From Saprospiraceae bacterium (lineage in GTDB: Bacteria; Bacteroidota; Bacteroidia; Chitinophagales; Saprospiraceae): a stretch of DNA of 64,000 bases. Where the stretch lies: contig JAHDBI010000001.1 in NCBI GenBank assembly GCA_020630475.1, positions 182,973-246,972 on the forward strand, written 5' to 3'. A program made the translations under genes and the position numbers. Below are positions 1-64,000 of the stretch, piece after piece; positions within the stretch are counted from its first letter, which is position 1, and the number at the start of each line of letters is the position of its first letter. Below the pieces are notes generated by a model that worked only from the letters and a program-made list of their open reading frames with translations, had not been told where the DNA came from and searched no databases.

Positions 1-150
1 ACAGATTCGATAGGTTTTGAAAAACGAATAAAGGAGCTAAGGGAGAAATCAATAGGAATGAATGACATCAATTATTGTTTTCACAATAATCGATTTGAGG
101 AAAGTGAAATAAAAGGGAAAGGATTAAAAGCGCTTTTGAAAAAGCTTTAA
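1..150 (+). CDS. 3' end of an unidentified convergent gene (partial, runs off the window start)
   Basis: Frame +1 is open from base 1 to TAA at 148-150 (...KGKGLKALLKKL*). Its stop overlaps the stop of the minus-strand GT gene (TTAA at 147-150). No recognisable motif. Confidence 0.3.
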   Translation, partial: TDSIGFEKRIKELREKSIGMNDINYCFHNNRFEESEIKGKGLKALLKKL

Positions 151-1322
151 AGTTGTGATTCAACTTTGTAGGTACTGACTTGTGGCAATTGAACATATTT
201 GCTAAGTGAGGCCTTATATGCATCAATGACTTTTTGTTCGTCAAATTCTTTAATCATTTTCTTTCGACCGAGCTTACCCATAACGAGTTTATCCTGGTCA
301 TCTAAAAGAATAAATGATTCGATGGCATCTACTAAAGACTCTACGTTTTTTGGTTCGCACAAAAATCCATTCTTTCCATCGTCGACAATATCTCGACACC
401 CCACGTTGTCTGTGGTTATTATTGGGGTTTCCATGGATGCTGCTTCCATTAAAACTCGAGAAACACCTTCTCGATAAAAAGATGGAAAAACCAAACAATT
501 CGCTCTTTCTAAAAATGACCTAATATCCGTTGTCTCTCCCAAATAGTTAATGACCTTTTCTTTTTGCCATTTTCTAATGGTTTCGTAAGGAACTGAATTG
601 GGATTACCTTCATCGATAAAGCCTAATAATTCAAACTTTGCTTTTGGGAATTTTGCTTTAATAATTCTAGCAGCTTCTACATATTCATTTACGCCTTTAT
701 CCCAAATTAAACGTCCTGCAAACAAAAATCGTGGTGAAGCCGAAAATCGTTTTTCTTTTCTTGGTGTAAACCAAGCAGTATTAATCCCTTCACTTCTTAA
801 CAATCGAGTTTTCTTTTTAGAGACAATTCTTTTATAAATAAATACGTCGCGATCGTTATCGTTTAAGAACCAAACTTCTTTACTCAGAAAAGCGGCAATT
901 CTATATAAGGTAATAGAAGTTAGTCGAATGAAAATATTTTTGAAATCAAACAAGTGACCCAAGCCAGTGGTAATAATGATAGATGGAATTTTGCAAGAAA
1001 AGGCTGCAAAAGATCCAAAGATGTTTGGCTTGATGGTATAATGAAAAACAAAATCAGGCTTTACAGATCGATAAATTTTATTCAGTCGATATACAAGATT
1101 GAGATCGTCAAAGGGATTTGTTCCATAGTTGCGGATTCTAACTTCGCGATATTCAATACCGAGAGAAACCAATTTAGCACTGAAGTTATCACGAGGAGCA
1201 ATAACAACAACATTCACCCCTAGGGATTGTAGATACTGAATAAACCCCAGACGAAAATTGTACACACTCCAAGAGGTATTGGAGACTAAGGCAATCGTAA
1301 TATTACTGGGTTCTTTAGACAA
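147..1322 (-). CDS. Glycosyltransferase family 4 (GT-B, retaining type)
   Basis: 391 aa. C-terminal E-x7-E region 'FPSFYREGVSRVLMEAASMETPIITTD', then 'GKNGFL'. Last gene of the locus. Confidence 0.85.
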   Translation of the reverse strand: MSKEPSNITIALVSNTSWSVYNFRLGFIQYLQSLGVNVVVIAPRDNFSAKLVSLGIEYREVRIRNYGTNPFDDLNLVYRLNKIYRSVKPDFVFHYTIKPNIFGSFAAFSCKIPSIIITTGLGHLFDFKNIFIRLTSITLYRIAAFLSKEVWFLNDNDRDVFIYKRIVSKKKTRLLRSEGINTAWFTPRKEKRFSASPRFLFAGRLIWDKGVNEYVEAARIIKAKFPKAKFELLGFIDEGNPNSVPYETIRKWQKEKVINYLGETTDIRSFLERANCLVFPSFYREGVSRVLMEAASMETPIITTDNVGCRDIVDDGKNGFLCEPKNVESLVDAIESFILLDDQDKLVMGKLGRKKMIKEFDEQKVIDAYKASLSKYVQLPQVSTYKVESQL

Positions 1323-1323
1323 A

Positions 1324-2391
1324 CTAGAGATAATCCTTATTAGTAATTTCTTTAATTAAGCGCTTTATTTCTTGTTCTTCACTTTTAGGAATAACGATTA
1401 AAGCGTCTTTTTCGTCAACAATGATAAAATCTTTCAAACCTTTTAATACAAGAATTTTACCACTTTGCGTTCGAATAAAGGAGTTGTCTACACCTTCTAA
1501 GACGACATCTTCGGCCTGAACCACATTTTGTTGTTCATCTTTCTCTAGATAGTCATATAGAGAATTCCATGTACCTAAATCACTCCAACCAATATCGGCT
1601 GGAATAGTAAACACGTTTTTAGCTTTTTCTAGTATGGCGTAGTCAACAGAAATGCTCTCCGTTTTAGGATAGACTCTATCTATATATGTTTGTTCGGTAG
1701 GTGTATTAAAATGATGGGGCTCCTCGTTTAAAACATTTAATATATTAGGCGCGTTAGCCGCGAAAGAATCCATAATCGTTTTGGAACTCCAAACAAAAAT
1801 ACCTGCATTCCATAGATAGCTACCATTATCAAGATATTTTTGCGCTGTTTCTTTGTTAGGTTTTTCCTTAAATGAAACGACCTTTCTTATTTCATTTCCT
1901 TCAGAAGCGGTAGATTCAATATATCCGTATCCAGTATCAGGACGAGTAGGTTGTATTCCTAAGGTTACTATGGATGATTCGCTTTGCGCGAATTCGAAAG
2001 CCTGATTAATTCGATTTATGAATTCTGTTTCTTTTAGGATGACGTGATCGGAAGGTACAATAGCAAAAACGGCATCTTTATTACGTGCATTTAAATGTAA
2101 TGCGGTATAAGCAACACATGGTGCGGTATTGTTTCGTGAAGGTTCACAAAGGACATTAGAATCAGGAAGTTCAGGTAGTTCTTTTTTAACTAAGTCTCGA
2201 TATTGTTTATTGGTTACTATTAATACATTTTCATTGCCTACGATTTGAGCACTACGTTCGTAAGTAATTCTTAATAGTGATTTTCCAATCCCTAAAATAT
2301 CTAGAAATTGTTTTGGAAAGGTAGATCGGCTCGCAGGCCAAAAGCGGGATCCTACTCCTCCAGCCATGATGGCTATGTATTTATTTTTCAA
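1324..2391 (-). CDS. manC: Mannose-1-phosphate guanylyltransferase-type sugar-1-phosphate nucleotidyltransferase, no C-terminal isomerase/cupin domain
   Basis: 'IMAGGVGSRFWPASR' pyrophosphorylase signature. The ORF track starts at ATG 2451, which overlaps wecB by 52 nt. A TTG at 2391 gives 'MKNKYIAIMAGG...' and removes the overlap. ATG 2367 is a third option. Confidence 0.85.
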   Translation of the reverse strand: MKNKYIAIMAGGVGSRFWPASRSTFPKQFLDILGIGKSLLRITYERSAQIVGNENVLIVTNKQYRDLVKKELPELPDSNVLCEPSRNNTAPCVAYTALHLNARNKDAVFAIVPSDHVILKETEFINRINQAFEFAQSESSIVTLGIQPTRPDTGYGYIESTASEGNEIRKVVSFKEKPNKETAQKYLDNGSYLWNAGIFVWSSKTIMDSFAANAPNILNVLNEEPHHFNTPTEQTYIDRVYPKTESISVDYAILEKAKNVFTIPADIGWSDLGTWNSLYDYLEKDEQQNVVQAEDVVLEGVDNSFIRTQSGKILVLKGLKDFIIVDEKDALIVIPKSEEQEIKRLIKEITNKDYL

Positions 2392-2399
2392 TGTAAAAA

Positions 2400-3494
2400 T
2401 TATAGGTTTGAAATAATACTCACTATTCTTGGAGCTGTTGCTCCATCCCATTTATCTGGAATTCCTCCTATCTTCCAATTTCCTGAGGTAAGTTTTTGAA
2501 GAAACGGAACAATATTTTCTGGATTAGTACCAACGAGTTCATTCGTTCCTACAGTTATAGTTTCAGGTCGTTCTGTTGAGTTTCTCAAGGTCATACATGG
2601 AATTGATAATACGGTAGTTTCTTCGGTGATTCCTCCTGAATCAGTAATAACACCAGCAGAATTTTTTATGAGATAGATAAATTCCAAATAGGATAGCGGT
2701 CCAGTTATTATAAGGTTTTTAAAGTTCATTCCCAATTGATCGTACATCTTTTGGGTTCTAGGATGCATTGGAAAAACAACTCTACGATTACCAACATTTT
2801 GATTAATAATATCTAACAGACTTCGTAAACTTTCCATCCCATCTACATTCGAAGGTCTATGTAAGGTCATCACCAAATATTCTTTATTTGCTAGTTGCTT
2901 TTCGTTCCACAATGCTGGTTCGATCAATCTATTCAAATTTCCTAAAAGTGAATCTATCATTGTATTTCCTACGTAGAAAATCTTATCCGAGGAATGACCT
3001 AAAGCTTGAAGGTTTTCATTTGCAATAGTAGAAGTTGTAAAGAAATAATCCGTAATACTATCCGTGACCATCCTATTAATTTCTTCAGGCATTTTTTCAT
3101 CTCCACTTCTGATTCCTCCTTCTACGTGTGCAACCTTTATCCATTCTTTTTTTGCCACAATTGCACAGGCCATGGTCGAAGTTACATCTCCAACCACAAT
3201 GCAAAGTTGCGGTTTCCACTCTTTGATGGCTTCTTCATAACGCATCATTATATTAGCTGTTTGAAAAGCTGCGGTCCCAGAACCAACTCCAAGATTAATA
3301 TTGGGTTGAGGAATATTCAATTGTTCGAAAAAATCGTCACTCATCTTCTTATCATAATGCTGACCTGTATGTATTAAGCGATATTCGATTGATTCATTAG
3401 GATTGGATTCATTATGACTATGAATAGCATGTATGATAGGTCCTATTTTCATAAAATTAGGACGAGCTCCAGCGATAATGTCTATTTTTTTCAT
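2400..3494 (-). CDS. wecB: UDP-N-acetylglucosamine 2-epimerase, non-hydrolysing (WecB/WbpI type)
   Basis: 364 aa. 'IIAGARPNFMKIGPI', 'HTGQHYD', 'DSGGITEET'. Confidence 0.85.
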   Translation of the reverse strand: MKKIDIIAGARPNFMKIGPIIHAIHSHNESNPNESIEYRLIHTGQHYDKKMSDDFFEQLNIPQPNINLGVGSGTAAFQTANIMMRYEEAIKEWKPQLCIVVGDVTSTMACAIVAKKEWIKVAHVEGGIRSGDEKMPEEINRMVTDSITDYFFTTSTIANENLQALGHSSDKIFYVGNTMIDSLLGNLNRLIEPALWNEKQLANKEYLVMTLHRPSNVDGMESLRSLLDIINQNVGNRRVVFPMHPRTQKMYDQLGMNFKNLIITGPLSYLEFIYLIKNSAGVITDSGGITEETTVLSIPCMTLRNSTERPETITVGTNELVGTNPENIVPFLQKLTSGNWKIGGIPDKWDGATAPRIVSIISNL

Positions 3495-4168
3495 TTTATA
3501 AAATTACGCTTTGGTAGTTCTTTAAACCATGTATATAATATGTTACTTTCTGGAACTAACACTACCCAAGCGGTGATAATAATTATTTTAAGATCAGTCC
3601 AAAAACTTTGGTTTTTTTGATACCATTGTTCAAGTGCACCTTTATGAGGATAAATAGTGTTTTTATAAAAATCCCATGTGTCTCCACCCTTATCTCTAAC
3701 TTTTGTAATGAGTTCTTCCTCGTCTCGAAACACGATAGAACCTATTCCCGTAAGACCTGGCTTTACATTATATATTACCTTTTGGACTTCTTCAGGATAC
3801 GCATCAAAACTCTTTTGCATAACTGGGCGTGGCCCAACGACACTCATATGCCCAAATAAGATGTTTAGCAACTGAGGCAGTTCATTGATTTTCGACTTTC
3901 TTAAAAAGCCACCCATTGGAGTTATTCTAGGATCCTTTTTTGTAGTAATCAATCCTCCTTTCATGTTTGGACTATCTTTGAGCATAGTCGCGAATTTATA
4001 AATGTCAAATGGTTTGTTTTTAAGACCGACTCTTTCTTGAAAATAAAAGATATATCCTTCACCGGTCAACTTTAAACCAATTACAATAGGAATCAATAAA
4101 GGTGATAAAACTATAAGGGCTACAAGTGAAGAAAAAATATCGAAGAATCTTTTAATACTCAAATACAT
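3491..4168 (-). CDS. Initiating undecaprenyl-phosphate sugar-phosphate transferase (small PglC/WcfS-type bacterial sugar transferase)
   Basis: 225 aa. N-terminal re-entrant helix 'FFDIFSSLVALIVLSPLLIPIVI'. 'ELPQLLNILFGHMSVVGPRP' signature. Confidence 0.9.
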   Translation of the reverse strand: MYLSIKRFFDIFSSLVALIVLSPLLIPIVIGLKLTGEGYIFYFQERVGLKNKPFDIYKFATMLKDSPNMKGGLITTKKDPRITPMGGFLRKSKINELPQLLNILFGHMSVVGPRPVMQKSFDAYPEEVQKVIYNVKPGLTGIGSIVFRDEEELITKVRDKGGDTWDFYKNTIYPHKGALEQWYQKNQSFWTDLKIIIITAWVVLVPESNILYTWFKELPKRNFIK

Positions 4169-4170
4169 GA

Positions 4171-5379
4171 TTACATTTTCTGATCTAAACTTTTACCTGT
4201 TTCAATATGGCTAAAGTCAGGTATGTGTCTGTTTAAAAGCTCAATGATATCTGACTTCGATATTTCTTTTGAAAATAAATCTTTAAATTCATTCAAAAGC
4301 GAACCAATTGCTTCAAGTGATGGCTTATCTGCATTTTTGATCACATTGAGCTGGGAAAACGAATCAGTATCTACTATATCGCCCGACTCGTAAAATTCTT
4401 CGTACATTTTTTCACCTGAGGTATCTGATCCGAAAAAATAAACAGGATACTTTTTGTTTTCAATGGTCCAGTTAGATGCCATTTCTTTGGCTTCTTTTTC
4501 TGACGAACAATATTGACATTCCATCCCAAGTTCTTGAAGAAATTGCTCAGCTATAGACGAAAAAGTCATCATCTGATTTTCCTTTAAAGTAGGAAAGAAA
4601 ATGTCCCCCGAGTCACCAAGAATGCTTGCCAACATACAAAGTTGTCCAGACTCTAAAGGCGATACAAAATAACGCCTTACATCCGAAGGAGAAGATAAGG
4701 GTTGTCGCTTCATCATTCTATAAATGAAACCATCGAGAAGACTACCATTAGAAAATGCCACATTTGCAAATCGTGCTGTAGTGATTTTAATATTCTTAGA
4801 ATAGGCCATGAGAACTTTTTCCATTAGTTTTTTACTTGCACCCATTACGCTGACGGGGTTTGCAGCCTTGTCTGTAGAGACGGAAAAAAAATGGTTTGGT
4901 TTACTTTCGTTTATAAGATCAAGTAACCTGGCTGTATTGAATACATTGTTATTTACCATTGCCTCAATGGCTAAATGATCCTTTTCACTACGTACATGTT
5001 TATGCGCTGCAAAACAAGCAATAATATCAAAGTGTTTTGATTGAAGCAGTTTTGCAAAGATGTCCCCACCAAAATCAAATGGATAAGTAATATATTCTTG
5101 CGGCATTGGAATTTCATCGCTACTTCTTAAATCCCTAGTCACTTCTGTTAGACCATTTTCACTATAATCGACTACGGTTAATTTTCCGGGTAAAAAAGGC
5201 AATATTGCCTTTATGTAAGATGAACCTATTGTACCTGCGCCCCCAATAACAAGTACGGATTTTCCTTTAATTTCTTTAGAAAGCTCTTGTTTATTTGACT
5301 CAATATCCTTTGAAAACAAGCTTTCACTTCTCTTTGTAATATGTGTATCTATAAATTTAGGAACATTTAATAAGTGCAT
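4171..5379 (-). CDS. CapD/PglF-like nucleotide-sugar 4,6-dehydratase/epimerase (soluble, no N-terminal TM domain)
   Basis: 402 aa. Rossmann 'VLVIGGAGTIGSS'. 'SVSTDKAANPVSVMGASKKLME' matches the CapD-family STDKA...GA(S/T)K motif. Confidence 0.8.
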   Translation of the reverse strand: MHLLNVPKFIDTHITKRSESLFSKDIESNKQELSKEIKGKSVLVIGGAGTIGSSYIKAILPFLPGKLTVVDYSENGLTEVTRDLRSSDEIPMPQEYITYPFDFGGDIFAKLLQSKHFDIIACFAAHKHVRSEKDHLAIEAMVNNNVFNTARLLDLINESKPNHFFSVSTDKAANPVSVMGASKKLMEKVLMAYSKNIKITTARFANVAFSNGSLLDGFIYRMMKRQPLSSPSDVRRYFVSPLESGQLCMLASILGDSGDIFFPTLKENQMMTFSSIAEQFLQELGMECQYCSSEKEAKEMASNWTIENKKYPVYFFGSDTSGEKMYEEFYESGDIVDTDSFSQLNVIKNADKPSLEAIGSLLNEFKDLFSKEISKSDIIELLNRHIPDFSHIETGKSLDQKM

Positions 5380-5447
5380 TGTCCTTAAGTTTTCTAATTA
5401 GGTACTTGTATTTTTTTAAATAATCAAAGTTAATTTCACTTTGGGAT

Positions 5448-6602
5448 TTAATAGAAGGCATTAATTACTTTAATCACTTCTTCGACTTGTTGATCGGTTA
5501 AACTCGTAGAAGACGGGATGCTTATACATTGTTTATATACCTCGTTTGCTTTATCTCCTTCAGTAACATAAGGTACATCGTTAAACATTTCGAGTTGATT
5601 CATAGGCACCCAAAACGGTCTACATTGTACACCGTTGTTTAGTAAGTGCTTAATCATTGGACGTTGTTGTTTTACTTTCATTGTATGAAGCCAATTGTTT
5701 GGGATAACGTCCATGCCTACCTTTTGAAACGTTAAATCATCCGACTCTAAACCTTCTCGATAACGCCTGTCTATTTCCTTTTTTCGAATTAAAAAATCCG
5801 GTAGTTGTTCCATTTGCGCTACCCCAATTGCGGCAAGGATGTTGACTAACCTATAATTATATCCTATTTGGTCATGGTTATATTCAAAAGGATCAGTTTT
5901 AGCTTGAGTTGTAATATGCTTTGCTCTTTTAGCAAGACCCTCATCGTTTGTAACAATTACACCACCACCACCTGTACTAATAATTTTATTTCCATTAAAA
6001 CTAAATGTTCCAAATTGCCCAAATGTACCAGCGTGCCTTCCTTTATAATTCGACCCTAATGCTTCTGTAGAATCTTCTACCATTGTAATATGGTATTTTT
6101 TACAGATGCGGACTAAATGATCCATATCACACATATTACCTAATACGTGAACAGGTAATATTGCAGAAATAGGTTTATCATCTTTTTTATAAAAACTTAG
6201 AATTTCCTTTTCGCCAAATTCATTTAGACGTTCCTCTATATATGTGTTGTTGTCGAGGAAGTTTTCCAATAGATGGAGATCCATTTGCCAAGTTTCTTCA
6301 TCAACGTCAATTAAAAGAGGAGTTGCACCAGTATAAGCAACCGAGTTACAGCTTGCTATAAAAGTAATGTTGGGAACAATAACGTAATCTCCTTGTACTA
6401 CACCAGACAATTCTAGTGCAATATGAAGTGCGGCAGTTCCATTCATAGCTGCCACTCCAAATTTGGCACCAGCAAAATCTGCCACCATATTTTCAAACTG
6501 AGTAACGTAACTACCGACAGAAGAAACCCAGCCGGTGTCTAAACAGTCCTTAACATATTTCCATTCGTTACCTGCAATGTTTGGAATAGATAATGGGATC
6601 AT
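5448..6602 (-). CDS. DegT/DnrJ/EryC1/StrS-family PLP aminotransferase (PglE/LegC-like)
   Basis: 384 aa. 'LSIPNIAGNEWKYVKDCLDTGWVSS'. PLP-lysine region 'FSFNGNKIISTGGGG'. Confidence 0.9.
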   Translation of the reverse strand: MIPLSIPNIAGNEWKYVKDCLDTGWVSSVGSYVTQFENMVADFAGAKFGVAAMNGTAALHIALELSGVVQGDYVIVPNITFIASCNSVAYTGATPLLIDVDEETWQMDLHLLENFLDNNTYIEERLNEFGEKEILSFYKKDDKPISAILPVHVLGNMCDMDHLVRICKKYHITMVEDSTEALGSNYKGRHAGTFGQFGTFSFNGNKIISTGGGGVIVTNDEGLAKRAKHITTQAKTDPFEYNHDQIGYNYRLVNILAAIGVAQMEQLPDFLIRKKEIDRRYREGLESDDLTFQKVGMDVIPNNWLHTMKVKQQRPMIKHLLNNGVQCRPFWVPMNQLEMFNDVPYVTEGDKANEVYKQCISIPSSTSLTDQQVEEVIKVINAFY

Positions 6603-7228
6603 AGTTTTAATATTTTACCTGGATTACCAACAACAGTCGCATTGTCTGGTACGTCCTTTATTATGACTGATCCAGCTCCAATAGTTACATTATCTCCAAT
6701 GTTAATTCCTTCTTTTACTACAGCATTAGCTCCGACAAAAGAATTCTTACCAACGGAGATATTTCCGCATAAAACGGCACCAGGTGCTAAGTGCGAAAAC
6801 GCTTTTATTATATTTTCATGTTCGACCGTTGCATTAGTATTAATGATTACGCCGTCTTCGATGATTGTTTGAGGGTTGATCACTGCTCTAGCTGCAATCA
6901 ATACTCCATGACCTATTCGTGCTGATTTAGAAACAACACTACTTTTATGAATAGCATTAATAGGTTTTTTTCCTATGGATTCACTTATTTGTTTTATCAC
7001 GCTTTCGCGAATTTTATTATTTCCAATTCCAACGAAATAATTTAATTCTTTGAGTTTTCCAATAGCTCGTTCTTCTTTTTCAGATCCTAGGAATTCTAGC
7101 TTATAAGGATTGACATCTTTTAATACATTTTCACAATAGTATTTAATGGTCTTACCATGACTTTCAATAGCCTCAATACAAACATGAGCATGTCCAGAAT
7201 ATCCTACAATTATCATATTATTTAGCAA
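6599..7228 (-). CDS. NeuD/PglD-family sugar N-acetyltransferase (left-handed beta-helix)
   Basis: 209 aa. N-terminal 'MIIVGYSGHAHVCIEAI' mini-Rossmann. C-terminal hexapeptide repeats '...GANAVVKEGINIGDNVTIGAGSVIIKDVP'. Confidence 0.85.
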   Translation of the reverse strand: MLNNMIIVGYSGHAHVCIEAIESHGKTIKYYCENVLKDVNPYKLEFLGSEKEERAIGKLKELNYFVGIGNNKIRESVIKQISESIGKKPINAIHKSSVVSKSARIGHGVLIAARAVINPQTIIEDGVIINTNATVEHENIIKAFSHLAPGAVLCGNISVGKNSFVGANAVVKEGINIGDNVTIGAGSVIIKDVPDNATVVGNPGKILKL

Positions 7229-8462
7229 TGGACTTTAAGTGTGAAACATAATCACTAGAGAGTTTATGTCTTGAGAAATGTTCTTGAGCATATGCATATC
7301 CGCTTTCACCCATTTTTTCTAGTTCATTTTTGTCAAGACTTAATAAGTGCAATATCTTTCTTTTAAAGTCTTCTGGATTTTCTGGTTCAACAAAAACGCC
7401 ACTTTTAGAGGTTTCAACAAGCTCTCTACTTACACCATCGATAGCCATTAATATAGGTTTCTTACAAGACATATAATCGAATGTTTTGTTAGAATATATT
7501 GTTTTGAACGTATCAACCTTTTTGAGAATCGAAGCTCCAAAGTCAGAAGCATTAATGTATTTAAATACTTCAGACTTAGGGACCATGCCTATAAATCGGA
7601 CATTTGTTAATTTAAGACGTTCGCATTCTTTTTCTAATTCAGGACGCTGCATACCATCTCCAATCATTAGAAATAATATTTCTGGATGAGATTCCTTTAA
7701 AAGTTCTGCTGTTTTAATAGCTTGAATTAAATGGTTTGCAACTCCATGCGCACCTACATACGTGATAATTGTTTTTCCCTCTAAATCATTTTCATTTTTA
7801 AAGGCTTCGACATCCATATCCTTAATAGATGCTTCACATAGGGTGAAATCAGCAGCGTTAGGAATAAAAATAATTTTATCTTTTGGCACCCCTTTTTCAA
7901 TCAATTTCGTTCTAAAAGCTGGAGTGAGTACATTGATGAGTTTCGCCCTTTTATAAATGAATTTTTCAAACCAATATGCAAAGCGAATAATAAACTTATT
8001 GTTTAAAACACCTGTATCGATAGCTGATTCAGGCCAGAGATCTCTAACTTCAAAAACATAGGGTAATCGTTTAAATAACGATAGAATGTAAGCTGTTATC
8101 GCAACAAACAAAGGAGGCGAGCTGACAAGGATAATATCGTATTTACCTTTAGCCTTAAATAAACCTGCCCAAATGCTAGAAAAAACAAAAGAAAAGTAAG
8201 CCCAAAGCCTTCCTATGAAATTCGAATTATAACTTTCGGACACATGACATCTGATTACATCTAATCCTGGTTCATATTCATCTCTAAGAAATATTTTTCC
8301 TTTATATCGATCTCTTTTCTTACCTGTTCCGTAATGAACCATTCCGGCTAAAACGGTAACGGTATGACCTTGATCTACCCAAAACTTGGTCATTTGATTA
8401 AATCTAGATCCACCTCCGTCGTCTTTTTCTAAAAACATCTGATGGATTAAAAGAATATTCAT
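7218..8462 (-). CDS. Glycosyltransferase family 4, WbuB-like
   Basis: 414 aa. 'MNILLIHQMFLEKDDGGGSRFNQMTKFWVDQGHTVTVL', typical of WbuB-type GT4 enzymes. Confidence 0.85.
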   Translation of the reverse strand: MNILLIHQMFLEKDDGGGSRFNQMTKFWVDQGHTVTVLAGMVHYGTGKKRDRYKGKIFLRDEYEPGLDVIRCHVSESYNSNFIGRLWAYFSFVFSSIWAGLFKAKGKYDIILVSSPPLFVAITAYILSLFKRLPYVFEVRDLWPESAIDTGVLNNKFIIRFAYWFEKFIYKRAKLINVLTPAFRTKLIEKGVPKDKIIFIPNAADFTLCEASIKDMDVEAFKNENDLEGKTIITYVGAHGVANHLIQAIKTAELLKESHPEILFLMIGDGMQRPELEKECERLKLTNVRFIGMVPKSEVFKYINASDFGASILKKVDTFKTIYSNKTFDYMSCKKPILMAIDGVSRELVETSKSGVFVEPENPEDFKRKILHLLSLDKNELEKMGESGYAYAQEHFSRHKLSSDYVSHLKSIAK

Positions 8463-8471
8463 TTTCTGTTT

Positions 8472-10301
8472 TTAATTATCAACACTTATTCTAAACCATG
8501 CTTCATGAGACTTAGGCCTTAAAGCTATACTTTTTCCATGTTCTTCTTTCATATAATTTGTAGAACGAGGTGACACTTCATACTCGATTAGCTCCGATGA
8601 TGTGAAATGAACATTATTTGTATCCTTACAAATTTGATCAATATGATAGTTTATTTGATAAGGTTCATTGGTATTGACCAAATCAGTTATGTGTATAAAA
8701 GCACTATTTAACATTATATTTCTTTGATGATGATTTCCTTTGAAGTCTTTATAACTTCCATTCCAAGACAAACCATCTTTAAGCTTTTTTATCTCACCGA
8801 TATGTTCTGCAGTGATCCATGAACCATTTAAGAAGCGACTAATTTTAGGCATTTGATTATGTTCTCCAAATTGAATGGTATTATGCGCACTCACACTTTT
8901 GTACCATTCCGATTTTTTATGGTTGTATGAATAGGTACCTGTGCCAATGACTACAGGTTTACCGTTGTACCAAATATCTATGTGAAATGCATCATTGTTT
9001 GGTCTAAAACTAGCTTCTGGAATTTTTAAAAAACAAGACAAGTTCTTGTTTCTTAGAAGTAAAATTTGATTGTCTAGAATTTCCGCAGCTTCCAAGGATA
9101 TATTGTATTTAGGCCATTGAAAAGATGTCGCTCCAAATCTCCAAAACAAAGACTCATCTACTCTTCTTGAATCGTATACTCTTTTTTGAAGAAGAGCTCC
9201 GAAAAAGGCCTGTGTAGAACCACGAAAATCCCTATATGTTAAAGTGTTTAAAGATTCAATTCTAGCTCCGTCATTACTACCATAATTAGGTCCATCCCCG
9301 TCTTTACCTAAAGTCATTTTATATTGCCATTGACCTAATTGTTCTAAACGCGAAATTATTTCATTTGGAAACAATGGTTGATCCATGAGTTTCATCATGT
9401 GGAGAGTAAAGGTCATAGTGTCTAATAAAACCCGATGATAAGTCATTGAACGTTGGGAAAAGGACCCCTGCGGCTGTACTAATCGACGAATTCTTTCTTC
9501 TAGAACCTTACGACCGTTGTTTTTCCAAGTAGATATTTCCTTAGAAATAAAGTTATTCTTTTCTAACCAAAGTCCGCCAATGTACAATGCTGCCGCTTCA
9601 CTAGTACCATGATTATTATCTTGGGCAATCGCATAGTTTATATTTGGATAAACCCTTTTTAAATGCTGATAAATCATAGATTTTAATTCAACAGTTGGGT
9701 CTAATAATTGGTCTAGAACGAAAGCAGTTGTGAGTAGTTTCATAATTCGAAATGAAGTTTCTTGTCCACATTTCCAATTAGGTCCAATGTTTAGAGGATT
9801 CTTCTCATTCCAGTCATTCAGCAATCGATTGATTCTTAATAAATATTTTTGATCGCCAGAACTTTTATAGGCTAGGCTCAAATCATATAACCAATCGAAT
9901 CGAGACAATTCCCAAATTATTTTTATATCTCCAATATTTAGATCGAAATCTGAGAAATTCAACCAATGCTTTTTATAATCGGTAATTTCAGTATCATGGA
10001 ATGGGTTATAAAACCAAGAAGGAATTTCGTTTAGCTTAAAAATATGTTCTGAAAAATATTTAAAATGTCCGAGCATAATTTGGTCAGCATTTTTAAATAT
10101 TTGTTTTTTCCATGATTCTTGAACGTCCGTTAATTTGTTGGATGGTTTAAATATATTTCCTGTAATTGTTTTGTCGGTTTTGAATTTGTATTTTCTAAAA
10201 CCCAAACGGATACTTGCCTTATACCAAAGTGCATAGAAAAAATTCCAATAGCCAATTTTTGGAATCAATTGAAAAATTAGAAGTAGTTTCTTAAAGGTCA
10301 A
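8472..10301 (-). CDS. Heparinase II/III-like (alginate-lyase-fold) protein of unknown biosynthetic role
   Basis: 609 aa. 'NNHGTSEAAALYIGG'. C-terminal 'DAFHIDIWYNGKPVVIGTGTYSY...SAHNTIQF' resembles the Hepar_II_III C-domain motif. No convincing signal peptide. Confidence 0.8.
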   Translation of the reverse strand: MTFKKLLLIFQLIPKIGYWNFFYALWYKASIRLGFRKYKFKTDKTITGNIFKPSNKLTDVQESWKKQIFKNADQIMLGHFKYFSEHIFKLNEIPSWFYNPFHDTEITDYKKHWLNFSDFDLNIGDIKIIWELSRFDWLYDLSLAYKSSGDQKYLLRINRLLNDWNEKNPLNIGPNWKCGQETSFRIMKLLTTAFVLDQLLDPTVELKSMIYQHLKRVYPNINYAIAQDNNHGTSEAAALYIGGLWLEKNNFISKEISTWKNNGRKVLEERIRRLVQPQGSFSQRSMTYHRVLLDTMTFTLHMMKLMDQPLFPNEIISRLEQLGQWQYKMTLGKDGDGPNYGSNDGARIESLNTLTYRDFRGSTQAFFGALLQKRVYDSRRVDESLFWRFGATSFQWPKYNISLEAAEILDNQILLLRNKNLSCFLKIPEASFRPNNDAFHIDIWYNGKPVVIGTGTYSYNHKKSEWYKSVSAHNTIQFGEHNQMPKISRFLNGSWITAEHIGEIKKLKDGLSWNGSYKDFKGNHHQRNIMLNSAFIHITDLVNTNEPYQINYHIDQICKDTNNVHFTSSELIEYEVSPRSTNYMKEEHGKSIALRPKSHEAWFRISVDN

Positions 10302-12387
10302 TCCAACAATGTCTTTTTAAACTATTGATAGCAGCAAAACTTGCTCTGGAAACATTAATTAATTCGTCCTCAGGAATTAAAGAACAACTTGTGTTCTCAG
10401 ATATTCGTCTAAATTGTTCTTTATGACCTTTGTCCTGCCTAGTCTTTAGTTTTTTAAAGTTCTTAATACCGTATGCGTTAGTTTCTCTGAAGTTGTCCAT
10501 TATGATCGTATTTTCGTCAAAATACACTTCGAGACGTTCTTTTGAATAGGCTTTATTGCCATTTGCAAAATAATTGATAACGCCATTATCTCCGTTTTTA
10601 AATTTTAAAAGAATGCTTGCATTATCAGTGTTTTCATGTGGGTTAAGCCCCAAAGCATTCATACATACAGAACTTACTTTACTACCGGACAAGTAAACCA
10701 AGAGATCAATAAAATGACAAGCTTCACCGATTATTCTTCCACCACCAACCTCTAAATCGTGTACCCATACATTTGCGGGAATATGGCCAGCATTCATTGT
10801 TGCGATCATATTTTTTGGAGATTGCTCAGGAATACTCGATTTCATTTTTTGAATATGAGGAGAAAATCGTCGATTAAAACCAACGTTTAGTACACCAGAA
10901 GAACTCTGTAAAGCATTAATGACTTTATTCAATTCGCGTTCATTAAGGGCAAGAGGTTTTTCAACAAATACATTTTTTCCAGATTCTAAACTTTCTATAA
11001 TAATCGGTGCATGTAAGTTGTGCCTAGTCGTTATTATAACTAAGCCTACTTCCTCATCCTGCAAGGAATCTTTATAGTTACTTGAGCAATATTCTATTCC
11101 ATGTTTTTTACCTAGCGCCTTAGATGACAACCCACCTTTACTAATGATGTATTTTATATCTGCGTCTTTCATATTAGGAAGCATGGTCATTTTTGTAAAA
11201 TTACCGGCGCCGATTATTGCGATCTTCTTATTGCTATTTCCTGTTTTAGAATCGCGAATTTTAATTGAATTTGATTGTTGCGATTCTTCAGAATAAACTA
11301 ACAAACTAGCAATTGATTTCGATGAATTTATATTACCGTATATTTTTTGGTAATCATCGAGTTCAATTCTTTCAGAAATAAGATCATGAACATTAATGGT
11401 TTTTCTTTCAATGGCTGCAAGGACTGTTTCAAAATTTCTTTTTTCCGTCCAACGGACAAAAGGGAGTGGATAGTCTTGACCTTTCTGTTCATAATTTTCA
11501 TCATATCTTCCAGGTCCATAAGAGCATGATACTTGAAAACTTAATTCTTTTTCATAGAAATCTGCGCGACTAATATCAAGGCCTATAACACCTATCAATA
11601 CAATGCGACCGCGCTTTCGTGACATGTTAGCGCATTGCGAAATGATTTCGTTGTTTTTGGCGGAAGCCGTAATAATTACGCCATCTGCACCAACATTGTT
11701 AGAATTATTTAAAACAAATTTTACAGGATCCCCTTTCAATGGATTAAACCCAATAACACCTAATTTATTTGCTAGCTCGACTTTAGAGTCATCGATATCA
11801 AGTCCTATCACTTTACAACCGTTGGCTAAAAGCAATTGAGCAGTAATTAAGCCAATTAAGCCCAAACCACTGACTACAATTGTTTCTCCGATGGTAGGGT
11901 TAATTAAACGAATACCTTGCAATCCAATTGATCCGATAACGGTAAACGCCGCATCTTCATCATTTACACCATCTGGAATCTTCGCAACTAGATTTTGCGG
12001 GACAGATACAAATTCCGCATGATGTCCATTACTAGCTACTCGATCACCTACGGAAAATTCCGTAACTCCCTGACCTATATCAATTACTTTTCCAACATTA
12101 CAATAGCCTAACGGAAGAGGTTGTTCTAGTTTATTAAAAACGGTTTCAAGCGTAGGCATTAATCCATCAGACTTAATTTTGTTTAAAACCATTTTTACTT
12201 TATCGGGTTGTTGTCTTGCTTTTTGGATAAGGTTAGCCTTTCCAAATTCTACCAACATTCGCTCTGTTCCTAAGGAGACTAAAGATCTTGTGGTTTTTAT
12301 CAAAACTTGTCCAGGCCCAACGATTGGACTTGGTACGTCTTCAAGAATAGTTTCTCCTGTTTTAAAGGACTGTATAATTTGTTTCAT
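10291..12387 (-). CDS. Bi-domain oxidoreductase: N-terminal Zn/MDR alcohol-dehydrogenase-like domain fused to a C-terminal Gfo/Idh/MocA domain
   Basis: 698 aa. 'GQVLIKTTRSLVSLGTE'. First Rossmann 'VVSGLGLIGLITAQ'. Second Rossmann 'KIAIIGAGNFTKMTMLPN'. Confidence 0.85.
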   Translation of the reverse strand: MKQIIQSFKTGETILEDVPSPIVGPGQVLIKTTRSLVSLGTERMLVEFGKANLIQKARQQPDKVKMVLNKIKSDGLMPTLETVFNKLEQPLPLGYCNVGKVIDIGQGVTEFSVGDRVASNGHHAEFVSVPQNLVAKIPDGVNDEDAAFTVIGSIGLQGIRLINPTIGETIVVSGLGLIGLITAQLLLANGCKVIGLDIDDSKVELANKLGVIGFNPLKGDPVKFVLNNSNNVGADGVIITASAKNNEIISQCANMSRKRGRIVLIGVIGLDISRADFYEKELSFQVSCSYGPGRYDENYEQKGQDYPLPFVRWTEKRNFETVLAAIERKTINVHDLISERIELDDYQKIYGNINSSKSIASLLVYSEESQQSNSIKIRDSKTGNSNKKIAIIGAGNFTKMTMLPNMKDADIKYIISKGGLSSKALGKKHGIEYCSSNYKDSLQDEEVGLVIITTRHNLHAPIIIESLESGKNVFVEKPLALNERELNKVINALQSSSGVLNVGFNRRFSPHIQKMKSSIPEQSPKNMIATMNAGHIPANVWVHDLEVGGGRIIGEACHFIDLLVYLSGSKVSSVCMNALGLNPHENTDNASILLKFKNGDNGVINYFANGNKAYSKERLEVYFDENTIIMDNFRETNAYGIKNFKKLKTRQDKGHKEQFRRISENTSCSLIPEDELINVSRASFAAINSLKRHCWIDL

Positions 12388-14105
12388 TCATTGTTTATTT
12401 CTGCTCCAGGTGTTAACCTAGTACGAAGCATTTCTGCGTCTGGATAATGTTGCGGAAGCCTTTTAAGCTTAAACTTTTCTAACCTTTCAACACTGTTTTT
12501 TGACCAATTAAATTCTCCTTTTTTAAAATTATATTCTAAAGGAAGAATTTTATTCCCAGTCCAAGCTTGAGATGTATTAGCATTAAATTCAGATTTTTTG
12601 CCCTTATCTATAATGAAAAGATTCTTTTCAGTAACACCATTTTTAGAAGAGTAAAACACATTATTATCGATATCAATACCATCTTCTTGAAAACCAGTAG
12701 ACTGCATAAGTGTACCGCTAGAAACAAAGATATTATTGTAAAATGTACTGTTTACAGGTGATCGTTGTTTTTTTAAATGGTTACCAACAGCCAAGGGATT
12801 GTTTTTTGAAATACAGGTGTTATGATAGAAATGAACATTTCCACTCAACTTGACACTTTCACCATTTTTGATTGATTTACCATTTGGAAGATTCCAGAAC
12901 TTCAAAACCTTTGGTTCAACCAATCTCACGGGTTTTCCCTTTTGTTGACTGTAATTGTATTTAACAACATTTGAAAAAACGAGGTTGTCGTAAATATAAA
13001 CTGGTCCAGTTTCAATTGGTGTTAAACTAAAAGCAACAAAACAATTTTCGATGATATTGTTTCGAACAATAGCGTTAATTGATGCTCCATCAAGCTCAAC
13101 CGCGTCATCTCCAATGTTAGATATATAGTTGGATTCAATAATTACATTTTTTGGCTTTGAATTCACACCATTAAAGAATCCACTTATTGTATTATTCTTG
13201 ACAACAAAAGAATCGCATTTACCTCCGGCATAAACGATACCACTCCCACCCATAGATTTGGATAGTTTTCGTTCGCTCCAAGTACAATTGATAGGTAGCC
13301 TTTTAGTAATCATACAATCCTCAATCGTTAAACCTGGTCCAGCACATTGATTGAAATAAAAACCATCAATAGGGTTAACAACACATAGATTTTTGATGGT
13401 AACGTTTTCAAATCGTCCGCTTCCCCTTATGCAATATCGTCCAGAGTATTTAAACTCTATCCATTTTTTTTCTCCCCCGTCAATGACGACATTTTTTAAA
13501 TTTCCTAACCATAATACCTGGCCAGTATATGTAAAAATGGTTCTCTTCGAAAATTTGTCTATGGGTTTGTTAATTGCAATGGTAATTTTGTCCCTTTCAA
13601 AGAGTACTCCTTCTCCATCTGTATTCGAGATTTTTCTGGCTTCAAACTGTTTTATGTTATCATAAGTCCAAAGCATTTTATCATTTTTGAGATAGAGATT
13701 ATTTCTATAAATCCAATGATCTTTAAAAGATTTATTAATTAGTCGATATTTTTTAGGTATATCAACTTGATAAATGTATTGCAGTTTTTTATTCTGTATG
13801 TTTCCGCTTTTTTTGATGAATTTCCAATGAGCATCTTCGCGATTTTCTAAATCTTTAATGGATCCCCAAATTTCCACCTTTCCATCACCTGCGGCAAGAA
13901 TAGTAATATCACTTTTATCAACAAACTTGAGTACTTCATGATAAATTCCTTTATGTAAGATTATGCTATCTCCACTCTGGGCATTTTCAAATGCTTGTTG
14001 GATAGTCAAACTAGTATTAGGGTAAATGTGAATTTCACGGGAAGTAATAGTATTTATTCCAAGGACTAAAAGCAAAAAAGAAAAGAATGCTTTTTTAAAG
14101 TTCAT
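12384..14105 (-). CDS. Secreted right-handed parallel beta-helix repeat protein (pectate-lyase/AlgG-like fold)
   Basis: 573 aa. Signal peptide 'MNFKKAFFSFLLLVLGINTITS'. Repeated turns 'NNTISGFFNGV', 'SNYISNIGDDAVELDG', 'VRNNIIENCFVAFS', 'IYDNLVFSN'. Confidence 0.7.
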   Translation of the reverse strand: MNFKKAFFSFLLLVLGINTITSREIHIYPNTSLTIQQAFENAQSGDSIILHKGIYHEVLKFVDKSDITILAAGDGKVEIWGSIKDLENREDAHWKFIKKSGNIQNKKLQYIYQVDIPKKYRLINKSFKDHWIYRNNLYLKNDKMLWTYDNIKQFEARKISNTDGEGVLFERDKITIAINKPIDKFSKRTIFTYTGQVLWLGNLKNVVIDGGEKKWIEFKYSGRYCIRGSGRFENVTIKNLCVVNPIDGFYFNQCAGPGLTIEDCMITKRLPINCTWSERKLSKSMGGSGIVYAGGKCDSFVVKNNTISGFFNGVNSKPKNVIIESNYISNIGDDAVELDGASINAIVRNNIIENCFVAFSLTPIETGPVYIYDNLVFSNVVKYNYSQQKGKPVRLVEPKVLKFWNLPNGKSIKNGESVKLSGNVHFYHNTCISKNNPLAVGNHLKKQRSPVNSTFYNNIFVSSGTLMQSTGFQEDGIDIDNNVFYSSKNGVTEKNLFIIDKGKKSEFNANTSQAWTGNKILPLEYNFKKGEFNWSKNSVERLEKFKLKRLPQHYPDAEMLRTRLTPGAEINNE

Positions 14106-14123
14106 ATTTCAATGGATGTTGTG

Positions 14124-15215
14124 TTAACAAGTTAGAATCTCTTCAAATGAATTAATAGCCTTTTCCACAGAATTGTTTTCTAAAATTCTTTGTTGGGCGT
14201 TTGTCGCTATTTGTATGCGAAGTTTAGGATTGTCTTTTAAAGTTAAAATCAACCGTGCCATTTGTTGGGTATCACCAGGTTCTATAAGGAAACCATTTTT
14301 TTCATCAGTGATTAAGTCAGGAATAGAACCAACTTTTGTTGAAATAACTGCTGTTTTCGAAGCCATTGCTTCAATCAATGCATTAGGATATCCCTCCCTA
14401 TATGAAGGAAGAACAAAAGTATCTGCAATTTTTAAATACTCAAACTTCTTAGTTCCTGTGACCCAACCAAGAAGCAGAAATTTTTCTTGCAAGTCTAATT
14501 CAATTATTTTTTCTTGAAGTTTTTCAAATTCATCACCATCACCGGCTAAGTAAAACGTAATCTTTTCGTTTTTTAGTTGACGAGCCGCCTCTAATAAATC
14601 ATAGACGCCTTTATTTTTTGTTATCCAACCAATAAAAACAACATTGAAATATTCTGTTGACTTGGTTGACTTATTGATATTTATGTATGGTTTTACATCA
14701 ATCCAATTATGTATTATTTTAAACTCAGTAGTTTTATTTTGGCATAAGCCACGATAAAATTTTTGCCACGACTCTCCTTGACATAAAATAACATCAACAT
14801 AGTTCATTGATTTAATCACGATGGATTTAAATTTTTCACTTTGCTCAATATCATTTTTAATAAGCCCTGACCGTGGAGCTAGAATGGTTTTTTTACCAAA
14901 CAAATTTCCAATACGTGCCATCAAGGCTTTTTCGCGAAAGCTAAATCCATTAGAACAAAAAATGAGCAATAGATCAACTTTTTTAAACAGAAGGTAATAG
15001 ATCAATTTTGAAAACCTTACTATCGACATAAAGAGTCTCGATAGGAAAGACCTTCCTTTATTTGTTGAAGAAGTTGAATCTATTAGATGCCAATTTACAT
15101 TGTTGGATATACTGCTATTTATTAAAGTGGTACAAGCGTACATTTGACCACCGACGTGCCCTGATTTTGATTTATTGACAAAAGAACCTATAAAAATTAT
15201 TGATTTTTTTGACAT
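14124..15215 (-). CDS. Glycosyltransferase family 4
   Basis: 363 aa. 'VLPSYREGYPNALIEAMASKTAVISTKVGSIPDLITDEKNGFL' (E-x7-E). Confidence 0.85.
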   Translation of the reverse strand: MSKKSIIFIGSFVNKSKSGHVGGQMYACTTLINSSISNNVNWHLIDSTSSTNKGRSFLSRLFMSIVRFSKLIYYLLFKKVDLLLIFCSNGFSFREKALMARIGNLFGKKTILAPRSGLIKNDIEQSEKFKSIVIKSMNYVDVILCQGESWQKFYRGLCQNKTTEFKIIHNWIDVKPYININKSTKSTEYFNVVFIGWITKNKGVYDLLEAARQLKNEKITFYLAGDGDEFEKLQEKIIELDLQEKFLLLGWVTGTKKFEYLKIADTFVLPSYREGYPNALIEAMASKTAVISTKVGSIPDLITDEKNGFLIEPGDTQQMARLILTLKDNPKLRIQIATNAQQRILENNSVEKAINSFEEILTC

Positions 15216-15216
15216 A

Positions 15217-17121
15217 TTAATTTTCGACCTGATACTTTTTCATCCAGCCGGCTAGTAAAAGCAATGCCCAGTGTTGATGGCTTGATCTATATTTTGTGGC
15301 ATTAACTAATGTTTTATTTGAAAGCGTAACAGCTTCTATTTGTTTAGCCTTTTGGTAATCAAGCGTGTTAAACAATGGATTGTTCTTATTTAGTAAGTTT
15401 TCCGAAAGTCTTCGGTAATTGTCGTTTTGATATTTATGAAGAGGAATACTAAAGCCACTTTTCGGATGATTAAAAACACTTTTTGGAAGATGCTTTGACA
15501 TCATCTTTCTAAGAATAATTTTACCTAATCCATTTTTATAAAGTAAATCATCATGAATGTTTAATGATGCATTAAACAAATCTGGATCTAAAAAGGGAGC
15601 CCTGACTTCTAGCGAATTTGCCATGCTCATTCGATCTACTTTGATAAGCATATCATTAACTAAGTTATGTTTAATACGATAAAACATACTTTTTCTTAAG
15701 GGAGACCAATTTTTATATTCCTTAGGAAAGCTTGTCAGTAGGGAGAAGTTTGTTTTTGGGCTATCGATAAATAAGTCATTTGCCTCCTTTTCTAAAAAGA
15801 GTCTATGAATTTCCATACTAATATGATTCTCACCTTTTAGTGAAGCAGTTACTGCACGATTAATTTGTCTCCGCTTATCTTGTGGTATAATTGTACCTAA
15901 ACTATTTAAAACGGATAATCCCATTTTTCTAATAGAAACAGGATATCGGTTAAGCTTATTGATTTTTTTCCACCAGCCAAAAACAGGATAGCCCCCAAAT
16001 ATTTCGTCGCCCCCATCTCCTGATAAAGCAACGGATACATACTTTTTGATTTCCTTAGAGATTAAATAGACCGGTATCGCAGAAGAATCTGGAAAGGGTA
16101 GACCCACATGGTCAATGATGGTCCAAAACAAATTCTCATCAAAATTTTGATTAGGAATTGTAATCTCATGATGTTTGCTTCCAATTCTTTCTGCAACTTC
16201 TTGAGCTATTTTAGACTCATCGTAACTAGCCTCTTCAAATTTTACTGTGAATGTATTTATAGGCTTAGGACTATTTTTTTGTAACAAGGCACATACAGTA
16301 CTTGAATCAATTCCACCTGAAAGAAATGCACCAATTGGAACATCACTAACGGTTTGTCGATTTACAGCTTTTTCTAAAACAGGAAAGAGATATTCTGTTG
16401 CCTCTTTTTCATTGTATATGAGCTTTTCGCGGTTTCCATAACTTATTTCGAAATACGGGTTTATTTTTATTTGGTTATTCTCAATAGTCAATGTATGTCC
16501 AGGTGGCAACGAATGAACTTCTTTTAATAAGGTCAAAGGTTCTGGCACATAAGCAACTGCTAAGTAATACTTTAAAGCCTCTTTGTTTAGTTTTTTAGTT
16601 ATTAGAGGGTTTTCTAAAAGGGAGGCAATTTCGCTGGAAAAACTAAATTCGCCATTTTCATGATAGTAATAAAGAGGTTTTTCACCGAAGCGATCTCTTC
16701 CAATAAGAATTCGATTCCTTTTAAGGTCAAACAAGCAAAAAGAAAACATTCCTTTTAACTTTTTCACGAAACCGTCACCATATTCTTCGTATGCGTGAAC
16801 GAGAACTTCAGTATCGGATCGTGAAACAAATTTATGACCATTTACTAATAAGGATTCACGTATATCCATGAAATTGTAAATCTCTCCATTCATAAAAACA
16901 AGAATGTCTTTATGTTCATTCCATAGAGGTTGATTTCCAGAATGTTTGTCAATAATAGCCAACCTTCTCATTGCTAGTGAAGCAACTTCGTTATGGAACC
17001 CTCCTTCTCCATCAGGACCTCTATGAATAATGGCTTGGTTCATTTTAACCACTCTTTCTTTTCGAGAAAGAGTGCTAGGAAAAGAAGGGTTAATATTTAC
17101 TATTCCGCATATTCCGCACAT
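15217..17121 (-). CDS. Asparagine synthase (glutamine-hydrolysing)-like amidotransferase, copy 1
   Basis: 634 aa. N-terminal nucleophile 'MCGICGI'. PP-loop 'FLSGGIDSSTV'. Confidence 0.9.
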   Translation of the reverse strand: MCGICGIVNINPSFPSTLSRKERVVKMNQAIIHRGPDGEGGFHNEVASLAMRRLAIIDKHSGNQPLWNEHKDILVFMNGEIYNFMDIRESLLVNGHKFVSRSDTEVLVHAYEEYGDGFVKKLKGMFSFCLFDLKRNRILIGRDRFGEKPLYYYHENGEFSFSSEIASLLENPLITKKLNKEALKYYLAVAYVPEPLTLLKEVHSLPPGHTLTIENNQIKINPYFEISYGNREKLIYNEKEATEYLFPVLEKAVNRQTVSDVPIGAFLSGGIDSSTVCALLQKNSPKPINTFTVKFEEASYDESKIAQEVAERIGSKHHEITIPNQNFDENLFWTIIDHVGLPFPDSSAIPVYLISKEIKKYVSVALSGDGGDEIFGGYPVFGWWKKINKLNRYPVSIRKMGLSVLNSLGTIIPQDKRRQINRAVTASLKGENHISMEIHRLFLEKEANDLFIDSPKTNFSLLTSFPKEYKNWSPLRKSMFYRIKHNLVNDMLIKVDRMSMANSLEVRAPFLDPDLFNASLNIHDDLLYKNGLGKIILRKMMSKHLPKSVFNHPKSGFSIPLHKYQNDNYRRLSENLLNKNNPLFNTLDYQKAKQIEAVTLSNKTLVNATKYRSSHQHWALLLLAGWMKKYQVEN

Positions 17122-17142
17122 AATCCTAAGAAAACTTAAAAT

Positions 17143-18219
17143 TTAAACTCCTGGCTGCCCAGGTGCAGCGTGAATATATTTTTCAAAATTGAAAGAAGTG
17201 TCATTAGTTTTAACTGCCGTAAGAGAAACCCACCCTGCACGACTATTATGAACCATTATGTTGCTTAATTTTTCTTTTAGAAACCATTGAAACACATCCT
17301 TGTGTCTGTATTGATGAACTATTTTCGTAGCATAAGTATCATTTGTATCTAACATCGACCATTCTACAGGTAAGGTACGGTAGCAAGTTGAAGGGAATAA
17401 GTATCTTAAATAACGTAGTACGGGTATTTTATTTATATAATGTAGAATCGGAACAAAATATTTGCAATATGCTAAGAATATTTTATCCGGTACTTTTGTG
17501 GTAAAAAACCGGAAAAATTCACACCTCCAAAGATTTAGTGACCAAAGCAAATCTATAGTTGCCACTTTCAAGGAATTTCGATTAGGTCTATGATATAACG
17601 AAACTTCATACAGACACAAACCAACTTCGCCGTTATCTCTTACAGTACTTGCCATTTTTTTGAAGGCTGCTTCTGGATTTGGGGTATGATGTAAAACACC
17701 TATAGAATAGGCAAAATCAATTTTTTGAGACTTAATAGGAAGACTAAAAAAATCGGCCTGAATAAAGAAAACATTATCTTTATGTTTTAAATTATTGAAT
17801 GAGGCATCGACAGCATCAGTAATATCTATTCCGATAGCGAGTTTTGGTTTTTTATTACTTACAATATCAATAAATCGTCCTGCACCTGAACCGAACTCAA
17901 TAATACGTTTATCCTTTAGATCTTCCTCTGTCCAGTTTATTTCGGATTGCCACCTTAATTCTGATTCTACAGTTATTTTGTCATCTAACTGAGTTTTTGC
18001 AAAAGTATTCCATTGGTCACCAAAGGAATTTGCATATTTTCCATATTCTGTAAAACGAGGAATACAATTTCTGATATTCCATTGACCCTCGCATGTATTA
18101 TTAGAGCATTTAAGAACCCCTGTTTTAATTCTGTCATTTTCTAATTCGGCCTCCTCAGATATAATGATGTCATGAGTGCAACTTGGGCAACACATAAACT
18201 CGAGATATTCTTTTTTCAT
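17143..18219 (-). CDS. Class I SAM-dependent methyltransferase with N-terminal Cys4 zinc-ribbon
   Basis: 358 aa. 'CCPSC...' and 'CSNNTCEG' Cys pairs. SAM motif I 'IIEFGSGAGRFIDIV'. Confidence 0.8.
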   Translation of the reverse strand: MKKEYLEFMCCPSCTHDIIISEEAELENDRIKTGVLKCSNNTCEGQWNIRNCIPRFTEYGKYANSFGDQWNTFAKTQLDDKITVESELRWQSEINWTEEDLKDKRIIEFGSGAGRFIDIVSNKKPKLAIGIDITDAVDASFNNLKHKDNVFFIQADFFSLPIKSQKIDFAYSIGVLHHTPNPEAAFKKMASTVRDNGEVGLCLYEVSLYHRPNRNSLKVATIDLLWSLNLWRCEFFRFFTTKVPDKIFLAYCKYFVPILHYINKIPVLRYLRYLFPSTCYRTLPVEWSMLDTNDTYATKIVHQYRHKDVFQWFLKEKLSNIMVHNSRAGWVSLTAVKTNDTSFNFEKYIHAAPGQPGV

Positions 18220-18266
18220 AAACGTTTGATTATTTATAACTATTTAAGAAGTACAATATAAAGTCG

Positions 18267-19034
18267 TTATTTAAATAGCCATTTAACGATTCGTTGTTTA
18301 GGCTTTTTAATTAGGTTGTTAAAACTAGTTTTGATTGCGTATGTTTTTGGCGCTTGATGCGAAAAGTTTTTAAGTTCAACTTCTTTAGCTTTGTAGATGT
18401 TCTTTACCTCGACATAAAGCTCTAAGTCATACTTGTTTTTTTCTTTAATTATTGATCGCACAGATTCTGGCAATTCTTTAAAGTTATATTTAAGTGGATT
18501 GCTTTTAGTTTTATTGGCCACTGTATATTTAGTATTGAAAGCGAGATTGTATTTGGACATAAAGTTCTTAAGTCCAATGATCGAATTATCGAAATCCTCC
18601 AATAATCCAATAAATACATTTTCTTGTTTCAGAAAATCAATAGATTCTTTTACGCTTAAATTTTTGGAAAATCGTTTGATTTGGTAATTGTCAAAATGAT
18701 CGTTTGACAAAAAATGATCTAAATCCTTAGTTGTATTCCTTGTGATTCTAAAATTGAGTTGTGACATATACCTAGAAATAGGTTCACGAAAAAACACAAC
18801 GTAAACTATTTTTCTGTTTAAAGAATAATTAAGGTATGGATCTAGGTTATGTCCACCGAATCCGTCGAAAGAGAACTTTTCATTTAAGTTCTTTAATTCA
18901 TTTTGCTGAATAGCTCCTCGATACTTTTTTGTTGTGTAAAGAGAAATATACTTAGTAAAATTCTGATGAAATAAATTTTGAAGTGTTGTCCCTCCGCACT
19001 TGTTGATATGAATAAATAGAATTAGTGGTTTCAC
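18267..19034 (-). CDS. Sulfotransferase (Sulfotransfer_2-like carbohydrate sulfotransferase)
   Basis: 255 aa. 5'-PSB-like 'FIHINKCGGTTLQN'. 3'-PB-like 'FFREPISRYMSQ'. Confidence 0.7.
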   Translation of the reverse strand: MKPLILFIHINKCGGTTLQNLFHQNFTKYISLYTTKKYRGAIQQNELKNLNEKFSFDGFGGHNLDPYLNYSLNRKIVYVVFFREPISRYMSQLNFRITRNTTKDLDHFLSNDHFDNYQIKRFSKNLSVKESIDFLKQENVFIGLLEDFDNSIIGLKNFMSKYNLAFNTKYTVANKTKSNPLKYNFKELPESVRSIIKEKNKYDLELYVEVKNIYKAKEVELKNFSHQAPKTYAIKTSFNNLIKKPKQRIVKWLFK

Positions 19035-19044
19035 AAGTATTTTT

Positions 19045-20190
19045 CTAAGATTGAGTATTAAGAACTTTATTGAATATGTTTAGATAACTTTCACAAGCAG
19101 AATCAAAACTAAATTTTTGAAAGTGTTCTTTTCTGCTGCCAATGTCTATTTTAATTGGACTATTTAATTCATCGAGAATTAGTTCTGATAAAACATCATG
19201 CCTTCCTTGAGGAAATACTTTACCAAATCTGCCATTATCCAAAACATCTTCTAAACCACTTTTAAAGTCACTCGTGATTATTTTGCACTCAAGGGCCAAT
19301 GCTTGAATTAATGAGCCAGGTAAACCTTCAAGTTTTGTAGTAAAAAGAAAAATATCTGCTTTTTTAAACCACTTGTAAGGGTTTATGTCAAATCCTATGA
19401 AGCATATATCACCTTGAAGTTTTTTTGATGAAATTATTTCTTGAAGTTTTTTATAATATTCATCCTCTTTTTGAAAGCTACCCAAGATTAAGAGCTGCAT
19501 TTTCTTTTTAGATCTTGCCATTGCAAAACCGTTTACTAATGTTTCTAGGTCTTTCGTAGGATCAACCCTTCCTACTGTTAGTAAGATAGGGACATCAGGT
19601 TCAAAGGAAATTGGAAAGTTCTGTTCGTTTGCCTTATCAAAAACACATTGGTTAATAACGGGATTATAACTTAGAAATGATTGATTGTCTTTTAAATTAT
19701 AGAATTTCTTAAAGTCCTTAAAGGCACCTTTAGAAACAGCAATTGCACCATCAGCAGTTTTGAATATTCGTCTAGCTAATCGATATAGAATTTTTTTCTT
19801 GAGTCCGGAATAATTCTCATAATCAACACTAGGCGTAGTGGCTTCGCGAATAATTACTTTATTTACTCGTCGACTGAGCCGAGTTGAAATAATTGCCACT
19901 AGATTTGTTTGCAATTGAGTTGAAACCAATAAATCTGGTTTTTCTTTTCTTAACAACTTGCTTAACGTAATTATTGATTCACTGATTTTCTTAACCTTCA
20001 GGTCTATTAATTTGACTTGAGGGTTTAGAAGACCTAGCAATGAACCCGAGGCATTTCCAGCCACTAGAGAAACATCGTACGATTTAAGTTTTGCAATTTC
20101 ATTACTTAACGTTATCAACACTTTTTGAGCTCCGCCAGAATTAAGTACCGCAAGAAAGAAAAAGATTTTTTTTTGACGGACTACTTCCAC
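19045..20190 (-). CDS. Glycosyltransferase family 4
   Basis: 381 aa. 'FFFLAVLNSGGAQKV'. C-terminal 'FLFTTKLEGLPGSLIQALALECKIITSD'. Confidence 0.8.
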   Translation of the reverse strand: MEVVRQKKIFFFLAVLNSGGAQKVLITLSNEIAKLKSYDVSLVAGNASGSLLGLLNPQVKLIDLKVKKISESIITLSKLLRKEKPDLLVSTQLQTNLVAIISTRLSRRVNKVIIREATTPSVDYENYSGLKKKILYRLARRIFKTADGAIAVSKGAFKDFKKFYNLKDNQSFLSYNPVINQCVFDKANEQNFPISFEPDVPILLTVGRVDPTKDLETLVNGFAMARSKKKMQLLILGSFQKEDEYYKKLQEIISSKKLQGDICFIGFDINPYKWFKKADIFLFTTKLEGLPGSLIQALALECKIITSDFKSGLEDVLDNGRFGKVFPQGRHDVLSELILDELNSPIKIDIGSRKEHFQKFSFDSACESYLNIFNKVLNTQS

Positions 20191-21626
20191 CTTGCTTGAA
20201 AGTTTAAGTGATCCTCCAAAATAAACTCTTCTGATTCATTATAAGTGTGCGTACCGATGTTACCATTCTTAGGATTAACAATCTTAACAGTTTCTTCTCG
20301 ATAATCATTTTCATTAAGTAAAATGATTTCATTGATTTTATAAGCCTTACCATAACGGTCTACACAATATTGTGAGGGTCGAAACAACCTTCCATTTTTA
20401 ATATAAACCTTACCAGCATTTCTAGAGTTGTCAGAACCAGAAACGACAGGGTTTTGTGGATGAGCGGTCCAATTGTCTACATTAATATCTTCACAATAGA
20501 ATAAATATAAATCGTCACAATGAGGAGCGAACGTATAATCTACCATTGTAGTCATAAGCCACCATCGATTTTCGAAGTGAAAGATATTTGTATCGCAACA
20601 CAATTTGTCTTCGAATATCACTTTATCTAGTTTCCACACATTTGGAAAATTGACACATTTATAGAAACGAATGCCTTGATAAAAACTTTCAGGAACAATA
20701 AAAAGATTGTTCTTAATCTCAATTAGATTAGGATAGGATAAATGAAAATTTTCACTAATTACCTTCTTTGTTTCGAACGATGAGTTATTATTTACTTCGA
20801 AATAGCTAATATGGCCGTAAGCATCACCAAATTTCATCTCTTCAAGAAAAACATATGTTTTATCTCCACGCTTAATAGGAAAAGGGTCAGCTAGGACATG
20901 ATTTTTTTTTCTTACAAAGGTTGTATCGCCAGTACTTTTATTGGTTAGTGATAAGAACCATTGTTGTCTATAAATTAGACGTTTAAGATTACTCTTAAAT
21001 AGAACAAATAGTGTTTGAATCTTTGTTTGTAATGAGATACGATTTATAGGGTGGAATGATGAAATTTGTAAATCAGACAATTTTGGAAAACCTTTAATAT
21101 ATCTTAAGATTAATACAATTGATCTTGAAAAAATTCTAGATTTTATATTGCCCCATGAATGCTTAAACGGTAAACTTGCCACCTGATAAAACTCTTGCCT
21201 ATTTGCTGTTGTTATCCGTAGTTGAATAAAAATATTTTTACTTTCCTTGGCTATAGTATTTATACCAACGAGTGGGTGAAACAACGGCATTTTGTTAGCG
21301 AATACATCAAGCACAGTTGCTTTATATAATGCATTTAAAGATTTACTAATAGAGGGTTCTGTTAAGTTTAAAATCAAATCTGGAGATGAATGTTGATTTT
21401 CCACCTCTTCTAGATTTTGCTTTAAATTGAAATTCCAAGCAGGTATAGTGTTGAAAATTTTATCAAATAAATCAATGATACTCTTAAAAACCGAATGATT
21501 CAATTTCTTGCCATTAACTTGTTTGTGTAAAACAGAAACCTCTATATCAGATAACTCTAATTCTTTTTTGAGCCTGTTTACCCAAGACAAATTATATGAA
21601 GGATCAATGACAATTAGTACTCTCAA
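20181..21626 (-). CDS. Uncharacterised two-domain protein (C-terminal half resembles a GH43-like beta-propeller)
   Basis: 481 aa intact ORF, translationally coupled on both sides. 'VLADPFPIKRGDKTYVFLEE', 'NRWWLMTT' and 'AGKVYIKNGRLFRPSQ' recall 5-bladed propeller families. No catalytic assignment possible. Confidence 0.45.
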   Translation of the reverse strand: MRVLIVIDPSYNLSWVNRLKKELELSDIEVSVLHKQVNGKKLNHSVFKSIIDLFDKIFNTIPAWNFNLKQNLEEVENQHSSPDLILNLTEPSISKSLNALYKATVLDVFANKMPLFHPLVGINTIAKESKNIFIQLRITTANRQEFYQVASLPFKHSWGNIKSRIFSRSIVLILRYIKGFPKLSDLQISSFHPINRISLQTKIQTLFVLFKSNLKRLIYRQQWFLSLTNKSTGDTTFVRKKNHVLADPFPIKRGDKTYVFLEEMKFGDAYGHISYFEVNNNSSFETKKVISENFHLSYPNLIEIKNNLFIVPESFYQGIRFYKCVNFPNVWKLDKVIFEDKLCCDTNIFHFENRWWLMTTMVDYTFAPHCDDLYLFYCEDINVDNWTAHPQNPVVSGSDNSRNAGKVYIKNGRLFRPSQYCVDRYGKAYKINEIILLNENDYREETVKIVNPKNGNIGTHTYNESEEFILEDHLNFQARWK

Positions 21627-22456
21627 GAGAATTGATTACAGGATTCAATTTTGGCGTAAAGCTTATCACAAGCCTTTTGAATTGTAGGATTTAATTTAAT
21701 TTCCTGACCGCGCCCAACCGCTTTGGCATTTATTATTTGAGTGGATTCTGGATGAGTAAATGTTATACCAATAAAATTATATAAATGTTGAAAAGATTTC
21801 AAGGGGCTATTTACCAGATCTTCATATTTGCACAAAAGAACCTTAGATTGATCTTGTAAGTTTTGATCGAAAAATAATTTATTTCTTACCCACCAAAAAA
21901 GAGCTGCTGCATCGTAGGAACCTAAGCTATCAAGTTCAAAGCTATGCACAAAATCAACTATTTCTTCTGAAAGGTTTTCACTTCTCCAATTACTTTTGGC
22001 TCTATTGTAAATTGGTTTTAAGTTAGCCTTTCCGTTATCTATACCAAAATGTTTAATGTTTGAAGCAGCTACATCTCTATAATGGCGATATAACCAAATA
22101 ACCTTAAGTGTTTCAAAATTTTCTAAATAATTTAAAGCGTTTTGAGATTCCACTAGAGGCTTTGCTAGAACTACAGGAAAATTGGAATTCGCAAATGTAT
22201 TTTTTAGAGCTTTATGTGAATTAAGCCTAATTTTAGTTACTCTATCTTCACTGTTTAATGAGCTTTTCATTTCATTATACACTCTAATATTTTTATCCTT
22301 ATTAAAAATATTAGAGGTCATCGAGGTTCCAGATCTTTGACACCCCATAAGAAACACGACGATAGTGTTGTGGTTTTTATTGACGTGACGTAATTGCTTT
22401 AAAAACAAATCAATTTTCATTTTGAGTTTGTTTTTAATTCTCTTAATTATAGTCAT
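21623..22456 (-). CDS. Sulfotransferase (P-loop 'RSGTS' type)
   Basis: 277 aa. 5'-PSB 'FLMGCQRSGTSMT'. 3'-PB-like 'WLYRHYRDVAAS'. Confidence 0.75.
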   Translation of the reverse strand: MTIIKRIKNKLKMKIDLFLKQLRHVNKNHNTIVVFLMGCQRSGTSMTSNIFNKDKNIRVYNEMKSSLNSEDRVTKIRLNSHKALKNTFANSNFPVVLAKPLVESQNALNYLENFETLKVIWLYRHYRDVAASNIKHFGIDNGKANLKPIYNRAKSNWRSENLSEEIVDFVHSFELDSLGSYDAAALFWWVRNKLFFDQNLQDQSKVLLCKYEDLVNSPLKSFQHLYNFIGITFTHPESTQIINAKAVGRGQEIKLNPTIQKACDKLYAKIESCNQFS

Positions 22457-22476
22457 AATAGCATAAAAACGTTAAG

Positions 22477-23034
22477 CTATTTTAAGAAAGGTTTGAAATC
22501 ATCTTTAATAGATCTCAATACGTTTTCTTTATAACTTAGAGATGAATCTTTATCGTCTTCAGATATATACATTTTTAAGGCCTTGGCTTTATAATCTTCA
22601 AAATCCCCAATTATTTTAGCAGGATTTCCTCCAACGATTTTCCCTTTTGGAATAGACTTAGTAACTACAGAACCTGCGGCAACAATTACATTGTCTTCAA
22701 TGACTACCCCCGGCATTATAATGGAATTTGTACCAATAAATACATCATTTCCAATAACTGTCTTTTTATAATCGAATCGCCGTCCTTTTTCATCTCTTAT
22801 TAACCAAGTCGATCCGTTATGAGTAAGAACCCTTACTCCAGAAGTGATAGTAACTCGATCACCTATATTAACAAGGAAAGGTTCAGAGCCAAAATGTCTA
22901 ATATATATTCTACAACCTTCCCCGATTGAAACGCCAAGAAATCTTCCGTAAGCAACGGAACCACCTTTTATCAGGTAAAAACGTTTCAAAAAATAGAATT
23001 TTAGAAATTTATATATACGTTGAATTAAAGCCAT
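22477..23034 (-). CDS. Hexapeptide-repeat O-acetyltransferase (WbbJ/maltose acetyltransferase-like)
   Basis: 185 aa. 'IGNDVFIGTNSIIMPGVVIEDNVIVAAGSVVTKSIPKGKIVGGNPAKII'. Confidence 0.85.
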   Translation of the reverse strand: MALIQRIYKFLKFYFLKRFYLIKGGSVAYGRFLGVSIGEGCRIYIRHFGSEPFLVNIGDRVTITSGVRVLTHNGSTWLIRDEKGRRFDYKKTVIGNDVFIGTNSIIMPGVVIEDNVIVAAGSVVTKSIPKGKIVGGNPAKIIGDFEDYKAKALKMYISEDDKDSSLSYKENVLRSIKDDFKPFLK

Positions 23035-24926
23035 TTTTTAGCCCACATTTGGAAACTTAGAATAAGCCAAAGCTGATTATTATTGTCTGTATAATTTGAA
23101 ACGGTCTTAATTAGTTTCGACATTTTTTTAGTATTAAAAATACCATGTCTATCTAGTTCTTGGTTATTTAAATTATCCTGAATTAAATAGTTTAGATCAT
23201 TTTTAAGCCAATCATTAATTGGTATTCCAAAGCCCATTTTAGGTCTTTGCATTATTGATTTTGGAATATATTTATGTGTTATATTTTTTAGAAAATATTT
23301 TAGTTCACCTCCATACATCTTTTTCTCAGAAGGTATAGAAGAAATAAATTCGTAAATTTTATGATCTAACATTGGATCTCTTCCTTCAAGGCTGTTTGCC
23401 ATAGAAGCTCGATCTACTTTAACCAACATATCATTTGTTAATGTTGATTGATAATCAAAAGACAACAATGCATTGAATTCATCTTTAATACCTTTTAAGT
23501 TTCCCTTTAAATCCTCAAGTGGATTTAGAAATTTAGATGAATTTTTTTGATTGGAAATTATTTTATTAATGATCGAATCAGTAAAGTACTGAGGATAAAT
23601 GTTTATAATCTCAAGCAAAGAGGAATCTTTTAGCACAGAGCTAATTTTATCCCATCTTATACTTTTGTTAGGTGAATTAATGTAGGCATTGCTGATAAGC
23701 TGAGTTAAGGAAGACAATGACCTTCTGAATAATTTGGGAATTTTGTCTAGGTCGTTTTTTATACTTACAAAACGTTTATTTCGATTGTAACCACTAAAGA
23801 GTTCGTCACCACCATCAGCAGATAAGGCCACTTTCACGTGTTCTGATGTTATTTTACTTACAAGAAAGGTTGGGATAGCAGAACTATCAGCAAATGGCTC
23901 ATCATAATAGTGGGGAAGAATTGGAATGATATCTTGAGTCTCTTTTTTAGTGCAGATGTGTGTATAGTGATTTGTACCTAAATGTTTAGCTACTTTTTCC
24001 GCATGAGGAGATTCATTGTACGTATCATTTTCGAAACCAATAGTGAAGGTGTTGATTTTTTCTGTTCTATCTTTCTGTAACAATGCGGTAACAAGACTAC
24101 TATCATATCCTCCACTTAAGAAAACACCAACAGGGACATCAGCAACCAATCTATATTCGAAAGATTCTTGCAATAGAGATTCAACCCTTTGTTCAATCTC
24201 TTCTAATGATAAATTCTGATATTCTTCATTAGTGACATAATCATTTGGATTCCAATATTGGATTTCTTTTATGTCATTATTCTCTAGGTTCATTTCTAAA
24301 ATGTACCCAGGTTTTAATTTATGTGTGTTTTTAAAAATGGATAGTGGACTTGGAACAAATCCATATTTGAAGTAGAGTTGAACTGCGTGTTTATTGAGTT
24401 CCTTGTTGAATTTTGGATGCTTATGAAAAGATTTTAATTCGGAGGCAAATAAGGTTAATCCAGACGATTGATAAAGGAAAAGAGGTTTAATTCCGATACG
24501 ATCTCGTACTAAAAGAATTTTTCTTTTTTCTTCATCGAATATTGCGAAGGCAAACATTCCGCGAAAGCGCTTAACACAATCCATTCCCCAACAATCATAT
24601 GCCGAGAGAATCATTTCTGTATCACTATTTGATCTAAAGGAATATCCTTTTTCCTTAAGCTCTTTTTGAATTTCTTTAAAATTGTAAATTTCTCCATTAA
24701 AGGTAAGCCAGGAGTTATGCTTTTGCATTGGTTGTGCTCCTCCTTCACTTAAATCAATAATGGAGAGTCTACGATGGCCAAAACCAATATTGCTATTACA
24801 ACAAGACCAATGTTTATAACCAAAACCATCAGGACCTCTATGCACTAGAGCATCGGTCATGGCTCTTAGAGTTTCTATATCGAAACTTAGATTAGACCTA
24901 TCTATTATTCCCGTTATTCCACACAT
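23025..24926 (-). CDS. Asparagine synthase (glutamine-hydrolysing)-like amidotransferase, copy 2
   Basis: 633 aa. 'MCGITGI'. PP-loop 'FLSGGYDSSLV'. Confidence 0.9.
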   Translation of the reverse strand: MCGITGIIDRSNLSFDIETLRAMTDALVHRGPDGFGYKHWSCCNSNIGFGHRRLSIIDLSEGGAQPMQKHNSWLTFNGEIYNFKEIQKELKEKGYSFRSNSDTEMILSAYDCWGMDCVKRFRGMFAFAIFDEEKRKILLVRDRIGIKPLFLYQSSGLTLFASELKSFHKHPKFNKELNKHAVQLYFKYGFVPSPLSIFKNTHKLKPGYILEMNLENNDIKEIQYWNPNDYVTNEEYQNLSLEEIEQRVESLLQESFEYRLVADVPVGVFLSGGYDSSLVTALLQKDRTEKINTFTIGFENDTYNESPHAEKVAKHLGTNHYTHICTKKETQDIIPILPHYYDEPFADSSAIPTFLVSKITSEHVKVALSADGGDELFSGYNRNKRFVSIKNDLDKIPKLFRRSLSSLTQLISNAYINSPNKSIRWDKISSVLKDSSLLEIINIYPQYFTDSIINKIISNQKNSSKFLNPLEDLKGNLKGIKDEFNALLSFDYQSTLTNDMLVKVDRASMANSLEGRDPMLDHKIYEFISSIPSEKKMYGGELKYFLKNITHKYIPKSIMQRPKMGFGIPINDWLKNDLNYLIQDNLNNQELDRHGIFNTKKMSKLIKTVSNYTDNNNQLWLILSFQMWAKKWL

Positions 24927-26209
24927 CTTTTATTAGATACTCTTTTCCATTGACTTAACACAATAGTAATTCCGATCAACGCATTAGATACTCTTGCTCC
25001 TAATGCGTTATGTCCGGTACCTGCTACATTTACAAAAAAGACAATAGCGGTACCTAGAATTATAAAACCAATTCCAGGAGATTTATTTAACCAACCACTA
25101 AAACCCAACAAGGTAAACGTGAGCATCAAAAGTAGAAATGGAATAATGCCGCTTTCACCAAAGACCATTAATTGAGTATTATGGACACCCATTTTATTAG
25201 CCCCTTTAAGATTCTTAAGTCGATGAAAAGATCCTAGACCATATCCTAGTAACGGACGATTCATAATTTGTTCGATGGCAAATGAATATAAACCATCTCT
25301 TTCTGATGTAGTTTGTTTATCAATTTGTCCTGACAATATTTGAGTAGTTCTCAATAGTCGAGTTCTTTGTCCATAAGACATTTGATCTAGGTATGAAAAA
25401 AACCTAAAACCTATGAATGAAATACTTGAAACAAAAACTACTATAAAAAGAGACACCTTAAATAATGAAGACAACTTTAACTTAGGAGCATATTTGGCTT
25501 GGTGAACCAAAAAAGCGATAAGAACCAACAAACCAGTTATCATAGCAGATTTTGAAAAAGACAAAATGGTGCTATATAGGGCGAGACCAATTAATCCCAA
25601 AAGGATAAAGTAGTATTTTCTAAAAAATGAAAATCCTCCAAGCGTTAAAACGACAAAATACAATGCCATAGCTCCAGCTTCATTTGGATTTTTAAATAAA
25701 CCGGATTGTCTATCGGATTCAACAGTTTTAGATACATCTGATATTTGACTTACTCCAAGCTGATTCGCGAAAGCGATGAAAATTACAGAGACTAAAGAAA
25801 AACCGATGATCGCTTGAAGAAGCCTATTTAGTCCATAGTGTTTTATAAATACTTTTGAACCAGCGTAAAAAGAGGTTATGATAACTATAGAAGAGAGATA
25901 TGACTTAAGTAAAACCAATAAAGACGTTCTTGGATGTAAATAGCTTGGATCTAAAAAGTACGAAACCAAACCAATGAACAGATAGGAGCAATAGAATAGT
26001 AGAATTAGTTTTAAAATAAGTGAATTTGCCCTTATGCGTTCTTTCTCAAAGCTCAAAAAGAGAATGATCAAAGACAACAATAATATCAATGGTGAAAATG
26101 GCGCTGTAATTCTAAATGCCATAAACAAAACCCCATTGAGGTTACAGAAAATTATTCCCGATAGGATTAGAAAACAAAAACAGACTATATCTGCGTATTT
26201 GATTTTCAC
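24914..26209 (-). CDS. wzy: O-antigen ligase-family polytopic membrane protein, probable Wzy repeat-unit polymerase
   Basis: 431 aa, about 10 or more hydrophobic helices by eye. Only such protein in the locus. Confidence 0.7.
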   Translation of the reverse strand: MKIKYADIVCFCFLILSGIIFCNLNGVLFMAFRITAPFSPLILLLSLIILFLSFEKERIRANSLILKLILLFYCSYLFIGLVSYFLDPSYLHPRTSLLVLLKSYLSSIVIITSFYAGSKVFIKHYGLNRLLQAIIGFSLVSVIFIAFANQLGVSQISDVSKTVESDRQSGLFKNPNEAGAMALYFVVLTLGGFSFFRKYYFILLGLIGLALYSTILSFSKSAMITGLLVLIAFLVHQAKYAPKLKLSSLFKVSLFIVVFVSSISFIGFRFFSYLDQMSYGQRTRLLRTTQILSGQIDKQTTSERDGLYSFAIEQIMNRPLLGYGLGSFHRLKNLKGANKMGVHNTQLMVFGESGIIPFLLLMLTFTLLGFSGWLNKSPGIGFIILGTAIVFFVNVAGTGHNALGARVSNALIGITIVLSQWKRVSNKRCVE

Positions 26210-27363
26210 TTAAAAAGTTCTTGTTTTAATTTTTGACCAATCGTATTAACATCATATAGTTTAGATGCTGTGAAGGCATTTTGAACGAGTTGGTGTCGTA
26301 AGGATTCTGAACTAATAAGTTCAGTAATTGCAATATTTATTTTGTCAGTAGACTTTTCATTTACTTGTAGTGCACAAGAATGTTTTTTAAGCATTTTTGA
26401 AATTGCAGTGTTTTCTGGGCAATGAGCAAGAATCGGTTTGCCAGAATATAGTAAAGGAATTGTTCTGGTTGGAAAAATAGTTAAATATTCCGCTCTTGAA
26501 AAATTTCCTTCAAACCCATGGGGTAGTAACATAATATCGAATTCAGGAAAACGACTAATCAATACATTGAGAGGAACAAATCCATGAATAAATACTCGTT
26601 CTCCTCTGATTCCCATGTCAAGCCATTCTTTTTCAGAGTTTCTTCCAAAAATATGAAGCTCTGAAGTTTTGTCATGACTTAATACACTTTTACAAATTCT
26701 CTCAGTTGCGTCTTTATTAGAATGATTAATATTTCCTGTAAGTAAAAACTTTAGTGACTTTTCATTTAACGAAACATCAATCTCTTTTGTGATTTCAGGA
26801 ATTGAAAACCCATGTAATAATGCTTCAAATTTTTTAGCATAAAATGGATACGAACTAGTCATATATTCATTCATGCCGATACTCATCGTGAATATCTTTT
26901 TTGACGAATTAAAAATTTCGGGTTGAATGCGTTTAGCCAATAACTTTAAAAACCCTGTTCGATTATCAAGGTACGTATTGTGAAACCAACTATAAAAAGG
27001 AATACCTTTTGTCTTCGCTGCTTTACATCCCAAATAAGTATAAAATTCGTCTGGAAATACTCCTAGGACTACATCAATATTATGTTTTTCAATAATTTCT
27101 AACAGTTGACTTAGAACTTTCTTATAGCCAAGCCACTTTGAAAATTTGCTTCCTTTTTTCTTTGCTAGTTCTGGATTACCAAGCAAATAAAACGGATATT
27201 TTGGTTTAGTATAATCTTCAATTTTAGAGCCCGGCGTATATGCACCCGCAAGTACAATTTTATTAGGATCGAAAACTTCCATCAAATTAGACAGAATTAC
27301 TCCGGATCCACTCGTAGGTGGAAATGCAGTCCATGTTACAACTAGTAGATTTTTATCCTGCAT
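26206..27363 (-). CDS. Putative GT-B-fold glycosyltransferase (divergent)
   Basis: 385 aa. N-terminus '[22 protein letters not shown]' resembles GT4 N-domains. No clean E-x7-E. Confidence 0.5.
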
Positions 27364-28414
27364 TTTTAAGTCTTTGTTCCCAACTTTCTACAATTTCTTC
27401 AAATACCGTTTGAAGAGATTTTGTTATATCCCATTGAGGGTAATGTGCCTTCATTTTAGAAAGATCAGATATGTAACAAATATGATCACCTTCTCTATTT
27501 TTATCGGAATAAGTATAGTTCATAGGTTTACCAGTAATGTTTGATACGCGATCAAAAGCCTCTAAGATAGAAGTAGAGTTATCACGACCACCACCAATAT
27601 TATAGACCTCACCACAACGAGGAGAATCGAAAAAGGCTTCAATAAATTTGGCTACATCTAAGGAATGAATGTTATCTCTAACCTGTTTTCCTTTATACCC
27701 AAAAATAGTATACTCACCACCAACGATATTGACCTTTATTAAATAACTCAAAAAACCATGCAACTCAACACCTGAATGGTTAGGTCCTGTCAAACACCCA
27801 CCTCTTAATGCACAAGTAGGCATATTAAAATATCTACCATATTCCTGTACAGAAACATCAGCGGCTACTTTAGAGGCACCAAATAAAGAATGCTTGGATT
27901 GATCAATGGTGAACGTTTCTTTAATCCCATTAAACATTTCTTGATCACCATATTCCCATCTTGTTTCCTTTTCTATGAGATTTAAATTATTTGGTGCATC
28001 ACCATAGACCTTATTTGTACTCATATGTGCAAAAGGACTTTCTGGGCAGTACAATCTACATGCCTCTAAAAGGTTTAAAGTACCTACGGCATTTACATCA
28101 AAATCATCAAATGGTCTAGAAGCAGCTAAATCATGACTAGGTTGTGCAGCTGTATGAGCAATGTGTGATGGCTTGAGCTCTTTAATTAGATCCAATACAG
28201 CTTGTCTATCACGAATGTCCAATTCAACATGTTCAAAACTAGGACAATCTTTAATCAGTTGAGATTGATTCCATCTGGTATCTCCTTTAGGACCAAAAAA
28301 GTCAGCACGCATATTATTGTCAATACCATAAACCTTCCAACCTAAAGCATCAAAATACCGGACAACTTCCGAGCCGATGAGACCAGAAGATCCCGTTACT
28401 AATAATTTATTCAT
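27353..28414 (-). CDS. NAD-dependent epimerase/dehydratase (extended SDR, CDP-paratose-2-epimerase-like)
   Basis: 353 aa. '[14 protein letters not shown]', 'MSTNKVYGD'. 'LFGASK' sits where YxxxK is expected. Confidence 0.8.
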
Positions 28415-29400
28415 TTACCTGTTATTATATTTTTTAATCCGCGAATGTAATTTTTAGATACACTTCTAAAAATGTTTATTTTTTTATATTTCCACAAGTC
28501 ATGAGTTTTAGGCTTCGATGCCTTAAATGTAAAACTCCATGCCTTTGATAGATCTGTTTTAAAAGCTTTGAAATTTTTCTTACTAAAATGTAAAGCTCCT
28601 CTTAAATAATGGTTTTTACATAGAATCCAAGCGACAATAGTTTTCTTTTCATTTGTAAGTAGTTCACTTTCATATAAGTTTGAAAGAAAAGATATCCTAC
28701 TATCATTAAAGGAAAATGGCCGCATTAAACTTCTTTTGGTTATTCCTTTATCATGTCGACGATATACACCTGTTTTGTCACTCATATGATGGCCTTTACA
28801 GTTAAGCATAATTAAGCATTCTAAAGGCCAATCTCCCATGACACATTCCATTGTAGACTTAACATAATAATCTAAGTCAATAAGCGATCTCCTGAAGACC
28901 ATAGTTAAAGTGGTTCCACCTTTTTTAATAATCGAATCAGAAAAGCTAAAGCTATAATCTTGTTTACTACTGTAAACATCTTGATCGCTTATACCAATGA
29001 CATTTGTATCTGTATAGCACAAACCGTATTCTTCATTAGCATCAAGAAAATCAATTTGTTTTTGAAGTTTATATGGATCTATCCAATAATCGTCCCCGGG
29101 TAACAATGCAATGTATTCCCCTGTTGCATGTCTAATTAAATTCACAAAATTCCATCTTCCTGTTGGCCTATCTTTTATGTAAATGACATTTGATCTGTCA
29201 TTTTGAAAAACTCGTACATGCTTATACTTTTCTGCAAACTGAAGGCAGACGTCTTTAGTGCCATCCTTAGATCCATCTTCACCAACTAAATGTTCAATTT
29301 CAAAATTTGTCTTTTGATCAGCCACGCTTTGAAGCGCTTGCTCTATATATTTTTCGTGATTATAGGTAGTTGTTACAATACTTACCTTAACACTATTCAT
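28411..29400 (-). CDS. Glycosyltransferase family 2
   Basis: 329 aa. '[24 protein letters not shown]', 'GEDGSKDGT', 'LPGDDYW'. Confidence 0.9.
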
Positions 29401-30208
29401 TGAGAAAAATATTTAAAGGAGAATTTTCTAAATCTTTTTGAATCGCCAAAATAATTTCATTCGGCATTAAATCCTTCCATTTGCTTACAACCGCAGAAGA
29501 TTTAAAAACAGAATGTTCGTCTGCATCATGTCTATTTTGAGATTGATAGATAAAGTCAGAAGTTTGTTGGCTTAGTTCAATGTTGAGAAAGTCAAATAAG
29601 TTCTTTACTTCATCAAAGGTGTTTTTGACTAAGTTTTCGTATCGAATCACTTTTATCTTTTCTGGATTAGATTTCTCTAATTCTAAATATCGTGTTGTCA
29701 GTTTTTTCCAGTCAGAAAAACCCCAAAATTCGTGACGGTCAACTTTTCTACATTGTCCTGTATACCATTCCTTCAAAGGGTCACATTGTGTAGGGAATTC
29801 TTTTTTAGAATTTATCCAAGAAGAGATACAACCTAAAGGATTCCTAACAATATATACCAGTTTAGTTTTGTCTAATACAATGAACTTAGATAAGACATCG
29901 TGATGCCTGACATCCTTAATTAAAAGATGTTTGGGGTTTGTTTTTTTATTTTGCCAAGTTGGAAATTCATTACGATTACGTCGATCTGTTTGCAACAAAA
30001 AAGAATCTTCAGAGACATAAACGTTGTTTAAAAAATTGATCCAGTCTTCTTCGCTTGAATGTTCATCTACTTCTTGCTTAAACGCATAAGAAAACAAAGG
30101 GCTCATTTTGAAATTGACTTCTGGACTACTATCTATTAGTTGACTTAACCAGCTCGTTCCAGAACGAGGCATCCCACAAATCCAAATTGAATTAAAGATG
30201 TAGTTCAA
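29393..30208 (-). CDS. Sulfotransferase (P-loop 'RSGTS' type)
   Basis: 271 aa. 5'-PSB 'CGMPRSGTSWLSQL'. 3'-PB-like 'YIVRNPLGCISS'. Confidence 0.8.
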   Translation of the reverse strand: MNYIFNSIWICGMPRSGTSWLSQLIDSSPEVNFKMSPLFSYAFKQEVDEHSSEEDWINFLNNVYVSEDSFLLQTDRRNRNEFPTWQNKKTNPKHLLIKDVRHHDVLSKFIVLDKTKLVYIVRNPLGCISSWINSKKEFPTQCDPLKEWYTGQCRKVDRHEFWGFSDWKKLTTRYLELEKSNPEKIKVIRYENLVKNTFDEVKNLFDFLNIELSQQTSDFIYQSQNRHDADEHSVFKSSAVVSKWKDLMPNEIILAIQKDLENSPLNIFLNE

Positions 30209-30253
30209 TTTAAATTAATTCAAAGTTTAGTTGAAAAAAGTGTTGTGCTAAAA

Positions 30254-31162
30254 TCAATTTAAAAGCCTTAAGGTATTTGTGACAAAAGTCGGAACCTGAT
30301 ATTTTGATTTTAGTTTGTTGGCAATTTCAGTGATTTCAACAATTGACATTTCACGTTTAAATAAAAGACCAATACATGTTCCACTATGGGTATTTTGAAT
30401 TCCTAAAGCACCAAATTCTTTTTTAAAATTGCTGAGTATATTTTTCCTTGTTTCACTTGGACATCTTGATAAATGGATTTCTGTTGAACGAGTAGCACAT
30501 TCAGCAATTGCAACATCATCATGTGCTTCAAAAGATTTGAGGGTGTCTTGATATAACAGATCATACTGAGCTAACGAAGACGCTGTAAAATCTAAATTAT
30601 GGTTAAAATTTACCGTATCCACCTGCCCACCCAAATCGAGAGCAACTACCCAATACTTAGGTATATACATCAAATCCTTTAGTAATTTACCTTTTCTGTG
30701 ATTATAAATAACACAGGATTTATGCATTAATCCATCATGAGGTTCTATGTCAATGAAAATATTAGAAATTGTGTTGTTACGTAATAAAAACCCAAAAACC
30801 TCTTGCAAAGCCCTAACAGTTGAAAGCATATCAGCGGTACTAGAGCTTAAGCCTTTTCCAATAGGAATATTTCGACTAAACGAAATAGTAAGTTCGAAGC
30901 CCTTAGTAACACCAAGTTTTTCTAACAACTTTTCTGAGACTTGTTTGGATTTATACAAATCACAATTAATGACTAAAGGCCCTTCTCTTTTAATACAAGT
31001 TAAATTGCATATTGACCACATGTCAATAGGTAAAGTTATTAGAAAGTCTTCACCAGACGAAAGGCGTCCTTGTACAATTTCTCCGAAACTGCTATGTGAT
31101 TTTCCATATCCGACAATTATATTGGATTGAAAAGGCATGATGTCAAGAGTATTTCTTAGCAC
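30254..31162 (-). CDS. GHMP-family kinase (PduX/threonine-kinase-like small-molecule kinase)
   Basis: 302 aa. 'SFGEIVQG'. GHMP motif 2 'PIGKGLSSSTADMLST'. The tracked start at 31162 is GTG and shares 1 nt with the upstream stop. ATG at 31138 is an alternative. Confidence 0.7.
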   Translation of the reverse strand: MLRNTLDIMPFQSNIIVGYGKSHSSFGEIVQGRLSSGEDFLITLPIDMWSICNLTCIKREGPLVINCDLYKSKQVSEKLLEKLGVTKGFELTISFSRNIPIGKGLSSSTADMLSTVRALQEVFGFLLRNNTISNIFIDIEPHDGLMHKSCVIYNHRKGKLLKDLMYIPKYWVVALDLGGQVDTVNFNHNLDFTASSLAQYDLLYQDTLKSFEAHDDVAIAECATRSTEIHLSRCPSETRKNILSNFKKEFGALGIQNTHSGTCIGLLFKREMSIVEITEIANKLKSKYQVPTFVTNTLRLLN

Positions 31163-32067
31163 TATATTAATTTATTAAGTTTTTCCATGTTTTTCCATCC
31201 AGAGTCTCCCATTATCGCAACAATGTCTCCGGATAAATTATTTCTTTTACAAGCCTGCATAGTTGCTTCAAGAACACCACCACCTTGAAATCCTACAAAT
31301 ATACCTTGGCTTGCCAATTGTTTAGTTCTCTCTTCGGCCTGATGTTGAGAAATTTTTACGGTATCATCGTATAAAGATTCATCCATCATTTTTTTAATAA
31401 AAGGAGTTATGTAGTCTCCATCGTCAAAACCACCTGTTCCTGGTATTTTAGTTCCAGGAGCAGCTTGAGAGGTTAATATTTTTATATTAGGATTTTGCTC
31501 TTTTAGATATGTTGAAACCCCACACATACTTCCTCCTGATCCCATAGAACCTGCTACTGCAGTAACGTTAGGAAACTCTTTTAGAATTTCAGGACCCAAG
31601 GTTTCATATGATGCTTTTGGGTTAGCCCAATTGTGTAACTGATCCAAGAAACAATATTTTTCAGCACCTACGGGAGTTTGTACTATTTCTGCACATTTTC
31701 TATTTCCTTCTACAGTAATGCTACCTTTAATAGTGCACTTACCCCCAAAATATTCAATGAATTGCTTTTTGTCTTGGGTTAATTTTGTGTTACAAATTAC
31801 CTCAACGTCATAACCAAGCATTTTACCATAAAAGGCTATAGCACAAGCCATATTTCCACTACTGGCATCAAGTAGAGTTTTATCTTTGGTTAATCGTCCA
31901 GAATCTATGGCATCTTGGATGTTATATAAACATGCACGATCTTTAATGCTTCCAGTAGGATTCATTCCCTCTAGCTTAATGTATATTTTGCAGTCTGGTA
32001 ACTCTTGTTGATGAAACAAAACTATAGGCGTATTGCCCACCATGTCACGAATAGAATTATAGATCAT
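31162..32067 (-). CDS. Fold-type II PLP enzyme of the cysteine synthase (CysK/CysM/SbnA) family
   Basis: 301 aa. PLP lysine 'GMNPTGSIKDRA'. 'ASSGNMACAIA'. Gly loop 'GSMGSGGSMCG'. Confidence 0.85.
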   Translation of the reverse strand: MIYNSIRDMVGNTPIVLFHQQELPDCKIYIKLEGMNPTGSIKDRACLYNIQDAIDSGRLTKDKTLLDASSGNMACAIAFYGKMLGYDVEVICNTKLTQDKKQFIEYFGGKCTIKGSITVEGNRKCAEIVQTPVGAEKYCFLDQLHNWANPKASYETLGPEILKEFPNVTAVAGSMGSGGSMCGVSTYLKEQNPNIKILTSQAAPGTKIPGTGGFDDGDYITPFIKKMMDESLYDDTVKISQHQAEERTKQLASQGIFVGFQGGGVLEATMQACKRNNLSGDIVAIMGDSGWKNMEKLNKLI

Positions 32068-32959
32068 TTCTTATTAATTTATATATGTTTGTTTTATTAA
32101 AATTTCCGCTCTTTTCTAAATAATCAAACAAGCCTTTTAAAGACTCTCGTTTTTCGTTTAAAGTGTCTTCGGGTATTTGCTTTATTTTTTTTATAATTCC
32201 AAGGAATTGATGAAAAATAGAAATTCCTTTAACGTCCATTTCTTTTAATCCCAATTCTTTCCAAATGGCGGGTAAGCTTTCTTTTCGATTAAGATCAAAC
32301 CAAAAATTGGTACTATAGTTTACCTCCTTAAATTTGGAGTCTTCAAGAACTTTGATAAAATCTTTGAACTCATTAAAGACTAAAGCCCTCAATAGAAGTG
32401 CCTCAAAATTATGCTCTGTAATTATAGCGATGCCTTCCTTTTTTAATTTAGAAATCACTTCTTTTTGGGCCAACCGTATTACATCTCCTAAATAATAGAA
32501 AACATTAATCGCTAAAAAAGCATCAATGCTACTCTCTTTTAAAGGAATCTTTTCTAAACTCGAATTAATGACCAAAACTTTATCCTCATTCCTTGTTTTT
32601 TTAAGGTGGTTACTGAGTGAAGTCAAAGGAACGTGATGTGCATCTATAGCGATAATTTTTTTAAAACCATTTCGCAACAAGTAATCGGTAAATCGCCCAT
32701 CACCACATCCAATATCTGCTATTACTGAGTTGTCGGGATCTAAATCACAGAGATAATCCTTTAATATGTTTTCATAATAAGGTGTTTCCCAATTTGATTG
32801 ATGAGAAGAAACAGAACTTAATTCTCGTAAATTGGCACCTTTTTCTTTTGTGTTATGAAAATCTACTCCAGGAGAAGAATGAATCTCACCTAGAATTATA
32901 TTGTGCTCATCGGTTTTCACCGAATGTTTTAAAATCTCATTTTTCCAGTTCTGCAACAT
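32057..32959 (-). CDS. Class I SAM-dependent methyltransferase
   Basis: 300 aa. Motif I 'IADIGCGDGRFTDYLL'. Confidence 0.8.
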   Translation of the reverse strand: MLQNWKNEILKHSVKTDEHNIILGEIHSSPGVDFHNTKEKGANLRELSSVSSHQSNWETPYYENILKDYLCDLDPDNSVIADIGCGDGRFTDYLLRNGFKKIIAIDAHHVPLTSLSNHLKKTRNEDKVLVINSSLEKIPLKESSIDAFLAINVFYYLGDVIRLAQKEVISKLKKEGIAIITEHNFEALLLRALVFNEFKDFIKVLEDSKFKEVNYSTNFWFDLNRKESLPAIWKELGLKEMDVKGISIFHQFLGIIKKIKQIPEDTLNEKRESLKGLFDYLEKSGNFNKTNIYKLIRNDL

Positions 32960-32968
32960 TAAATTTAT

Positions 32969-34171
32969 TTAATCAAATTTTATGGATACATGGTCCCTCA
33001 AGTTAGACGTCAAAAGAGTATGCATGTCATCAAAATCCTGATATTTCAGTAATAATAAACCCAATCGGCAACCGGAATTAATAAACCGATTAATTTTGTC
33101 GCCCTTTGAGATATTTACTTTTTTGTAAATAATTCTTTTTTCTATTTCATCTGAAAATGTGACCTTATTAAAGATTCCACTTTTATCAGAATGAAGAACG
33201 TAATGAGAATAACAGCCTTGAGGATTTGACTCATTGGTGTTCACAATTCCATCTCCCATACATTGTGTAAGCGAAGCGCTGATTAAATCAAATCCGGTGT
33301 GATATTGAATGATATCATTCAACATATTTCCCCCATTTCTTGCACCGATATCAATAACCATTGGATCACCGTTGGGGGTTTCAATAACATCTATATTAAA
33401 AGCACCAGTTACTATATTCAATGATTTAAAAAGCTTAGACAACTGTTTAGTTAAATTGTCAAAAAATGTTTTGTCCTTTGAAGCAGGTAGTGAAATAGAA
33501 CGAGGTACTAAACCATTTACAGATTCATTAAAATGTACATCGCCAAAACATTGAAAAACAATTTCACCGTTATCTACTAAGACATCACCAGACATGAGGA
33601 ATCCGACTCTTACTATAAATTCTTCTAGTATAATTTTATTTGCTCTTGAGAATGATAAACTATCTTCTAATAAATGAGAAACGTCGCTATCTGAATCCAC
33701 TTTGTGAATGCCTTTACTACCTGAGGAATCAACTGGTTTAACAATACAAGCATTGTTTACTTCAGACAAGAAAGCTTGAGCATCATGTGCATTCGTTACT
33801 TCAGCAAATTTTGGATATGGAATACCTAATGATTTTTGAGCTCCTCTAAAAGTAATTTTGTCAGAAAGTATTTGTATAGATTTAAAAGGATTACATTCAA
33901 GATTAAGTGCTTCTCCAACGTAGCTTGCTGTTAAAGCACTTGGGTCAGAAGCGTAGGAGGAAACACCATTAATCTTTAGTTTTTTTGATAACTCAAGAAT
34001 TCCATCTAAGTCTGTTGTACTTACGTCATGGTATTCGTCAGAATATTGATGACCTGGATTTCCAGGTAAATAGTCCGCAGTAATAACGTAATATCCTAAT
34101 TCTTTTGCGCGTTTGATAGCCGATATTTGAATATCAGAACCACCAAGCATTAATAATTTCTTTTTAGTCAT
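32969..34171 (-). CDS. ATP-grasp domain ligase
   Basis: 400 aa. Pre-ATP-grasp 'KKLLMLGGSDIQISAIKRAKELGYYVITAD'. 'CIVKPVDSSGSKGI'. Confidence 0.75.
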   Translation of the reverse strand: MTKKKLLMLGGSDIQISAIKRAKELGYYVITADYLPGNPGHQYSDEYHDVSTTDLDGILELSKKLKINGVSSYASDPSALTASYVGEALNLECNPFKSIQILSDKITFRGAQKSLGIPYPKFAEVTNAHDAQAFLSEVNNACIVKPVDSSGSKGIHKVDSDSDVSHLLEDSLSFSRANKIILEEFIVRVGFLMSGDVLVDNGEIVFQCFGDVHFNESVNGLVPRSISLPASKDKTFFDNLTKQLSKLFKSLNIVTGAFNIDVIETPNGDPMVIDIGARNGGNMLNDIIQYHTGFDLISASLTQCMGDGIVNTNESNPQGCYSHYVLHSDKSGIFNKVTFSDEIEKRIIYKKVNISKGDKINRFINSGCRLGLLLLKYQDFDDMHTLLTSNLRDHVSIKFD

Positions 34172-34195
34172 GAATTTAAAGTATTGGTAAAACCA

Positions 34196-35275
34196 CTACA
34201 GATTTTTCTTAATTAAATCACAAATCATTTCGATATTACTTTCCTCTAAAGTGTGATAAAGAGGTAGACAAATGATACTTTCTGCAACCTTGTCACTAAT
34301 AGGTGTTTTTTGTTTTACAACGTATTCTAAAGAAGATAGGGAGGGATAAAAGTATCTTCTCGGAAATACTTCAGCCTTATTTAAAGCTTCTATAATTGAT
34401 AGGGTAATATTTTCGTTTTCAAAGACAATAGGGAAATAGGAAAAATTATATGATGTATGATTTAGAATTTTTTGAAATGAAAGCTGATGCACGTTTTTAA
34501 GAGATTCTAAATATTGATTGTATTGTTTTTTTCGGTTTAATAAAATCTCATCAATATAATTTAAGTTGAGTAAACCCATACTTGCGTGAAATTCAGAATT
34601 TTTACCATTGATTCCTACTCCACTAAATTGTTCTGGTCCAGAATGTCCAAAATTCCTCATAGACATTAAAACATTATTAAGCTGAGTGTCTGTAGAAATC
34701 ATACCACCTCCCTCAATAGTATGGAATAATTTAGTCGCATGAAAACTTGTTGTACTTATATCACCATATTCGAAGACAGAACGATTGTGGTGAGTCACAG
34801 CAAAAGCATGGGCCGCATCGTATATTACTTTTAAGCCATGTTTATGAGCTATTTTTTCAATGGCCAAAACATTGCAAGGATTTCCAAAAACATGCGTTGC
34901 TAATATTGCTGAAGTTTCATCGGTTATCGCATCTTCTATTTTGTTTGGATCAATATTAAAACTATCCTTGTCTATATCAACAAATATTGGATCAAATCCT
35001 TCCCAAACAATACTACTTGTTGTTGCCACATATGAAAAAGGAGTGGTTATTATTTTTCGACCTTTTAGGTTTAAAGCCTTAATGGCTATTTGTATTGCGA
35101 TGGTGCCATTGCCAGTAAATAAGAAATTTTCAAGATTCAAATAATTTTTCAAATTAGCTTCTAAGGCTTTTACATTAGGACCGTTGTTTGTTAACCAGTT
35201 TCTTTCCCATATTCCATCTAAATATTGTTTATATGCTTCTTTTGGTGGCAAAAAGGGTTTTGTTACCGGGATCAT
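34196..35275 (-). CDS. DegT/WecE-type PLP aminotransferase (nucleotide 4-keto-6-deoxy-sugar transaminase-like)
   Basis: 359 aa. 'IPVTKPFLPP'. PLP lysine 'TSFHATKLFHTIEGGG'. Confidence 0.9.
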   Translation of the reverse strand: MIPVTKPFLPPKEAYKQYLDGIWERNWLTNNGPNVKALEANLKNYLNLENFLFTGNGTIAIQIAIKALNLKGRKIITTPFSYVATTSSIVWEGFDPIFVDIDKDSFNIDPNKIEDAITDETSAILATHVFGNPCNVLAIEKIAHKHGLKVIYDAAHAFAVTHHNRSVFEYGDISTTSFHATKLFHTIEGGGMISTDTQLNNVLMSMRNFGHSGPEQFSGVGINGKNSEFHASMGLLNLNYIDEILLNRKKQYNQYLESLKNVHQLSFQKILNHTSYNFSYFPIVFENENITLSIIEALNKAEVFPRRYFYPSLSSLEYVVKQKTPISDKVAESIICLPLYHTLEESNIEMICDLIKKNL

Positions 35276-36723
35276 AACTTAGACTTTAAATAATTTAAAC
35301 CCCGTTTTGAATTTTTAAATAAAACGGAGTTACTAAAAAAATGATAAGCTGAGCTTAGAGAAATAAAAACTATAGTTATCCAAATGATATTCAGATAATG
35401 ACTTTCAATTTGTAGGATTCCACGCAAAAACTGAATAAAAACAATGATACAAGCTAACATTCCTAGTTCTGGTAGGATTTGTAAAAATTGTTTCTTGATC
35501 TTCACGCCAATTGTTTTTTGAACAGCCCACATATTAATGGTAAAACCAATGAGCGCTAAACATAAAACGGAGATTAGAAACCAAAAAACACCGTAATAAT
35601 AGCCTACTACAAAACTTGGTAATTGGATTATCTTTTTAACCACAGATATCTGTAGAAATAATTTTGAATGCCCTAAGCCTTTAATGATATTTATCATGAT
35701 AGAACTTAACGGGTAAAATATTCCGCTAAGGATAAGTATTTGAAATAGTGGAACAGATGGCAACCATTTTTCAGTTATTAAGATCACATAAAAATCTTCA
35801 GCAATTAAGAATAGCATGCCACAAAACAAGGTGATTATTCCAGCAACAAGTTTAAGTAGCATCAAGTACGATTTCTTAACCCTTTCCTTATCGTCTTGCA
35901 TTGCGCTAAACGTCGGAAATAAAACCTTTGATAAACTTCCCGTTGACAGGGTAATAGCTGTATTTTTAAAGGACTTAGCTCGTGTGTAAAAGCCCAAACT
36001 TTCCATAGCGAAGAGTTTTCCAATAAAAAATATATCTAGTCTGGAGAAGATACCATCTACTAGAGCAGACAGCATAATGTTAGATCCATAACTAAATAGA
36101 TCCCTTATAGAATTAAAGGAGAAAACCATCTTTGGTTTCCAATTTGACTGAAGCCAAATAAAAATGGAAAGAAAAAGAGAATTACTTAATATTTGAAATA
36201 CTAAACTCCATAATCCGTAACCTGCATAAGCCATATAAATACCAATACAGCCGGAAAGCAAGGCTGAAATTGTATAAGAAATGGTTAGCTTTTTAAATTG
36301 CATTTTCTTACGAAACAAGCTAATCTGCACGGAGTTAAAACCTTTTATAATAAAAATAACACTCATTACTTTTCCAACCATGAATAAGCGCTCATCATCG
36401 AAGAAAATCGCTAATTGATTCGAAAAGAAGAATAAAATTAGCGTAAGGAGTAAGCTGATACCGAGATTAATATAAAAGACCGATGACAGCTTAGTACTGT
36501 TTAAATCTTTGCTTTGTATTATAGCACTGGAAAATCCAAAATCGACAAATATTTGGGCAAAACTACTAAGAGCAAGAATTATTCCTATTACACCGAAATC
36601 AACAGGATCTAAAATTCTTGCTAAAATTATAGATACAGTTAAGGTTACTATTTTTAAAATGTATGTACCAGCGGCATCCCATACCCAAGCAGAGAAAATT
36701 GTCTTTCTAGTTAAATCGCTCAA
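35272..36723 (-). CDS. wzx: Wzx-type repeat-unit flippase (MOP superfamily)
   Basis: 483 aa, about 12 or more hydrophobic helices. Typical N-terminus 'WVWDAAGTYILKIVTLTVSIILARIL'. Confidence 0.85.
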   Translation of the reverse strand: MSDLTRKTIFSAWVWDAAGTYILKIVTLTVSIILARILDPVDFGVIGIILALSSFAQIFVDFGFSSAIIQSKDLNSTKLSSVFYINLGISLLLTLILFFFSNQLAIFFDDERLFMVGKVMSVIFIIKGFNSVQISLFRKKMQFKKLTISYTISALLSGCIGIYMAYAGYGLWSLVFQILSNSLFLSIFIWLQSNWKPKMVFSFNSIRDLFSYGSNIMLSALVDGIFSRLDIFFIGKLFAMESLGFYTRAKSFKNTAITLSTGSLSKVLFPTFSAMQDDKERVKKSYLMLLKLVAGIITLFCGMLFLIAEDFYVILITEKWLPSVPLFQILILSGIFYPLSSIMINIIKGLGHSKLFLQISVVKKIIQLPSFVVGYYYGVFWFLISVLCLALIGFTINMWAVQKTIGVKIKKQFLQILPELGMLACIIVFIQFLRGILQIESHYLNIIWITIVFISLSSAYHFFSNSVLFKNSKRGLNYLKSKL

Positions 36724-38131
36724 ACTCGGTGTCCATATTGATTAGAGTTTCCACTACTTTGTCCGTTGCTGAAATGTCTGAGGTTGTACAGTATTGATCA
36801 ACAGTAAGTTTACGGTTGTCAAGATTAAAGTCCTTTTCATTTATGTAGCTTTTTAAGGCAACATCCAATTCGTCATAGTTCTTAACTACACTTACCCCGC
36901 GTAAGTCAACAAGCTTTTTCAAGTGTGGATAATCAATAAGCCTTCTTGCTGATTCCCAATAGTCCAACGTTGAACTTCCATCAAACGAAGTAATGATAAC
37001 AGGAACATTACACATTAAACTGTCAATAGATAAAGTACTTCCTGAATTGAGACAAATTAATGAACCTGCAATAATACTAGAAAGTCGTTCCATGTCCTCT
37101 TTCTGCATACTCCACGGAATGGAACTATCCTTCACTAAGTCTGGAAAATCGATGGCTACTTTACCTTTGTATATCTTCTTTAATCGTGGCAACCATGATA
37201 AATCTGCCATGCCACCTTGAACATTTTGCGGATGCGGGCGAACGATAAGTTGTACATCCTCACCATATTGGTTAGACTCAACTTTTTCTACTAATTTTTC
37301 AATAATATCTATCTCCTTAGGAGCAAACCTCGGAGAACTCATTCCAAAAAAGATATAAGGTTTATTCCTATCTATACCGAGTTTTTCAACATGATCACCG
37401 GAATTGGGATTGTCACGATTGCTTACATGAAGGTCAAAGTGAGGAACACCACAAGGATATATTTTCTTTTGATCAATATTATAGTATTCTATCAGTTCAT
37501 CATTCATAATAGGACCCCATGCGATGAATTCATCTGTTAATACAGGAAACCTTCCTTTACATGAAATATTGTCCCAACTTAATAAATGCGTGACGGTTTT
37601 GATTTTTGATTTTTTTGCTGCATTAAGTAAAGTTGCTTCATTAAAGTTTACCGGATAAGTAGAGATTAAAACTTTGGGTGCGATTTCTTCAATTAAATGT
37701 TCAGCAGCCTTTGATTCCAAATTTGAAGATTCTCTTTTTTCAAACCAATTTCTAAGGTTTGGCAATAGTTTAATCAAAGAATGTATAAAGTATAAGAACC
37801 TAGGACGAATAAATGCCATTGGATTCTTAGACTTGTTATATCGTGTTGCTTTAATATGCTTTTCCCAAAGCGCAGTATTGTTTTTTAAATCTTCAAAATA
37901 GTACTTTCGACTATTAATGTAGTTAGAAGACCAAAAACTACTCTTAGGTGAAAATTGATAGCATTTAACACCGACTGAGTCACAATAATTTTTTATATGT
38001 TTATCATTCTTATCAGGAACGATAAGCGCTATTTTTTTTCCTCTTGAAACTAACTTTCCTAATAAATTAGTTTGGGTAATCATTCTTGAAGCAAAACCGT
38101 GAGATGCGATATATGCGATGTCTATTGGCAT
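36707..38131 (-). CDS. Uncharacterised protein, possibly a GT-B-like transferase (candidate nonulosonate transferase)
   Basis: 474 aa intact ORF between the neuA/methyltransferase genes and wzx. Two alpha/beta-like halves ('IAYIASHGFASR...KIALIVPD', 'HLLSWDNIS'). No motif I can name. Confidence 0.35.
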   Translation of the reverse strand: MPIDIAYIASHGFASRMITQTNLLGKLVSRGKKIALIVPDKNDKHIKNYCDSVGVKCYQFSPKSSFWSSNYINSRKYYFEDLKNNTALWEKHIKATRYNKSKNPMAFIRPRFLYFIHSLIKLLPNLRNWFEKRESSNLESKAAEHLIEEIAPKVLISTYPVNFNEATLLNAAKKSKIKTVTHLLSWDNISCKGRFPVLTDEFIAWGPIMNDELIEYYNIDQKKIYPCGVPHFDLHVSNRDNPNSGDHVEKLGIDRNKPYIFFGMSSPRFAPKEIDIIEKLVEKVESNQYGEDVQLIVRPHPQNVQGGMADLSWLPRLKKIYKGKVAIDFPDLVKDSSIPWSMQKEDMERLSSIIAGSLICLNSGSTLSIDSLMCNVPVIITSFDGSSTLDYWESARRLIDYPHLKKLVDLRGVSVVKNYDELDVALKSYINEKDFNLDNRKLTVDQYCTTSDISATDKVVETLINMDTEFERFN

Positions 38132-38974
38132 TTATTTTTCACAGATTAGCAAGTAACAAAGTTCTTTTTTGTCCGTGGTCCGGAATGAAGGTGAAACAGA
38201 ATCCTTTATCTGATTATATTCTTTGATATAATCAGCTAACATTTTACGCTCTGCCTTGCTCCCTGTTTTTGTAACTTTCCAATACGGATTGTACGCAATA
38301 CATTCTACGCTTTTAAAACCTAAATCAGTACAAATGTTTTTGTAATAAGTTTTATCATATTCTGTTCGCAAAATTGAATTGGAATTAATACTTTTCTTAC
38401 CGATGATACGCTTAACAAAATGCTTTAGTATTGAAACCGGATTATATTTAATTCTTTGATGAATCGATTTTTTAAAAGGAAGTTGAGGTACAATAGGCAT
38501 AAAAGCTAAACCACCTGGAGTCAATAATCTGAGCGTCTCCTTCAAGGTTAAAGAAGGATTTTCAAAGTGTTCTAGTAAACCAATATTATAAATACAATCA
38601 AAACTAGAAGGAGCAATGTTTGTGTTTTCTACGTCCGCAAGTATCATTTTTGGTTGTGATAAGCCGTAGTGATTAAAACTATACTTGGCTACATTAAATC
38701 CCTCTTTTGCTAAATCCACCATAGTAATGTCCGTATATCCATTTTTAGATAGATACATACTGGTGGTACCTCTACCAGAACCTAATTCGCAAAAAGTAGA
38801 ATAATTTTTTCCTTCTATTAATTTTAATAAGTCATTCGCATAACCTCTCTGCCAGAATTGAAATATGGTTGTTGGAGTTTCTTCTGTATACATTTGGTTT
38901 AGTAAATCATCTTTCGATTGTTCATTCCAAATGTTGTTCCAGCCTTCGTAACTTCCTTTGTTTTTACTTTCCAT
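38132..38974 (-). CDS. Class I SAM-dependent methyltransferase
   Basis: 280 aa. Motif I 'FCELGSGRGTTSMYLSKNG'. Confidence 0.8.
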   Translation of the reverse strand: MESKNKGSYEGWNNIWNEQSKDDLLNQMYTEETPTTIFQFWQRGYANDLLKLIEGKNYSTFCELGSGRGTTSMYLSKNGYTDITMVDLAKEGFNVAKYSFNHYGLSQPKMILADVENTNIAPSSFDCIYNIGLLEHFENPSLTLKETLRLLTPGGLAFMPIVPQLPFKKSIHQRIKYNPVSILKHFVKRIIGKKSINSNSILRTEYDKTYYKNICTDLGFKSVECIAYNPYWKVTKTGSKAERKMLADYIKEYNQIKDSVSPSFRTTDKKELCYLLICEK

Positions 38975-39662
38975 TATTTTTCATTAACAAGAATTCAGCA
39001 AATTCTAGATCTAAAGGATCATTTATATCAATTGATCGTTCACGTGGCATTTTGTATCCAGAACATTTGTCCCCAATAATTCTTCCAGACTGTATTACAT
39101 GAATAGTAGAAACATAAACAGAACAATTTCTAACATATAGTTCAGGAAGTTCATGCGCGGCCATTCTTCCTTTTTCTTCCTCAATAAAAGGAAGTAAGAT
39201 ATCCTCGTGTGACAAGGTTTTCATTTTTACAGGGTGGATGGCATGGTCAAGTTTACAGACACTTACGGAAGAATCACTTTCGGTTTGAATAAGCAAGTCA
39301 ATCGTGTTATCAATATCTGCTCCTGTGGTTAAAGGAGAACTAGGTTGTATTATAACCACGAGGTCATAAGATTCTTCAAAGTTGTTAAGTGCATGTTCAA
39401 CATAAGCAATGGCCAGCGCCTTATCCCCCGAAATTTCATCAGGCCTTCTCAAAGATTCAACCTCGTTATAAGTTGACGCTATTGACAGAATCATGTCATC
39501 GTCTGAAGAAACAACAATGTGCGTTAGTAGTTTAGATTGCTTTGCCGCTTCAATGGAATAACGAACGAGTTCTTTTCCATTGAGTTTTGTTTTATTCTTA
39601 TGAGGTATTCTTTTGGATCCTCCTCGAGCTGGTATTATGCCAAGTATTTTCAAGAGAGACAA
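38964..39662 (-). CDS. neuA: Acylneuraminate (nonulosonate) cytidylyltransferase, short form
   Basis: 232 aa. 'GIIPARGGSKRIPHKN'. Confidence 0.9.
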   Translation of the reverse strand: MSLLKILGIIPARGGSKRIPHKNKTKLNGKELVRYSIEAAKQSKLLTHIVVSSDDDMILSIASTYNEVESLRRPDEISGDKALAIAYVEHALNNFEESYDLVVIIQPSSPLTTGADIDNTIDLLIQTESDSSVSVCKLDHAIHPVKMKTLSHEDILLPFIEEEKGRMAAHELPELYVRNCSVYVSTIHVIQSGRIIGDKCSGYKMPRERSIDINDPLDLEFAEFLLMKNNGK

Positions 39663-39667
39663 TAAAT

Positions 39668-40417
39668 TTACTTAAGTGTCAAAATTGAATAGTTGTTCAT
39701 ATCGCTAGCTTTCATTCTTTCTGTTTTTAAAGTCCAGTTAGAACTTGGCTTCATGTGATATTTATCTGAAATTTTTTTCTTTAAATGTGCGTATGTTGAT
39801 TTTCGATTGTCAATTAGAATGACTTTAGGATAATTAAAGTTGAGCATCTCATCCAAATCGTCCGTAAATACTTCTGCCTTAAAATCACCATCTACTAGGG
39901 TAGAAGGACCGTCAATAATTAATATGTCCAGTTGATCTTTGTAAATATCGGTATATCTAAAAACTTCAATAGGTTTTTCTTGAGACATCATTCTTTTGTT
40001 AAAGGTCATGTTTAACCTTGGACTTAAACCACCAATGCGTGAAATGATTCCTTTAGTATTTTCCATCCATTTATCTGATTCTTCAAATACAGTTACTTTT
40101 GTTTCATTGTCTTTCGACCAATGATTTAGTACGGAGGTGGTCGACCCAGAACCCAATTCTAATACAGAACTAGGTTGGTGTTTTTGGAGAATAGAATAGA
40201 TGCTTATAAGTTTATAAAGTTGAAAGTTTCGATTATATCTAAAACCTCCTCCTTTTACATATTCTTCTATTGCAAGATTAAAATAGCTCAAGGTATCTTT
40301 GTTAACCGCTTCAAAATCACGCACAATCATTTTTATCTGATTCATATTATGCTTACGCACGAAATATTCTTTGATTAAACTAGGATTTTTTAAATATCGA
40401 ATGACTGATTTAATCAT
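39668..40417 (-). CDS. Uncharacterised protein, possibly a class I methyltransferase fold
   Basis: 249 aa. 'VLELGSGSTTSVL' (motif-I-like) and 'DILIIDGP'. Weak assignment. Confidence 0.35.
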   Translation of the reverse strand: MIKSVIRYLKNPSLIKEYFVRKHNMNQIKMIVRDFEAVNKDTLSYFNLAIEEYVKGGGFRYNRNFQLYKLISIYSILQKHQPSSVLELGSGSTTSVLNHWSKDNETKVTVFEESDKWMENTKGIISRIGGLSPRLNMTFNKRMMSQEKPIEVFRYTDIYKDQLDILIIDGPSTLVDGDFKAEVFTDDLDEMLNFNYPKVILIDNRKSTYAHLKKKISDKYHMKPSSNWTLKTERMKASDMNNYSILTLK

Positions 40418-41355
40418 AACAAATTGTATAGTTTGTTTAAAATAAAAGTTTCTGTTTTCTCAAAAGACTCAAAAGTACAGCCACCTATGTGCGGGCTAAT
40501 CACTAAGTTTCTATGTTGTTGAGCGTAATGTACAAGTGGATGATCTGCTATTTCAGGTTCACCATATAAAACATCTACTGCTGCTCCGGCAATATTTCCA
40601 CTTTTTAAACAACGCAACATGCTAGCTTCATCGATCACCCCACCGCGACTTGTGTTGATAAGCCATTTTTTCGAATTGAAGTTTTTAAAAAAGGAATCAC
40701 CGTATAGATGATGTGTTGTTTTATTGTATGGAATGTGAATACTAATGATATCGGATTTTTCCACAAGTGTTTGAACGTCCGAATAAACGTGAATGTGCTC
40801 TGGACTGTCTTTAGCTTGTGTGTCAAAATACCCTACTGTAGATCCAAAGGCATGAAAATAATCTGCTACAATACGACCTAGTCTACCATAACCAATTATA
40901 CCTACAGTTTTTTTATATATTTCGTTTCCTCTAAATAAATCTCTTTGCCAACTACCTTTTAATACGTTTTGAATTGCAGGGGCAACATTTCTCATTACAG
41001 ATAAGGTGAGCAGCAAGGTGTGTTCTGCCGTTGCTCGTACTTCTTTTAAAAATTCGGTTTCACCACGAAGACAGACAATTTTAATTCCATACTTTTCACA
41101 AAGCTCTTCATCAATATGATCAATACCAGTAACTGGGGTTGCAATGAACTTACATGTAGTCTTTTCAGAAACGACTGATTCATTAATTTGGAATCCTAAT
41201 CGGAACCAGAAAACATCATAAGTTTCAAAAATATCTTTTAATTCATCTTGTTCACATTCCCCTACAGTCAAATTGAATTTCGAATTAAGTTCATTCAAGA
41301 CTTCTTGACTAAAATCTTCGGTCTCTGTTAAGAACAAATTGAGTTTTTTCTCCAA
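40414..41355 (-). CDS. D-isomer-specific 2-hydroxyacid dehydrogenase family protein
   Basis: 313 aa. 'VGIIGYGRLGRIVADYF', 'NTSRGGVIDE', 'AAVDVLYGEP', 'SPHIGG'. Confidence 0.85.
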   Translation of the reverse strand: MEKKLNLFLTETEDFSQEVLNELNSKFNLTVGECEQDELKDIFETYDVFWFRLGFQINESVVSEKTTCKFIATPVTGIDHIDEELCEKYGIKIVCLRGETEFLKEVRATAEHTLLLTLSVMRNVAPAIQNVLKGSWQRDLFRGNEIYKKTVGIIGYGRLGRIVADYFHAFGSTVGYFDTQAKDSPEHIHVYSDVQTLVEKSDIISIHIPYNKTTHHLYGDSFFKNFNSKKWLINTSRGGVIDEASMLRCLKSGNIAGAAVDVLYGEPEIADHPLVHYAQQHRNLVISPHIGGCTFESFEKTETFILNKLYNLL

Positions 41356-41356
41356 T

Positions 41357-42526
41357 CTAGTAACTTAGTTTTTTGTCAAAAGTAAGTGACACTTTTTCAA
41401 GTAGTTGTGCAATATGTTTTCCACTGTCACCTGATCCGTAAATAGGATCAGAATCATATCTACCGTGAAGAAGTTGTTTTTCTATTGCCCCTTTAATTTG
41501 AGACTCATCGTAATCAACGTCAATAGTGTTTCTCCCTCTTTCTCTTCCGCTTTGTCTTACACCAATATTAACAACAGGAATGCCTAAGTAAGAACACTCC
41601 CTAATTCCTGCACTTGAATTTCCAATTAGACATTTGGAGTTAAGTAAAAGTTTTAAAAAATCTTGCCCCTCCATGTTTTTGAAAAAATGAATAAAGTCAA
41701 TGTTATTTTTTTCTCTAAATGCCCTGATACCTTTAGAGGTTCCATCTGAACCTGCATCAACATTGGGCCAGAACCAAAATGTCGGCATTTTTAGCTGATG
41801 AATAGCATTAAGTGTTTTAGAGATGTGAATTCTTGAATTCTTATATTCTGTTGTAACTGGATGTTGTAAAACAACTAAGTAACCATTTTCCCAACCAGTG
41901 ATATTTCCAACGCCTCCATATTTTTCAAAAGGGTTAAAATCAAGTTTTGGATTTTGATTTATATGTTCTGCTAAATCAATTGAAGGACAACCGGTATTAA
42001 AAACCGTTTCCGGAAATTCACCCATTTTGATAACCCGTTCTTTTGCTTTGGCGGAAGCCACAAAATGAACATCTGAAAGTTTAGTTATGGCATGACGAAC
42101 CTTTTCGTCTATGTTTCCAGTCACTTCTCCTCCTTGAATATGTACAAGTGGAATGTTCATATAACTAGCAGCTATTGCAGTTGACATAGTCTCAAACCTA
42201 TCGGCTATTGTCACTACAGCGTCTGGATTTAGGCGTTCGAAAACAGAAGATAATTCAAGTATACCCAAGCCAGTTGTTTTCGCTTGAGCCGTTAAATCTT
42301 CTCCTTCAATAACATTTATGACTCTAGCCGCAATAGGAAAACCATCTTCTTCCATATATTTAACTGCTTTTCCATATCGGTCTAAAAGAGCGGAAGCCGC
42401 AACAACTAGTTGTAATTCTAGATGTTCGTTTTCATGAATTGCACGTAAAGCAGTTTTGATTCTGCTGTAACTTGGTCTTGCTGTAACGACAACACAGATT
42501 TTTCTTTTTTTATTCAAAGTCTTCAT
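41357..42526 (-). CDS. neuC: UDP-N-acetylglucosamine 2-epimerase, hydrolysing (NeuC/LegG type)
   Basis: 389 aa. 'ICVVVTARPSYSRIK', 'HIQGGEVTGNIDEKVRHAITKLS'. Confidence 0.9.
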   Translation of the reverse strand: MKTLNKKRKICVVVTARPSYSRIKTALRAIHENEHLELQLVVAASALLDRYGKAVKYMEEDGFPIAARVINVIEGEDLTAQAKTTGLGILELSSVFERLNPDAVVTIADRFETMSTAIAASYMNIPLVHIQGGEVTGNIDEKVRHAITKLSDVHFVASAKAKERVIKMGEFPETVFNTGCPSIDLAEHINQNPKLDFNPFEKYGGVGNITGWENGYLVVLQHPVTTEYKNSRIHISKTLNAIHQLKMPTFWFWPNVDAGSDGTSKGIRAFREKNNIDFIHFFKNMEGQDFLKLLLNSKCLIGNSSAGIRECSYLGIPVVNIGVRQSGRERGRNTIDVDYDESQIKGAIEKQLLHGRYDSDPIYGSGDSGKHIAQLLEKVSLTFDKKLSY

Positions 42527-43523
42527 CTTTTAGAAAATCATATTTCTTCTTAGCATGCTTTAATGTTTTACCAATTACGGATTTAAAACTTGAAGCATCA
42601 ATGCCAAACCCTTTTGGCTTTTTACTTTCTAAGTCATCGAAAGTTATAATATGATTAGCAGGTAGATCTTTGGAAACCGCGAGGGATTTTTCAAAGATAT
42701 TTTTTAACTCAGTATATTCTTTGTTATCCGACTTATCTATCGGGTTGTTTTTTGATTTTTCTATCGACCTAATTCCTTCTACAAGTTGGGCTATTTCGTC
42801 AATAGTCAAAGAGGATGTAGCATCAGGACCAAACATACGTTTATCGAACGTTGCATGGAATTCTAAAATATCAATCCCAATTCCGGCAGCTGCAATTCCC
42901 GCAAATATAGTTCCAGTATGTTCTGATAGGCCTATTGAACATTTAGGATATCTAGATTTTAATTCTGATATAACATTAAGGCCTAATTTTTCGTAGGGAG
43001 TAGGGTAGCTTGTGGTGCACTGAAGAATGCTTAAATCATTGCCAAACTGTTTTATAAAATTTACGGCTTCGTCTAATTCAGAAAATGAACTCATACCAGA
43101 AGACAGAATAATTGGTTTTCCAGTCTTTGCGATTTTTTCCAGCATTAAATAGTTAGTCACTTCACCTGAACCAATCTTATACCTTTTTACATTTAGTTCT
43201 TCAAGTAAATCCACAGCTGTTTGCGAAAAAGGACTAGAAAGAAATTCTAAACCAACTTGATCACAATGTTCTTTTATTCCAAACCAAGCTTCTTTGGAAA
43301 AGGACATTCTTTTCCAATAATCAAATCGAGTTTTGTCTTCATAAGAGAATTTAACTCGAAAGGGCTCATGAATACTACTTTCGGCTTCTGCTATGTGAGT
43401 TTGGAATTTTATTGCATCTACACCAGTCGCAGCTAATGCATCAATAAATGAATGCAAAATCCCCAAACTACCTTCGTGTGCTTGGCCAATTTCCGCAATA
43501 ATAAAAACGTTCGAATTAGACAT
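42510..43523 (-). CDS. neuB: N-acetylneuraminate (nonulosonate) synthase
   Basis: 337 aa. 'FIIAEIGQAHEGS'. C-terminal SAF-like 'LAVSKDLPANHIITFDDL'. Confidence 0.9.
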   Translation of the reverse strand: MSNSNVFIIAEIGQAHEGSLGILHSFIDALAATGVDAIKFQTHIAEAESSIHEPFRVKFSYEDKTRFDYWKRMSFSKEAWFGIKEHCDQVGLEFLSSPFSQTAVDLLEELNVKRYKIGSGEVTNYLMLEKIAKTGKPIILSSGMSSFSELDEAVNFIKQFGNDLSILQCTTSYPTPYEKLGLNVISELKSRYPKCSIGLSEHTGTIFAGIAAAGIGIDILEFHATFDKRMFGPDATSSLTIDEIAQLVEGIRSIEKSKNNPIDKSDNKEYTELKNIFEKSLAVSKDLPANHIITFDDLESKKPKGFGIDASSFKSVIGKTLKHAKKKYDFLKDEDFE

Positions 43524-44478
43524 TCATATTTTTATAATGATCAAAACTTTTTCTTAGACCATCTTCAATTCTAGTTTGTACTTTATAATTAAGACGGTCT
43601 TTAATTTTCGAGATATCCGCTAAACTATGGGGAATATCTCCTTCTCGTTCATCTCCATGTATTGCATCAACTTTTGATTGAGTTATGGTTTTAATCATAT
43701 TCCATAATTCAAGCAATGATGTTTTTTCCCCACATGCTACGTTGTAAATTTGATTTACAGGACCTTCACCAATTGAAAAAAGCGCAAGCATATTTGCACT
43801 GACAGCGTTTTCCACATAGGTAAAATCTCTACTAAAACTACCATCACCATTAATAACAGGAGATTTGTTTTCTATTGCTGCTTTAAAGAACAAAGGAATA
43901 ACCGCAGCATATGCCCCATTTGGATCTTGATTTGGCCCAAAAATATTGAAATAGCGCAAACCAATATATTCAAAGCCATTATAGACTTTAGAGAAAATGT
44001 CCGCATATAATTCATTTACGTATTTGGTAATCGCATAAGGACTTAATGGAAGTCCAATTTGATCCTCAACTTTAGGAAGTGTTTTGCTATCTCCGTAGGT
44101 TGAAGAAGATGCAGCGAATACAATCCTTTGAATGCCAAGTTCTTTCACCGCATAAAACATATTTAATGTGCCACCAATGTTTACTCCATTTGTTGTGATT
44201 GGATCTTTGATTGATCTAGGCACTGAACCTAGTGCTGCTTGATGACTGACTAGGTCTATGTTTTCACAAGCTTCCAAGCAAGTGTCAAGATTTCTAATGT
44301 CTCCATTTATGAATTCAAAATCAGATCGGTTTTCGAATTCTTGAATGTTACGATAGAAGCCGTTAGAAAGATTATCTAAAACCCGAACTGTTCCCACTCG
44401 GTCGTCTAAAAGTAATGCCTTTACAAGATTAGAACCTATAAAGCCTGCGCCACCAGTAATTAAAATATTTTTCTTCAT
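43516..44478 (-). CDS. UDP-GlcNAc/UDP-GlcNAcA C4-epimerase (WbpP/TviC-like extended SDR)
   Basis: 320 aa. 'ITGGAGFIGSNL'. YxxxK 'SPYAITKYVNE'. Confidence 0.85.
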   Translation of the reverse strand: MKKNILITGGAGFIGSNLVKALLLDDRVGTVRVLDNLSNGFYRNIQEFENRSDFEFINGDIRNLDTCLEACENIDLVSHQAALGSVPRSIKDPITTNGVNIGGTLNMFYAVKELGIQRIVFAASSSTYGDSKTLPKVEDQIGLPLSPYAITKYVNELYADIFSKVYNGFEYIGLRYFNIFGPNQDPNGAYAAVIPLFFKAAIENKSPVINGDGSFSRDFTYVENAVSANMLALFSIGEGPVNQIYNVACGEKTSLLELWNMIKTITQSKVDAIHGDEREGDIPHSLADISKIKDRLNYKVQTRIEDGLRKSFDHYKNMNV

Positions 44479-44484
44479 TTCGTT

Positions 44485-45786
44485 TTAGAGCCTTCCGTCT
44501 ACATCCTTTTTAGGAAGTATACTTTTTACATCGTATAAAATACCATCCTCATTTAAATAAGACCGCATATCCATATTTAGAAAATCTTTATGTGCTACAG
44601 TCAAAACTATCGCATCATAATCATTGTCTAAGGATTCAATATCATTTGTACAAGCAATGTTAAATTCTCTCTTTACTTCATTTTCGTTTGCCCAAGGATC
44701 GAAAAGCGTTAAATCAACACCATAAGATATAAGCTCATTATAGACATCAATTGCTCTTGTGTTTCTTATGTCTGGACAGTTTTCTTTAAAGGTTATACCT
44801 AGTGCCAAAATTTTAGCTCCATTGATTTTAATTTCTCTTTTAATCATTAGTTTGATTACTTCACTAGCAACGAAACTACCCATACCATCATTTAATCGTC
44901 TACCAGCCAAAATGATTTCAGGATGATAGCCTACTTCTTGAGCTTTTTGGGCTAAGTAGTATGGATCTACACCGATGCAATGTCCACCAACTAAACCTGG
45001 ACGAAATGGAAGGAAATTCCACTTTGTCCCAGCGGCTTCTAGAACCTCTAATGTATCAATATCCATTTTGTTGAATATTTTTGAAAGTTCATTAACAAAG
45101 GCTATGTTGATATCTCTTTGACTATTTTCAATAACCTTAGCAGCCTCAGCTACTTTTAAAGAAGATGCTTTGTATGTGCCAGCAGTAATGACGCTTTTAT
45201 ATATCTGATCGATTATTTCTGCAGATTCTTCCGTAGAACCGGAAGTTACTTTTAGAATTTTAGTCACTGTATGGTTTTTGTCGCCAGGATTTATTCTTTC
45301 AGGACTATAACCAACATAGAAATCAGCATTGAACGTTAATCCAGAGTGTTTTTCTAAAACTGGAATGCATTCATCTTCTGTTGCTCCAGGATAAACAGTT
45401 GATTCATAAACAACGAAATCACCTTTTTTTAAGACACTACCCACAGTTTCACTTGCTTTTTTTAATGGGGTAAGAACGGGTCTATTGTTTTTATCCGTAG
45501 GTGTAGGTACTGTAATAATGTAGAAGTTACACGCATTAAGTGATTCGGGATTTGTAGAAATTAATAATCCATTCTTATCTAACTCATCATGCGTGTTTTC
45601 TTGTTTTTTTAACACTGACTTTAGGTGTTCATCTTCAACCTCTAAAGTGGAATCTTGTCCAGAAATTAATTCTTTAACACGACGTTCATTTATATCAAAG
45701 CCAACTGTAGGATATTTTTTACCAAACTCTACGGCCAATGGTAATCCAACATAACCTAATCCTATTATTCCAATTTTATAATTCAT
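44485..45786 (-). CDS. UDP-N-acetylhexosamine 6-dehydrogenase (TviB/WbpO/WbpA/CapL type)
   Basis: 433 aa. '[17 protein letters not shown]'. Catalytic Cys '[13 protein letters not shown]'. Confidence 0.9.
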
Positions 45787-46655
45787 TAATTTGCCTTTAC
45801 TATGTCCAATAAATATTTCCCATAACCACTTTTCACAAGATCATTACCCAATACTTCCAATTGAGCCTTGTCTATATAACCCATATGGAAGGCTACCTCT
45901 TCAATACAACCTATTTTATGACTTTGTCTTTTTTCAATTACTCGAACAAACTCTGAGGCATCATGTAAAGAGTCAAAAGTACCAGTATCTAACCAAGCGG
46001 TACCTCTGGTCATTACACCTACAGAAAGTTTTTGTTCATTTAAGTAATGCGCGTTGACCGTTGTTATTTCATATTCGCCTCTAGCAGAGAGTGGTATGTT
46101 TTTAGCAATTTCAACAACCTTGTTGTCATAGTAATAAAGCCCAGGAACTGCATAGTTACTTTTAGGTTGTTTTGGTTTTTCTTCTATGGTAATGGCTTTT
46201 TGATTTTCATCGAATTCAACAACACCATATCGTTCTGGATCTTTTACTGGATAAGCAAATATTTTTGCTCCATCCGTTATAGTAGCGCTGTTTTTTAGAA
46301 GCTTTGACAAGCCAGCACCGTAGAATATATTGTCACCCAAGATTAGTGCAACGGAATCATTTCCGATAAATTTTTCACCTATAACAAAAGCTTGCGCAAG
46401 TCCGTTTGGAACTTCTTGCACTTCATAGTGAAATTCACAACCTAAACTTTCACCAGACCCTAAAAGTCTCTTGAATTGTGATTGATCTTCTGGTGTAGTA
46501 ATGATTAGTATCTCTCGAATTCCAGATAACATTAGAATTGACAATGGATAATAAATCATTGGTTTGTCATAGATCGGCATCAACTGCTTACTAATAGCTT
46601 TAGTAATAGGATACAGTCTTGAACCAGAACCACCCGCTAAAATTATTCCCTTCAT
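45786..46655 (-). CDS. rfbA: Glucose-1-phosphate thymidylyltransferase
   Basis: 289 aa. '[39 protein letters not shown]'. Confidence 0.95.
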
Positions 46656-46657
46656 AA

Positions 46658-47917
46658 TTAAATTATCATTCCGGCCGCAACCGTATTGTTATTACTTTCA
46701 TCAACAAGGATAACACTGCCCGTAATTCGATTTTGATTATACTCATCAAAAAACAAGGGTAGGGTAGTACGAATAGAAACTCTTGCAATGTCATTAGAAT
46801 TAATGGAAAAATCTTCCTGAATTCTATGTAGTGAATTAATGTCTAGTTTGTAATGTATTTCTTTAACAATACACCGTGCCTCCTTAGTCGTCTGACGTAT
46901 GGTATATTTTCCATTCTCCTTTAAGGGTTTAGTATGATCAAACCAACAAAGCATCACATCTAAATCTTGTTCCACTCTTGGTTTATTGTTTACACGAACA
47001 AGCATATCACCTCTACTGATATCAATATCATCTTCCAACAAAATGGTGACAGACTGAGGTGGAAACGCCGCCTCAAGTTCTTCTTTATAACAAGTTATGG
47101 ATGATATTTTAGAAGTAAACCCACTTGGTAAAGCCATAACTTCATCTCCTTTTTTAAATACACCTCCTGAAACTCTACCAGCATATCCTCTATAATCATG
47201 AAATTCGTCGTTGTAAGGTCGTATAACATATTGGACAGGAAATCTACAATCAATGAAGTTGTGATCACTTGATATATGAACATTCTCTAGATAGTACATT
47301 AAGGTACTTCCTTCGTACCAACTCATGTTTTCACTTCTGTTAACCACATTATCACCTTTGAGGGCGGATATAGGAATAAAGCTTACATCCTTTACATCTA
47401 GTTTAGAGGTAAAAGATTCAAAATCTTTTCGAATGCTTTCAAATACCTCTTTATTATACTCGACTAAGTCCATTTTATTTACACACACAACGATATGTGG
47501 AATTTGTAAAAGAGAAGCGATTATGGCGTGCCTTTTAGTTTGTTCAATTATTCCTTGACGAGAATCAACTAGAAGTAATGCAACATTTGCTGTAGAAGCA
47601 CCTGTAACCATATTTCTAGTGTATTGAATATGTCCAGGCGTATCTGCAATAATAAATTTTCTTTTAGGTGTGCTAAAGTATCGGTATGCAACATCAATGG
47701 TTATCCCTTGTTCTCTTTCTGCCTTTAAGCCATCCGTTAAAAGTGCCAAGTTGACTTCACTTTCTCCACGTCTTGCACTGATGTCTTCAATTTGTTTAAA
47801 TTGATCTTGAAATATTGATTTACTATCATAGAGTAACCTACCTATTAAAGTTGATTTACCATCATCAACTGAACCGGCTGTAGTAAATCGAAGGAGTTCT
47901 GTGCTTTTAGAATTCAT
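46658..47917 (-). CDS. cysN: Sulfate adenylyltransferase subunit 1 (GTPase), not fused to an APS kinase
   Basis: 419 aa. G1 '[15 protein letters not shown]', G3 'DTPGH', G4 'NKMD'. Confidence 0.95.
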
Positions 47918-47992
47918 ATATATACGCTATTTGAAAAACGGTTAAAGGATTTTCGCGAAAGCGAAATTATCAATAGTCATAAAAAGTAAGGC

Positions 47993-48898
47993 CTAGAAAT
48001 ATCCTTGTTTTTTTCTATCCTCCATGGAAGTCTCACTTCTTTTATCATCTGCCCTTCCTCCTCTTTCGGTCATTCTTGTTGTTGAAACTTCAGTTATAAT
48101 ATCTTCTATTTTACTGGCCGATGAGCGCCAAACACCTGTACATGTTACATCCCCAATCGTTCTACAACGTACGGTTTCTTTAAAAGCTTTTTCATCGGGT
48201 TTTTTCTGAATGAATTCAGAATCAGCTAACAGAATTCCATCTCTTTCAATAACCATTCTTTCGTGAGCAAAGTAAAGGTTTGGCAGAGGCACTTTTTCCA
48301 TGGCTAAGTATTGCCAAACGTCTAATTCTGTCCAGTTCGAAATTGGGAAAACCCTAAAATGTTCACCCATATTTTTTCTTGTATTGAATAAATTCCAAAG
48401 CTCTGGTCTTTGGTTTTTTGGGTCCCATTGTCCAAACTCATCTCGATGAGAAAAGAATCGTTCTTTTGCCCTAGCTTTTTCCTCATCTCTTCTAGCACCA
48501 CCCATAGCAGCATCATACTTTCCTTTTTCTAATTCGTCTAATAGGGTAAACGTTTGAAGACCATTTCTACTGGCGTTTACACCTTTCTCTTCATTAACCT
48601 GACCACTATCGATAGCATCTTGAACGTAACCAACTTTTAAATTGAGCTGATACTCCTTTACTAGATCATCTCTAAACTTAATTGTCTCTTCAAAATTATG
48701 CCCGGTGTCAATATGTAAAAGCGGAAAAGGAACTTTAGCTGGGTAAAAGGCTTTGACAGCCAAGTGTGTCATAAGTATAGAATCTTTTCCACCGGAAAAG
48801 AGAATCACAGGATTTTCGAATTGTGCAGCAACTTCTCTTAAAACAAAAATGGATTCACTTTCTAATTCCTTTAAGTGATCAATATTATAATTAATCAT
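47993..48898 (-). CDS. cysD: Sulfate adenylyltransferase subunit 2
   Basis: 301 aa. PP-loop 'ILFSGGKDSILM'. C-terminal '...RKKQGYF'. Confidence 0.95.
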   Translation of the reverse strand: MINYNIDHLKELESESIFVLREVAAQFENPVILFSGGKDSILMTHLAVKAFYPAKVPFPLLHIDTGHNFEETIKFRDDLVKEYQLNLKVGYVQDAIDSGQVNEEKGVNASRNGLQTFTLLDELEKGKYDAAMGGARRDEEKARAKERFFSHRDEFGQWDPKNQRPELWNLFNTRKNMGEHFRVFPISNWTELDVWQYLAMEKVPLPNLYFAHERMVIERDGILLADSEFIQKKPDEKAFKETVRCRTIGDVTCTGVWRSSASKIEDIITEVSTTRMTERGGRADDKRSETSMEDRKKQGYF

Positions 48899-48904
48899 AA
48901 ATTT

Positions 48905-49483
48905 CTATTTAGTAATAAATTCAAAAAGTAAGTTGGCACTAGCTTCTATAGTATGATTTTCTGTGCTAATTTCTAAGCTCGGATTAGTAGGTGCTTCAAA
49001 AGGGGATGATATACCAGTAAAATCTTTAATGTCCCCTTTCCTGGCTTTTTTATAAAGACCTTTCACATCTCTATTTTCGCAAGTTTCTAAAGAAGCATTG
49101 ATAAAAATTTCATAAAAGTCAGATTGAATAATTTCTTTAGCCTTATTTCTAAGTTCAATGGTTGGACTAACAAAACAACAAATCACAATGATACCTGTTT
49201 CTTTAAAGAGTTTTGCTATTTCAGAAACTCGTCTAATGTTTTCATAACGGTCTTCTAAATTAAAAGCTAAATCATTATTTATACCTGAACGTATATTGTC
49301 TCCATCAAGAACCTTTACTAGGTGCCCTTTGTCATATAATAATTGTTCTACTAATTTTGCTAAGGTGCTTTTACCTGAACCAGATAATCCAGTTAACCAA
49401 TAAACACCAGCTTTTTGGTTTAGTAGTTTTTCTTGATCTTTTTGCGATAAGAGTTGATCAAAATTAGGATGAATATTATTCAT
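48905..49483 (-). CDS. cysC: Adenylyl-sulfate (APS) kinase
   Basis: 192 aa. P-loop 'YWLTGLSGSGKSTLA', 'LDGDNIR'. Confidence 0.95.
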   Translation of the reverse strand: MNNIHPNFDQLLSQKDQEKLLNQKAGVYWLTGLSGSGKSTLAKLVEQLLYDKGHLVKVLDGDNIRSGINNDLAFNLEDRYENIRRVSEIAKLFKETGIIVICCFVSPTIELRNKAKEIIQSDFYEIFINASLETCENRDVKGLYKKARKGDIKDFTGISSPFEAPTNPSLEISTENHTIEASANLLFEFITK

Positions 49484-49489
49484 GTTGGT

Positions 49490-50794
49490 TTAATTTCTAC
49501 CGATACTAGAATACTCAAAACCTGAATTTTTGACAATGTTAGAATCATAAAGATTTCTACCATCAAAAATAACGTGCTGTTTCATTTGCGATTTCATTTG
49601 CGTGAAATCTGGAGTTCTAAATGTTGACCATTCAGTACAGATTAGAAGAGCGTCCGCGTTTTCTAGTGCTTCATATTGGTTTTTGGCATAAGAAATCTTG
49701 TCTTTGTACAGTTCTTTTACGTTTTTCATTGCCTCAGGGTCAAAAACTTGAACCCTAGCTCCGTGTTCAAGTAATTTGTCTATCGTGTATAAAGAAGGCG
49801 CTTCTCTAATATCATCGGTATTTGGTTTAAAGGCTAATCCCCAAATCGCAATAGTTTTGTCATTTAGATCGCCGTTAAATTTGTTTAGCACTCTATCGGC
49901 AAGTATGATTTTTTGATTTTGATTTACCTCCATAACTGACTTAAGGATATTGAATGGATAGTCATTCTCTTGAGCAGTTTTATACAGGGCTTTTACATCC
50001 TTTGGAAAACATGATCCGCCATATCCAATTCCAGGAAACAAAAATCTTTTGCCAATTCTAGAATCACTGCCAATTCCTTTTCTTACCATGTCGACATTAG
50101 CATCAACCTTTTCACAAAGGTTTGCAATTTCATTCATGAAAGTAATTTTAGTTGCTAGGAATGCATTCGCTGCGTACTTAGTCATTTCGGCAGAACGTTC
50201 ATCCATGACAATTATCGGATTTCCTTGTCTAACGAAAGGTTTATACAATCGCATCATGAGTTTTTCTGCCTTTTCAGAATTAGTACCTATTACGATTCTG
50301 TCCGGTTTCATAAAGTCATCTACTGCTACGCCTTCTCTTAAAAATTCAGGATTAGACACGACATCAAATAAAGATTCATCTAGATTTTTTGCAAGTACTT
50401 GATGAACTTTATTAGCGGTACCTACAGGCACTGTACTCTTATCTACTATAACCTTGTAATCAGTAATAAGATGAGACAGCTCATCCGCTACGGATAAAAC
50501 GAAACTTAAATCAGCAGATCCGTCTGCTCCTGGAGGTGTGGGAAGTGCTAAGAAAATAATTTCAGCATCCTTTACAGCATCAGGTAAAGAAGTCGTGAAT
50601 TTTAAACGACCAGATTTAGTGTTTCTATCAAACAGTATATTTAGACCAGGTTCGAAAATAGGTATATGCCCATCGCACATTAATTCTACCTTTTGTTTGT
50701 CTATATCTACACAAGTTACATTATTACCGGTTTCTGAAAAACATGTTCCAGTAACTAATCCAACGTATCCTGTTCCAACTACGGCAATTTTCAT
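49490..50794 (-). CDS. ugd: UDP-glucose 6-dehydrogenase
   Basis: 434 aa. 'MKIAVVGTGYVGLVTG'. Catalytic Cys 'GGSCFPKD'. Confidence 0.95.
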   Translation of the reverse strand: MKIAVVGTGYVGLVTGTCFSETGNNVTCVDIDKQKVELMCDGHIPIFEPGLNILFDRNTKSGRLKFTTSLPDAVKDAEIIFLALPTPPGADGSADLSFVLSVADELSHLITDYKVIVDKSTVPVGTANKVHQVLAKNLDESLFDVVSNPEFLREGVAVDDFMKPDRIVIGTNSEKAEKLMMRLYKPFVRQGNPIIVMDERSAEMTKYAANAFLATKITFMNEIANLCEKVDANVDMVRKGIGSDSRIGKRFLFPGIGYGGSCFPKDVKALYKTAQENDYPFNILKSVMEVNQNQKIILADRVLNKFNGDLNDKTIAIWGLAFKPNTDDIREAPSLYTIDKLLEHGARVQVFDPEAMKNVKELYKDKISYAKNQYEALENADALLICTEWSTFRTPDFTQMKSQMKQHVIFDGRNLYDSNIVKNSGFEYSSIGRN

Positions 50795-50799
50795 TTTTT

Positions 50800-51870
50800 T
50801 TATTTTAATGCGTCTCTGTATATTTTTCTAATGACAATAAAACCTATTGAAATAAATAGGCCTAAAAACAATCCCATTATTGTTGTTTTTAAGATGTTAA
50901 ATCGACGTCGGTTTAATGGTGAAAAAGGTTTATCGATAATTTGTAAATAAGGGGTTTTATATTTTAAGGCAAAATCTGCCATCTCTAAACTTTCCATTGC
51001 TTTTGCTAATCCAGCATACATCAAAGTAACTTGTCGACTTAGTTGTTGACTTTTTATTTTATCCTCATTTCTAATAAGATTGTTTGAGCTATCAGTATAT
51101 CTAGCTAATCTCATTTCTGTATTATGGAGTTCTCTTTTTAAGGAATCAGTCCGAGCTTGAATTACATTATAATTTAATAATTCTCCTTCAATTGTTTTTT
51201 GGATATAAAAAGAATCCAATTGATGAAAAATATGTTCTGCTAATTTTATTGATAACTGTTCATTAATGCCTATAACCATTATTTCGAAGATTCCAGTAGA
51301 TTCATCATATTGAGATTTATATATGGCCTCTTCATTTTTGTTACCTAATAGTTTACCGTACAATGTTTTTAATGCAGAATTAGTTTTTCGATCAAAACGC
51401 TCTACATCATTAGATGTAAATTTAAATTTGTTTTTACCTAAATCACTTTCTTCCCAGGTTGTACCATGAAGGTCATAGAGCTCTATAATATGGTTAGCAA
51501 ATAAATCTTCTTTTTTATTCAAACTCACAGAATCCAATAATACTTTATGTAAGATGTTTTGACTTTCTGAAAGCTTGATTAATTTCTCAGCATTAAAGTC
51601 CCCGGTTTGACCTAAGCCAAAGCTTCCCATTAAACTAGAAAGTGAACCACCACCAGAAGCGTCCGATTGATGAAGCATATAGCTTAAAGTGGCAATGTAG
51701 GATCTTTCTTTTGTGTAGTTTTTATAAAAGATAAATAGCCATGCAAGGAGTAATATTAAAATTATTGTCTTCCACGACCTGAGAATCTCAAACCAAAATT
51801 CGTGAATTTTAAGGATTAAATCCTTTAATGATATTTCGTCCGAAAAGGTATCTTTTGAATCAGAATTCAT
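50800..51870 (-). CDS. wzz: Wzz-like polysaccharide co-polymerase / chain-length determinant, no kinase domain
   Basis: 356 aa. N-terminal TM 'WKTIILILLLAWLFIF', long helical middle, C-terminal TM 'IMGLFLGLFISIGFIVI'. No Walker A. Confidence 0.75.
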   Translation of the reverse strand: MNSDSKDTFSDEISLKDLILKIHEFWFEILRSWKTIILILLLAWLFIFYKNYTKERSYIATLSYMLHQSDASGGGSLSSLMGSFGLGQTGDFNAEKLIKLSESQNILHKVLLDSVSLNKKEDLFANHIIELYDLHGTTWEESDLGKNKFKFTSNDVERFDRKTNSALKTLYGKLLGNKNEEAIYKSQYDESTGIFEIMVIGINEQLSIKLAEHIFHQLDSFYIQKTIEGELLNYNVIQARTDSLKRELHNTEMRLARYTDSSNNLIRNEDKIKSQQLSRQVTLMYAGLAKAMESLEMADFALKYKTPYLQIIDKPFSPLNRRRFNILKTTIMGLFLGLFISIGFIVIRKIYRDALK

Positions 51871-51875
51871 AGTTC

Positions 51876-52775
51876 TTAACTTTCGTTAGAATAGGCGGAT
51901 GCTAAAGTTCTTAACTTATAACAGGTTAATAAACCTTCTTCAACATGTTTTATTAGGATTCCTTTATTAGTAAGAATATTAGAATAGCTTTTAGTATGTA
52001 AATCCTCGAATCCATGATTTAAATCTAGCTGAGTACCTCCAATTGTCAATTGTCTCGTAGGTTCTTTCTTTGAGTTTGGACTTTTTATGGAAAGGTACCA
52101 AGTGACATCAGCATGCTCCAAACTTAAAGTCCCTTCCATACTACTATTGTCCATTTTTAATAACTTGATTGCCTTAAGCTTACCGAATAGGTAATGTAGA
52201 AGATCAAACATATGAACACCGATATTTGTGCCCAACCCTCCAGATTTAGAAACATCAGCTTTCCAAGAATGATTGTACCATTGACCCCGATGCGATACAT
52301 ATATTAAATCAACTTTGTGTCGCTCAGAATTTGATAAATTGTTCTTCAAAGATAAAAGTTCCTCGTGCAAACGCAGTTGATAAATATTAAAAATTTGTTT
52401 CTTATGAACCTGTTCTGCCAACTTAAGCGCGTCAATATTCCATGGATTTAAGGCTAGGGGTTTTTCGCAAATTACATCTACTCCTAATCTAAGTCCAAAT
52501 CGACAATGAGCATCATGTAAATAATTAGGAGTACATACAACTAGATAATCTATACCTTCTCCGTTTCGCTTTAATTTTTCTAGAAATCTTTCAAATCTTT
52601 CGAATTCTACAAAAAACGCACAATCGGGAAAGTATTTATCTAAAATACCTACAGAGTCATGTTTGTCCATAGCCGCAACAAGTATATTACCTGTTTCACT
52701 TATGGCCTTCATATGCTTTGGTGCAACGTATCCAGCAGCACCGAGTAGCGCAAATCTTTTTCTACTTTTAGACAT
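51876..52775 (-). CDS. Gfo/Idh/MocA oxidoreductase, WbpB-like (UDP-GlcNAcA 3-dehydrogenase type)
   Basis: 299 aa. 'FALLGAAGYVAPKHMKAI'. Sits directly after WbpE/WbpD-like genes. Confidence 0.75.
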   Translation of the reverse strand: MSKSRKRFALLGAAGYVAPKHMKAISETGNILVAAMDKHDSVGILDKYFPDCAFFVEFERFERFLEKLKRNGEGIDYLVVCTPNYLHDAHCRFGLRLGVDVICEKPLALNPWNIDALKLAEQVHKKQIFNIYQLRLHEELLSLKNNLSNSERHKVDLIYVSHRGQWYNHSWKADVSKSGGLGTNIGVHMFDLLHYLFGKLKAIKLLKMDNSSMEGTLSLEHADVTWYLSIKSPNSKKEPTRQLTIGGTQLDLNHGFEDLHTKSYSNILTNKGILIKHVEEGLLTCYKLRTLASAYSNES

Positions 52776-53334
52776 TTAGTAATTGACCTAATTCTTCTTT
52801 ATATTTTAACGAACACCTTGAACAAGAGCTGATTTGATTTTTTAATTCTAATCTCTGCCCACATTTACAAACCCATCCTACCTGTTTAGATGGGTTTCCT
52901 ATTACTAAAGCATGGTTGTCAATATCTTTTGAAATTAGTGCACCTGCACCGATTAAAGCAAATTGACCAATGCGTACCCCACAAACAATAGTCGCATTTG
53001 CTCCAACAGTAGCGCCTTTAGAAATTATTGTTTTTAGAAACTCATTTTTTCTTTCAATAAAAGCCCTTGGTGTTTTGACATTTGTAAATACAACTGATGG
53101 ACCGATAAATACTTCATCTTCACAAACTACTCCTTCATACAGAGATACGTTGTTTTGAATTTTGACACCATCTCCAATTTTGACATTTTTCCCCACAAAA
53201 ACATTTTGACCGATAACGCAGTTTTTACCAATTCGTGCCTCTGACATTACATGAGAAAAATGCCAAACCTTAGTTCCGTTGCCTATTTCGACATTCGAAT
53301 CAATAACTGCGGTTTTATCTGCAAAAAAAGTCAT
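52768..53334 (-). CDS. Hexapeptide N-acetyltransferase, WbpD/WlbB-like, with C-terminal Cys4 tail
   Basis: LbH repeats 'IGKNCVIGQNVFVGKNVKIGDGVKIQNNVSL'. Tail 'CKCGQRL...CSRC'. The tracked TTG start at 53361 overlaps the upstream gene by 23 nt, so I prefer ATG 53334 ('MTFFADKTAVID'). Confidence 0.8.
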   Translation of the reverse strand: MTFFADKTAVIDSNVEIGNGTKVWHFSHVMSEARIGKNCVIGQNVFVGKNVKIGDGVKIQNNVSLYEGVVCEDEVFIGPSVVFTNVKTPRAFIERKNEFLKTIISKGATVGANATIVCGVRIGQFALIGAGALISKDIDNHALVIGNPSKQVGWVCKCGQRLELKNQISSCSRCSLKYKEELGQLLNV

Positions 53335-53338
53335 TTTA

Positions 53339-54469
53339 TTAGCCCTTAAAAAACGCTTCAAGTTTGTTTACAATGAAGGATTGTTGTTCTTGTGTCAATT
53401 CACTGTGCATGGGTAATGAGATTACTTGGTCACATAAGATCTTAGTGTTTGGTAAACTAAAATCTTCGCTTACGTATGAACTAAAAGCTTTTTGTTTATA
53501 TAACGCGACAGGGTAATATATCATTGAAGGAATACCACATTCGTCTAAATATTCTTTTAATTGATTTCGTCGACCATCTTTTACTTTTAAAGTGTATTGA
53601 TGGAAAACATGATTAGAGTCATCACTCCTATATGGCAGTTCTATTTGATCAATTTTTGATAGATGGGCGTCGTAAAATTCAGCTGCTTTCTTTCTGTTCA
53701 AATTAAATTCATCTAAATGTTTAAGCTTTACTGACAGAATTGCTGCTTGAATACTATCTAGTCGCGAATTACATCCAAGGACATCATGATAGTATCGTGA
53801 GACTTGTCCATGGTTAGCAATCATTCGAATCTTCCTAGCTAATTCATCATCATTTGTAAAGATTGCCCCAGCGTCTCCATAAGCTCCAAGGTTTTTAGAT
53901 GGGTAAAAAGAAGTACATCCTATATCTCCAACAGTACCACTTTTTTTACTTGAACCATCTTTGAAATAGCAATCAGCCCCAATTGCTTGAGCATTATCTT
54001 CGATTACATATAGATTATGTTCCTTTGCAAATTCACAGATCTCTTCCATATTGGCCGTTTGTCCAAAGAGATGAACTGGAATGATTGCTTTTGTTTTACT
54101 AGTAATATGTGGCTGTATGTCCTCGATTCGAACATTAAAAGTAGATAAATCTACGTCTACCATTATTGGCCTTAAGCCTAAAAGTCCGACTACTTCTGCT
54201 GTTGCTGCGTAAGTAAAGGCAGGAACGATGATTTCATCCCCTACTTTCAAATCTAATGCCATTACTGCGATTTGAAGGGCATCTGTACCATTTGCTACAG
54301 GAATAACATGCTTTACACTTAAGTATTCTTCAAGATTGGATTGAAGTTCCTTTACTTTTGGCCCATTAATAAAAGCACAAGAATCTATAACTTCCATAAT
54401 TCCCGCGTCGACCTCATCTTTAATTTTTAAATATTGAGATCGAACATCAACCATCTGAATTTTCTTCAT
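53339..54469 (-). CDS. DegT-family aminotransferase, WbpE-like
   Basis: 376 aa. 'VDVRSQYLKIKDEVD'. PLP lysine 'FYPSKNLGAYGDAGA'. Confidence 0.9.
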   Translation of the reverse strand: MKKIQMVDVRSQYLKIKDEVDAGIMEVIDSCAFINGPKVKELQSNLEEYLSVKHVIPVANGTDALQIAVMALDLKVGDEIIVPAFTYAATAEVVGLLGLRPIMVDVDLSTFNVRIEDIQPHITSKTKAIIPVHLFGQTANMEEICEFAKEHNLYVIEDNAQAIGADCYFKDGSSKKSGTVGDIGCTSFYPSKNLGAYGDAGAIFTNDDELARKIRMIANHGQVSRYYHDVLGCNSRLDSIQAAILSVKLKHLDEFNLNRKKAAEFYDAHLSKIDQIELPYRSDDSNHVFHQYTLKVKDGRRNQLKEYLDECGIPSMIYYPVALYKQKAFSSYVSEDFSLPNTKILCDQVISLPMHSELTQEQQSFIVNKLEAFFKG

Positions 54470-54481
54470 TGTTTTCAGCTT

Positions 54482-55534
54482 TTATCCGTACTGCTTTTGA
54501 TAGTATGTTTTATAAGATCCAGAGGTAATATTTTCTAACCACTCTGCCTGATCTAAATACCAATCAACAGTTAATTTTATTCCCTCCTCAAATTGATATT
54601 GGGGAGACCAACCTAAATCATTTTTTATTTTATTTGCATCAATCGCGTATCTAAGGTCATGGCCGGCCCGATCTTTAACAAAGGTTATAAGCTTTTCACT
54701 TTCTCCTACATTTCGATCCAACTTTTCGTCAATAGTTCGACAAAGAATTTTTACTAATTCTAAGTTTGACCATTCATTATCGCCTCCAATGTTATAAGTT
54801 TCACCCTTTTCACCGTTTTCTAGAATGGTAATAATTGCATTTGCATGGTCGCCTACGTATAACCAATCTCTAATATTTTCACCTTTTCCATAAATGGGAA
54901 GAGGTTTGTTGTTTAGAATGTTATTTATACATAATGGAATTAGTTTTTCAGGAAACTGAAAAGGGCCATAATTGTTTGAACAATTACTAATAACCACGGG
55001 TAGTCCAAAAGTATGATAATACGATCTTACTAAGTGATCAGATCCAGCTTTGGAAGCCGAGTAAGGACTTCTTGGGTCATACGGTGTAGTTTCAGAAAAC
55101 AAGTCTGTTCCAAAATCTAACGAGCCGTATACTTCATCAGTAGAAATATGATAAAATAATTTATTTTCGAAATCACCATTCCAATGCGTTTTCGCAACAT
55201 TTAAAAGATTAGCAGTACCGATTAAATTTGTTTTTACAAATAACAATGGTTCAAGAATAGAACGGTCAACGTGACTTTCCGCCGCAAGATGAATTACTTT
55301 TGCAATATTATGCTCAGAGAATACTTTCTTCAGAAGCTCCTCATCACAAATGTCACCTTTGACAAAACTGTAATTTTCCTGATGCTCTACACTTTTTAGA
55401 TTCTCTAAATTTCCTGCATAGGTTAATTTATCAAAATTAACAACATGCTTTGATGGGTCATTAACTAGTTGTCTAATGACCTCGGATCCTATAAATCCTG
55501 CACCACCAGTTACCAGAATATTTTGTTTGTTCAT
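54482..55534 (-). CDS. rfbB: dTDP-glucose 4,6-dehydratase
   Basis: 350 aa. 'ILVTGGAGFIGSEVIRQL', 'STDEVYG', 'SPYSASKAGSDHLV'. Confidence 0.95.
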   Translation of the reverse strand: MNKQNILVTGGAGFIGSEVIRQLVNDPSKHVVNFDKLTYAGNLENLKSVEHQENYSFVKGDICDEELLKKVFSEHNIAKVIHLAAESHVDRSILEPLLFVKTNLIGTANLLNVAKTHWNGDFENKLFYHISTDEVYGSLDFGTDLFSETTPYDPRSPYSASKAGSDHLVRSYYHTFGLPVVISNCSNNYGPFQFPEKLIPLCINNILNNKPLPIYGKGENIRDWLYVGDHANAIITILENGEKGETYNIGGDNEWSNLELVKILCRTIDEKLDRNVGESEKLITFVKDRAGHDLRYAIDANKIKNDLGWSPQYQFEEGIKLTVDWYLDQAEWLENITSGSYKTYYQKQYG

Positions 55535-55608
55535 CGTAAAGTTTATATGGCTCCGCCGTCAATAAGTCGGAACAACTTATCGCCTAAAGAAATCTATATT
55601 TAATTGGC

Positions 55609-56163
55609 TTACGCCAATTGTTTTGTCACAAGGGGTCTTAAAAAGACCTTATTTAATTCGATTCTTAGTTGAAGACCTAATGAAGGTATTTCAACAATGA
55701 ATTCATTTTTATTCTTTTTCTCTATCAATTTTCCAGTCAAACCGGTCAAATTTCCATGAACAATTTCAACGGGTTGTCCTACATCAAAATTTCTTTCTTC
55801 TACAAACACGTCTTGGAATTCACCTACTACATGTTTCAGTAAATTCATTTCTTCTTGAGGAATACAGATTAGGGAGTTTCCAATTTTCAGAAAACTATAG
55901 ACGTGCAAGGTTTTTAAAACAGACACATACTCGGATTCTAAAATCCTAACAAAAACAAAGGAATGAATAATTGGCTTTGAAACGATTTTGCGTTTGTGTG
56001 TATATTCTTTAACTGTTTCAAGAATGGGTACGTAGGCATCTATTCCTTGTCTAATTAGTCTTTCACAAACTAACTTTTCACATTTATATTTTACTTTAAC
56101 CGCAAACCATCTTTTCTCAGAGATAGAAAGTCCAAGGGAAGAATTTAACTCATCACAGCTCAT
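55609..56163 (-). CDS. UpxY-family (NusG-like) transcription antiterminator
   Basis: 184 aa. NGN-like 'RWFAVKVKYKCEKLVCERLIRQGIDAYVP'. KOW 'GQPVEIVHGNLTGLTGKLIE'. Start overlaps the upstream stop (ATGA). Confidence 0.85.
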   Translation of the reverse strand: MSCDELNSSLGLSISEKRWFAVKVKYKCEKLVCERLIRQGIDAYVPILETVKEYTHKRKIVSKPIIHSFVFVRILESEYVSVLKTLHVYSFLKIGNSLICIPQEEMNLLKHVVGEFQDVFVEERNFDVGQPVEIVHGNLTGLTGKLIEKKNKNEFIVEIPSLGLQLRIELNKVFLRPLVTKQLA

Positions 56164-56699
56164 TTATCATCGTTTTTCCAGAGTAGTAAATTCTTTCCAT
56201 CAGTAGAATCTAGATATGATTCTGCTTCTGAAGATGATTTATAATGAAGGTATCTTAATTTTCTTTTGATTAATTTTTCAACCTTAGCAACTAATTCAAT
56301 GAGATAGTTTTTGTCAATATCTCCAACAAAGATTAGATCAATGATTGGGCTATCTTTTCCAAGAGCAAAGTCTCCTGTGATATATACTTTTTTAACACTA
56401 CCTAGTCTTTTGATTACATTCTCTATAATCTGATCGAAGCCTAAATATTTTAAAACAATACTATTGACTTCAGCATAAAGAGGATGGGCGGTATTCGCTT
56501 TAAAAAACTTCTTATTTCCAACAAAATGAGTTTTAAGCATTCCTGCTTTTTCAAAACGATTAAGCTCTATACGAATTGAATTAGTTGATTCACCAAACTC
56601 ACTTTCTAAACCGCGGAGATATGCAGAGGCATTGCTATTTAAAAAGAACTTTAAAAGCAATTTAATCCTTGTTTTACTTGAAATCAGCGTTTCTATCAT
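56160..56699 (-). CDS. Winged-helix (ArsR-like) regulator with a nucleotidyltransferase-like C-terminal half
   Basis: 179 aa. 'YLRGLESEFGESTNSIRIELNRFEKAGML'. C-terminal 'VYITGDFALGKDSPIIDLIFVGD'. Confidence 0.65.
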   Translation of the reverse strand: MIETLISSKTRIKLLLKFFLNSNASAYLRGLESEFGESTNSIRIELNRFEKAGMLKTHFVGNKKFFKANTAHPLYAEVNSIVLKYLGFDQIIENVIKRLGSVKKVYITGDFALGKDSPIIDLIFVGDIDKNYLIELVAKVEKLIKRKLRYLHYKSSSEAESYLDSTDGKNLLLWKNDDK

Positions 56700-56700
56700 A

Positions 56701-56723
56701 ATTGAGTAGCAAAATTACTCAAT
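56701..56723. promoter_or_regulatory. Perfect 8-bp inverted repeat (ATTGAGTA-N7-TACTCAAT) covering the translation-initiation region of the wHTH regulator gene
   Basis: Read directly: arms at 56701-56708 and 56716-56723. It ends 1 nt before the ATG at 56699 (one unpaired base, 56700) and lies 9 nt after the wza stop. Operator or RNA-hairpin role is inferred only. Confidence 0.3.
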
Positions 56724-56732
56724 ATTGTTTAC

Positions 56733-59420
56733 CTAGTCAATTCTTTGAACTAAAATTATTAGAGATAAAATGGCGGTTGTTTGAGCAATAGAATCTGAAA
56801 TCAGTTTCCCCCAATCTGTAGATTCTCTTTCAGAATGTTCCTTTACAGGCTTTTCTTCTTTGGCTCCAATTCTAATCGTCGAGCCAGGTTTAATTTCTGG
56901 ATAGCTTCTCCAAAAAAGAAATCTTCTAGATGATTTTACTTCTCCAGTAGCATATGTAACCGTGATTTTGCCTTTATCTCCATTTTCTGCAATACCTCCA
57001 GCATAATCTCGAATGTATGAAGTTGCACTTTTATTTTTTTCAAAGGCTACATTTATTTTACCTTGCTTTACAATATCAGAATTATATAATTCATTTATTC
57101 TTGTAGCTCCTTCTATCGTTACAAGATCATTGGATTTCGGGATATTTATTATATCCCCATCCTTCAAAATAACATTAAAAGATGATTCATTATTTTTTAA
57201 TGCTTTTTCTAGATTAATAATAACATAACCAGCGTCATCCATATTTCTATAAAGCGTTACGCCCTGAGAAAATGCTTCGTCAGTCAAACCACCTGCTCTA
57301 CGTAAAATGTTCACAATTTTTTCATTGTCTTGAATAAGTGCATAAGAACCTGCAAACTGTACTTCCCCTTGAATTGTCACCACTTTTTGAAATTCAAACT
57401 CAGGTGCAGTTCTCACAAACACCTGATCATAAGGATTTAGAGTAAATTCTTCTTCACCAAATAATTCAAAGTTTTTATCAATTTGAACAGATGCAGCCAG
57501 CGTTTTGCTTTTTTTCTTATCATCAAAATCTAGTCTATATACATCAATTCGATATGGTGCAGATTCTAATTTTAAACCACCTGATAGGGTAAGAAGATCT
57601 TTAAGTCTTAATGATTCGTCATATTTGAATTGCCCTGGATTTCTCACAGCACCACCAATAGTTACAAAAGAATCATCTAAAAAGTCCGTTTTAGAATAGA
57701 TTTGAAGAATATCTTTATTTTCCATTTTTGGCAGATTGTTCTTATCATTTAAGTCGACACGGATATATTCTAGCTTCCCTACCTCATTGTACCTTTTAAT
57801 GTATGCAAACTCTGTAGCTTCATCTTTTAAGCCACCGGCTAAGTAGATAGCTTGATCTACAGTTATAGATCCATTAGAGTCCATGGAAAATGAATTTGGT
57901 TCTCTAACCTCTCCTTCTACAGAAAAACTTTCGGCATCTGTATATCTGGATTTCTTATATATAATTAATTCATCTTCGGGAAAGAGAATTAAGTTGTCAA
58001 TGTCGTTAATGTTAGCTTTTACATTGTCAAGGTTTACAAAAAAATACCGAAATTTTTCGAGGTTGTCCTCTTTACGCTTAACATAGGCAAGTGAAGACAG
58101 GGCATTTCGATCAAGCTTAACCTTTTTTAAGATATCAGAAATTTTAGTATTACTACTTATCGAATATCTTCCAGGAATATCTACAGCTCCGGTGATTGTG
58201 ATAAAATTGTGGTAAGCATTCGGAATTGACTCTACTTTTATAATATCTCCATCGTATAGTGTGTACGATTTTGACGAATTAAGTAATGACTGTAAATTGA
58301 TATCTTCAATTAATTCTTCATCGTTAAGAAATCTTTTTATCTGTACATTTCGTTTTATAGCATTACTTTTTAATCCACCAGCAAAATCAATTAACTTTTT
58401 TAAATGTTCTCCGTCTCTTAATTCGTAGTAAAATGGTCTTTTGACTGCTCCACTTATCTCAACGAGCTTGCCACTTACCGGAACGTTAATAATATCATTC
58501 TCCATTAAGTATAAATCAGTTGAGAATTCTGGGTTTAACAAATATTCATAGATATCTATAATTCTAACTTGTTCCCCAGGTCGTATTAGCTGAATGTTTC
58601 TTACTGACCCAATATTAGTTGGACCACCAGCGGTGATCAAAGCATTAAAAATATTGTTTAAACCAGATAGATTGAAGCTCCCATAATTTTCGACTTCCCC
58701 AACTATATTTACATTAATTGTTCTTGCCTTAGAAATAGTTACATCAAATTCTCCTTTTCTGAATACGTAATATTCTCTATAAATTTTTGCTAATTTTTCT
58801 TTAGCTACCTCAAGGGATAATCCTTTAAGGAATATCCTTGTAGAATTACTTAAAGCGATAGAACCATCAGATTTAATTTCGTGCGATTCGTTTAGTTGAG
58901 AACGTCCCCAAATGGAAACAGAAATAATATCTCCTGTACCTAAAGTATAACTTTTCGGAACGTTTATTTCACTGCTCTTCTCGAAAAAACTAGCATCCTT
59001 AGACTTAAAAATATGTTGACCAAAAATTTTGGATTTTTGTGCATTATCCTGTTGTTCATCATCTACAACATCCACTTTTACTTCAACCGTTTCAGCACCA
59101 TTTGCAACATCCTCTACTTGAGGAGTTAAGGGAAGTGTATCTAAAGGTTCTATACTCGCTTTCCTTTCAGCGTCTATTTCTGCTAGAACCTCATTAAAAG
59201 CTTTTTCAGCCGCAATGACTTCTTCTGGATTATTTGGGTTGACTTGGTCTAAATCGATCCCTTTTAATAAAAGCCTTCGCTTTACCTCAACTTCTTCTAT
59301 GCCTCGTTCTTTTATTTCGTCTATTGCTTTTTGTTCTTCTGAGATTTGTCCAATTGTAATAGCTTGAAAACAAAAGAGCATGACAGATGTCAGAATTATA
59401 AGTCGAAAAATATTTCTCAT
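56733..59420 (-). CDS. wza: Wza-type outer-membrane polysaccharide export protein with multiple SLBB domains
   Basis: ATG 59420 gives signal peptide 'MRNIFRLIILTSVMLFCFQAITIG'. The tracked GTG at 59486 would overlap metH. Poly_export-like 'YTLGTGDIISVSIWG'. At least 6 SLBB-like repeats ('GEVENYGSF', 'GAVKRPFYYEL', 'GAVDIPGRYSI', 'GEVREPNSF', 'GAVRNPGQFKY', 'GEVQFAGSYAL'). C-terminal hydrophobic helix. Confidence 0.85.
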   Translation of the reverse strand: MRNIFRLIILTSVMLFCFQAITIGQISEEQKAIDEIKERGIEEVEVKRRLLLKGIDLDQVNPNNPEEVIAAEKAFNEVLAEIDAERKASIEPLDTLPLTPQVEDVANGAETVEVKVDVVDDEQQDNAQKSKIFGQHIFKSKDASFFEKSSEINVPKSYTLGTGDIISVSIWGRSQLNESHEIKSDGSIALSNSTRIFLKGLSLEVAKEKLAKIYREYYVFRKGEFDVTISKARTINVNIVGEVENYGSFNLSGLNNIFNALITAGGPTNIGSVRNIQLIRPGEQVRIIDIYEYLLNPEFSTDLYLMENDIINVPVSGKLVEISGAVKRPFYYELRDGEHLKKLIDFAGGLKSNAIKRNVQIKRFLNDEELIEDINLQSLLNSSKSYTLYDGDIIKVESIPNAYHNFITITGAVDIPGRYSISSNTKISDILKKVKLDRNALSSLAYVKRKEDNLEKFRYFFVNLDNVKANINDIDNLILFPEDELIIYKKSRYTDAESFSVEGEVREPNSFSMDSNGSITVDQAIYLAGGLKDEATEFAYIKRYNEVGKLEYIRVDLNDKNNLPKMENKDILQIYSKTDFLDDSFVTIGGAVRNPGQFKYDESLRLKDLLTLSGGLKLESAPYRIDVYRLDFDDKKKSKTLAASVQIDKNFELFGEEEFTLNPYDQVFVRTAPEFEFQKVVTIQGEVQFAGSYALIQDNEKIVNILRRAGGLTDEAFSQGVTLYRNMDDAGYVIINLEKALKNNESSFNVILKDGDIINIPKSNDLVTIEGATRINELYNSDIVKQGKINVAFEKNKSATSYIRDYAGGIAENGDKGKITVTYATGEVKSSRRFLFWRSYPEIKPGSTIRIGAKEEKPVKEHSERESTDWGKLISDSIAQTTAILSLIILVQRID

Positions 59421-59430
59421 TTTAAAAAAA

Positions 59431-62400
59431 TTAATCTTTGTTAACCGTAAAATATTTACTATCTGTATGGCTAAAATAATATCCACTAACTGAGGCTGCC
59501 GGATACATCGCGAAGCTTTCGGTTAAGTAGATATTTATATTTTCTTGAACGTTTAATAGTTTAAATAATTTTTCTTTTTCATCATGAACAGGACATGCTG
59601 GGTAGCCAGGTGCTGGTCGAATGCCTATATATTTTTCTTTTATTAGCTCATCATTTGACAAGGTTTCATCTTTAGAGTAGCCCCAATGGTTTACTCTTAC
59701 CTCCTTATGAAGGTATTCGGCGAAAGCCTCAGCTAATCTATCTGCCAATGACTTTAACAAAATAGCGCTATAGTCATCGTTTGCTTTTTGAAATTCTTCA
59801 ACTTTTGTTTCAATTCCTAATCCAGTGGTAACTGCAAAAGCACCAATGTAATCATTAATGTCAGTATCGGCAGGAGCAACAAAATCACTTAAGCATAGGT
59901 ATTTTAAACCAGGAGCCTTTTTACGAGTCTGTCGAAGGTGGTTGAAGGTTGTAAAAACGTCCGAATATTTTTCGTCAGTGTAAATATTGATGTCCTCATT
60001 AACACTTTTCGCTGGAAAAAGACCAAAAACACCCTTGGCTGTAAGCCATTTATGTTTAACAATTTGTTCCAACATTTCATGAGCATCCTTGAATAGTTTA
60101 GTAGCTTCCTCACCAACGATTTCATCCTGAAGAATTGCAGGGTATTTACCAGCCAATTGCCAGCTTTTAAAAAATGGTGTCCAATCTATATAGGGGACGA
60201 GTAAATTTAGATCCAAATCATTCAGCACTTTTACACCGAGAAAATTGGGTCTAGGAGGTTGATAGTTACTCCAACCGCCATCAAATTTATTTTGACGTGC
60301 TAATTCAATAGGGATGTATTCTTTTGTTGATTTCTTGGAAGCCCTATCATCTCTAATTTTATGATACTGTTGTTTAGTCTGTATGATAAAATTACTTCTT
60401 TCACTTTCATTTGAATTTAGTAATGAACTAACTACGGGAACTGCTTTAGAAGCATCTAAAACATACTGAATAGGCCCTTTGTATGCAGGATCAATTTTAA
60501 CAGCAGTGTGGGTCTTTGAAGTTGTCGCACCGCCGATAAGCAGAGGAATCTTCATATTCCTTCTTTGCATTTCACTTGCAACGGAAACCATTTCATCTAA
60601 AGAGGGAGTTATCAAACCGCTTAGACCGATAATGTCTACATTTTCTTCTATTGCTGTATCTAGAATTTTTTTACATGGAACCATAACACCTAAATCGATT
60701 ATGTCATAATTATTACAGGCTAAAACAACACCAACAATATTTTTACCGATATCATGCACATCACCTTTTACTGTGGCTAATAATATTTTTCCTTTTGAAC
60801 TCGACTTGGATGAGCCCTTTTCTGCATCAATATATGGAGTCAATATGGCAACAGCTTTTTTCATAACTCTTGCACTCTTTACAACTTGAGGTAAGAACAT
60901 TTTGCCCGATCCAAACAGATCTCCAACGATACCCATACCGTCCATCAAAGGTCCTTCAATTACAGACAATGGACTTGGATATTTCAATCGAGCTTCTTCA
61001 ACATCCTTATCGATATAATCTGTAATTCCTTTGACTAATGCATGAAACAATCTTTTTTCTACCTCCGCTTCTCGCCAACTTAAATCAACGACTATCTTTT
61101 TACCTTCCCCTTTTATTGTTTCTGCGAAAGCAACTAAATTATCAGTAGCGTTCTTCTTTTTGTTAAATAATACGTCTTCAACTTTTGTTAATAGTTCATT
61201 AGGAATTTCTTCGTAAACTTCAATCATCCCAGCATTTACTATTCCCATGTCCATTCCCGCTTGAATTGCGTGAAATAAAAATGATGAATGCATTGCCTCT
61301 CGAACAATGTTATTTCCTCTAAATGAAAAGGAAATATTACTTACACCACCACTTACTTTAACACCAGGACAAAGATCCTTGATTTGTCTAGTTGCCTCAA
61401 TGAAATTTATGGCATATTCATTATGTTCTTCAATTCCAGTAGCAACAGCAAAAATATTTGGATCAAAAATGATATCTGTTGGATCCCAACTAAGTTCATC
61501 GACTAAAATATCATAGGCCCTTTTACAAATTTCAACCTTCCGTTCTATTGTATCAGCTTGACCATCTTCATCAAAAGCCATTACAACCGCGGCGGCACCC
61601 AAACGCTTTAAAGTTTTAGCTTGTTCTTTAAAGATTTTTTCACCTTCTTTCAAAGAGATAGAATTGACAATACATTTACCTTGTACACACTTTAAACCTG
61701 CTTCAATAACGGAGAACTTAGAAGAATCAATCATAATTGGTAGCTTAGCAATATCTGGTTCTGACATAACTAAGTTTAAGAATGTAACCATGGCATGCTC
61801 TGAATCGAGCATTCCTTCATCCATGTTTATATCAATAATTTGAGCTCCAGCCTCAACTTGTTGGCGTGCAACAGAAAGCGCTTCTTCGTAATTACCTGAA
61901 AGAATGAGTCTAGAAAATTTTCTAGAACCAGTAATATTGGTTCTTTCTCCAATATTGATAAAATTTAAATCCTCTCTAACGACTAAAGGTTCTAAACCAG
62001 CGTAGGTCGATAAAGGCTTAATGTCTGGAATGACTCTTGGTTTTGCTGATTTCACCCCATCAACCATTGCTTTAATATGCGAAGGGGTAGTACCGCAGCA
62101 CCCTCCTATAATATTAACAAAACCACTTTCAGCAAATTCTCGTATATAAGATTCCATTTGGCTTGGCCCTTGATCGTATTCGCCAAATTCATTGGGTAAA
62201 CCAGCATTTGGATGAGCACTTACATAGCAATCTGCAATTTTGGATAATACTTCGACATGTGGCCTCATTTCTTCCGCACCCAACGCACAATTTAAACCAA
62301 CGCTTAAAAGGTCCATATGCTTTATAGAGATCCAAAAAGCTTCGGCAGTTTGACCGCTTAAAGTACGACCGCTGGCATCCGTAATCGTACCGGAGACCAT

Positions 62401-63009
62401 AATCGGTATTTTCTTTCCTTTTTCCTCATGTAATTTGTCAATCGCAAAAAGACAAGCCTTACAATTTAATGTGTCGAATACAGTCTCTACTAGGAAAAGG
62501 TCGGCTCCACCTTCATAAAGTCCTTTGGCTTGTTCGTAATATGCATTGACCAAGTCATCAAAAACGACTGCTCGATAACCAGGATTATTTACATCAGGTG
62601 AAATTGAAGCAGTTCGATTTGTTGGTCCAATCGAGCCTGCAACGAATCTTGGTTTTTCTTTAGTAGTATACTTAGAGGCAGCTTGTTTAGCAATTTTTGC
62701 TGATGCATAATTTAACTCATAGGCTAATTCTGACATGTCGTAATCAGCCATTGAAATAGAAGTTGAATTAAAAGTATTCGTTTCAATGATATCGCTACCA
62801 GCGATAAGGTATGCTTCATGAATTTCCTTAATTACATCTGGTCTGGTTATAGAAAGGAGATCATTATTTCCTTTGATATCCATATGGTAATCAGAAAATC
62901 TTTCGCCTCTATAATCTGCTTCCTGCAATTTATAGGATTGAATCATCGTTCCCATAGCACCATCGAGTACAAGAATTCTTTCTTTTAGTATTTCTTTTAA
63001 TTCTGACAT
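59431..63009 (-). CDS. metH: Cobalamin-dependent methionine synthase
   Basis: 1192 aa. Hcy domain '[11 protein letters not shown]'. B12-binding DxHxxG '[11 protein letters not shown]'. C-terminal activation domain. Confidence 0.97.
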
Positions 63010-63014
63010 AGAAT

Positions 63015-64000
63015 TTAATAATCAAGCTTTTGTCTGTTCAAATTGGCCCTTATACCAGCGCCTATATAGTTTGATAAAACGTTCAACGATTCTACTTCAC
63101 TTTCCTTATTTCTATAAAGAAACTCCAAATCAACATAAACGTTATCGTACAACTCATAACTAGCGTCAAGCCTTAATTGAAAAATATTCGTTTCAATTCC
63201 TTGGCCTAACACATTACCGAAGTCCATTACCCTTGAATCTAAGGGCAACAATATGTTACCACCCCAATTTTGTCCATTGTCTTCTCCATATATTGCGAGC
63301 ATAATTCGTGCGTTAACATAAAACTTATCAAACGGTTTATAATTAAGACCTAAAATCAATTCCTTGAAGTTTGCGCCTAAAGGATGCGCCATTGGTTGGT
63401 TAAAATGACTATAATTTGCTATCGATGTATTAAACCCTTCCAAAGTATCTCTGTGGGTAAACGTATACGGTCGAACATAATTGTATTCCACTTGAGCATC
63501 TAATTGATCTATTCCGAGAACATCGATATATTTAGCGCCTAATTGAAATCCATATTTATTAGCCCACCAACCCGAACCTGAAGTAATCTCACTTAAAAGA
63601 AACTCATCTAAAACCAACTGCCCATAAAATGAGAATCTGTTTAGTACATTCCATTTAGCATTTAATCCTATGATAACATTGTCTGGGCTATCCAAATTAA
63701 ATTCAACAGTACGATATAAGATTACAGGATTGAGATATTGAAGTTCGAAATTATTTTCTCTAGTAAAAAGTACAGTTTCAAATAAGCCTACTTCAGTGTT
63801 TTTAGTTGGCTTAAAGCTTAGATAATGTGACGCCATGTACTTTTTGTCAAGTAAAAAATCTCCAGGATTTTCAGCTTGACTGATAGGAGCTAATTCCGAA
63901 AAGATATTTTGGTATAAAAGCTTCCAGATTTTGGTTCTAAATTTTAGGTAGAAATAATTGTTTCCGTAATCGTCCATGATTAAAGAATTATATCCATCAC
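63015..64000 (-). CDS. Outer-membrane beta-barrel protein, possibly capsule-assembly Wzi family (partial; N-terminus beyond the window)
   Basis: The frame stays open upstream of the tracked ATG (63977) to base 64000. Alternating beta-strand pattern and a C-terminal aromatic residue ('...NRQKLDY'). The Wzi assignment rests on recollection of '[17 protein letters not shown]'-type motifs. Confidence 0.45.

Follow-up and report, generated by a model that had tools for sequence, protein, structure and literature searches.

The window, a 64,000-nucleotide stretch of a low-GC, Bacteroidota-like genome, carries three adjoining genes on the reverse strand. They encode a fused MDR-type and Gfo/Idh/MocA oxidoreductase of 698 amino acids (OXR, 10291..12387), a heparinase II/III-fold protein of 609 amino acids with a TTG start (HEP, 8472..10301) and a WcaI/WbuB-like glycosyltransferase of 414 amino acids (GT4, 7218..8462). 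The OXR and HEP reading frames overlap by 11 nt, and 9 nt separate HEP from GT4. Re-called open reading frames and Pfam assignments agree with the original prediction on the three genes, the lyase-fold protein, the fusion and the overlap.

In OXR, ADH_N and ADH_zinc_N domains (residues 85-297) are followed by GFO_IDH_MocA and its C-terminal domain (388-628). In each of 17 inspected OXR loci, which range from Bacteroidota to Planctomycetota, Akkermansia and Ralstonia, the fusion is one open reading frame. With a protein of the Ralstonia EPS-I operon, OXR shares 47% identity along the full length. Invariant motifs are GLGLIG with D197, SCSYGPGRYD, GAGN, EKP and GGGRIxGEACHxxD; the canonical zinc ligands are absent from OXR. 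Its nearest NCBIfam families are inositol and inosose dehydrogenases and UDP-GlcNAc 3-dehydrogenase. Since OXR requires NAD, it must be cytoplasmic.

GT4 consists of Glyco_trans_4_4 and Glycos_transf_1 domains. The label "WbuB-type" given to it earlier stands in part: GT4 shares 32% identity, along the full length, with an E. coli protein labelled "glycosyltransferase WbuB" (CP016036.1), which itself comes after a heparinase-like gene, but its best NCBIfam family is WcaI, at 137 bits under a cut-off of 276.

Downstream of GT4, on the same strand, lies a module for a bacillosamine-type (QuiNAc4N-acyl) first sugar. It includes a NeuD/PglD-type N-acetyl/acyl transferase (6599..7228; TIGR03570, 196 bits, above cut-off), found downstream of GT4 in most related loci, and a DegT/LegC-type 4-aminotransferase (5448..6602; Pfam E 3e-94; TIGR04181, 453 bits) that is syntenic across them. 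The Polysacc_synt_2 (PglF/WbpM-type) UDP-GlcNAc 4,6-dehydratase (4171..5379; Pfam E 2e-39) is also syntenic in related loci, including those of Ralstonia and P. mosselii. A small initiating polyprenyl-phosphate sugar-phosphate transferase of the PglC type (3491..4168; NCBIfam EPS_sugtrans-type) likewise comes after GT4 in most loci. The next gene encodes a WecB-family 2-epimerase, here WecB* (2400..3494; TIGR00236, 302 bits). Among 80 metagenome loci, 32 have an orthologue (56-77% identity) beside OXR, HEP or GT4, as do many genome loci, and in the loci scanned these orthologues never occurred together with a classical WecB and WecC pair. We propose that the manno configuration comes from WecB*, or that this enzyme takes the final step, as FnlC does.

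Also on the reverse strand, an AsnB-type glutamine amidotransferase (15217..17121; Asn_synthase, E 8e-85) is a likely optional accessory that would amidate the uronate carboxyl group; in many related loci an AsnB gene directly precedes OXR. A TviB/WbpO-like UDP-GlcNAc 6-dehydrogenase (44485..45786, reverse strand; NF011729, 573 bits, just below the cut-off of 592) is the probable source of the uronic-acid precursor, and we assign this distal gene to the cassette tentatively. The window further includes a TviC-like 4-epimerase, Ugd, a WbpB/E/D-like trio, two AsnB-type amidotransferases in all, Wzx and Wzy, and no canonical WecC was found within it. The original prediction had set the three genes among several uronic-acid routes and three sulfotransferases. 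The sulfotransferases (18267-19034, 21623-22456 and 29393-30208) and uronic-acid feeder genes are indeed present, but neither the sulfotransferases nor the other uronic-acid routes belong to the conserved cassette described below.

Fold, residues and location of HEP

Hepar_II_III_N (E 7e-15) and Hepar_II_III_C (E 3e-14) domains were identified in HEP, which is 34% identical to its proteobacterial counterpart in Ralstonia. The long TTG start is genuine, as the N-terminal motif IPKLGYWNxxYxxWYrlSlKxGxRK is kept in homologues; one public gene call (P0001) places the start 32 codons too late. In agreement with the earlier reading, HEP showed neither a signal peptide nor a transmembrane helix. Its maximal 19-residue Kyte-Doolittle score is 1.18, compared with 2.63 for the hydrophobic membrane helix of the PglC-like neighbour. 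Signal peptides and transmembrane helices were also absent from the divergent HEP2 type and from the C5-epim_C proteins introduced below.

The AlphaFold2 model of HEP (pLDDT 93.7) was matched by Foldseek to PL12, PL33, PL17 and PL15 lyases and to human dermatan-sulfate epimerase 1 (DS-epi1; E 1e-11, TMq 0.55), and the predicted structure fits this epimerase as well as it fits the lyases. Glucuronyl C5-epimerase (Glce), the precedent suggested earlier, was absent from the top 50 matches; the structural precedent that this search gave is DS-epi1. N230/H231 and Y288/H289 of HEP correspond in the alignment to the catalytic residues N240/H241 and Y294/H295 of HepIII, and H231, Y288, Y459 and H473 are conserved in both subfamilies, HEP1 (the window type) and HEP2. 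In a low-confidence region of the alignment, HepIII His424 corresponds to an invariant Arg433 of HEP. Lyase and epimerase are not told apart by these catalytic residues. We propose that HEP is a candidate cytoplasmic uronate C5-epimerase that converts D-ManNAcA or D-GlcNAcA to the L-series.

A conserved cassette with a putative, interchangeable epimerase slot

The three genes are associated with one another far beyond chance. Among 31 related genome loci with enough flanking sequence, GT4 lies directly 3' of HEP in 30, and in about 18 of these loci OXR is directly upstream of the HEP-GT4 pair. A reciprocal scan anchored on OXR covered 64 loci with at least 1.5 kb of downstream sequence. The next gene occupied the C5-epimerase slot in 61 of them, at a median gap of 7 nt; 58 of these genes encode heparinase-fold proteins (17 HEP1 and 41 HEP2) and three encode PF06662 (C5-epim_C) proteins. 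The cassette is widespread and conserved.

Six more PF06662 contexts (L119-L124) exhibit the same slot between an optional OXR and GT4, with GT4 downstream of C5-epim_C in all six. The gene order is OXR-WecB-C5epi-GT4-Bac_transf-PglF-like in L124, OXR-C5epi-WecB-GT-...-Bac_transf in L119, AsnB-OXR-...-C5epi-GT4 in L120, L122 and L123, and C5epi-GT4 in L121. With E 1e-36 to the human and zebrafish enzymes, these PF06662 proteins are genuine homologues of Glce, and no homology to HEP was detectable (hhalign probability 31% over 25 columns). That a proven epimerase family, Glce, fills the slot of HEP implies that both catalyze the same reaction, and no other evidence presented here speaks as strongly for HEP as a cytoplasmic uronate C5-epimerase. 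About a third of loci have a HEP or C5epi gene but no OXR, among them E. coli O-antigen clusters that carry wecB-wecC. In the loci scanned OXR was never without a slot gene, while slot genes also occur without it, which fits an order in which HEP acts first and OXR is optional.

The cassette, or in one case an equivalent pair, is found in three organisms whose polymers are reported to include L-GalN(Ac/Am)A, usually joined to bacillosamine or QuiNAc. In Ralstonia, the EPS-I operon reads wecB-wecC-...-OXR-HEP-GT-sugar transferase-AcT-AmT; the building blocks of EPS-I are N-acylated galactosamine, deoxygalacturonic acid and bacillosamine (PMC12846841), and it contains an alpha-L-GalNAcA-(1->3)-Bac motif (PMC11200240). 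In Vibrio vulnificus YJ016, the capsule requires both members of the equivalent pair in the capsule locus, VV0357 and VV0358 (PMC6037467), and a polysaccharide obtained from the lipopolysaccharide of this strain is reported to contain L-GalNAmA. The zbdP-hepP genes of P. aeruginosa PA14 encode proteins with the architectures of OXR and HEP (PMC5732420) and are located within the O-antigen cluster (PMC1794565). The P. aeruginosa O10 antigen includes L-GalNAcA-(1->3)-QuiNAc. We take O10 to be the serotype of PA14. On the plasmids searched, no homologue of HEP, HEP2 or C5epi was found for the Shigella sonnei L-AltNAcA locus, and therefore not every L-HexNAcA route uses the cassette.

A putative route to an L-hexosaminuronic acid

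Taken together, the displacement, the DS-epi1 match and the L-GalNAcA polymers support the original view of HEP as an intracellular, non-lytic uronate C5-epimerase that works with an oxidoreductase and a glycosyltransferase. We therefore consider it fairly probable that OXR, HEP and GT4 form the heart of a conserved cytoplasmic cassette that turns a UDP-linked D-N-acetylhexosaminuronic acid into one of the L-series and places it second in a Wzx/Wzy repeat. Its role is most likely the intracellular synthesis of this rare amino-sugar acid and its addition to a surface polysaccharide, not degradation, with 2-acetamido-2-deoxy-L-galacturonic acid (L-GalNAcA), perhaps in amidated form, as the likeliest product.

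Inversion of C5 turns D-manno into L-gulo, and an added inversion of C3 gives L-galacto. In the putative pathway, the 6-dehydrogenase and WecB* would supply UDP-D-ManNAcA, or UDP-D-GlcNAcA if 2-epimerisation came last. HEP would then abstract H5 beside the carboxylate and re-protonate the opposite face, D-manno to L-gulo with no elimination, using the Asn/His and Tyr (+His) machinery common to polysaccharide lyases and dermatan-sulfate epimerase. OXR is proposed as a candidate NAD-dependent C3 epimerase of the L-HexNAcA intermediate, in which one NAD domain would turn the 3-OH into a ketone and the second would reduce this from the opposite side, giving L-galacto from L-gulo, comparable to the conversion of myo- to scyllo-inositol by IolG and IolW; stereochemical bookkeeping and family resemblance suggest this C3 role. 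GT4 would be the transferase that moves the L-sugar onto the Und-PP-linked first sugar, which the downstream PglF, aminotransferase, acyltransferase and PglC-like enzymes would make and attach as a bacillosamine-type residue. The outcome would be the widespread alpha-L-GalNAcA-(1->3)-Bac motif. In the window organism, L-GulNAcA, L-IdoNAcA, L-TalNAcA and L-GalNAcA are all candidate products; precursor and product are uncertain here because the window has no canonical WecC and includes a TviC-like 4-epimerase.

HEP could also be a genuine polysaccharide lyase kept for chain trimming or for clearing mis-localised polymer, like AlgL in alginate synthesis, a role that was put forward by the V. vulnificus authors (PMC6037467). 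Its Pfam heparinase domains, its PL12-like top fold matches and the retained lyase-type Asn/His and Tyr residues agree with this, as does the clear zone produced by recombinant HepP on a heparin/protamine plate (PMC5732420). However, that single protamine plate, the sole biochemical report on the family, came without A232 readings, kinetics or product analysis, and heparin is not made by these bacteria. No subfamily has a signal peptide or transmembrane helix, and none was reported by the HepP authors (PMC5732420); without an export signal, periplasmic polymer is out of reach of HEP. Translation of HEP is moreover coupled to that of an NAD-dependent oxidoreductase and of a cytoplasmic glycosyltransferase, HEP scores 51 against a cut-off of 700 for the NCBIfam HepC equivalog, and the replacements in its slot are Glce-type epimerases and no other lyases. 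We regard a lyase as very improbable.

Two further schemes retain epimerisation. OXR and HEP might act as one machine resembling GME or RmlC, in which OXR would first produce a C4 ketone. HEP or the Glce-type protein would invert C5 and C3 of this 4-keto intermediate, and the second domain of OXR would finally restore C4 by reduction. The two fused redox domains, always beside an epimerase-slot gene that often overlaps, would suit such a machine, the conversion of D-ManNAcA to L-GalNAcA requires a net 3,5-epimerisation, and GDP-mannose 3,5-epimerase is a precedent. It is nevertheless unlikely: HEP or C5-epim_C occurs without OXR in the third of loci noted above, the closest relatives of the Gfo half of OXR work at ring C2 or C3, and Glce, DS-epimerase and lyase-fold enzymes abstract the C5 proton with the assistance of the carboxylate, so that a keto group is unneeded. 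Rather unlikely, in our view, is that GT4 first attaches a D-uronic acid to Und-PP-Bac and that epimerisation by HEP follows at the membrane, in the manner of polymer-level epimerases. To our knowledge, the characterised relatives on both folds (DS-epi1, Glce and the lyases) all bind oligo- or polysaccharides and not nucleotide sugars; the N-terminus of HEP1 is aromatic and basic and could bind the membrane interface, and the tightest link in the cassette is that of HEP and GT4. Against this, the N-termini of HEP2 and C5-epim_C are hydrophilic, WbuB-like GT4s go with L-sugar donors and the cassette glycosyltransferase co-varies with the epimerase, and Gfo-type sugar dehydrogenases such as WbpB work on UDP-sugars.

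Comparison with known systems

The original prediction held that the function of the triad was not established. Two published assignments qualify this. The products of gnlA and gnlB in Acinetobacter K loci and in the A. venetianus RAG-1 wee cluster (WeeE and WeeF) were assigned, as a postulate, to the synthesis of UDP-L-GalpNAcA (Nakar & Gutnick 2001; Cahill et al. 2022, PMC9676051). Like OXR and HEP, they are two adjoining genes followed by a glycosyltransferase, after which WeeG-K provide the initiating transferase, acyltransferase, aminotransferase and dehydratase for QuiNAc4N-acyl. This order is that of the window, Ralstonia and P. mosselii, the likeness being one of gene arrangement, and gnlB without gnlA (KL215) recalls HEP without OXR; the gnlA/gnlB postulate differs in that it gives no step-by-step roles. 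The second assignment is that of PA14 ZbdP and HepP (PA14_23420/23430), a 78-kDa MDR and Gfo fusion and a heparinase II/III N+C protein without export signal, encoded in one operon and reported as a zinc-binding dehydrogenase and as a virulence factor termed a "heparinase" (PMC5732420). There, lytic heparin degradation was deduced from one plate assay, and the O-antigen context and L-GalNAcA were not considered. Our interpretation reassigns HepP from heparin degradation to biosynthetic epimerisation.

HEP shares the (alpha/alpha) toroid and beta-sandwich lyase fold of human DS-epi1 (PDB 6HZN), in which C5 epimerisation of a uronic acid takes the place of elimination. DS-epi1 differs from HEP (about 10% identity) as it is eukaryotic, lumenal and polymer-acting, whereas HEP resides in the cytoplasm and its substrate is probably a nucleotide- or lipid-linked monosaccharide. 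Glce (PF06662; PDB 6HZZ, 4PW2) is represented by members of ~325 amino acids in the slot between OXR or WecB and GT4, while the substrate of animal Glce is the heparosan polymer. The best sequence and fold matches of HEP, PL12 heparinase III (HepC) and PL15, PL17 and PL33 lyases, align with it at the Asn-His and Tyr-His motifs; these enzymes are secreted or periplasmic and catabolic, unlike HEP in its biosynthetic operon. A parallel in sugar logic is FnlA/B/C with WbuB, which likewise yields an L-galacto 2-acetamido sugar from UDP-GlcNAc with a WecB-family 2-epimerase and a WbuB-type GT4. L-GalNAcA is the 6-carboxy analogue of L-FucNAc; however, the L-FucNAc route proceeds through 4,6-dehydration by SDR enzymes, whereas in the cassette C6 would stay a carboxylate and enzymes of other folds would invert C5 and C3.

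Organization of the cassette and its surroundings

The heparinase II/III-fold protein, the fused oxidoreductase and the glycosyltransferase of the original prediction were all confirmed as open reading frames in the positions assigned to them. The MDR::Gfo/Idh/MocA oxidoreductase (OXR; 10291-12387, minus strand, 698 aa) contains ADH_N/ADH_zinc_N and GFO_IDH_MocA domains (Pfam). On the same strand follow the heparinase II/III-fold protein (HEP; 8472-10301, minus strand, 609 aa, TTG start), with Hepar_II_III_N and Hepar_II_III_C domains (Pfam), and the glycosyltransferase (GT4; 7218-8462, minus strand, 414 aa), with Glyco_trans_4_4 and Glycos_transf_1 domains (Pfam). The overlap claimed between OXR and HEP amounts to 11 nt, 9 nt separate the end of HEP from the start of GT4, and GT4 in turn shares 11 nt with the gene that follows. 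The designation of GT4 as WbuB-type is borne out only in part: it has the N- and C-terminal Pfam domains of the GT4 class, and its match to the WcaI family (137 bits) lies below the cut-off of 276; its identity to a glycosyltransferase labelled 'WbuB' in its GenBank record is 32%. The long form of HEP, with the TTG start, is backed by an N-terminal motif that is conserved among homologues. The public gene call P0001 (577 aa) begins 32 codons downstream of this conserved N-terminus, and the N-terminal helix-hairpin motif is lost there.

The 64-kb window is a single minus-strand polysaccharide locus with a GC content of ~34%. Downstream of GT4 are genes for a NeuD/PglD-type acyltransferase, a LegC/PglE-type aminotransferase, a PglF-type dehydratase, a small PglC-type initiating transferase and a WecB-family 2-epimerase, whose sequences point to a module supplying a first sugar of the bacillosamine type (QuiNAc4N-acyl). 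Upstream of OXR are genes for a secreted beta-helix protein, then a glycosyltransferase and an AsnB-type amidotransferase. The remainder of the locus includes a second AsnB, Wzy, Wzx, Wza, TviB-like and TviC-like enzymes, Ugd, NeuC/NeuB, CysDN and a WbpB/E/D-like trio.

As had been stated, the locus encodes three sulfotransferases (18267-19034, 21623-22456 and 29393-30208, all minus strand). CysD/CysN, which supply PAPS, are encoded in the same operon (46658-48898, minus strand), and a sulfated bacterial polysaccharide is therefore predicted. These sulfotransferases and CysD/CysN are not kept with the cassette elsewhere. The beta-helix protein (12384-14105, minus strand, 573 aa) begins with a clear signal peptide and contains a right-handed beta-helix domain, and its gene overlaps OXR by 4 nt. 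It has no counterpart across 114 related loci and, being conserved in none of them, was dropped as a cassette member; it could be a secreted lyase, an AlgG-like-fold epimerase or a depolymerase for the window polymer. At 51876-54469 (minus strand), genes for an unfused Gfo/Idh/MocA oxidoreductase (299 aa), a hexapeptide acetyltransferase and a DegT aminotransferase lie side by side; they resemble a pathway of the WbpB/WbpD/WbpE type leading to a 2,3-diacetamido uronic acid and separate from the triad. GINT1_N, the N-terminal domain of glucosamine inositolphosphorylceramide transferase 1, is unusual for a bacterial glycan locus; a 481-aa protein (20181-21626, minus strand) matches it with an E value of 3e-34.

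Conservation and displacement of the heparinase-like gene

In order to map the co-occurrence of the triad, we scanned one genome per species with HEP as the anchor and obtained 34 loci from Bacteroidota, Deltaproteobacteria, Verrucomicrobiota, Planctomycetota and others. Sufficient flanking sequence is available for 31 loci, and in 30 of them GT4 lies directly 3' of HEP. OXR is directly upstream in ~18 loci and absent in ~11; WecB-like or WecC genes are frequent neighbours, and the PglC/acyltransferase/aminotransferase/PglF module is usually next. A second scan, of metagenome contigs with OXR as the anchor, revealed more than 588 relatives, and 80 loci were kept. At many of these tblastn with the window HEP found nothing, and the position after OXR holds an open reading frame of 525-560 aa, which by its Pfam domains belongs to a second, divergent Hepar_II_III_N+C subfamily, HEP2 (HEP1 being the window type). 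Local HMMs were used to classify this slot in the 64 OXR loci with at least 1.5 kb downstream: 41 carry HEP2, 17 HEP1, three a PF06662 D-glucuronyl C5-epimerase and three none, so that 61 of the 64 OXR genes are accompanied by a slot gene. This gene lies at a median distance of 7 nt from OXR. OXR is one fused open reading frame at every locus where it is present. The tight OXR-HEP coupling is broken at one locus, L041: a DUF4838/GH67N-domain protein (7125-8975) directly follows OXR, then comes AsnB, and HEP2 is found only ~4 kb further on. The order in Pseudomonas mosselii is AsnB, OXR, HEP, GT4, Bac_transf, PglD, aminotransferase and a WbpM-like gene. HEP2-type genes annotated as 'alginate lyase family' were also observed on haloarchaeal megaplasmids of Haloarcula, Halobellus and Haladaptatus (plasmid matches H52-H58, 23-28% identity), so the family may also serve archaeal glycan synthesis.

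The key result is the displacement of HEP by Glce-type (PF06662) epimerases. In L087, L090 and L091, OXR and WecB are followed by a C5-epim_C protein of 323 aa, a glycosyltransferase and, further on, Bac_transf. The family of this slot protein comprises 3763 proteins at E<=1e-20, shows clear homology to Glce of human and zebrafish (E 1e-36), and is cytoplasmic judging by hydropathy. Six further contexts (L119-L124) were drawn from it. The order is OXR, C5-epimerase, WecB, glycosyltransferase, epimerase and Bac_transf in L119; OXR, WecB, C5-epimerase, GT4, Bac_transf and a PglF-like gene in L124; AsnB, OXR, carbamoyltransferase, one more gene, C5-epimerase and GT4 in L120, L122 and L123; and C5-epimerase and GT4, with no OXR, in L121. 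A GT4 with the WbuB-like domain set is immediately downstream in all six, and the fused OXR is upstream in five. Between OXR and C5-epim_C in L120, L122 and L123 are a Carbam_trans_N/C carbamoyltransferase, which hints at O-carbamoylated variants of the sugar, and a 362-aa protein without annotation.

Taken together, the HEP1, HEP2 and Glce-type orders place three unrelated or barely related proteins in one OXR-GT4 slot, one of them from a proven C5-epimerase family. HEP itself has no PF06662 match in Pfam, and hhalign of HEP against the PF06662 family detected no relationship (31% probability over 25 columns). It is by slot displacement that functional equivalence of HEP and the Glce family is suggested.

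Fold, proposed mechanism and rival explanations

Both Pfam domains of HEP pass the gathering thresholds (Hepar_II_III_N, 55.6 bits against 22; Hepar_II_III_C, 53.4 bits against 24), and the match to the HepC equivalog NF045573 (51.5 bits, residues 123-305 only) lies far below its cut-off of 700. In agreement with the prediction of no convincing signal peptide, HEP includes neither a signal peptide nor a transmembrane helix; its maximal 19-residue Kyte-Doolittle value is 1.18, whereas the neighbouring PglC-like membrane protein reaches 2.63. The conserved N-terminus is non-cleavable, and a role for it as a signal anchor was ruled out by hydropathy and by the hydrophilic N-termini of HEP2 and the Glce-type proteins.

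The AF2 model of HEP (pLDDT 93.7) has the (alpha/alpha) toroid plus beta-sandwich lyase fold. Its best PDB matches in Foldseek are the PL12 heparinase III structures 4MMI, 5JMD and 4FNV (E 1.5e-20, TM ~0.53, 16% identity), followed by PL33, PL39, PL17, PL15 and PL35 lyases. Human dermatan sulfate epimerase 1 (DS-epi1; 6HZN) is found at rank 25 (E 9.8e-12, TMq 0.55). Of the enzymes proposed for comparison, PL12, PL15 and PL17 lyases are among the matches and Glce is absent from the top 50; the epimerase precedent that emerged is DS-epi1. We take the catalytic residues of Pedobacter heparinus HepIII to be Asn240, Tyr294 and His424. In a profile alignment with this enzyme, N230/H231 of HEP correspond to N240/H241 and Y288/H289 to Y294/H295; the position of His424 holds an invariant Arg433, in a weakly aligned region. 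Common to HEP1 and HEP2 are N230, H231, Y288, H289, D437, Y459, H473 and N474, and these include candidates for a DS-epi1-type His/Tyr/His triad (H231, Y288 and H473) that are conserved in both subfamilies at the sequence level.

The MDR half of OXR keeps the GxGxxG motif and Asp197 and lacks the catalytic zinc ligands (Cys, 'GHE', Cys), having 'GYC' for 'GHE' and no Cys in the 'CGTD' position. In the Gfo half (Pfam, 69.6 bits) the Rossmann motif GAGN393-396, the EKP motif E476-K477-P478 and H558 of the C-terminal domain are invariant. OXR has two complete NAD sites. Its nearest named relatives (NCBIfam) are inositol 2-dehydrogenase, scyllo-inosose dehydrogenase and UDP-GlcNAc 3-dehydrogenase; others are glucoside and glucuronide 3-dehydrogenases. 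These features and relatives fit an oxidise-then-reduce epimerisation at a ring secondary alcohol.

By Fischer bookkeeping, inversion at C5 converts D-manno to L-gulo and a further inversion at C3 gives L-galacto; from D-gluco to L-galacto, inversions at C5, C3 and C2 are needed. WbuB-type glycosyltransferases use L-FucNAc as donor, and L-GalNAcA is its analogue with a carboxyl group at C6. In the proposed mechanism, HEP would perform a carboxylate-assisted C5 inversion on its own, OXR would optionally add a C3 inversion by oxidation and then reduction, and GT4 would transfer the resulting L-sugar. HEP or Glce-type genes without OXR are found, for example, in an E. coli chromosomal O-antigen cluster, on an IncC plasmid and in L121, whereas OXR almost always has a slot gene beside it; this asymmetry fits HEP inverting C5 alone with OXR as an optional C3 step. 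The chromosomal cluster (E. coli AR_0077, NZ_CP026755.1, 1-14884) has wecB and wecC and, further on, heparinase II/III, GT4, cpsG and gnd, with several glycosyltransferases and no OXR. Among 5426 complete genomes it occurs in four, and its predicted product is a sugar of the L-GulNAcA type. On the conjugative IncC plasmid pC06114_2 of E. coli (CP016036.1, 3153-12748), wecB, wecC, three hypotheticals, the heparinase (HEP2), a 'glycosyltransferase WbuB' and galF form what looks like a captured O-antigen fragment. Its HEP2 gene is found on nine more plasmid records from E. coli, Enterobacter and Citrobacter.

A WecB relative, 56-77% identical to the window 2-epimerase (2400-3494) and here termed WecB*, is present in 32 of the 80 metagenome loci. 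For the subfamily members next to OXR in L036-L115 the identity is 56-63%. The classical WecB+WecC pair is present in seven and with WecB* in none, which suggests two alternative, mutually exclusive precursor routes. The window includes WecB* and a TviB-like UDP-GlcNAc 6-dehydrogenase, and no WecC. WecB* might act at the start of the route, turning GlcNAcA into ManNAcA, or at its end, turning L-talo into L-galacto in the manner of FnlC.

The interpretation of HEP as an intracellular, non-lytic uronate C5-epimerase is supported, at the level of sequence and model, by slot replacement, the DS-epi1 fold match and the L-GalNAcA-linked loci. The residues shared by the two subfamilies fit a lyase or an epimerase alike and so do not decide between the two; that HEP is a true polysaccharide lyase is disfavoured, as it is cytoplasmic, coupled to NAD enzymes and replaced by epimerases. 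A joint role of OXR and HEP as a 4-keto 3,5-epimerase machine is likewise disfavoured by the existence of loci without OXR. HEP may act on a lipid-linked and not a UDP-linked substrate, which we regard as the less likely case. A route by 4,5-elimination and enoate reduction by the MDR half, yielding a 4-deoxy sugar, was excluded, since cassette-linked polymers keep O4, even as a linkage position (PMC11200240).

Known polymers and related gene modules

Among plasmid records matched by tblastn, 132 of 141 are Ralstonia megaplasmids, and the match sits in the EPS-I (eps) operon. EPS-I is a major wilt virulence factor, and L-GalNAcA and L-GulNAcA are immunodominant sugars of several surface polymers. 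P. aeruginosa PA14 is of serotype O10. The eps order is LMW-PTP, tyrosine kinase, WecB, WecC, two transporters, glycosyltransferase, acyltransferase, OXR, HEP, glycosyltransferase, sugar transferase, acetyltransferase and aminotransferase, and OXR (713 aa, 47% identical to that of the window) and HEP (611 aa, 34%) are the sole enzymes in it without an assigned role; the glycosyltransferase after HEP is 30% identical. Three residues, N-acylated galactosamine, deoxygalacturonic acid and bacillosamine, make up the EPS-I trimer (PMC12846841); L-GalNAcA is among the known sugars of this polymer. The disaccharide alpha-L-GalNAcA-(1->3)-beta-D-Bac occurs in 'P. solanacearum GMI1000', P. aeruginosa ATCC 27577/O3/O13/O14, Rheinheimera pacifica, Vibrio vulnificus YJ016, R. 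pickettii and Alteromonas CMM155, and L-GalNAcA-(1->3)-QuiNAc in P. aeruginosa O10 and O19 (PMC11200240). In PA14, zbdP (a 78-kDa MDR+Gfo fusion) and hepP (heparinase II/III N+C) form a single operon (PMC5732420) inside the O-antigen cluster (PMC1794565 Table 3; PMC3406104). The YJ016 capsule requires VV0357 (dehydrogenase) and VV0358 (heparinase-like) (PMC6037467), and the lipopolysaccharide-derived polysaccharide of this strain is reported to contain L-GalNAmA. WbgV of Shigella sonnei and Plesiomonas shigelloides (L-AltNAcA) was rejected as a HEP homologue, with no Shigella matches in tblastn of HEP1, HEP2 and the Glce-type protein against 72,556 plasmids.

On balance we favour, if only slightly, the broader reading that the thousands of heparinase II/III-like proteins of bacterial (perhaps archaeal) glycan loci are a large family of lyase-fold cytoplasmic C5-epimerases for UDP- or lipid-linked N-acetylhexosaminuronic acids, interchangeable with the Glce type, and that the MDR::Gfo partner is a new two-domain redox C3-epimerase, together resolving L-GalNAcA and L-GulNAcA biosynthesis and overturning the P. 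aeruginosa 'HepP heparinase'. The surface polymers with these immunodominant sugars that the analysis covered are the P. aeruginosa O3/O10/O13/O14/O19 O-antigens, Ralstonia EPS-I, the V. vulnificus polysaccharide and the Acinetobacter RAG-1 capsule. The analysis names candidate enzymes and a step order, with the Glce-type replacement as a natural control, and flags the virulence 'heparinase' HepP as probably mis-assigned. If true, conversion of a lyase fold into an epimerase would be known for a second time, and for the first time in bacteria, and glycan structures could be better predicted from sequence.

The statement that the function of the triad is not established stands insofar as the literature searched yielded no biochemical demonstration of any step of L-GalNAcA biosynthesis and no enzyme shown for C5 or C3 inversion of L-GalNAcA/L-GulNAcA; the module itself has already been named (gnlAB + gtr). 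HepP was called a heparinase on one protamine plate assay by Dzvova et al. (2017), who found no export signal and never mention O-antigen (PMC5732420); this assay is the sole report bearing on beta-elimination by the family. New here are the three-way slot equivalence of HEP1, HEP2 and the Glce type, the co-occurrence counts from scans in both directions, the assignment of steps to enzymes, and the tie of the 'HepP heparinase' to L-GalNAcA O-antigen synthesis. The arrangement first noticed in the window is real, and its interpretation is supported.

Nakar and Gutnick (2001) postulated WeeE/WeeF of A. venetianus RAG-1 as the makers of UDP-L-GalNAcA (PMC9676051). Cahill et al. (2022) gave these genes the names gnlA/gnlB for seven K loci of A. 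baumannii; KL215 has gnlB only (PMC9676051). WeeH-K correspond to an initiating transferase, an acyltransferase, an aminotransferase and a dehydratase (PMC3628348), so the wee gene order matches that of the window. From gene order and the Acinetobacter homologues mentioned in the HepP paper (PMC5732420), we infer that WeeE/WeeF are homologous to OXR/HEP. The gnlAB-type order is also found in Ralstonia, P. mosselii and dozens of loci. With the gnlAB/WeeEF module the window shares the pair of fused oxidoreductase and heparinase-like protein, followed by glycosyltransferase and QuiNAc4N-acyl genes, and it is a new Bacteroidota-type member of the named gnlAB + gtr module, the literature on which is contradictory.

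Follow-up and report, generated by a model that had tools for sequence, protein, structure and literature searches.

A recurrent five-gene cassette in a sulfated-capsule locus, proposed to link a non-proteinogenic amino acid to an amino sugar

We propose that a compact five-gene cassette of a Saprospiraceae bacterium serves to attach a non-proteinogenic amino acid to a capsule sugar; the amino acid would be made from phosphothreonine, methylated, and amide-linked to an amino sugar. We put the probability of this reading, which draws on sequence, predicted structure and gene neighborhood, at slightly above one half (about 0.55). The gene set is a recurrent one, present in many bacteria, for which we found no study; a literature search turned up no paper on the five-gene combination, which the preliminary description of this DNA had likewise failed to recognize from any characterized pathway.

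Gene content and locus setting

The window (the whole 64,000-nt stretch analyzed) contains exactly five minus-strand ORFs filling positions 30254-35275, co-oriented and nearly abutting, with intergenic spacing of at most 45 nt where the genes do not overlap. In the direction of transcription these encode a DegT/DesI-like sugar aminotransferase (34196..35275, 359 aa; Pfam DegT_DnrJ_EryC1, 3.9e-83), an ATP-grasp ligase of L-amino-acid-ligase-like architecture (32969..34171, 400 aa; Pfam ATP-grasp families), a class I SAM-dependent methyltransferase (32057..32959, 300 aa; Pfam Methyltransf_11, 1.1e-12, and also Methyltransf_25), a CysM-like fold-type II PLP enzyme (31162..32067, 301 aa; Pfam PALP, 2.3e-48) and a GHMP kinase of the PduX/DabA type (30254..31162, a 302 aa ORF from GTG; Pfam GHMP_kinases_N, PF00288, 6.3e-11). 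The likely true start of the kinase is M9 at 31138, where the public gene call (P0001, 294 aa) also begins. Immediately upstream lies the gene for the Wzx flippase (35272..36723, minus strand; Pfam Polysacc_synt_3, 2.2e-84), which overlaps the start of the DegT gene by 4 nt. The ORF listing thus agrees with the preliminary description, which had placed five co-oriented genes just downstream of wzx, and Pfam upheld all five of its fold or family assignments.

The setting is a sulfated-capsule Wzx/Wzy locus. Downstream of the kinase, on the same strand, are a sulfotransferase gene (29393..30208; Pfam Sulfotransfer_1), an accessory neighbor outside the core, and a GT2 glycosyltransferase gene (28411..29400; Pfam Glycos_transf_2), which is a conserved neighbor. 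Elsewhere in the window are genes for CysN, CysD and CysC, for two UDP-glucose/ManNAc dehydrogenase-family proteins and for a TviC-like epimerase. RmlA, glucose-1-phosphate thymidylyltransferase (45786..46655, minus strand; TIGR01207, 466.5 bits against a cutoff of 360.65), would provide the dTDP-sugar precursor, and RmlB, dTDP-glucose 4,6-dehydratase (54482..55534, minus strand; TIGR01181, 476.2 bits against 365.1), would make the predicted 4-keto-6-deoxy substrate of the DegT enzyme. The best NCBIfam model for the latter is DesI (TIGR04427), at about 252 bits (252.5) and below the cutoff of 650, and its best PDB match is also DesI (2po3, 8.6e-50); its product is probably a dTDP-4-amino-4,6-dideoxyhexose.

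Distribution of the cassette

Thirteen glycan loci of Bacteroidota share the gene succession DegT, ATP-grasp, PLP enzyme, kinase, with identities of 42-74% (L004, L007-L014, L017, L076, L077 and L078; ten from a genome scan and three further). The co-occurrence search that had been suggested as a check was thereby run: genomes from several phyla, independent of one another, carry these genes in this order, so the grouping goes beyond chance. ATP-grasp orthologues have 42-61% identity in 10 loci and 52-53% in L075 and L076, and DegT orthologues (48-63%) lie upstream of the ATP-grasp gene, with 0-2 genes between, in 9 Bacteroidota loci. The methyltransferase gene either precedes the PLP gene or follows the kinase gene; the window's methyltransferase family fills this slot in 8 Bacteroidota loci, while a different methyltransferase occupies that place in L008/L009 and in alphaproteobacterial loci. 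Cassette variants that lack the kinase also occur, making it dispensable in some loci. A GT2 is usually present, and in 9 loci an orthologue of the window's GT2 (33-38% identity) follows the cassette; Wzx holds the same upstream position in L004, L007, L014 and L078. Orthologues of the sulfotransferase are confined to L004, L007 and L014; other sulfotransferases are found in L009/L077 and L078, and the search of the eight remaining Bacteroidota glycan loci (among them L008, which is cut by a contig end) detected none.

The genes for the PLP enzyme and kinase also travel as a pair. Among Alphaproteobacteria the pair adjoins NeuB and is accompanied by an AMP-ligase and a carrier protein; in L005, L016, L025 and L035, the genes after NeuB and the pair encode a carrier protein (GWDSxGW motif), an AMP-binding ligase, a methyltransferase and an N-acetyltransferase. 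The pair is found inside an NRPS cluster in the cultured Chryseobacterium gallinarum, where the ATP-grasp and methyltransferase genes are absent; two genes therefore appear enough to provide an amino acid; activation and ligation in the capsule cassette would accordingly fall to the ATP-grasp enzyme. Judged by these contexts, the pair forms the portable core of the cassette, a module that would supply an amino acid, and synteny supports its being dedicated rather than housekeeping.

The kinase

The two motifs from which a PduX-type kinase had been proposed are both located in the translation, FGEIVQG at residues 26-32 and GKGLSSSTAD at residues 102-111. Kinases encoded in B12 contexts (L057, L066) and Dab contexts (L040, L044, L055, L059) have 29-34% identity to the window kinase and share with it the motifs GE[IL]xQG, KGLSSSTAD, IEPxD and HSG[TS]. 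Residues E28, S106-108, E140/D143 and S260 are invariant in the kinase family alignment (A1) and conserved in alignment with the kinases of L057 and L066 (neighbors CobD/CbiB) and of L055, L059 and L040 (neighbors DabB/DabC-like). PDB matches are weak, and JGI annotates homologues as L-threonine kinase. By its domain and subfamily motifs, the predicted activity is of the PduX/DabA (L-threonine kinase) type, COG4542. Identity to proven or context-supported L-threonine kinases is only ~30%, so the substrate may instead be serine or some other hydroxy acid. In sulfur-oxidizing Gammaproteobacteria, homologues of the kinase occur together with a DabB-like PLP enzyme and an FAD oxidoreductase.

The PLP enzyme

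The PLP enzyme is 32% identical to E. coli CysM (2e-39), and lies below the NCBIfam equivalog cutoffs for cysKM (198.1 bits against 344.15), CysM (192.5 against 413), cysK (163.4 against 350.95) and SbnA (TIGR03945, 142.7 against 349.95), as well as that for CapA. Its AlphaFold2 model (pLDDT 92.7) matches CysM, CysK, M. tuberculosis CysM and SbnA by Foldseek at TM 0.82-0.87 (0.84-0.87 for CysM and CysK alone). Invariant in the family are K42, the loop SSGNMAC (69-75), Q143, the insertion PG..F.DGDY.TPF (209-223), Q261 and GD.GWK. The PLP lysine K42, in SIKDR, aligns with CysM K41, while the substrate (asparagine) loop is the invariant SSGNMAC as against the canonical TSGNTG. Identity to DabB-like proteins is 22% (Francisellaceae) and 26% (Streptomyces). 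We read the enzyme from these features as a predicted fold-type II beta-replacement enzyme of a distinct CysM-like lineage, orthologous to neither DabB nor SbnA. The suggestion that kinase and CysK-fold enzyme act in turn, on an O-phospho-hydroxy-amino acid and then by beta-replacement, fits the pair, and the characterized DabABC system has the same logic (PMC10906522).

The ATP-grasp ligase and the methyltransferase

The ATP-grasp protein matches Pfam ATP-grasp_3 above its cutoff (30.7 bits) and also Dala_Dala_lig_C; the matches to LAL_C2 (18.4 bits, cutoff 29.4) and to the sugar-transfer-associated ATPgrasp_ST are weak and under their cutoffs. Its PDB matches include 4dim (6.6e-21) and the L-amino acid ligases 3vot (4.3e-10) and 4wd3 (1.4e-7); at E 0.01 or better, the PDB sequence search gave no Cj1438 chain. 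We propose that it couples an amino-acid carboxyl to the sugar amine. Of the two acceptors put forward in the preliminary description, the amino sugar of the DegT enzyme agrees with the recurrent proximity of the two genes in Bacteroidota loci. The AlphaFold2 model of the methyltransferase (pLDDT 89.5) matches only generic methyltransferases by Foldseek, and one JGI locus has an ATP-grasp::methyltransferase fusion gene.

Proposed pathway and alternatives

The pathway would begin with the GHMP kinase making the O-phospho ester of a beta-hydroxy amino acid (most likely L-threonine), a role suggested by family membership. The CysM-like enzyme would then expel phosphate and let a simple nucleophile enter at C-beta, giving a beta-substituted 2-aminobutyrate, as suggested by its fold, by the catalytic residues that it conserves, and by the precedents of Dab and SbnA; the nucleophile could be an amine (2,3-diaminobutyrate-type product) or sulfide (beta-methylcysteine-type product), and no amine-donor-recycling enzyme is present among the window ORFs. 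The methyltransferase, to judge from its constant co-occurrence and the one fusion with ATP-grasp, may methylate N or S of the amino acid, whether this is still free or already ligated. Synteny, and the replacement of ATP-grasp elsewhere by an AMP-ligase and carrier protein or by an NRPS, point to the ATP-grasp enzyme activating the amino-acid carboxyl to form an amide with the 4-amino group of the dTDP-4-amino-4,6-dideoxyhexose expected from RmlA, RmlB and the DesI-like DegT enzyme. The adjacent GT2 is a candidate for transfer of the decorated sugar, and Wzx/Wzy would assemble the sulfated polymer. To our knowledge, no glycan structure with such an amino-acid residue has been described.

Two other readings keep the kinase and PLP enzyme in one pathway. 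The cassette might make 2,3-diaminobutyrate as the Dab genes do, with the PLP enzyme taking its amine from L-Asp or L-Glu, the amine donors in the Dab and SbnA precedents, and with an unlinked lyase or dehydrogenase freeing the product, or the opine-like adduct itself serving as the decoration. The kinase belongs to the same superfamily clade, the methyltransferase recalls N-methyl-Dab, a constituent of pacidamycins, and the gammaproteobacterial loci with kinase and DabB-like genes carry an FAD oxidoreductase that could do the cleavage. We nevertheless consider this unlikely, given that the PLP enzyme is closer to CysM (32%) than to DabB-like proteins (22-26%) and that no Lyase_1, SbnB or FAD oxidase gene is found in the window or beside the pair in any window-type PALP locus examined, the NRPS cluster included. 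Rather improbable, too, is the earlier suggestion of a uronate amidation, in which the ATP-grasp enzyme would activate the carboxyl of a uronic acid (in a nucleotide sugar or the polymer) and couple it to the amine of the kinase/PLP product, leaving the DegT enzyme unrelated. ATP-grasp uronate amidoligases exist, e.g. C. jejuni Cj1438; the two UDP-sugar dehydrogenase-family genes of the window mean that uronate carboxyls may be available as alternative substrates, and the TviC-like epimerase and the sub-cutoff ATPgrasp_ST match point the same way. This idea found no specific support, however: no uronate gene accompanies the cassette across loci, whereas DegT is upstream of ATP-grasp in 9/10 scan loci (a contig end truncates the tenth) and in three further loci, the substitutes for ATP-grasp elsewhere activate a small-molecule carboxyl, and its closest solved relatives include L-amino acid ligases.

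Readings that separate the two core enzymes fare worse. A housekeeping role for the PLP enzyme, as a normal cysteine synthase working for the locus's PAPS/sulfation genes and unconnected with the kinase, could be argued from the enzyme's similarity to CysM, the presence of CysN, CysD and CysC in the window, and the JGI labels of its homologues (cysteine synthase or CysO-dependent cysteine synthase), but we find it very hard to reconcile with scores that miss all cysK/cysM equivalog cutoffs, the SSGNMAC loop instead of TSGNTG, the invariant insertion where CysM has its R210 loop, and a gene that, across phyla, sits beside the kinase gene within glycan or NRPS loci. A sugar (anomeric) kinase feeding a nucleotide-sugar pathway is similarly far-fetched: the GHMP superfamily does contain galactokinase and other sugar kinases, and the PDB matches are weak, but the nearest context-defined relatives are L-threonine kinases of B12 and Dab operons with family motifs in common, the kinase gene always comes after the PLP gene, in the NRPS cluster too, and no nucleotidyltransferase travels along. 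We favor amino-acid decoration of the DegT-derived sugar as set out above.

Comparison with known systems

The closest characterized system is DabABC of Burkholderia thailandensis, in which an L-threonine kinase, a PLP beta-replacement enzyme and a lyase act in turn to give (2S,3R)-2,3-diaminobutyrate; related genes are PacQST and those for friulimicin (PMC10906522). In Dab-type operons the kinase marks threonine-derived products, and kinase-less operons draw on metabolic O-phosphoserine (PMC10906522). Both systems combine a PduX-like GHMP kinase with a cysteine-synthase-fold PLP beta-replacement enzyme toward a non-proteinogenic amino acid (in our case a proposed one), an ATP-grasp domain accompanies the pair in both, and the kinase is optional (in Dab when O-phosphoserine is used). 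They differ in the PLP enzyme, given its greater identity to CysM than to DabB-like proteins, and in the ATP-grasp enzyme, which has 22-25% identity to DabC-N-type domains and is closer to 4dim and the L-amino acid ligases. The argininosuccinate-lyase domain is absent from our cassette, and a Pfam scan found Lyase_1, ASL_C2 or SbnB-like domains in 0/55 window ORFs of at least 150 aa. The methyltransferase is a constant partner in the capsule cassette, which lies in a Wzx/Wzy locus with DegT and GT2 genes, while Dab lies in an NRPS cluster.

L-2,3-diaminopropionate synthesis by SbnA/SbnB (also SulG/SulH and CmnB/K) likewise uses a fold-type II PLP enzyme for beta-replacement on an O-phospho amino acid. 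No SbnB-type dehydrogenase is present here (the window contains no ornithine-cyclodeaminase-like gene), and, with a GHMP kinase in the cassette, threonine seems a likelier backbone than serine. The sulfhydrylases CysM and CysK, acting on O-acetylserine or O-phosphoserine, are the closest sequence and structure matches (TM about 0.86) to the PLP enzyme, which retains their PLP lysine, Q143 and the phosphate-binding glycine loop, but has the conserved acidic insertion FDDGDY in place of CysM R210, Gln for the first Ser of the GVSSGG segment, and a dedicated genomic context where theirs is housekeeping. The cobalamin L-threonine kinases PduX and BluE have the same GHMP subfamily motifs as the window kinase (~29-31% identity to those neighboring CobD/CbiB); no cobalamin genes adjoin the latter, however, and its partner is a fold-type II beta-replacement enzyme where theirs is the fold-type I decarboxylase CobD. 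Finally, the ATP-grasp enzyme resembles the L-amino acid ligases BL00235, RizA and DdaF in its fold, matches the LAL C-terminal domain weakly and below the cutoff, and probably has in common with them and with Cj1438-type amidoligases an acyl-phosphate mechanism and an amide product; the acceptor proposed here is a nucleotide-linked amino sugar, whereas that of the L-amino acid ligases is an amino acid.

Gene content and setting of the cassette

Five minus-strand ORFs fill window positions 30254-35275, and ORF calls and Pfam agree with all five gene assignments of the preliminary description: a DegT aminotransferase (34196-35275, 359 aa; Pfam DegT_DnrJ_EryC1 at 3.9e-83), an ATP-grasp ligase (32969-34171, 400 aa; Pfam ATP-grasp with a weak LAL_C2 match), a class I SAM methyltransferase (32057-32959, 300 aa; Pfam), a PLP enzyme (31162-32067, 301 aa; Pfam PALP at 2.3e-48) and a GHMP kinase (30254-31162; Pfam GHMP_kinases_N). 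The kinase is 302 aa long from a GTG start, or 294 aa from M9 in the public call (P0001), and both motifs originally quoted for it were found in its translation. The genes overlap or are spaced by at most 45 nt, and wzx (35272-36723) shares 4 nt with DegT, the first gene of the cassette. A scan for promoters and terminators gave no signal beyond shuffled expectation, so that operon status is judged from gene packing; every window ORF of at least 150 aa (n = 55 in 64 kb) lies on the minus strand.

Pfam and NCBIfam annotation of these 55 ORFs delineates a Bacteroidota-type capsule/EPS locus that spans about 56 kb. At its head, as in Bacteroides capsule loci, are genes for a NusG/UpxY-like antiterminator (55609-56163) and for a Wza-like exporter (56733-59486) that is 917 aa long and has several SLBB domains; MetH (59431-63009) already lies outside the locus. 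Also encoded are an initiating phosphoglycosyl transferase, Wzx, a Wzy-like protein, two Ugd-family dehydrogenases and two AsnB-like amidotransferases. RmlB (476 bits) and RmlA (466 bits) both exceed their NCBIfam cutoffs, and dTDP-4-keto-6-deoxyglucose is therefore available to the cassette DegT. PAPS synthesis is provided for within the locus by CysN, CysD and CysC (46658-49483), and the three sulfotransferases encoded there (29393-30208, 21623-22456 and 18267-19034) fall into two Pfam families; the polysaccharide is therefore probably heavily sulfated.

Other parts of the locus deserve record. One nonulosonate-related set (38132-43523) encodes NeuB, a NeuC-like epimerase, a 2-hydroxyacid dehydrogenase, a 249-aa ORF without assignment, a CMP-transferase and a methyltransferase. 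A second (1324-7228), which looks like legionaminic-acid/bacillosamine genes, encodes a LegC-family aminotransferase that exceeds its cutoff (453 bits), together with an acetyltransferase resembling PglD, a dehydratase resembling PglF, another 2-epimerase and an NTP-transferase. Inside the biosynthetic locus (8472-12387) there are also a heparinase II/III-like protein (609 aa) and a 698-aa zinc-ADH-like/GFO_IDH_MocA oxidoreductase fusion. A 481-aa protein (20181-21626) matches GINT1_N (3.3e-34), the N-terminal domain of eukaryotic glucosamine inositolphosphorylceramide transferase 1, which is odd in a bacterial capsule locus.

Conservation of the cassette

The preliminary description had proposed a search for co-occurrence of the five genes in other genomes, and their association proved to be conserved. 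The cassette kinase belongs to a well-conserved family (45-69% identity) that JGI names 'L-threonine kinase' or PduX-like. A scan with the kinase alignment, taking one genome per species, yielded 63 loci, whose ORFs were called and compared with the window proteins and whose neighbours were clustered. Ten Bacteroidota loci (L004, L007-L014 and L017; L004 and L015 share one contig) have the order DegT, ATP-grasp, (MT), PALP, kinase, (MT), GT2, where MT is a methyltransferase and PALP the PLP enzyme. ATP-grasp is present in 10/10, GT2 in 9/10 and DegT in 9/10, the tenth locus ending at a contig edge. The window-type methyltransferase family is found in eight of the ten, and another methyltransferase fills its place in the remaining two. 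Orthologues in these loci are 57-74% (PALP), 57-67% (kinase), 42-61% (ATP-grasp) and 48-63% (DegT) identical to the window proteins. The same order recurs in three further Bacteroidota loci reached via PALP homologues (L076, L077 and L078), one of them an ABC-transporter-type O-antigen locus.

The sulfotransferase downstream of the cassette was considered as a core member and rejected. Its orthologues are confined to the three nearest loci, two further lineages have different sulfotransferases, and a search of the remaining eight Bacteroidota glycan loci (one truncated by a contig end) detected none; adjacent in a subset of loci only, it is therefore accessory. Two Chitinophagaceae loci (L045 and L047) combine a DegT 57-58% identical to that of the cassette with GT2, AsnB and a distant kinase of the same superfamily (34-35%). 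The window-type PLP enzyme was not detected in either, and they may represent a different variant of the decoration pathway.

A portable PALP-kinase pair

Outside this arrangement the PALP-kinase pair keeps other company. In four alphaproteobacterial loci (L005, L016, L025 and L035) it lies beside NeuB and is followed by an 82-90-aa protein with the carrier-protein serine motif GWDSxGW, then by an AMP-binding ligase, a methyltransferase and an aminoglycoside-N-acetyltransferase-family enzyme. In the cultured Chryseobacterium gallinarum (CP050995, about 1.985-2.006 Mb; L072) the PALP (62% identity) and kinase (42%) sit inside an NRPS cluster that further encodes a diaminobutyrate transaminase resembling EctB, a thioesterase, an ABC exporter and an outer-membrane barrel protein; it has neither ATP-grasp nor methyltransferase. 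Stachelhaus-type codes of two A domains there, read against an approximate GrsA fragment, are DALYLGNVI (Leu-like) and DILQLGMIW (Gly-like), and neither identifies the product of the PALP-kinase module.

The kinase itself can be missing. A gammaproteobacterial locus adjoining fleQ has ATP-grasp (53%), PALP (60%) and methyltransferase (34%), and a locus in JGI 3300072015 carries a 691-aa ATP-grasp::methyltransferase fusion directly between DegT and PALP, which ties the two activities to one substrate. From the partner swaps, the kinase-less loci and the fusion we infer that PALP, with the kinase where present, would supply an amino acid, that ATP-grasp would hold the carboxyl-activation/ligation role taken elsewhere by AMP-ligase and carrier protein or by an NRPS, and that the methyltransferase would act in the same substrate stream as ATP-grasp.

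Two further cases are noted separately: (i) In a Pyrinomonadaceae MAG (L074, 996-3190) a window-type PLP enzyme (56%) is flanked on one side by an NRPS condensation-domain gene and on the other by a metalloenzyme gene like ApgM or 'proposed homoserine kinase', which scores under both family cutoffs; that it is a non-orthologous replacement of the GHMP kinase is only a lead. (ii) Sulfur-oxidising Gammaproteobacteria have kinase homologues of 41-52% identity (44-52% in L018, L021/L070, L023 and L026, from Parabeggiatoa, Albibeggiatoa, Thiothrix and others), whose partner is a different, DabB-like PALP of 360 aa, alongside a carrier protein, AMP-ligase, GNAT and FAD oxidoreductase. The Albibeggiatoa set adjoins an NMT1-type ABC transporter. 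The FAD oxidoreductase could cleave an amino-acid adduct, and in large sulfur bacteria the set may be a separate, undescribed small-molecule pathway.

Relatives of the cassette enzymes

Kinase relatives at 29-34% identity occur in two contexts with known chemistry. In L057 and L066 the relative adjoins a CobD-type aminotransferase and CbiB or CobQ, the PduX situation; elsewhere it adjoins a PALP and an ATP-grasp-Lyase_1 fusion (L055 and L059) or PALP-ATP-grasp fusions (L040 and L044, from Streptomyces), the situation of 2,3-diaminobutyrate (Dab) synthesis. In the alignment, GE[IL]xQG, KGLSSSTAD, IEPxD and HSG[TS] are common to the cassette kinase and both context groups. In the Dab pathway, the closest characterised one, DabA is a PduX-like L-Thr kinase, DabB has a cysteine-synthase fold and swaps the phosphate of O-phospho-Thr or O-phospho-Ser for the amine of L-Asp, and DabC, argininosuccinate-lyase-like with an N-terminal ATP-grasp-like domain, releases 2,3-diaminobutyrate (PMC10906522, Townsend lab). 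Since the kinase marks threonine-derived products in that work (PMC10906522), the cassette most likely starts from threonine, by analogy across about 30% kinase identity.

For the PLP enzyme the nearest match is E. coli CysM (2e-39 in a PDB sequence search, 32% identity; AlphaFold2 model pLDDT 92.7, Foldseek TM about 0.86), and its scores fall under the cutoffs of the NCBIfam models cysK, cysM, SbnA and CapA (cysteate synthase). More than 120 clusters have above 53% identity to the enzyme. Conserved across this family are the PLP lysine K42, Q143 and the glycine-rich phosphate loop; invariant within it are SSGNMAC where others have TSGNTG, an acidic/aromatic insertion (PGTG.F.DGDY.TPF) at the position of the CysM R210 loop, Gln261 for the first Ser of the GVSSGG segment, and a C-terminal GD.GWK. 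The window enzyme belongs to a dedicated lineage of predicted beta-replacement enzymes and is not a housekeeping cysteine synthase. No cleavage enzyme of the lyase or FAD oxidoreductase type was found beside window-type PALPs, the NRPS cluster included, which points to a simple nucleophile such as ammonia/amine on the one hand or sulfide on the other; the PLP sequence and the confident AlphaFold2 model with its generic Foldseek matches do not decide between the two.

DegT has DesI as its top NCBIfam model (252 bits, below the 650-bit cutoff) and as its closest solved relative (2po3, 8.6e-50). For the ATP-grasp protein the top solved relatives are the structural-genomics 'PurD-like' 4dim (6.6e-21, full length) and then the L-amino acid ligases 3vot and 4wd3. 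Its identification as the counterpart of the DabC N-terminal domain was rejected as unproven: it is no closer than 22-25% identity to domains of that type (from Streptomyces PALP-ATP-grasp fusions and Francisellaceae ATP-grasp-lyase fusions), being nearer to 4dim and the L-amino acid ligases, and was for this reason not equated with them. For the methyltransferase, a generic enzyme of class I, the confident model (AlphaFold2 pLDDT 89.5) matched only assorted methyltransferases in Foldseek, with no pointer to the methyl acceptor.

Proposed pathway and alternatives

We propose that RmlA, RmlB and the DesI-like DegT would make a dTDP-4-amino-4,6-dideoxyhexose, while the kinase would form O-phospho-L-threonine and the PLP enzyme convert it to a beta-substituted 2-aminobutyrate. 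The methyltransferase would N- or S-methylate this product, ATP-grasp would join the amino acid by an amide to the 4-amino group of the sugar, and GT2 would place the sugar into the sulfated, Wzx/Wzy-assembled polymer. For the whole scheme, from threonine to an amide-decorated sugar in the capsule, homology and conserved synteny argue with a probability of roughly 0.55. The original idea of a kinase and PLP enzyme pathway feeding a sugar decoration is thus partly supported: the genes and their association stand, and the chemistry stays predicted.

A true Dab route, with an unlinked cleavage enzyme or an opine-like adduct left in place, would accommodate the Dab-type kinase contexts, but the PLP enzyme is only 22-26% identical to DabB-like enzymes and no Lyase_1, SbnB-like or similar enzyme was found among the 55 window ORFs of at least 150 aa; we consider this route improbable. 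Slightly more doubtful still is uronate amidation like that of Cj1438, the C. jejuni capsule ATP-grasp amidoligase, which had been raised beside attachment to an amino sugar. That the PLP enzyme is simply a housekeeping cysteine synthase is highly unlikely despite its likeness to CysM, given the scores below the cysK and cysM cutoffs and its own invariant signatures, and a sugar kinase in place of the threonine kinase, which shares its motifs with the PduX and Dab groups, is equally hard to credit.

Within the preferred scheme, a more specific version can be put forward tentatively, with the odds somewhat against it. The PLP enzyme and kinase might by themselves take threonine to a beta-substituted aminobutyrate without amine-donor recycling, through either direct amination, which would give 2,3-diaminobutyrate, or sulfhydration, which would give beta-methylcysteine. 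Such a module would plug into NRPS or glycan pathways, and in the latter a dedicated pair of ATP-grasp and methyltransferase would give an N- or S-methylated aminoacyl group on a 4-amino-6-deoxy sugar. To our knowledge, no residue of this type has been reported in any polysaccharide.

Significance and comparison with known systems

The same pair occurs in cultured C. gallinarum, and the route is therefore directly testable, with this tractable organism as a source for identifying the amino acid. If the proposal is true, the cassette defines a new family of beta-replacement enzymes and a short route, driven by ATP, by which a non-canonical amino acid is made, and offers a compact two-gene module for making such amino acids in engineered cells. 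As a marker in genomes, it would also flag unusual aminoacylated sugars in capsules and O-antigens, and probably in the nonulosonate glycans of flagellin, across Bacteroidota and Alpha- and Gammaproteobacteria.

Apart from the Dab paper (PMC10906522), we found no literature on this gene combination. The logic of a kinase with a fold-type II beta-replacement enzyme is already known from Dab and SbnA; as far as we have searched, what is uncharacterised is the PLP lineage, the absence of any enzyme to recycle an amine donor, the constant partnership with ATP-grasp and methyltransferase, and the glycan context. The scheme, if true, would link decoration of a surface polysaccharide to Dab-type amino-acid chemistry for the first time.

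Follow-up and report, generated by a model that had tools for sequence, protein, structure and literature searches.

Three genes for the synthesis of PAPS, cysC, cysD, and cysN, are found in the window, the term used here for the whole 64,000-nucleotide stretch of Saprospiraceae DNA that was analyzed. cysC (48905..49483, 192 aa) encodes APS kinase, which converts APS to PAPS, whereas cysD (47993..48898, 301 aa) and cysN (46658..47917, 419 aa) encode the small subunit and the GTPase subunit of ATP sulfurylase; these genes and all features given below lie on the minus strand. The three ORFs are exactly where a previous sequence-only reading of this DNA had placed them, between ugd and rfbA, and its description of the group as co-oriented and tightly packed is borne out by gaps of 6 nt (ugd-cysC), 6 nt (cysC-cysD), 75 nt (cysD-cysN), and 2 nt (cysN-rfbA). 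The upstream neighbor ugd (49490..50794), for UDP-glucose 6-dehydrogenase, reaches 461.5 bits with TIGR03026 and contains three UDPG_MGDP_dh domains, and the downstream neighbor rfbA (45786..46655), for glucose-1-phosphate thymidylyltransferase, reaches 466.5 bits with TIGR01207 (cut-off 360.65). CysC scores 221.7 bits with TIGR00455 (cut-off 138.7) and 201 bits with the Pfam family APS_kinase (PF01583), CysD 425.1 bits with TIGR02039 (cut-off 396.6) and 427.5 bits with NF009214 (cut-off 413), and CysN 550.9 bits with TIGR02034 (cut-off 336.1). Catalytic motifs are likewise present in the translations, namely the P-loop GLSGSGKST and LDGDN in CysC, the PP-loop SGGKDS in CysD, and all of G1, G3, and G4, NKMD included, in CysN. 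By the curated cut-offs and these motifs, the three are intact PAPS-synthesis genes. HMM scanning of CysN found the domains GTP_EFTU and GTP-eEF1A_C only, and hence no fused APS-kinase domain. APS kinase is required for making PAPS and is dispensable where sulfur assimilation runs through APS reductase, so the presence of cysC counts in favor of PAPS being made for sulfation.

These genes belong to a polysaccharide array of 53 ORFs and roughly 59 kb (147..59486), delimited by co-orientation and family assignments. It may extend past the window at its low-coordinate end. Every real ORF of 120 aa or more (n = 55) is on the minus strand, and the Pfam and NCBIfam scans covered these 55; two plus-strand ORFs, each entirely within a minus-strand gene, were left out. 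Between ORFs, the window has 54 gaps, of which 52 fall inside the array; none is longer than 75 nt, and only six are longer than 30 nt. A gene for an UpxY-family transcription antiterminator (55609..56163; NF033644, 123.8 bits, cut-off 100) heads the array, upstream of cysC by 6.1 kb, and, as in UpxY-regulated capsule loci, the antiterminator gene is at the 5′ end, all genes downstream of it are co-oriented, and the gaps are small. It is paired with a gene for a 179-aa protein (56160..56699) that matched nothing in Pfam or NCBIfam; its homologues form an eight-member cluster, five of them paired with an UpxY-like gene, and BLAST labels place the pair side by side in seven related loci. Polymer assembly and export are represented by a Wza-type outer-membrane polysaccharide export protein (56733..59486; 917 aa as listed, with an uncertain start; Poly_export and SLBB domains, EpsE-like at 132 bits), a probable Wzz/PCP-like chain-length protein (50800..51870; 356 aa) with weak matches to BexC/CtrB/KpsE (27 bits) and to a chain-length determinant family (20 bits) whose gene comes after Wza in relatives, a Wzx flippase (35272..36723; Polysacc_synt_3, 283.6 bits), a Wzy-type polymerase (24914..26209; Wzy_C, 35.7 bits, cut-off 31.7), and an initiating phospho-sugar transferase (3491..4168; Bac_transf, 182.3 bits). 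Many glycosyltransferases are also encoded in the array according to the HMM scans, and metH heads the region that contains cysCDN. Terminator-like sites on the minus strand were all inside genes, with none in the intergenic gaps, and promoter-like sites numbered 65 against 62.8 expected, with a scanning tool that does not model Bacteroidota promoters; these scans carry little information.

The three sulfotransferases that had been noticed downstream of cysCDN are found in the array, each with intact 5′-PSB and 3′-PB motifs for PAPS binding. ST1 (29393..30208, 271 aa) is assigned to the PAPS-dependent sulfotransferases by PF00685 (79.9 bits) and PF13469 (64.9 bits) and carries the 5′-PSB motif GMPRSGTSW and the 3′-PB motif VRNPLGCISS, and ST2 (21623..22456, 277 aa) is assigned by the same two families (52.7 and 44.1 bits), with the motifs GCQRSGTSM and YRHYRDVAAS. 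ST3 (18267..19034, 255 aa), a Sulfotransfer_2-type enzyme with NKCGGTT and FREPISRYMS, is the weakest assignment of the three (PF03567, 35.4 bits, cut-off 22). The closest of them to cysN in the window is 16.5 kb away. ST1 closes a decoration cassette of six genes, in which it follows genes for a DegT aminotransferase, an ATP-grasp enzyme, a methyltransferase, a CysM-like PLP enzyme, and a GHMP kinase (30254..35275, identified with Pfam and NCBIfam). All six recur with their order unchanged in a related locus, L092, at 44–66% identity. ST2 and ST3 sit apart from this cassette, among glycosyltransferases, Wzy, and amidotransferases, and the block Wzy-AsnB-Hexapep-ST2 is also kept in another related locus (L095). 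We considered whether cysCDN, metH, and the CysM-like gene (31162–32067) form an assimilation cluster and rejected this for the CysM-like gene, because its NCBIfam score is far under the CysK/CysM cut-offs, it is always paired with a GHMP kinase, and the pair recurs in the glycan cassette of L092 and inside an NRPS cluster in L093.

Sulfate reduction genes were sought throughout the window. Besides CysD itself, no PAPS_reduct protein was found among the 55 minus-strand ORFs with Pfam and NCBIfam, and neither was a sulfite reductase. A phmmer and motif screen of the window for cysH-like genes and sulfite reductase was also negative, the PROSITE-like NIR_SIR pattern being the weaker part of that screen; the earlier statement that cysH, cysI, and cysJ are missing from the window thus stands. 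Self-contained sulfation modules often carry both cysQ and a sulfate permease. Neither gene was detected in the window by tblastn with CysQ-like and CitMHS/SLC13-type proteins from related loci, and no window ORF matched the Inositol_P or CitMHS HMMs. An Rfam scan of the window for sulfur-responsive riboswitches matched no family.

For comparison, 80 species-representative Bacteroidota loci were collected by a CysN search of genome contigs, in which the closest match was 79% identical, and were examined with 10-kb flanks. cysC, cysD, and cysN occur together in 68 of the 80, with cysC as the first PAPS gene of the operon across relatives; 27 loci, among them 11 of the 15 closest, have at least two co-oriented homologues of the window's polysaccharide genes beside cysCDN. 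Since cysCDN is placed likewise in many related genomes, its position in the window is not a chance local oddity. In four loci an UpxY homologue is directly upstream of cysC (L003, L004, L008, L020), and the two genes are separated by a 101-aa ORF in L014 and by four genes in L002. A CysQ-type PAP phosphatase is found in 26 of the 80 loci, and related Flavobacteriales loci carry a CitMHS/SLC13-type permease together with CysQ. Sulfotransferases were seen in 8 of the 80, which is an underestimate given flanks of 10 kb against a spacing of 16.5 kb in the window, and in 38 of the 80 no polysaccharide, sulfotransferase, or cysQ gene is visibly associated with cysCDN at up to 10 kb. Over that distance, phmmer and the same pattern, the latter being the weaker test, revealed neither cysH-like genes nor sulfite-reductase motifs in the 80 loci; an assimilatory operon, with cysDN linked to cysH and sulfite reductase, is accordingly seen neither in the window nor in these loci. 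Of the four loci examined that carry an ST1 homologue, three have PAPS genes no more than 10 kb from it. One of these (L086) has the order ugd-cysC-cysD-cysN-rfbB-rfbA, with an ATP-grasp-methyltransferase-sulfotransferase block about 4.5 kb further downstream, another (L089) has permease-cysQ-cysD-cysNC, and the third (L091) has a non-orthologous Sat/APS-kinase (Sat-CysC) fusion.

The best-supported explanation of this arrangement is that the locus encodes its own supply of PAPS for sulfating the polymer, and the core of the sequence-only reading, in which CysDN and CysC provide the sulfotransferases of the locus with PAPS, gains support from several sides. The PAPS genes are intact and packed into an operon-like array headed by UpxY, all three sulfotransferases retain their PAPS-binding motifs, the arrangement is conserved in relatives, loci with ST1 homologues repeatedly carry PAPS genes, once in the form of the non-orthologous fusion, and there are published precedents with chemically proven sulfated CPS (PMC11641403, PMC11766843). 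In the predicted pathway, cysC, cysD, and cysN would be transcribed together with the rest of the Wzx/Wzy/Wza-type locus under UpxY control; CysD and CysN would form APS from sulfate and ATP, driven by GTP hydrolysis, and CysC would phosphorylate APS to PAPS. With PAPS as donor, ST1–ST3 would then sulfate either the repeat unit itself or side groups on it, and the sulfated unit would be flipped, polymerized, and exported. From intact PAPS genes and three sulfotransferases in one polysaccharide cluster we infer that the cell probably bears a sulfated surface polymer, and we give this reading, with functional cysCDN genes transcribed within the locus, a probability of about 0.78. Counting against it are the absence of cysQ and a sulfate permease from the window, the 16.5 kb between cysN and the nearest sulfotransferase, and the 38 related loci in which no association is visible.

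A supply reserved for sulfation, as the sequence-only reading suggested, would imply that another, housekeeping set is encoded elsewhere in the genome. The same genes would have a different meaning if they were the sole sulfate-activation set of the genome, serving mainly to feed the synthesis of cysteine and methionine by way of a cysH and a sulfite reductase located elsewhere, with the sulfotransferases tapping a general PAPS pool. The sharing of a region by metH and cysCDN in the window fits this explanation, and the adjacency is conserved synteny among Saprospiraceae: metH is near cysCDN in five related loci (L005, L007, L019, L028, L031), and in the Phaeodactylibacter loci L013 and L018 a Cys_Met_Meta_PP enzyme adjoins cysDN, so the placement could partly be inherited synteny with sulfur-amino-acid genes. 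No record appears twice among the 80 species-representative loci, meaning that no genome with a second close copy was seen, and the missing cysQ and permease point the same way. On the other hand, cysC has been kept and stands first in the operon, cysCDN follows directly behind a capsule antiterminator gene in several relatives, and a PAPS synthase of other descent occupies the equivalent place beside the same sulfotransferase family in L091. The lack of cysH-like genes and sulfite-reductase motifs in the window and within 10 kb in the 80 loci, like the negative riboswitch scan, also speaks against a mainly assimilatory role, which we hold to be unlikely.

The main acceptor of the sulfate might also be other than the sugar backbone of a capsule or EPS. 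PAPS made here could go mainly to a side group, such as an amino acid, assembled by the DegT/ATP-grasp/methyltransferase/CysM-like/GHMP-kinase cassette, or the glycan could be a protein or lipid O-glycan; the conserved position of ST1 as the closing gene of that cassette in L092, the occurrence of the PLP-enzyme/kinase pair in an NRPS cluster, and the best NCBIfam match of Wzx, an O-glycosylation flippase scoring under its cut-off, are consistent with such an acceptor. ST2 and ST3, however, are away from the cassette, among glycosyltransferases, Wzy, and amidotransferases, and Wzy, Wza, and the Wzz-like protein indicate an exported polymer, which makes this alternative quite improbable.

Several known systems resemble a locus-encoded PAPS supply for a sulfated polymer. 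The cluster for synechan (xss), a sulfated EPS of Synechocystis PCC 6803, is reportedly of Wzx/Wzy type with dedicated sulfotransferases, as in the window, although the phylum differs. In rhizobia, NodP/NodQ and NodH constitute a locus-linked sulfate activation that yields PAPS for sulfating a secreted glycoconjugate, a lipo-chitooligosaccharide; NodQ is a CysN-CysC fusion, and NodPQ is an extra copy that is often plasmid-borne. NodH is mentioned in PMC11625862. The earlier likening of cysCDN to NodPQ holds for function, as sulfate activation is linked to sulfotransferases within a glycoconjugate cluster here too, but fails for architecture, since the 192-aa CysC is encoded on its own, upstream of cysD, and the 419-aa CysN, with its GTPase domains only, is not fused to CysC. 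Closer parallels are the CPS clusters of Vibrio sp. KMM 8419 and Cobetia marina KMM 1449, which contain cysC, cysD, and cysN with up to three sulfotransferases, the embedded PAPS set of the Vibrio strain being stated to be a second copy (PMC11641403, PMC11766843). They share with the window the combination of PAPS genes, PAPS-dependent sulfotransferases, and assembly and export genes in one polysaccharide cluster. These are Gammaproteobacteria with ABC-transporter (Kps) export, whereas the window, from Bacteroidota, has Wzx/Wzy/Wza and UpxY; Cobetia has a fused cysNC, cysQ, and a sulfate permease, none of which is in the window, and chemical analysis has proved the Vibrio and Cobetia polymers to be sulfated, whereas that of the window is predicted from its genes. 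Within the same phylum, the PAPS cluster BT_0411-BT_0415 of Bacteroides thetaiotaomicron adjoins the sulfotransferase gene BT_0416 (PMC9417993), so that again a PAPS set is found beside a PAPS-dependent sulfotransferase and not beside cysH or sulfite reductase. It differs in that the acceptors of BT_0416 are cholesterol and other steroids instead of a polysaccharide, and in that the cluster includes a sulfate importer (PMC9417993), which the window lacks.

Sulfated glycans are usually regarded as something that marine and environmental Bacteroidota consume and do not produce. The principle that embedded PAPS genes mark polymer sulfation is already established, and the Vibrio authors call PAPS genes together with sulfotransferases a hallmark of sulfated polysaccharide synthesis (PMC11641403, PMC11766843). 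Sulfated capsules and EPS with a defined genetic basis are also less rare than had been supposed, as CPS clusters with PAPS genes, sulfotransferases, and solved sulfated structures have been published (PMC11641403, PMC11766843), along with the Bacteroides PAPS cluster beside a sulfotransferase (PMC9417993). No described sulfated-capsule gene cluster of Bacteroidota was found in the searchable literature, and a metagenomic survey reported the sulfotransferase gene to be absent from its Bacteroidetes MAGs (PMC9723792). As a tentative extension, which we regard as possible but rather doubtful, sulfated capsules and EPS might be common throughout whole lineages of marine and environmental Bacteroidota (Saprospiraceae, Cyclobacteriaceae, and some Flavobacteriales), with cysC-cysD-cysN as a core part of antiterminator-controlled capsule operons and the six-gene ST1 cassette producing an undescribed sulfated, methylated aminoacyl amino-sugar decoration. 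The window sets out, in concrete and testable form, the genes by which a member of Bacteroidota would make a sulfated polysaccharide, and the comparative data, by which the arrangement is recurrent and not a one-off, bear on which organisms produce the sulfated EPS of marine particles, mats, and biofilms. ST1–ST3 are candidate polysaccharide sulfotransferases for biotechnology.

The genes for sulfate activation were called on the minus strand of the window in the transcription order cysC, cysD and cysN, and all three pass the curated NCBIfam cut-offs: cysC (48905-49483; 192 aa) scores 221.7 bits against TIGR00455 (cut-off 138.7), cysD (47993-48898; 301 aa) 425.1 bits against TIGR02039 (cut-off 396.6) and 427.5 bits against NF009214 (cut-off 413), and cysN (46658-47917; 419 aa) 550.9 bits against TIGR02034 (cut-off 336.1). 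Pfam assignments are consistent with these families and give CysN GTPase-type domains only, with no APS kinase fused. Catalytic motifs are present in each translation, namely GLSGSGKST and LDGDN in CysC, the PP-loop SGGKDS in CysD, and those of CysN (18 residues, not shown). The trio is flanked by ugd (49490-50794, minus) next to cysC and by rfbA (45786-46655, minus) next to cysN, with intergenic gaps of 6, 6, 75 and 2 nt from ugd to rfbA. The sequence-only reading, which had described a co-oriented, tightly packed cysCDN between these two genes, was thus exact in the coordinates of the three ORFs. Its proposal that they supply PAPS for polysaccharide sulfation is supported by what the genes are, the motifs they keep, how closely they are packed and the company they keep in related loci, whereas a dedicated second copy is a hypothesis. 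We consider it probable (roughly 0.78) that the PAPS genes of this locus feed the sulfation of an exported polysaccharide by three sulfotransferases, here ST1, ST2 and ST3.

The window (GC about 34%) carries all its real ORFs of at least 120 aa on the minus strand, and of the 54 gaps between ORFs only six are longer than 30 nt, the maximum being 75 nt; family assignment covered 55 minus-strand ORFs. In transcription order, the region starts with a weak Wzi-like gene, a full-length cobalamin-dependent methionine synthase, MetH (59431-63009; 1192 aa), and a Wza-type exporter (56733-59486), followed by a 179-aa protein (56160-56699), an UpxY-family antiterminator (55609-56163; NF033644, 123.8 bits, cut-off 100), a dTDP-sugar set (rfbB, aminotransferase, acetyltransferase and oxidoreductase) and a Wzz-like protein. 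After ugd-cysC-cysD-cysN-rfbA come tviB-like and tviC-like genes and a nonulosonic-acid pathway (38964-43523) with a NeuB-like synthase, a NeuC-like hydrolysing epimerase and a PseF-like cytidylyltransferase, which score under the equivalog cut-offs, so that the scores do not assign the precise sugar; the same block holds a D-2-hydroxyacid dehydrogenase and a 249-aa protein without known family. Wzx precedes a six-gene cassette (29393-35275) of DegT aminotransferase, ATP-grasp ligase, methyltransferase, CysM-like PLP enzyme, GHMP kinase and ST1. Glycosyltransferases and Wzy, an AsnB-like amidotransferase with an acetyltransferase, ST2, further glycosyltransferases, ST3, a methyltransferase with a second AsnB-like amidotransferase, and a heparinase II/III-like protein follow, all on the minus strand, and an initiating Bac_transf enzyme (3491-4168) with subsequent wecB-like, manC-like and GT1 genes takes up the remainder of the window. 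The intervals 8472-12387, 15217-17121 and 23025-24926 (minus) hold the heparinase II/III-like protein, a 698-aa protein in which a zinc-ADH-like domain is fused to a GFO/IDH/MocA oxidoreductase, and the two AsnB-like glutamine amidotransferases, of which the latter suggest amidated uronic acids.

All three sulfotransferases, ST1 (29393-30208), ST2 (21623-22456) and ST3 (18267-19034), lie downstream of cysCDN, as had been noted, and retain intact 5′-phosphosulfate and 3′-phosphate binding motifs. In the database version of ST1 (P0011; 259 aa) translation begins 12 codons after the ORF's first ATG, which deletes the strand (IWICG) ahead of the PAPS-binding loop; the 271-aa form with the upstream start is therefore the likelier one. 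Co-transcription is inferred, as are the enzyme activities, the acceptors and sulfation of the polymer. CysD and CysN are predicted to make APS and CysC then PAPS, with which ST1, ST2 and ST3 would sulfate the repeat unit, or decorations on it, at the cytoplasmic side; the product would then be flipped, polymerised and exported by Wzx, Wzy and Wza, with a CysQ from outside the window clearing the PAP. That the acceptor is instead non-backbone or non-capsular appears quite improbable.

No cysH-like or sulfite-reductase gene was detected in the window by family scans of the minus-strand ORFs and a motif screen, in agreement with the earlier statement that cysH, cysI and cysJ are missing there. 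The window likewise contains no CysQ-like phosphatase, no CitMHS/SLC13-type permease and no Rfam family, sulfur-responsive riboswitches included, and neither a cobalamin nor a SAM riboswitch was detected; a promoter/terminator scan with a simple model was uninformative.

The nearest CysN relatives (67-79% identical) belong to Saprospiraceae, other Chitinophagales, Cytophagales and Flavobacteriales. For 80 related loci (cysN with 10 kb on either side), ORFs were called and compared with the window proteins by BLAST, and cluster representatives were assigned by Pfam. cysC, cysD and cysN occur together in 68 of the 80, and 27, including 11 of the 15 closest relatives, carry at least two co-oriented homologues of the window's polysaccharide genes; therefore, among the Bacteroidota sampled, an operon led by cysC repeatedly turns up inside capsule-type loci or at their head, with the order rfb/tviB genes, cysCDN, cysQ and Wza in Cyclobacteriaceae. 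It is frequently paired with a PAP-recycling enzyme, a CysQ-type inositol-monophosphatase-family protein (26/80, directly adjacent in 17/80), and in these loci never stands beside the reductive branch (cysH-like PAPS_reduct paralogue or sulfite-reductase motif within 10 kb of cysN, 0/80). A CitMHS/SLC13-type permease was found in six loci and a Sulfotransfer_1/3 gene in eight, the latter an underestimate because flanks of 10 kb would miss a sulfotransferase placed as ST1 is in the window, 16.5 kb from cysN.

Approached from the sulfotransferases, ST1 has 68 homologues (32-52% identity), and four of their loci were inspected. L086 (ST1 51%) has essentially the architecture of the window: ugd, DUF2061, cysC, cysD, cysN, rfbB, rfbA, DegT and acetyltransferase, then a PAPS_reduct-domain protein, ATP-grasp, methyltransferase and sulfotransferase (the last three at 7729-10810 in cassette order, the DegT homologue lying elsewhere), and finally Wzx and a second sulfotransferase. 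The PAPS_reduct-domain protein (L086:7002-7679; 225 aa, CysH-like in size) thus sits within a polysaccharide locus, between the acetyltransferase and the block with the ST1 homologue, about 4.2 kb upstream of a site lacking the PLP-enzyme/kinase pair that intervenes between methyltransferase and sulfotransferase in the window. L089 (ST1 41%) has a sulfate permease, cysQ, cysD and fused cysNC, then DegT, WbqC, methyltransferase, sulfotransferase, Wzx and two more sulfotransferases; two toxin-antitoxin pairs lie within this module (2895-3454 and 5624-6038), ParE/Phd between cysD and cysNC and HicA/HicB right after cysNC. In the Acidobacteria MAG GCA_016195325.1 (L091:9273-15603; ST1 45%), methyltransferase, sulfotransferase, WbqC, DegT and GT2 are followed by a PAPS synthase that fuses Sat to an APS kinase, a non-orthologous stand-in for cysDN and cysC; an unrelated ATP sulfurylase in the equivalent place is an argument for PAPS supply being the function under selection. 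L088 (ST1 45%) has no PAPS genes within 10 kb. Among loci of the 564 ST2 homologues, a Bacteroidota MAG (L095) conserves the Wzy-AsnB-acetyltransferase-ST2 block in a locus with three sulfotransferases, and a heparinase II/III-like gene next to a GT4 gene recurs further downstream; in Maribacter (L094) four sulfotransferases adjoin two UDP-sugar dehydrogenases.

It is unlikely that cysCDN is essentially housekeeping and its placement in the polysaccharide locus incidental. Three features could hint at such a role in sulfur-amino-acid metabolism: metH within the window, the presence in several Saprospiraceae loci of metH or a Cys_Met_Meta_PP enzyme close to cysCDN, and the CysM-like PLP enzyme (31162-32067, minus; closest PDB entry CysM, 139 bits). 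MetH lies near cysCDN or Wza in five Saprospiraceae loci (L005, L007, L019, L028 and L031), a conserved synteny. The CysM-like gene, however, was rejected as a housekeeping cysteine synthase, scoring far under the CysK/CysM cut-offs and belonging to a large family, with 919 homologues of the enzyme at E <= 1e-20, whose members invariably come with a GHMP kinase partner. All six cassette genes recur in the same order, at 44-66% identity, in an unrelated ABC-transporter-type glycan locus (L092:6836-12618), and the PLP-enzyme/GHMP-kinase pair (window 30254-32067) also occurs in an NRPS cluster of Chryseobacterium gallinarum (CP050995; L093:10001-11757). The pairing suggests that the two enzymes together make a non-proteinogenic amino acid, one possibility being kinase activation of serine or homoserine and then beta- or gamma-replacement; most likely the CysM-like enzyme produces such an amino acid for attachment to a sugar by the ATP-grasp enzyme, and the product of the cassette as a whole is probably an aminoacyl amino-sugar decoration that is both methylated and sulfated. 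cysCDN may also be the genome's sole sulfate-activation set and feed assimilation as well, which is compatible with a role in sulfation.

PAPS genes with sulfotransferases in a polysaccharide cluster are already known, and what is added here is their recurrence in Saprospiraceae and Cyclobacteriaceae. The capsular polysaccharide (CPS) cluster of Vibrio sp. KMM 8419, whose product is structurally solved and sulfated, resembles the window in uniting cysC, cysD and cysN, there second copies, with three sulfotransferases, a combination its authors termed a hallmark of sulfated polysaccharide synthesis (PMC11641403). The CPS cluster of Cobetia marina KMM 1449 contains cysNC, cysD, cysQ and a sulfate permease (PMC11766843), and in Bacteroides thetaiotaomicron the PAPS cluster BT_0411-BT_0415 adjoins sulfotransferase BT_0416 (PMC9417993). 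A methyltransferase-sulfotransferase-VioA trio in a putative sulfated-GAG cluster of Pontiella resembles the methyltransferase-sulfotransferase-DegT neighbourhood of the ST1 family (PMC7356697). The comparison with NodPQ drawn in the sequence-only reading holds for a functional analogue but not for architecture, since the window's CysN, unlike NodQ/CysNC, has no fused APS kinase. The literature searched yielded no account of a sulfated capsule locus from Bacteroidota, and the Bacteroidetes MAGs of one mat metagenome study were reported to lack sulfotransferases (PMC9723792).

The 179-aa protein, which matches no Pfam or NCBIfam family, lies directly upstream of the UpxY gene and overlaps it. 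By BLAST labels, the two are adjacent in seven related loci (55-66% identity), and the 179-aa protein may act together with UpxY or regulate it. Four loci (L003, L004, L008 and L020) show the order 179-aa protein, UpxY-like gene, cysC, cysD and cysN; a 101-aa ORF lies between the UpxY-like gene and cysC in L014, and four genes separate them in L002.
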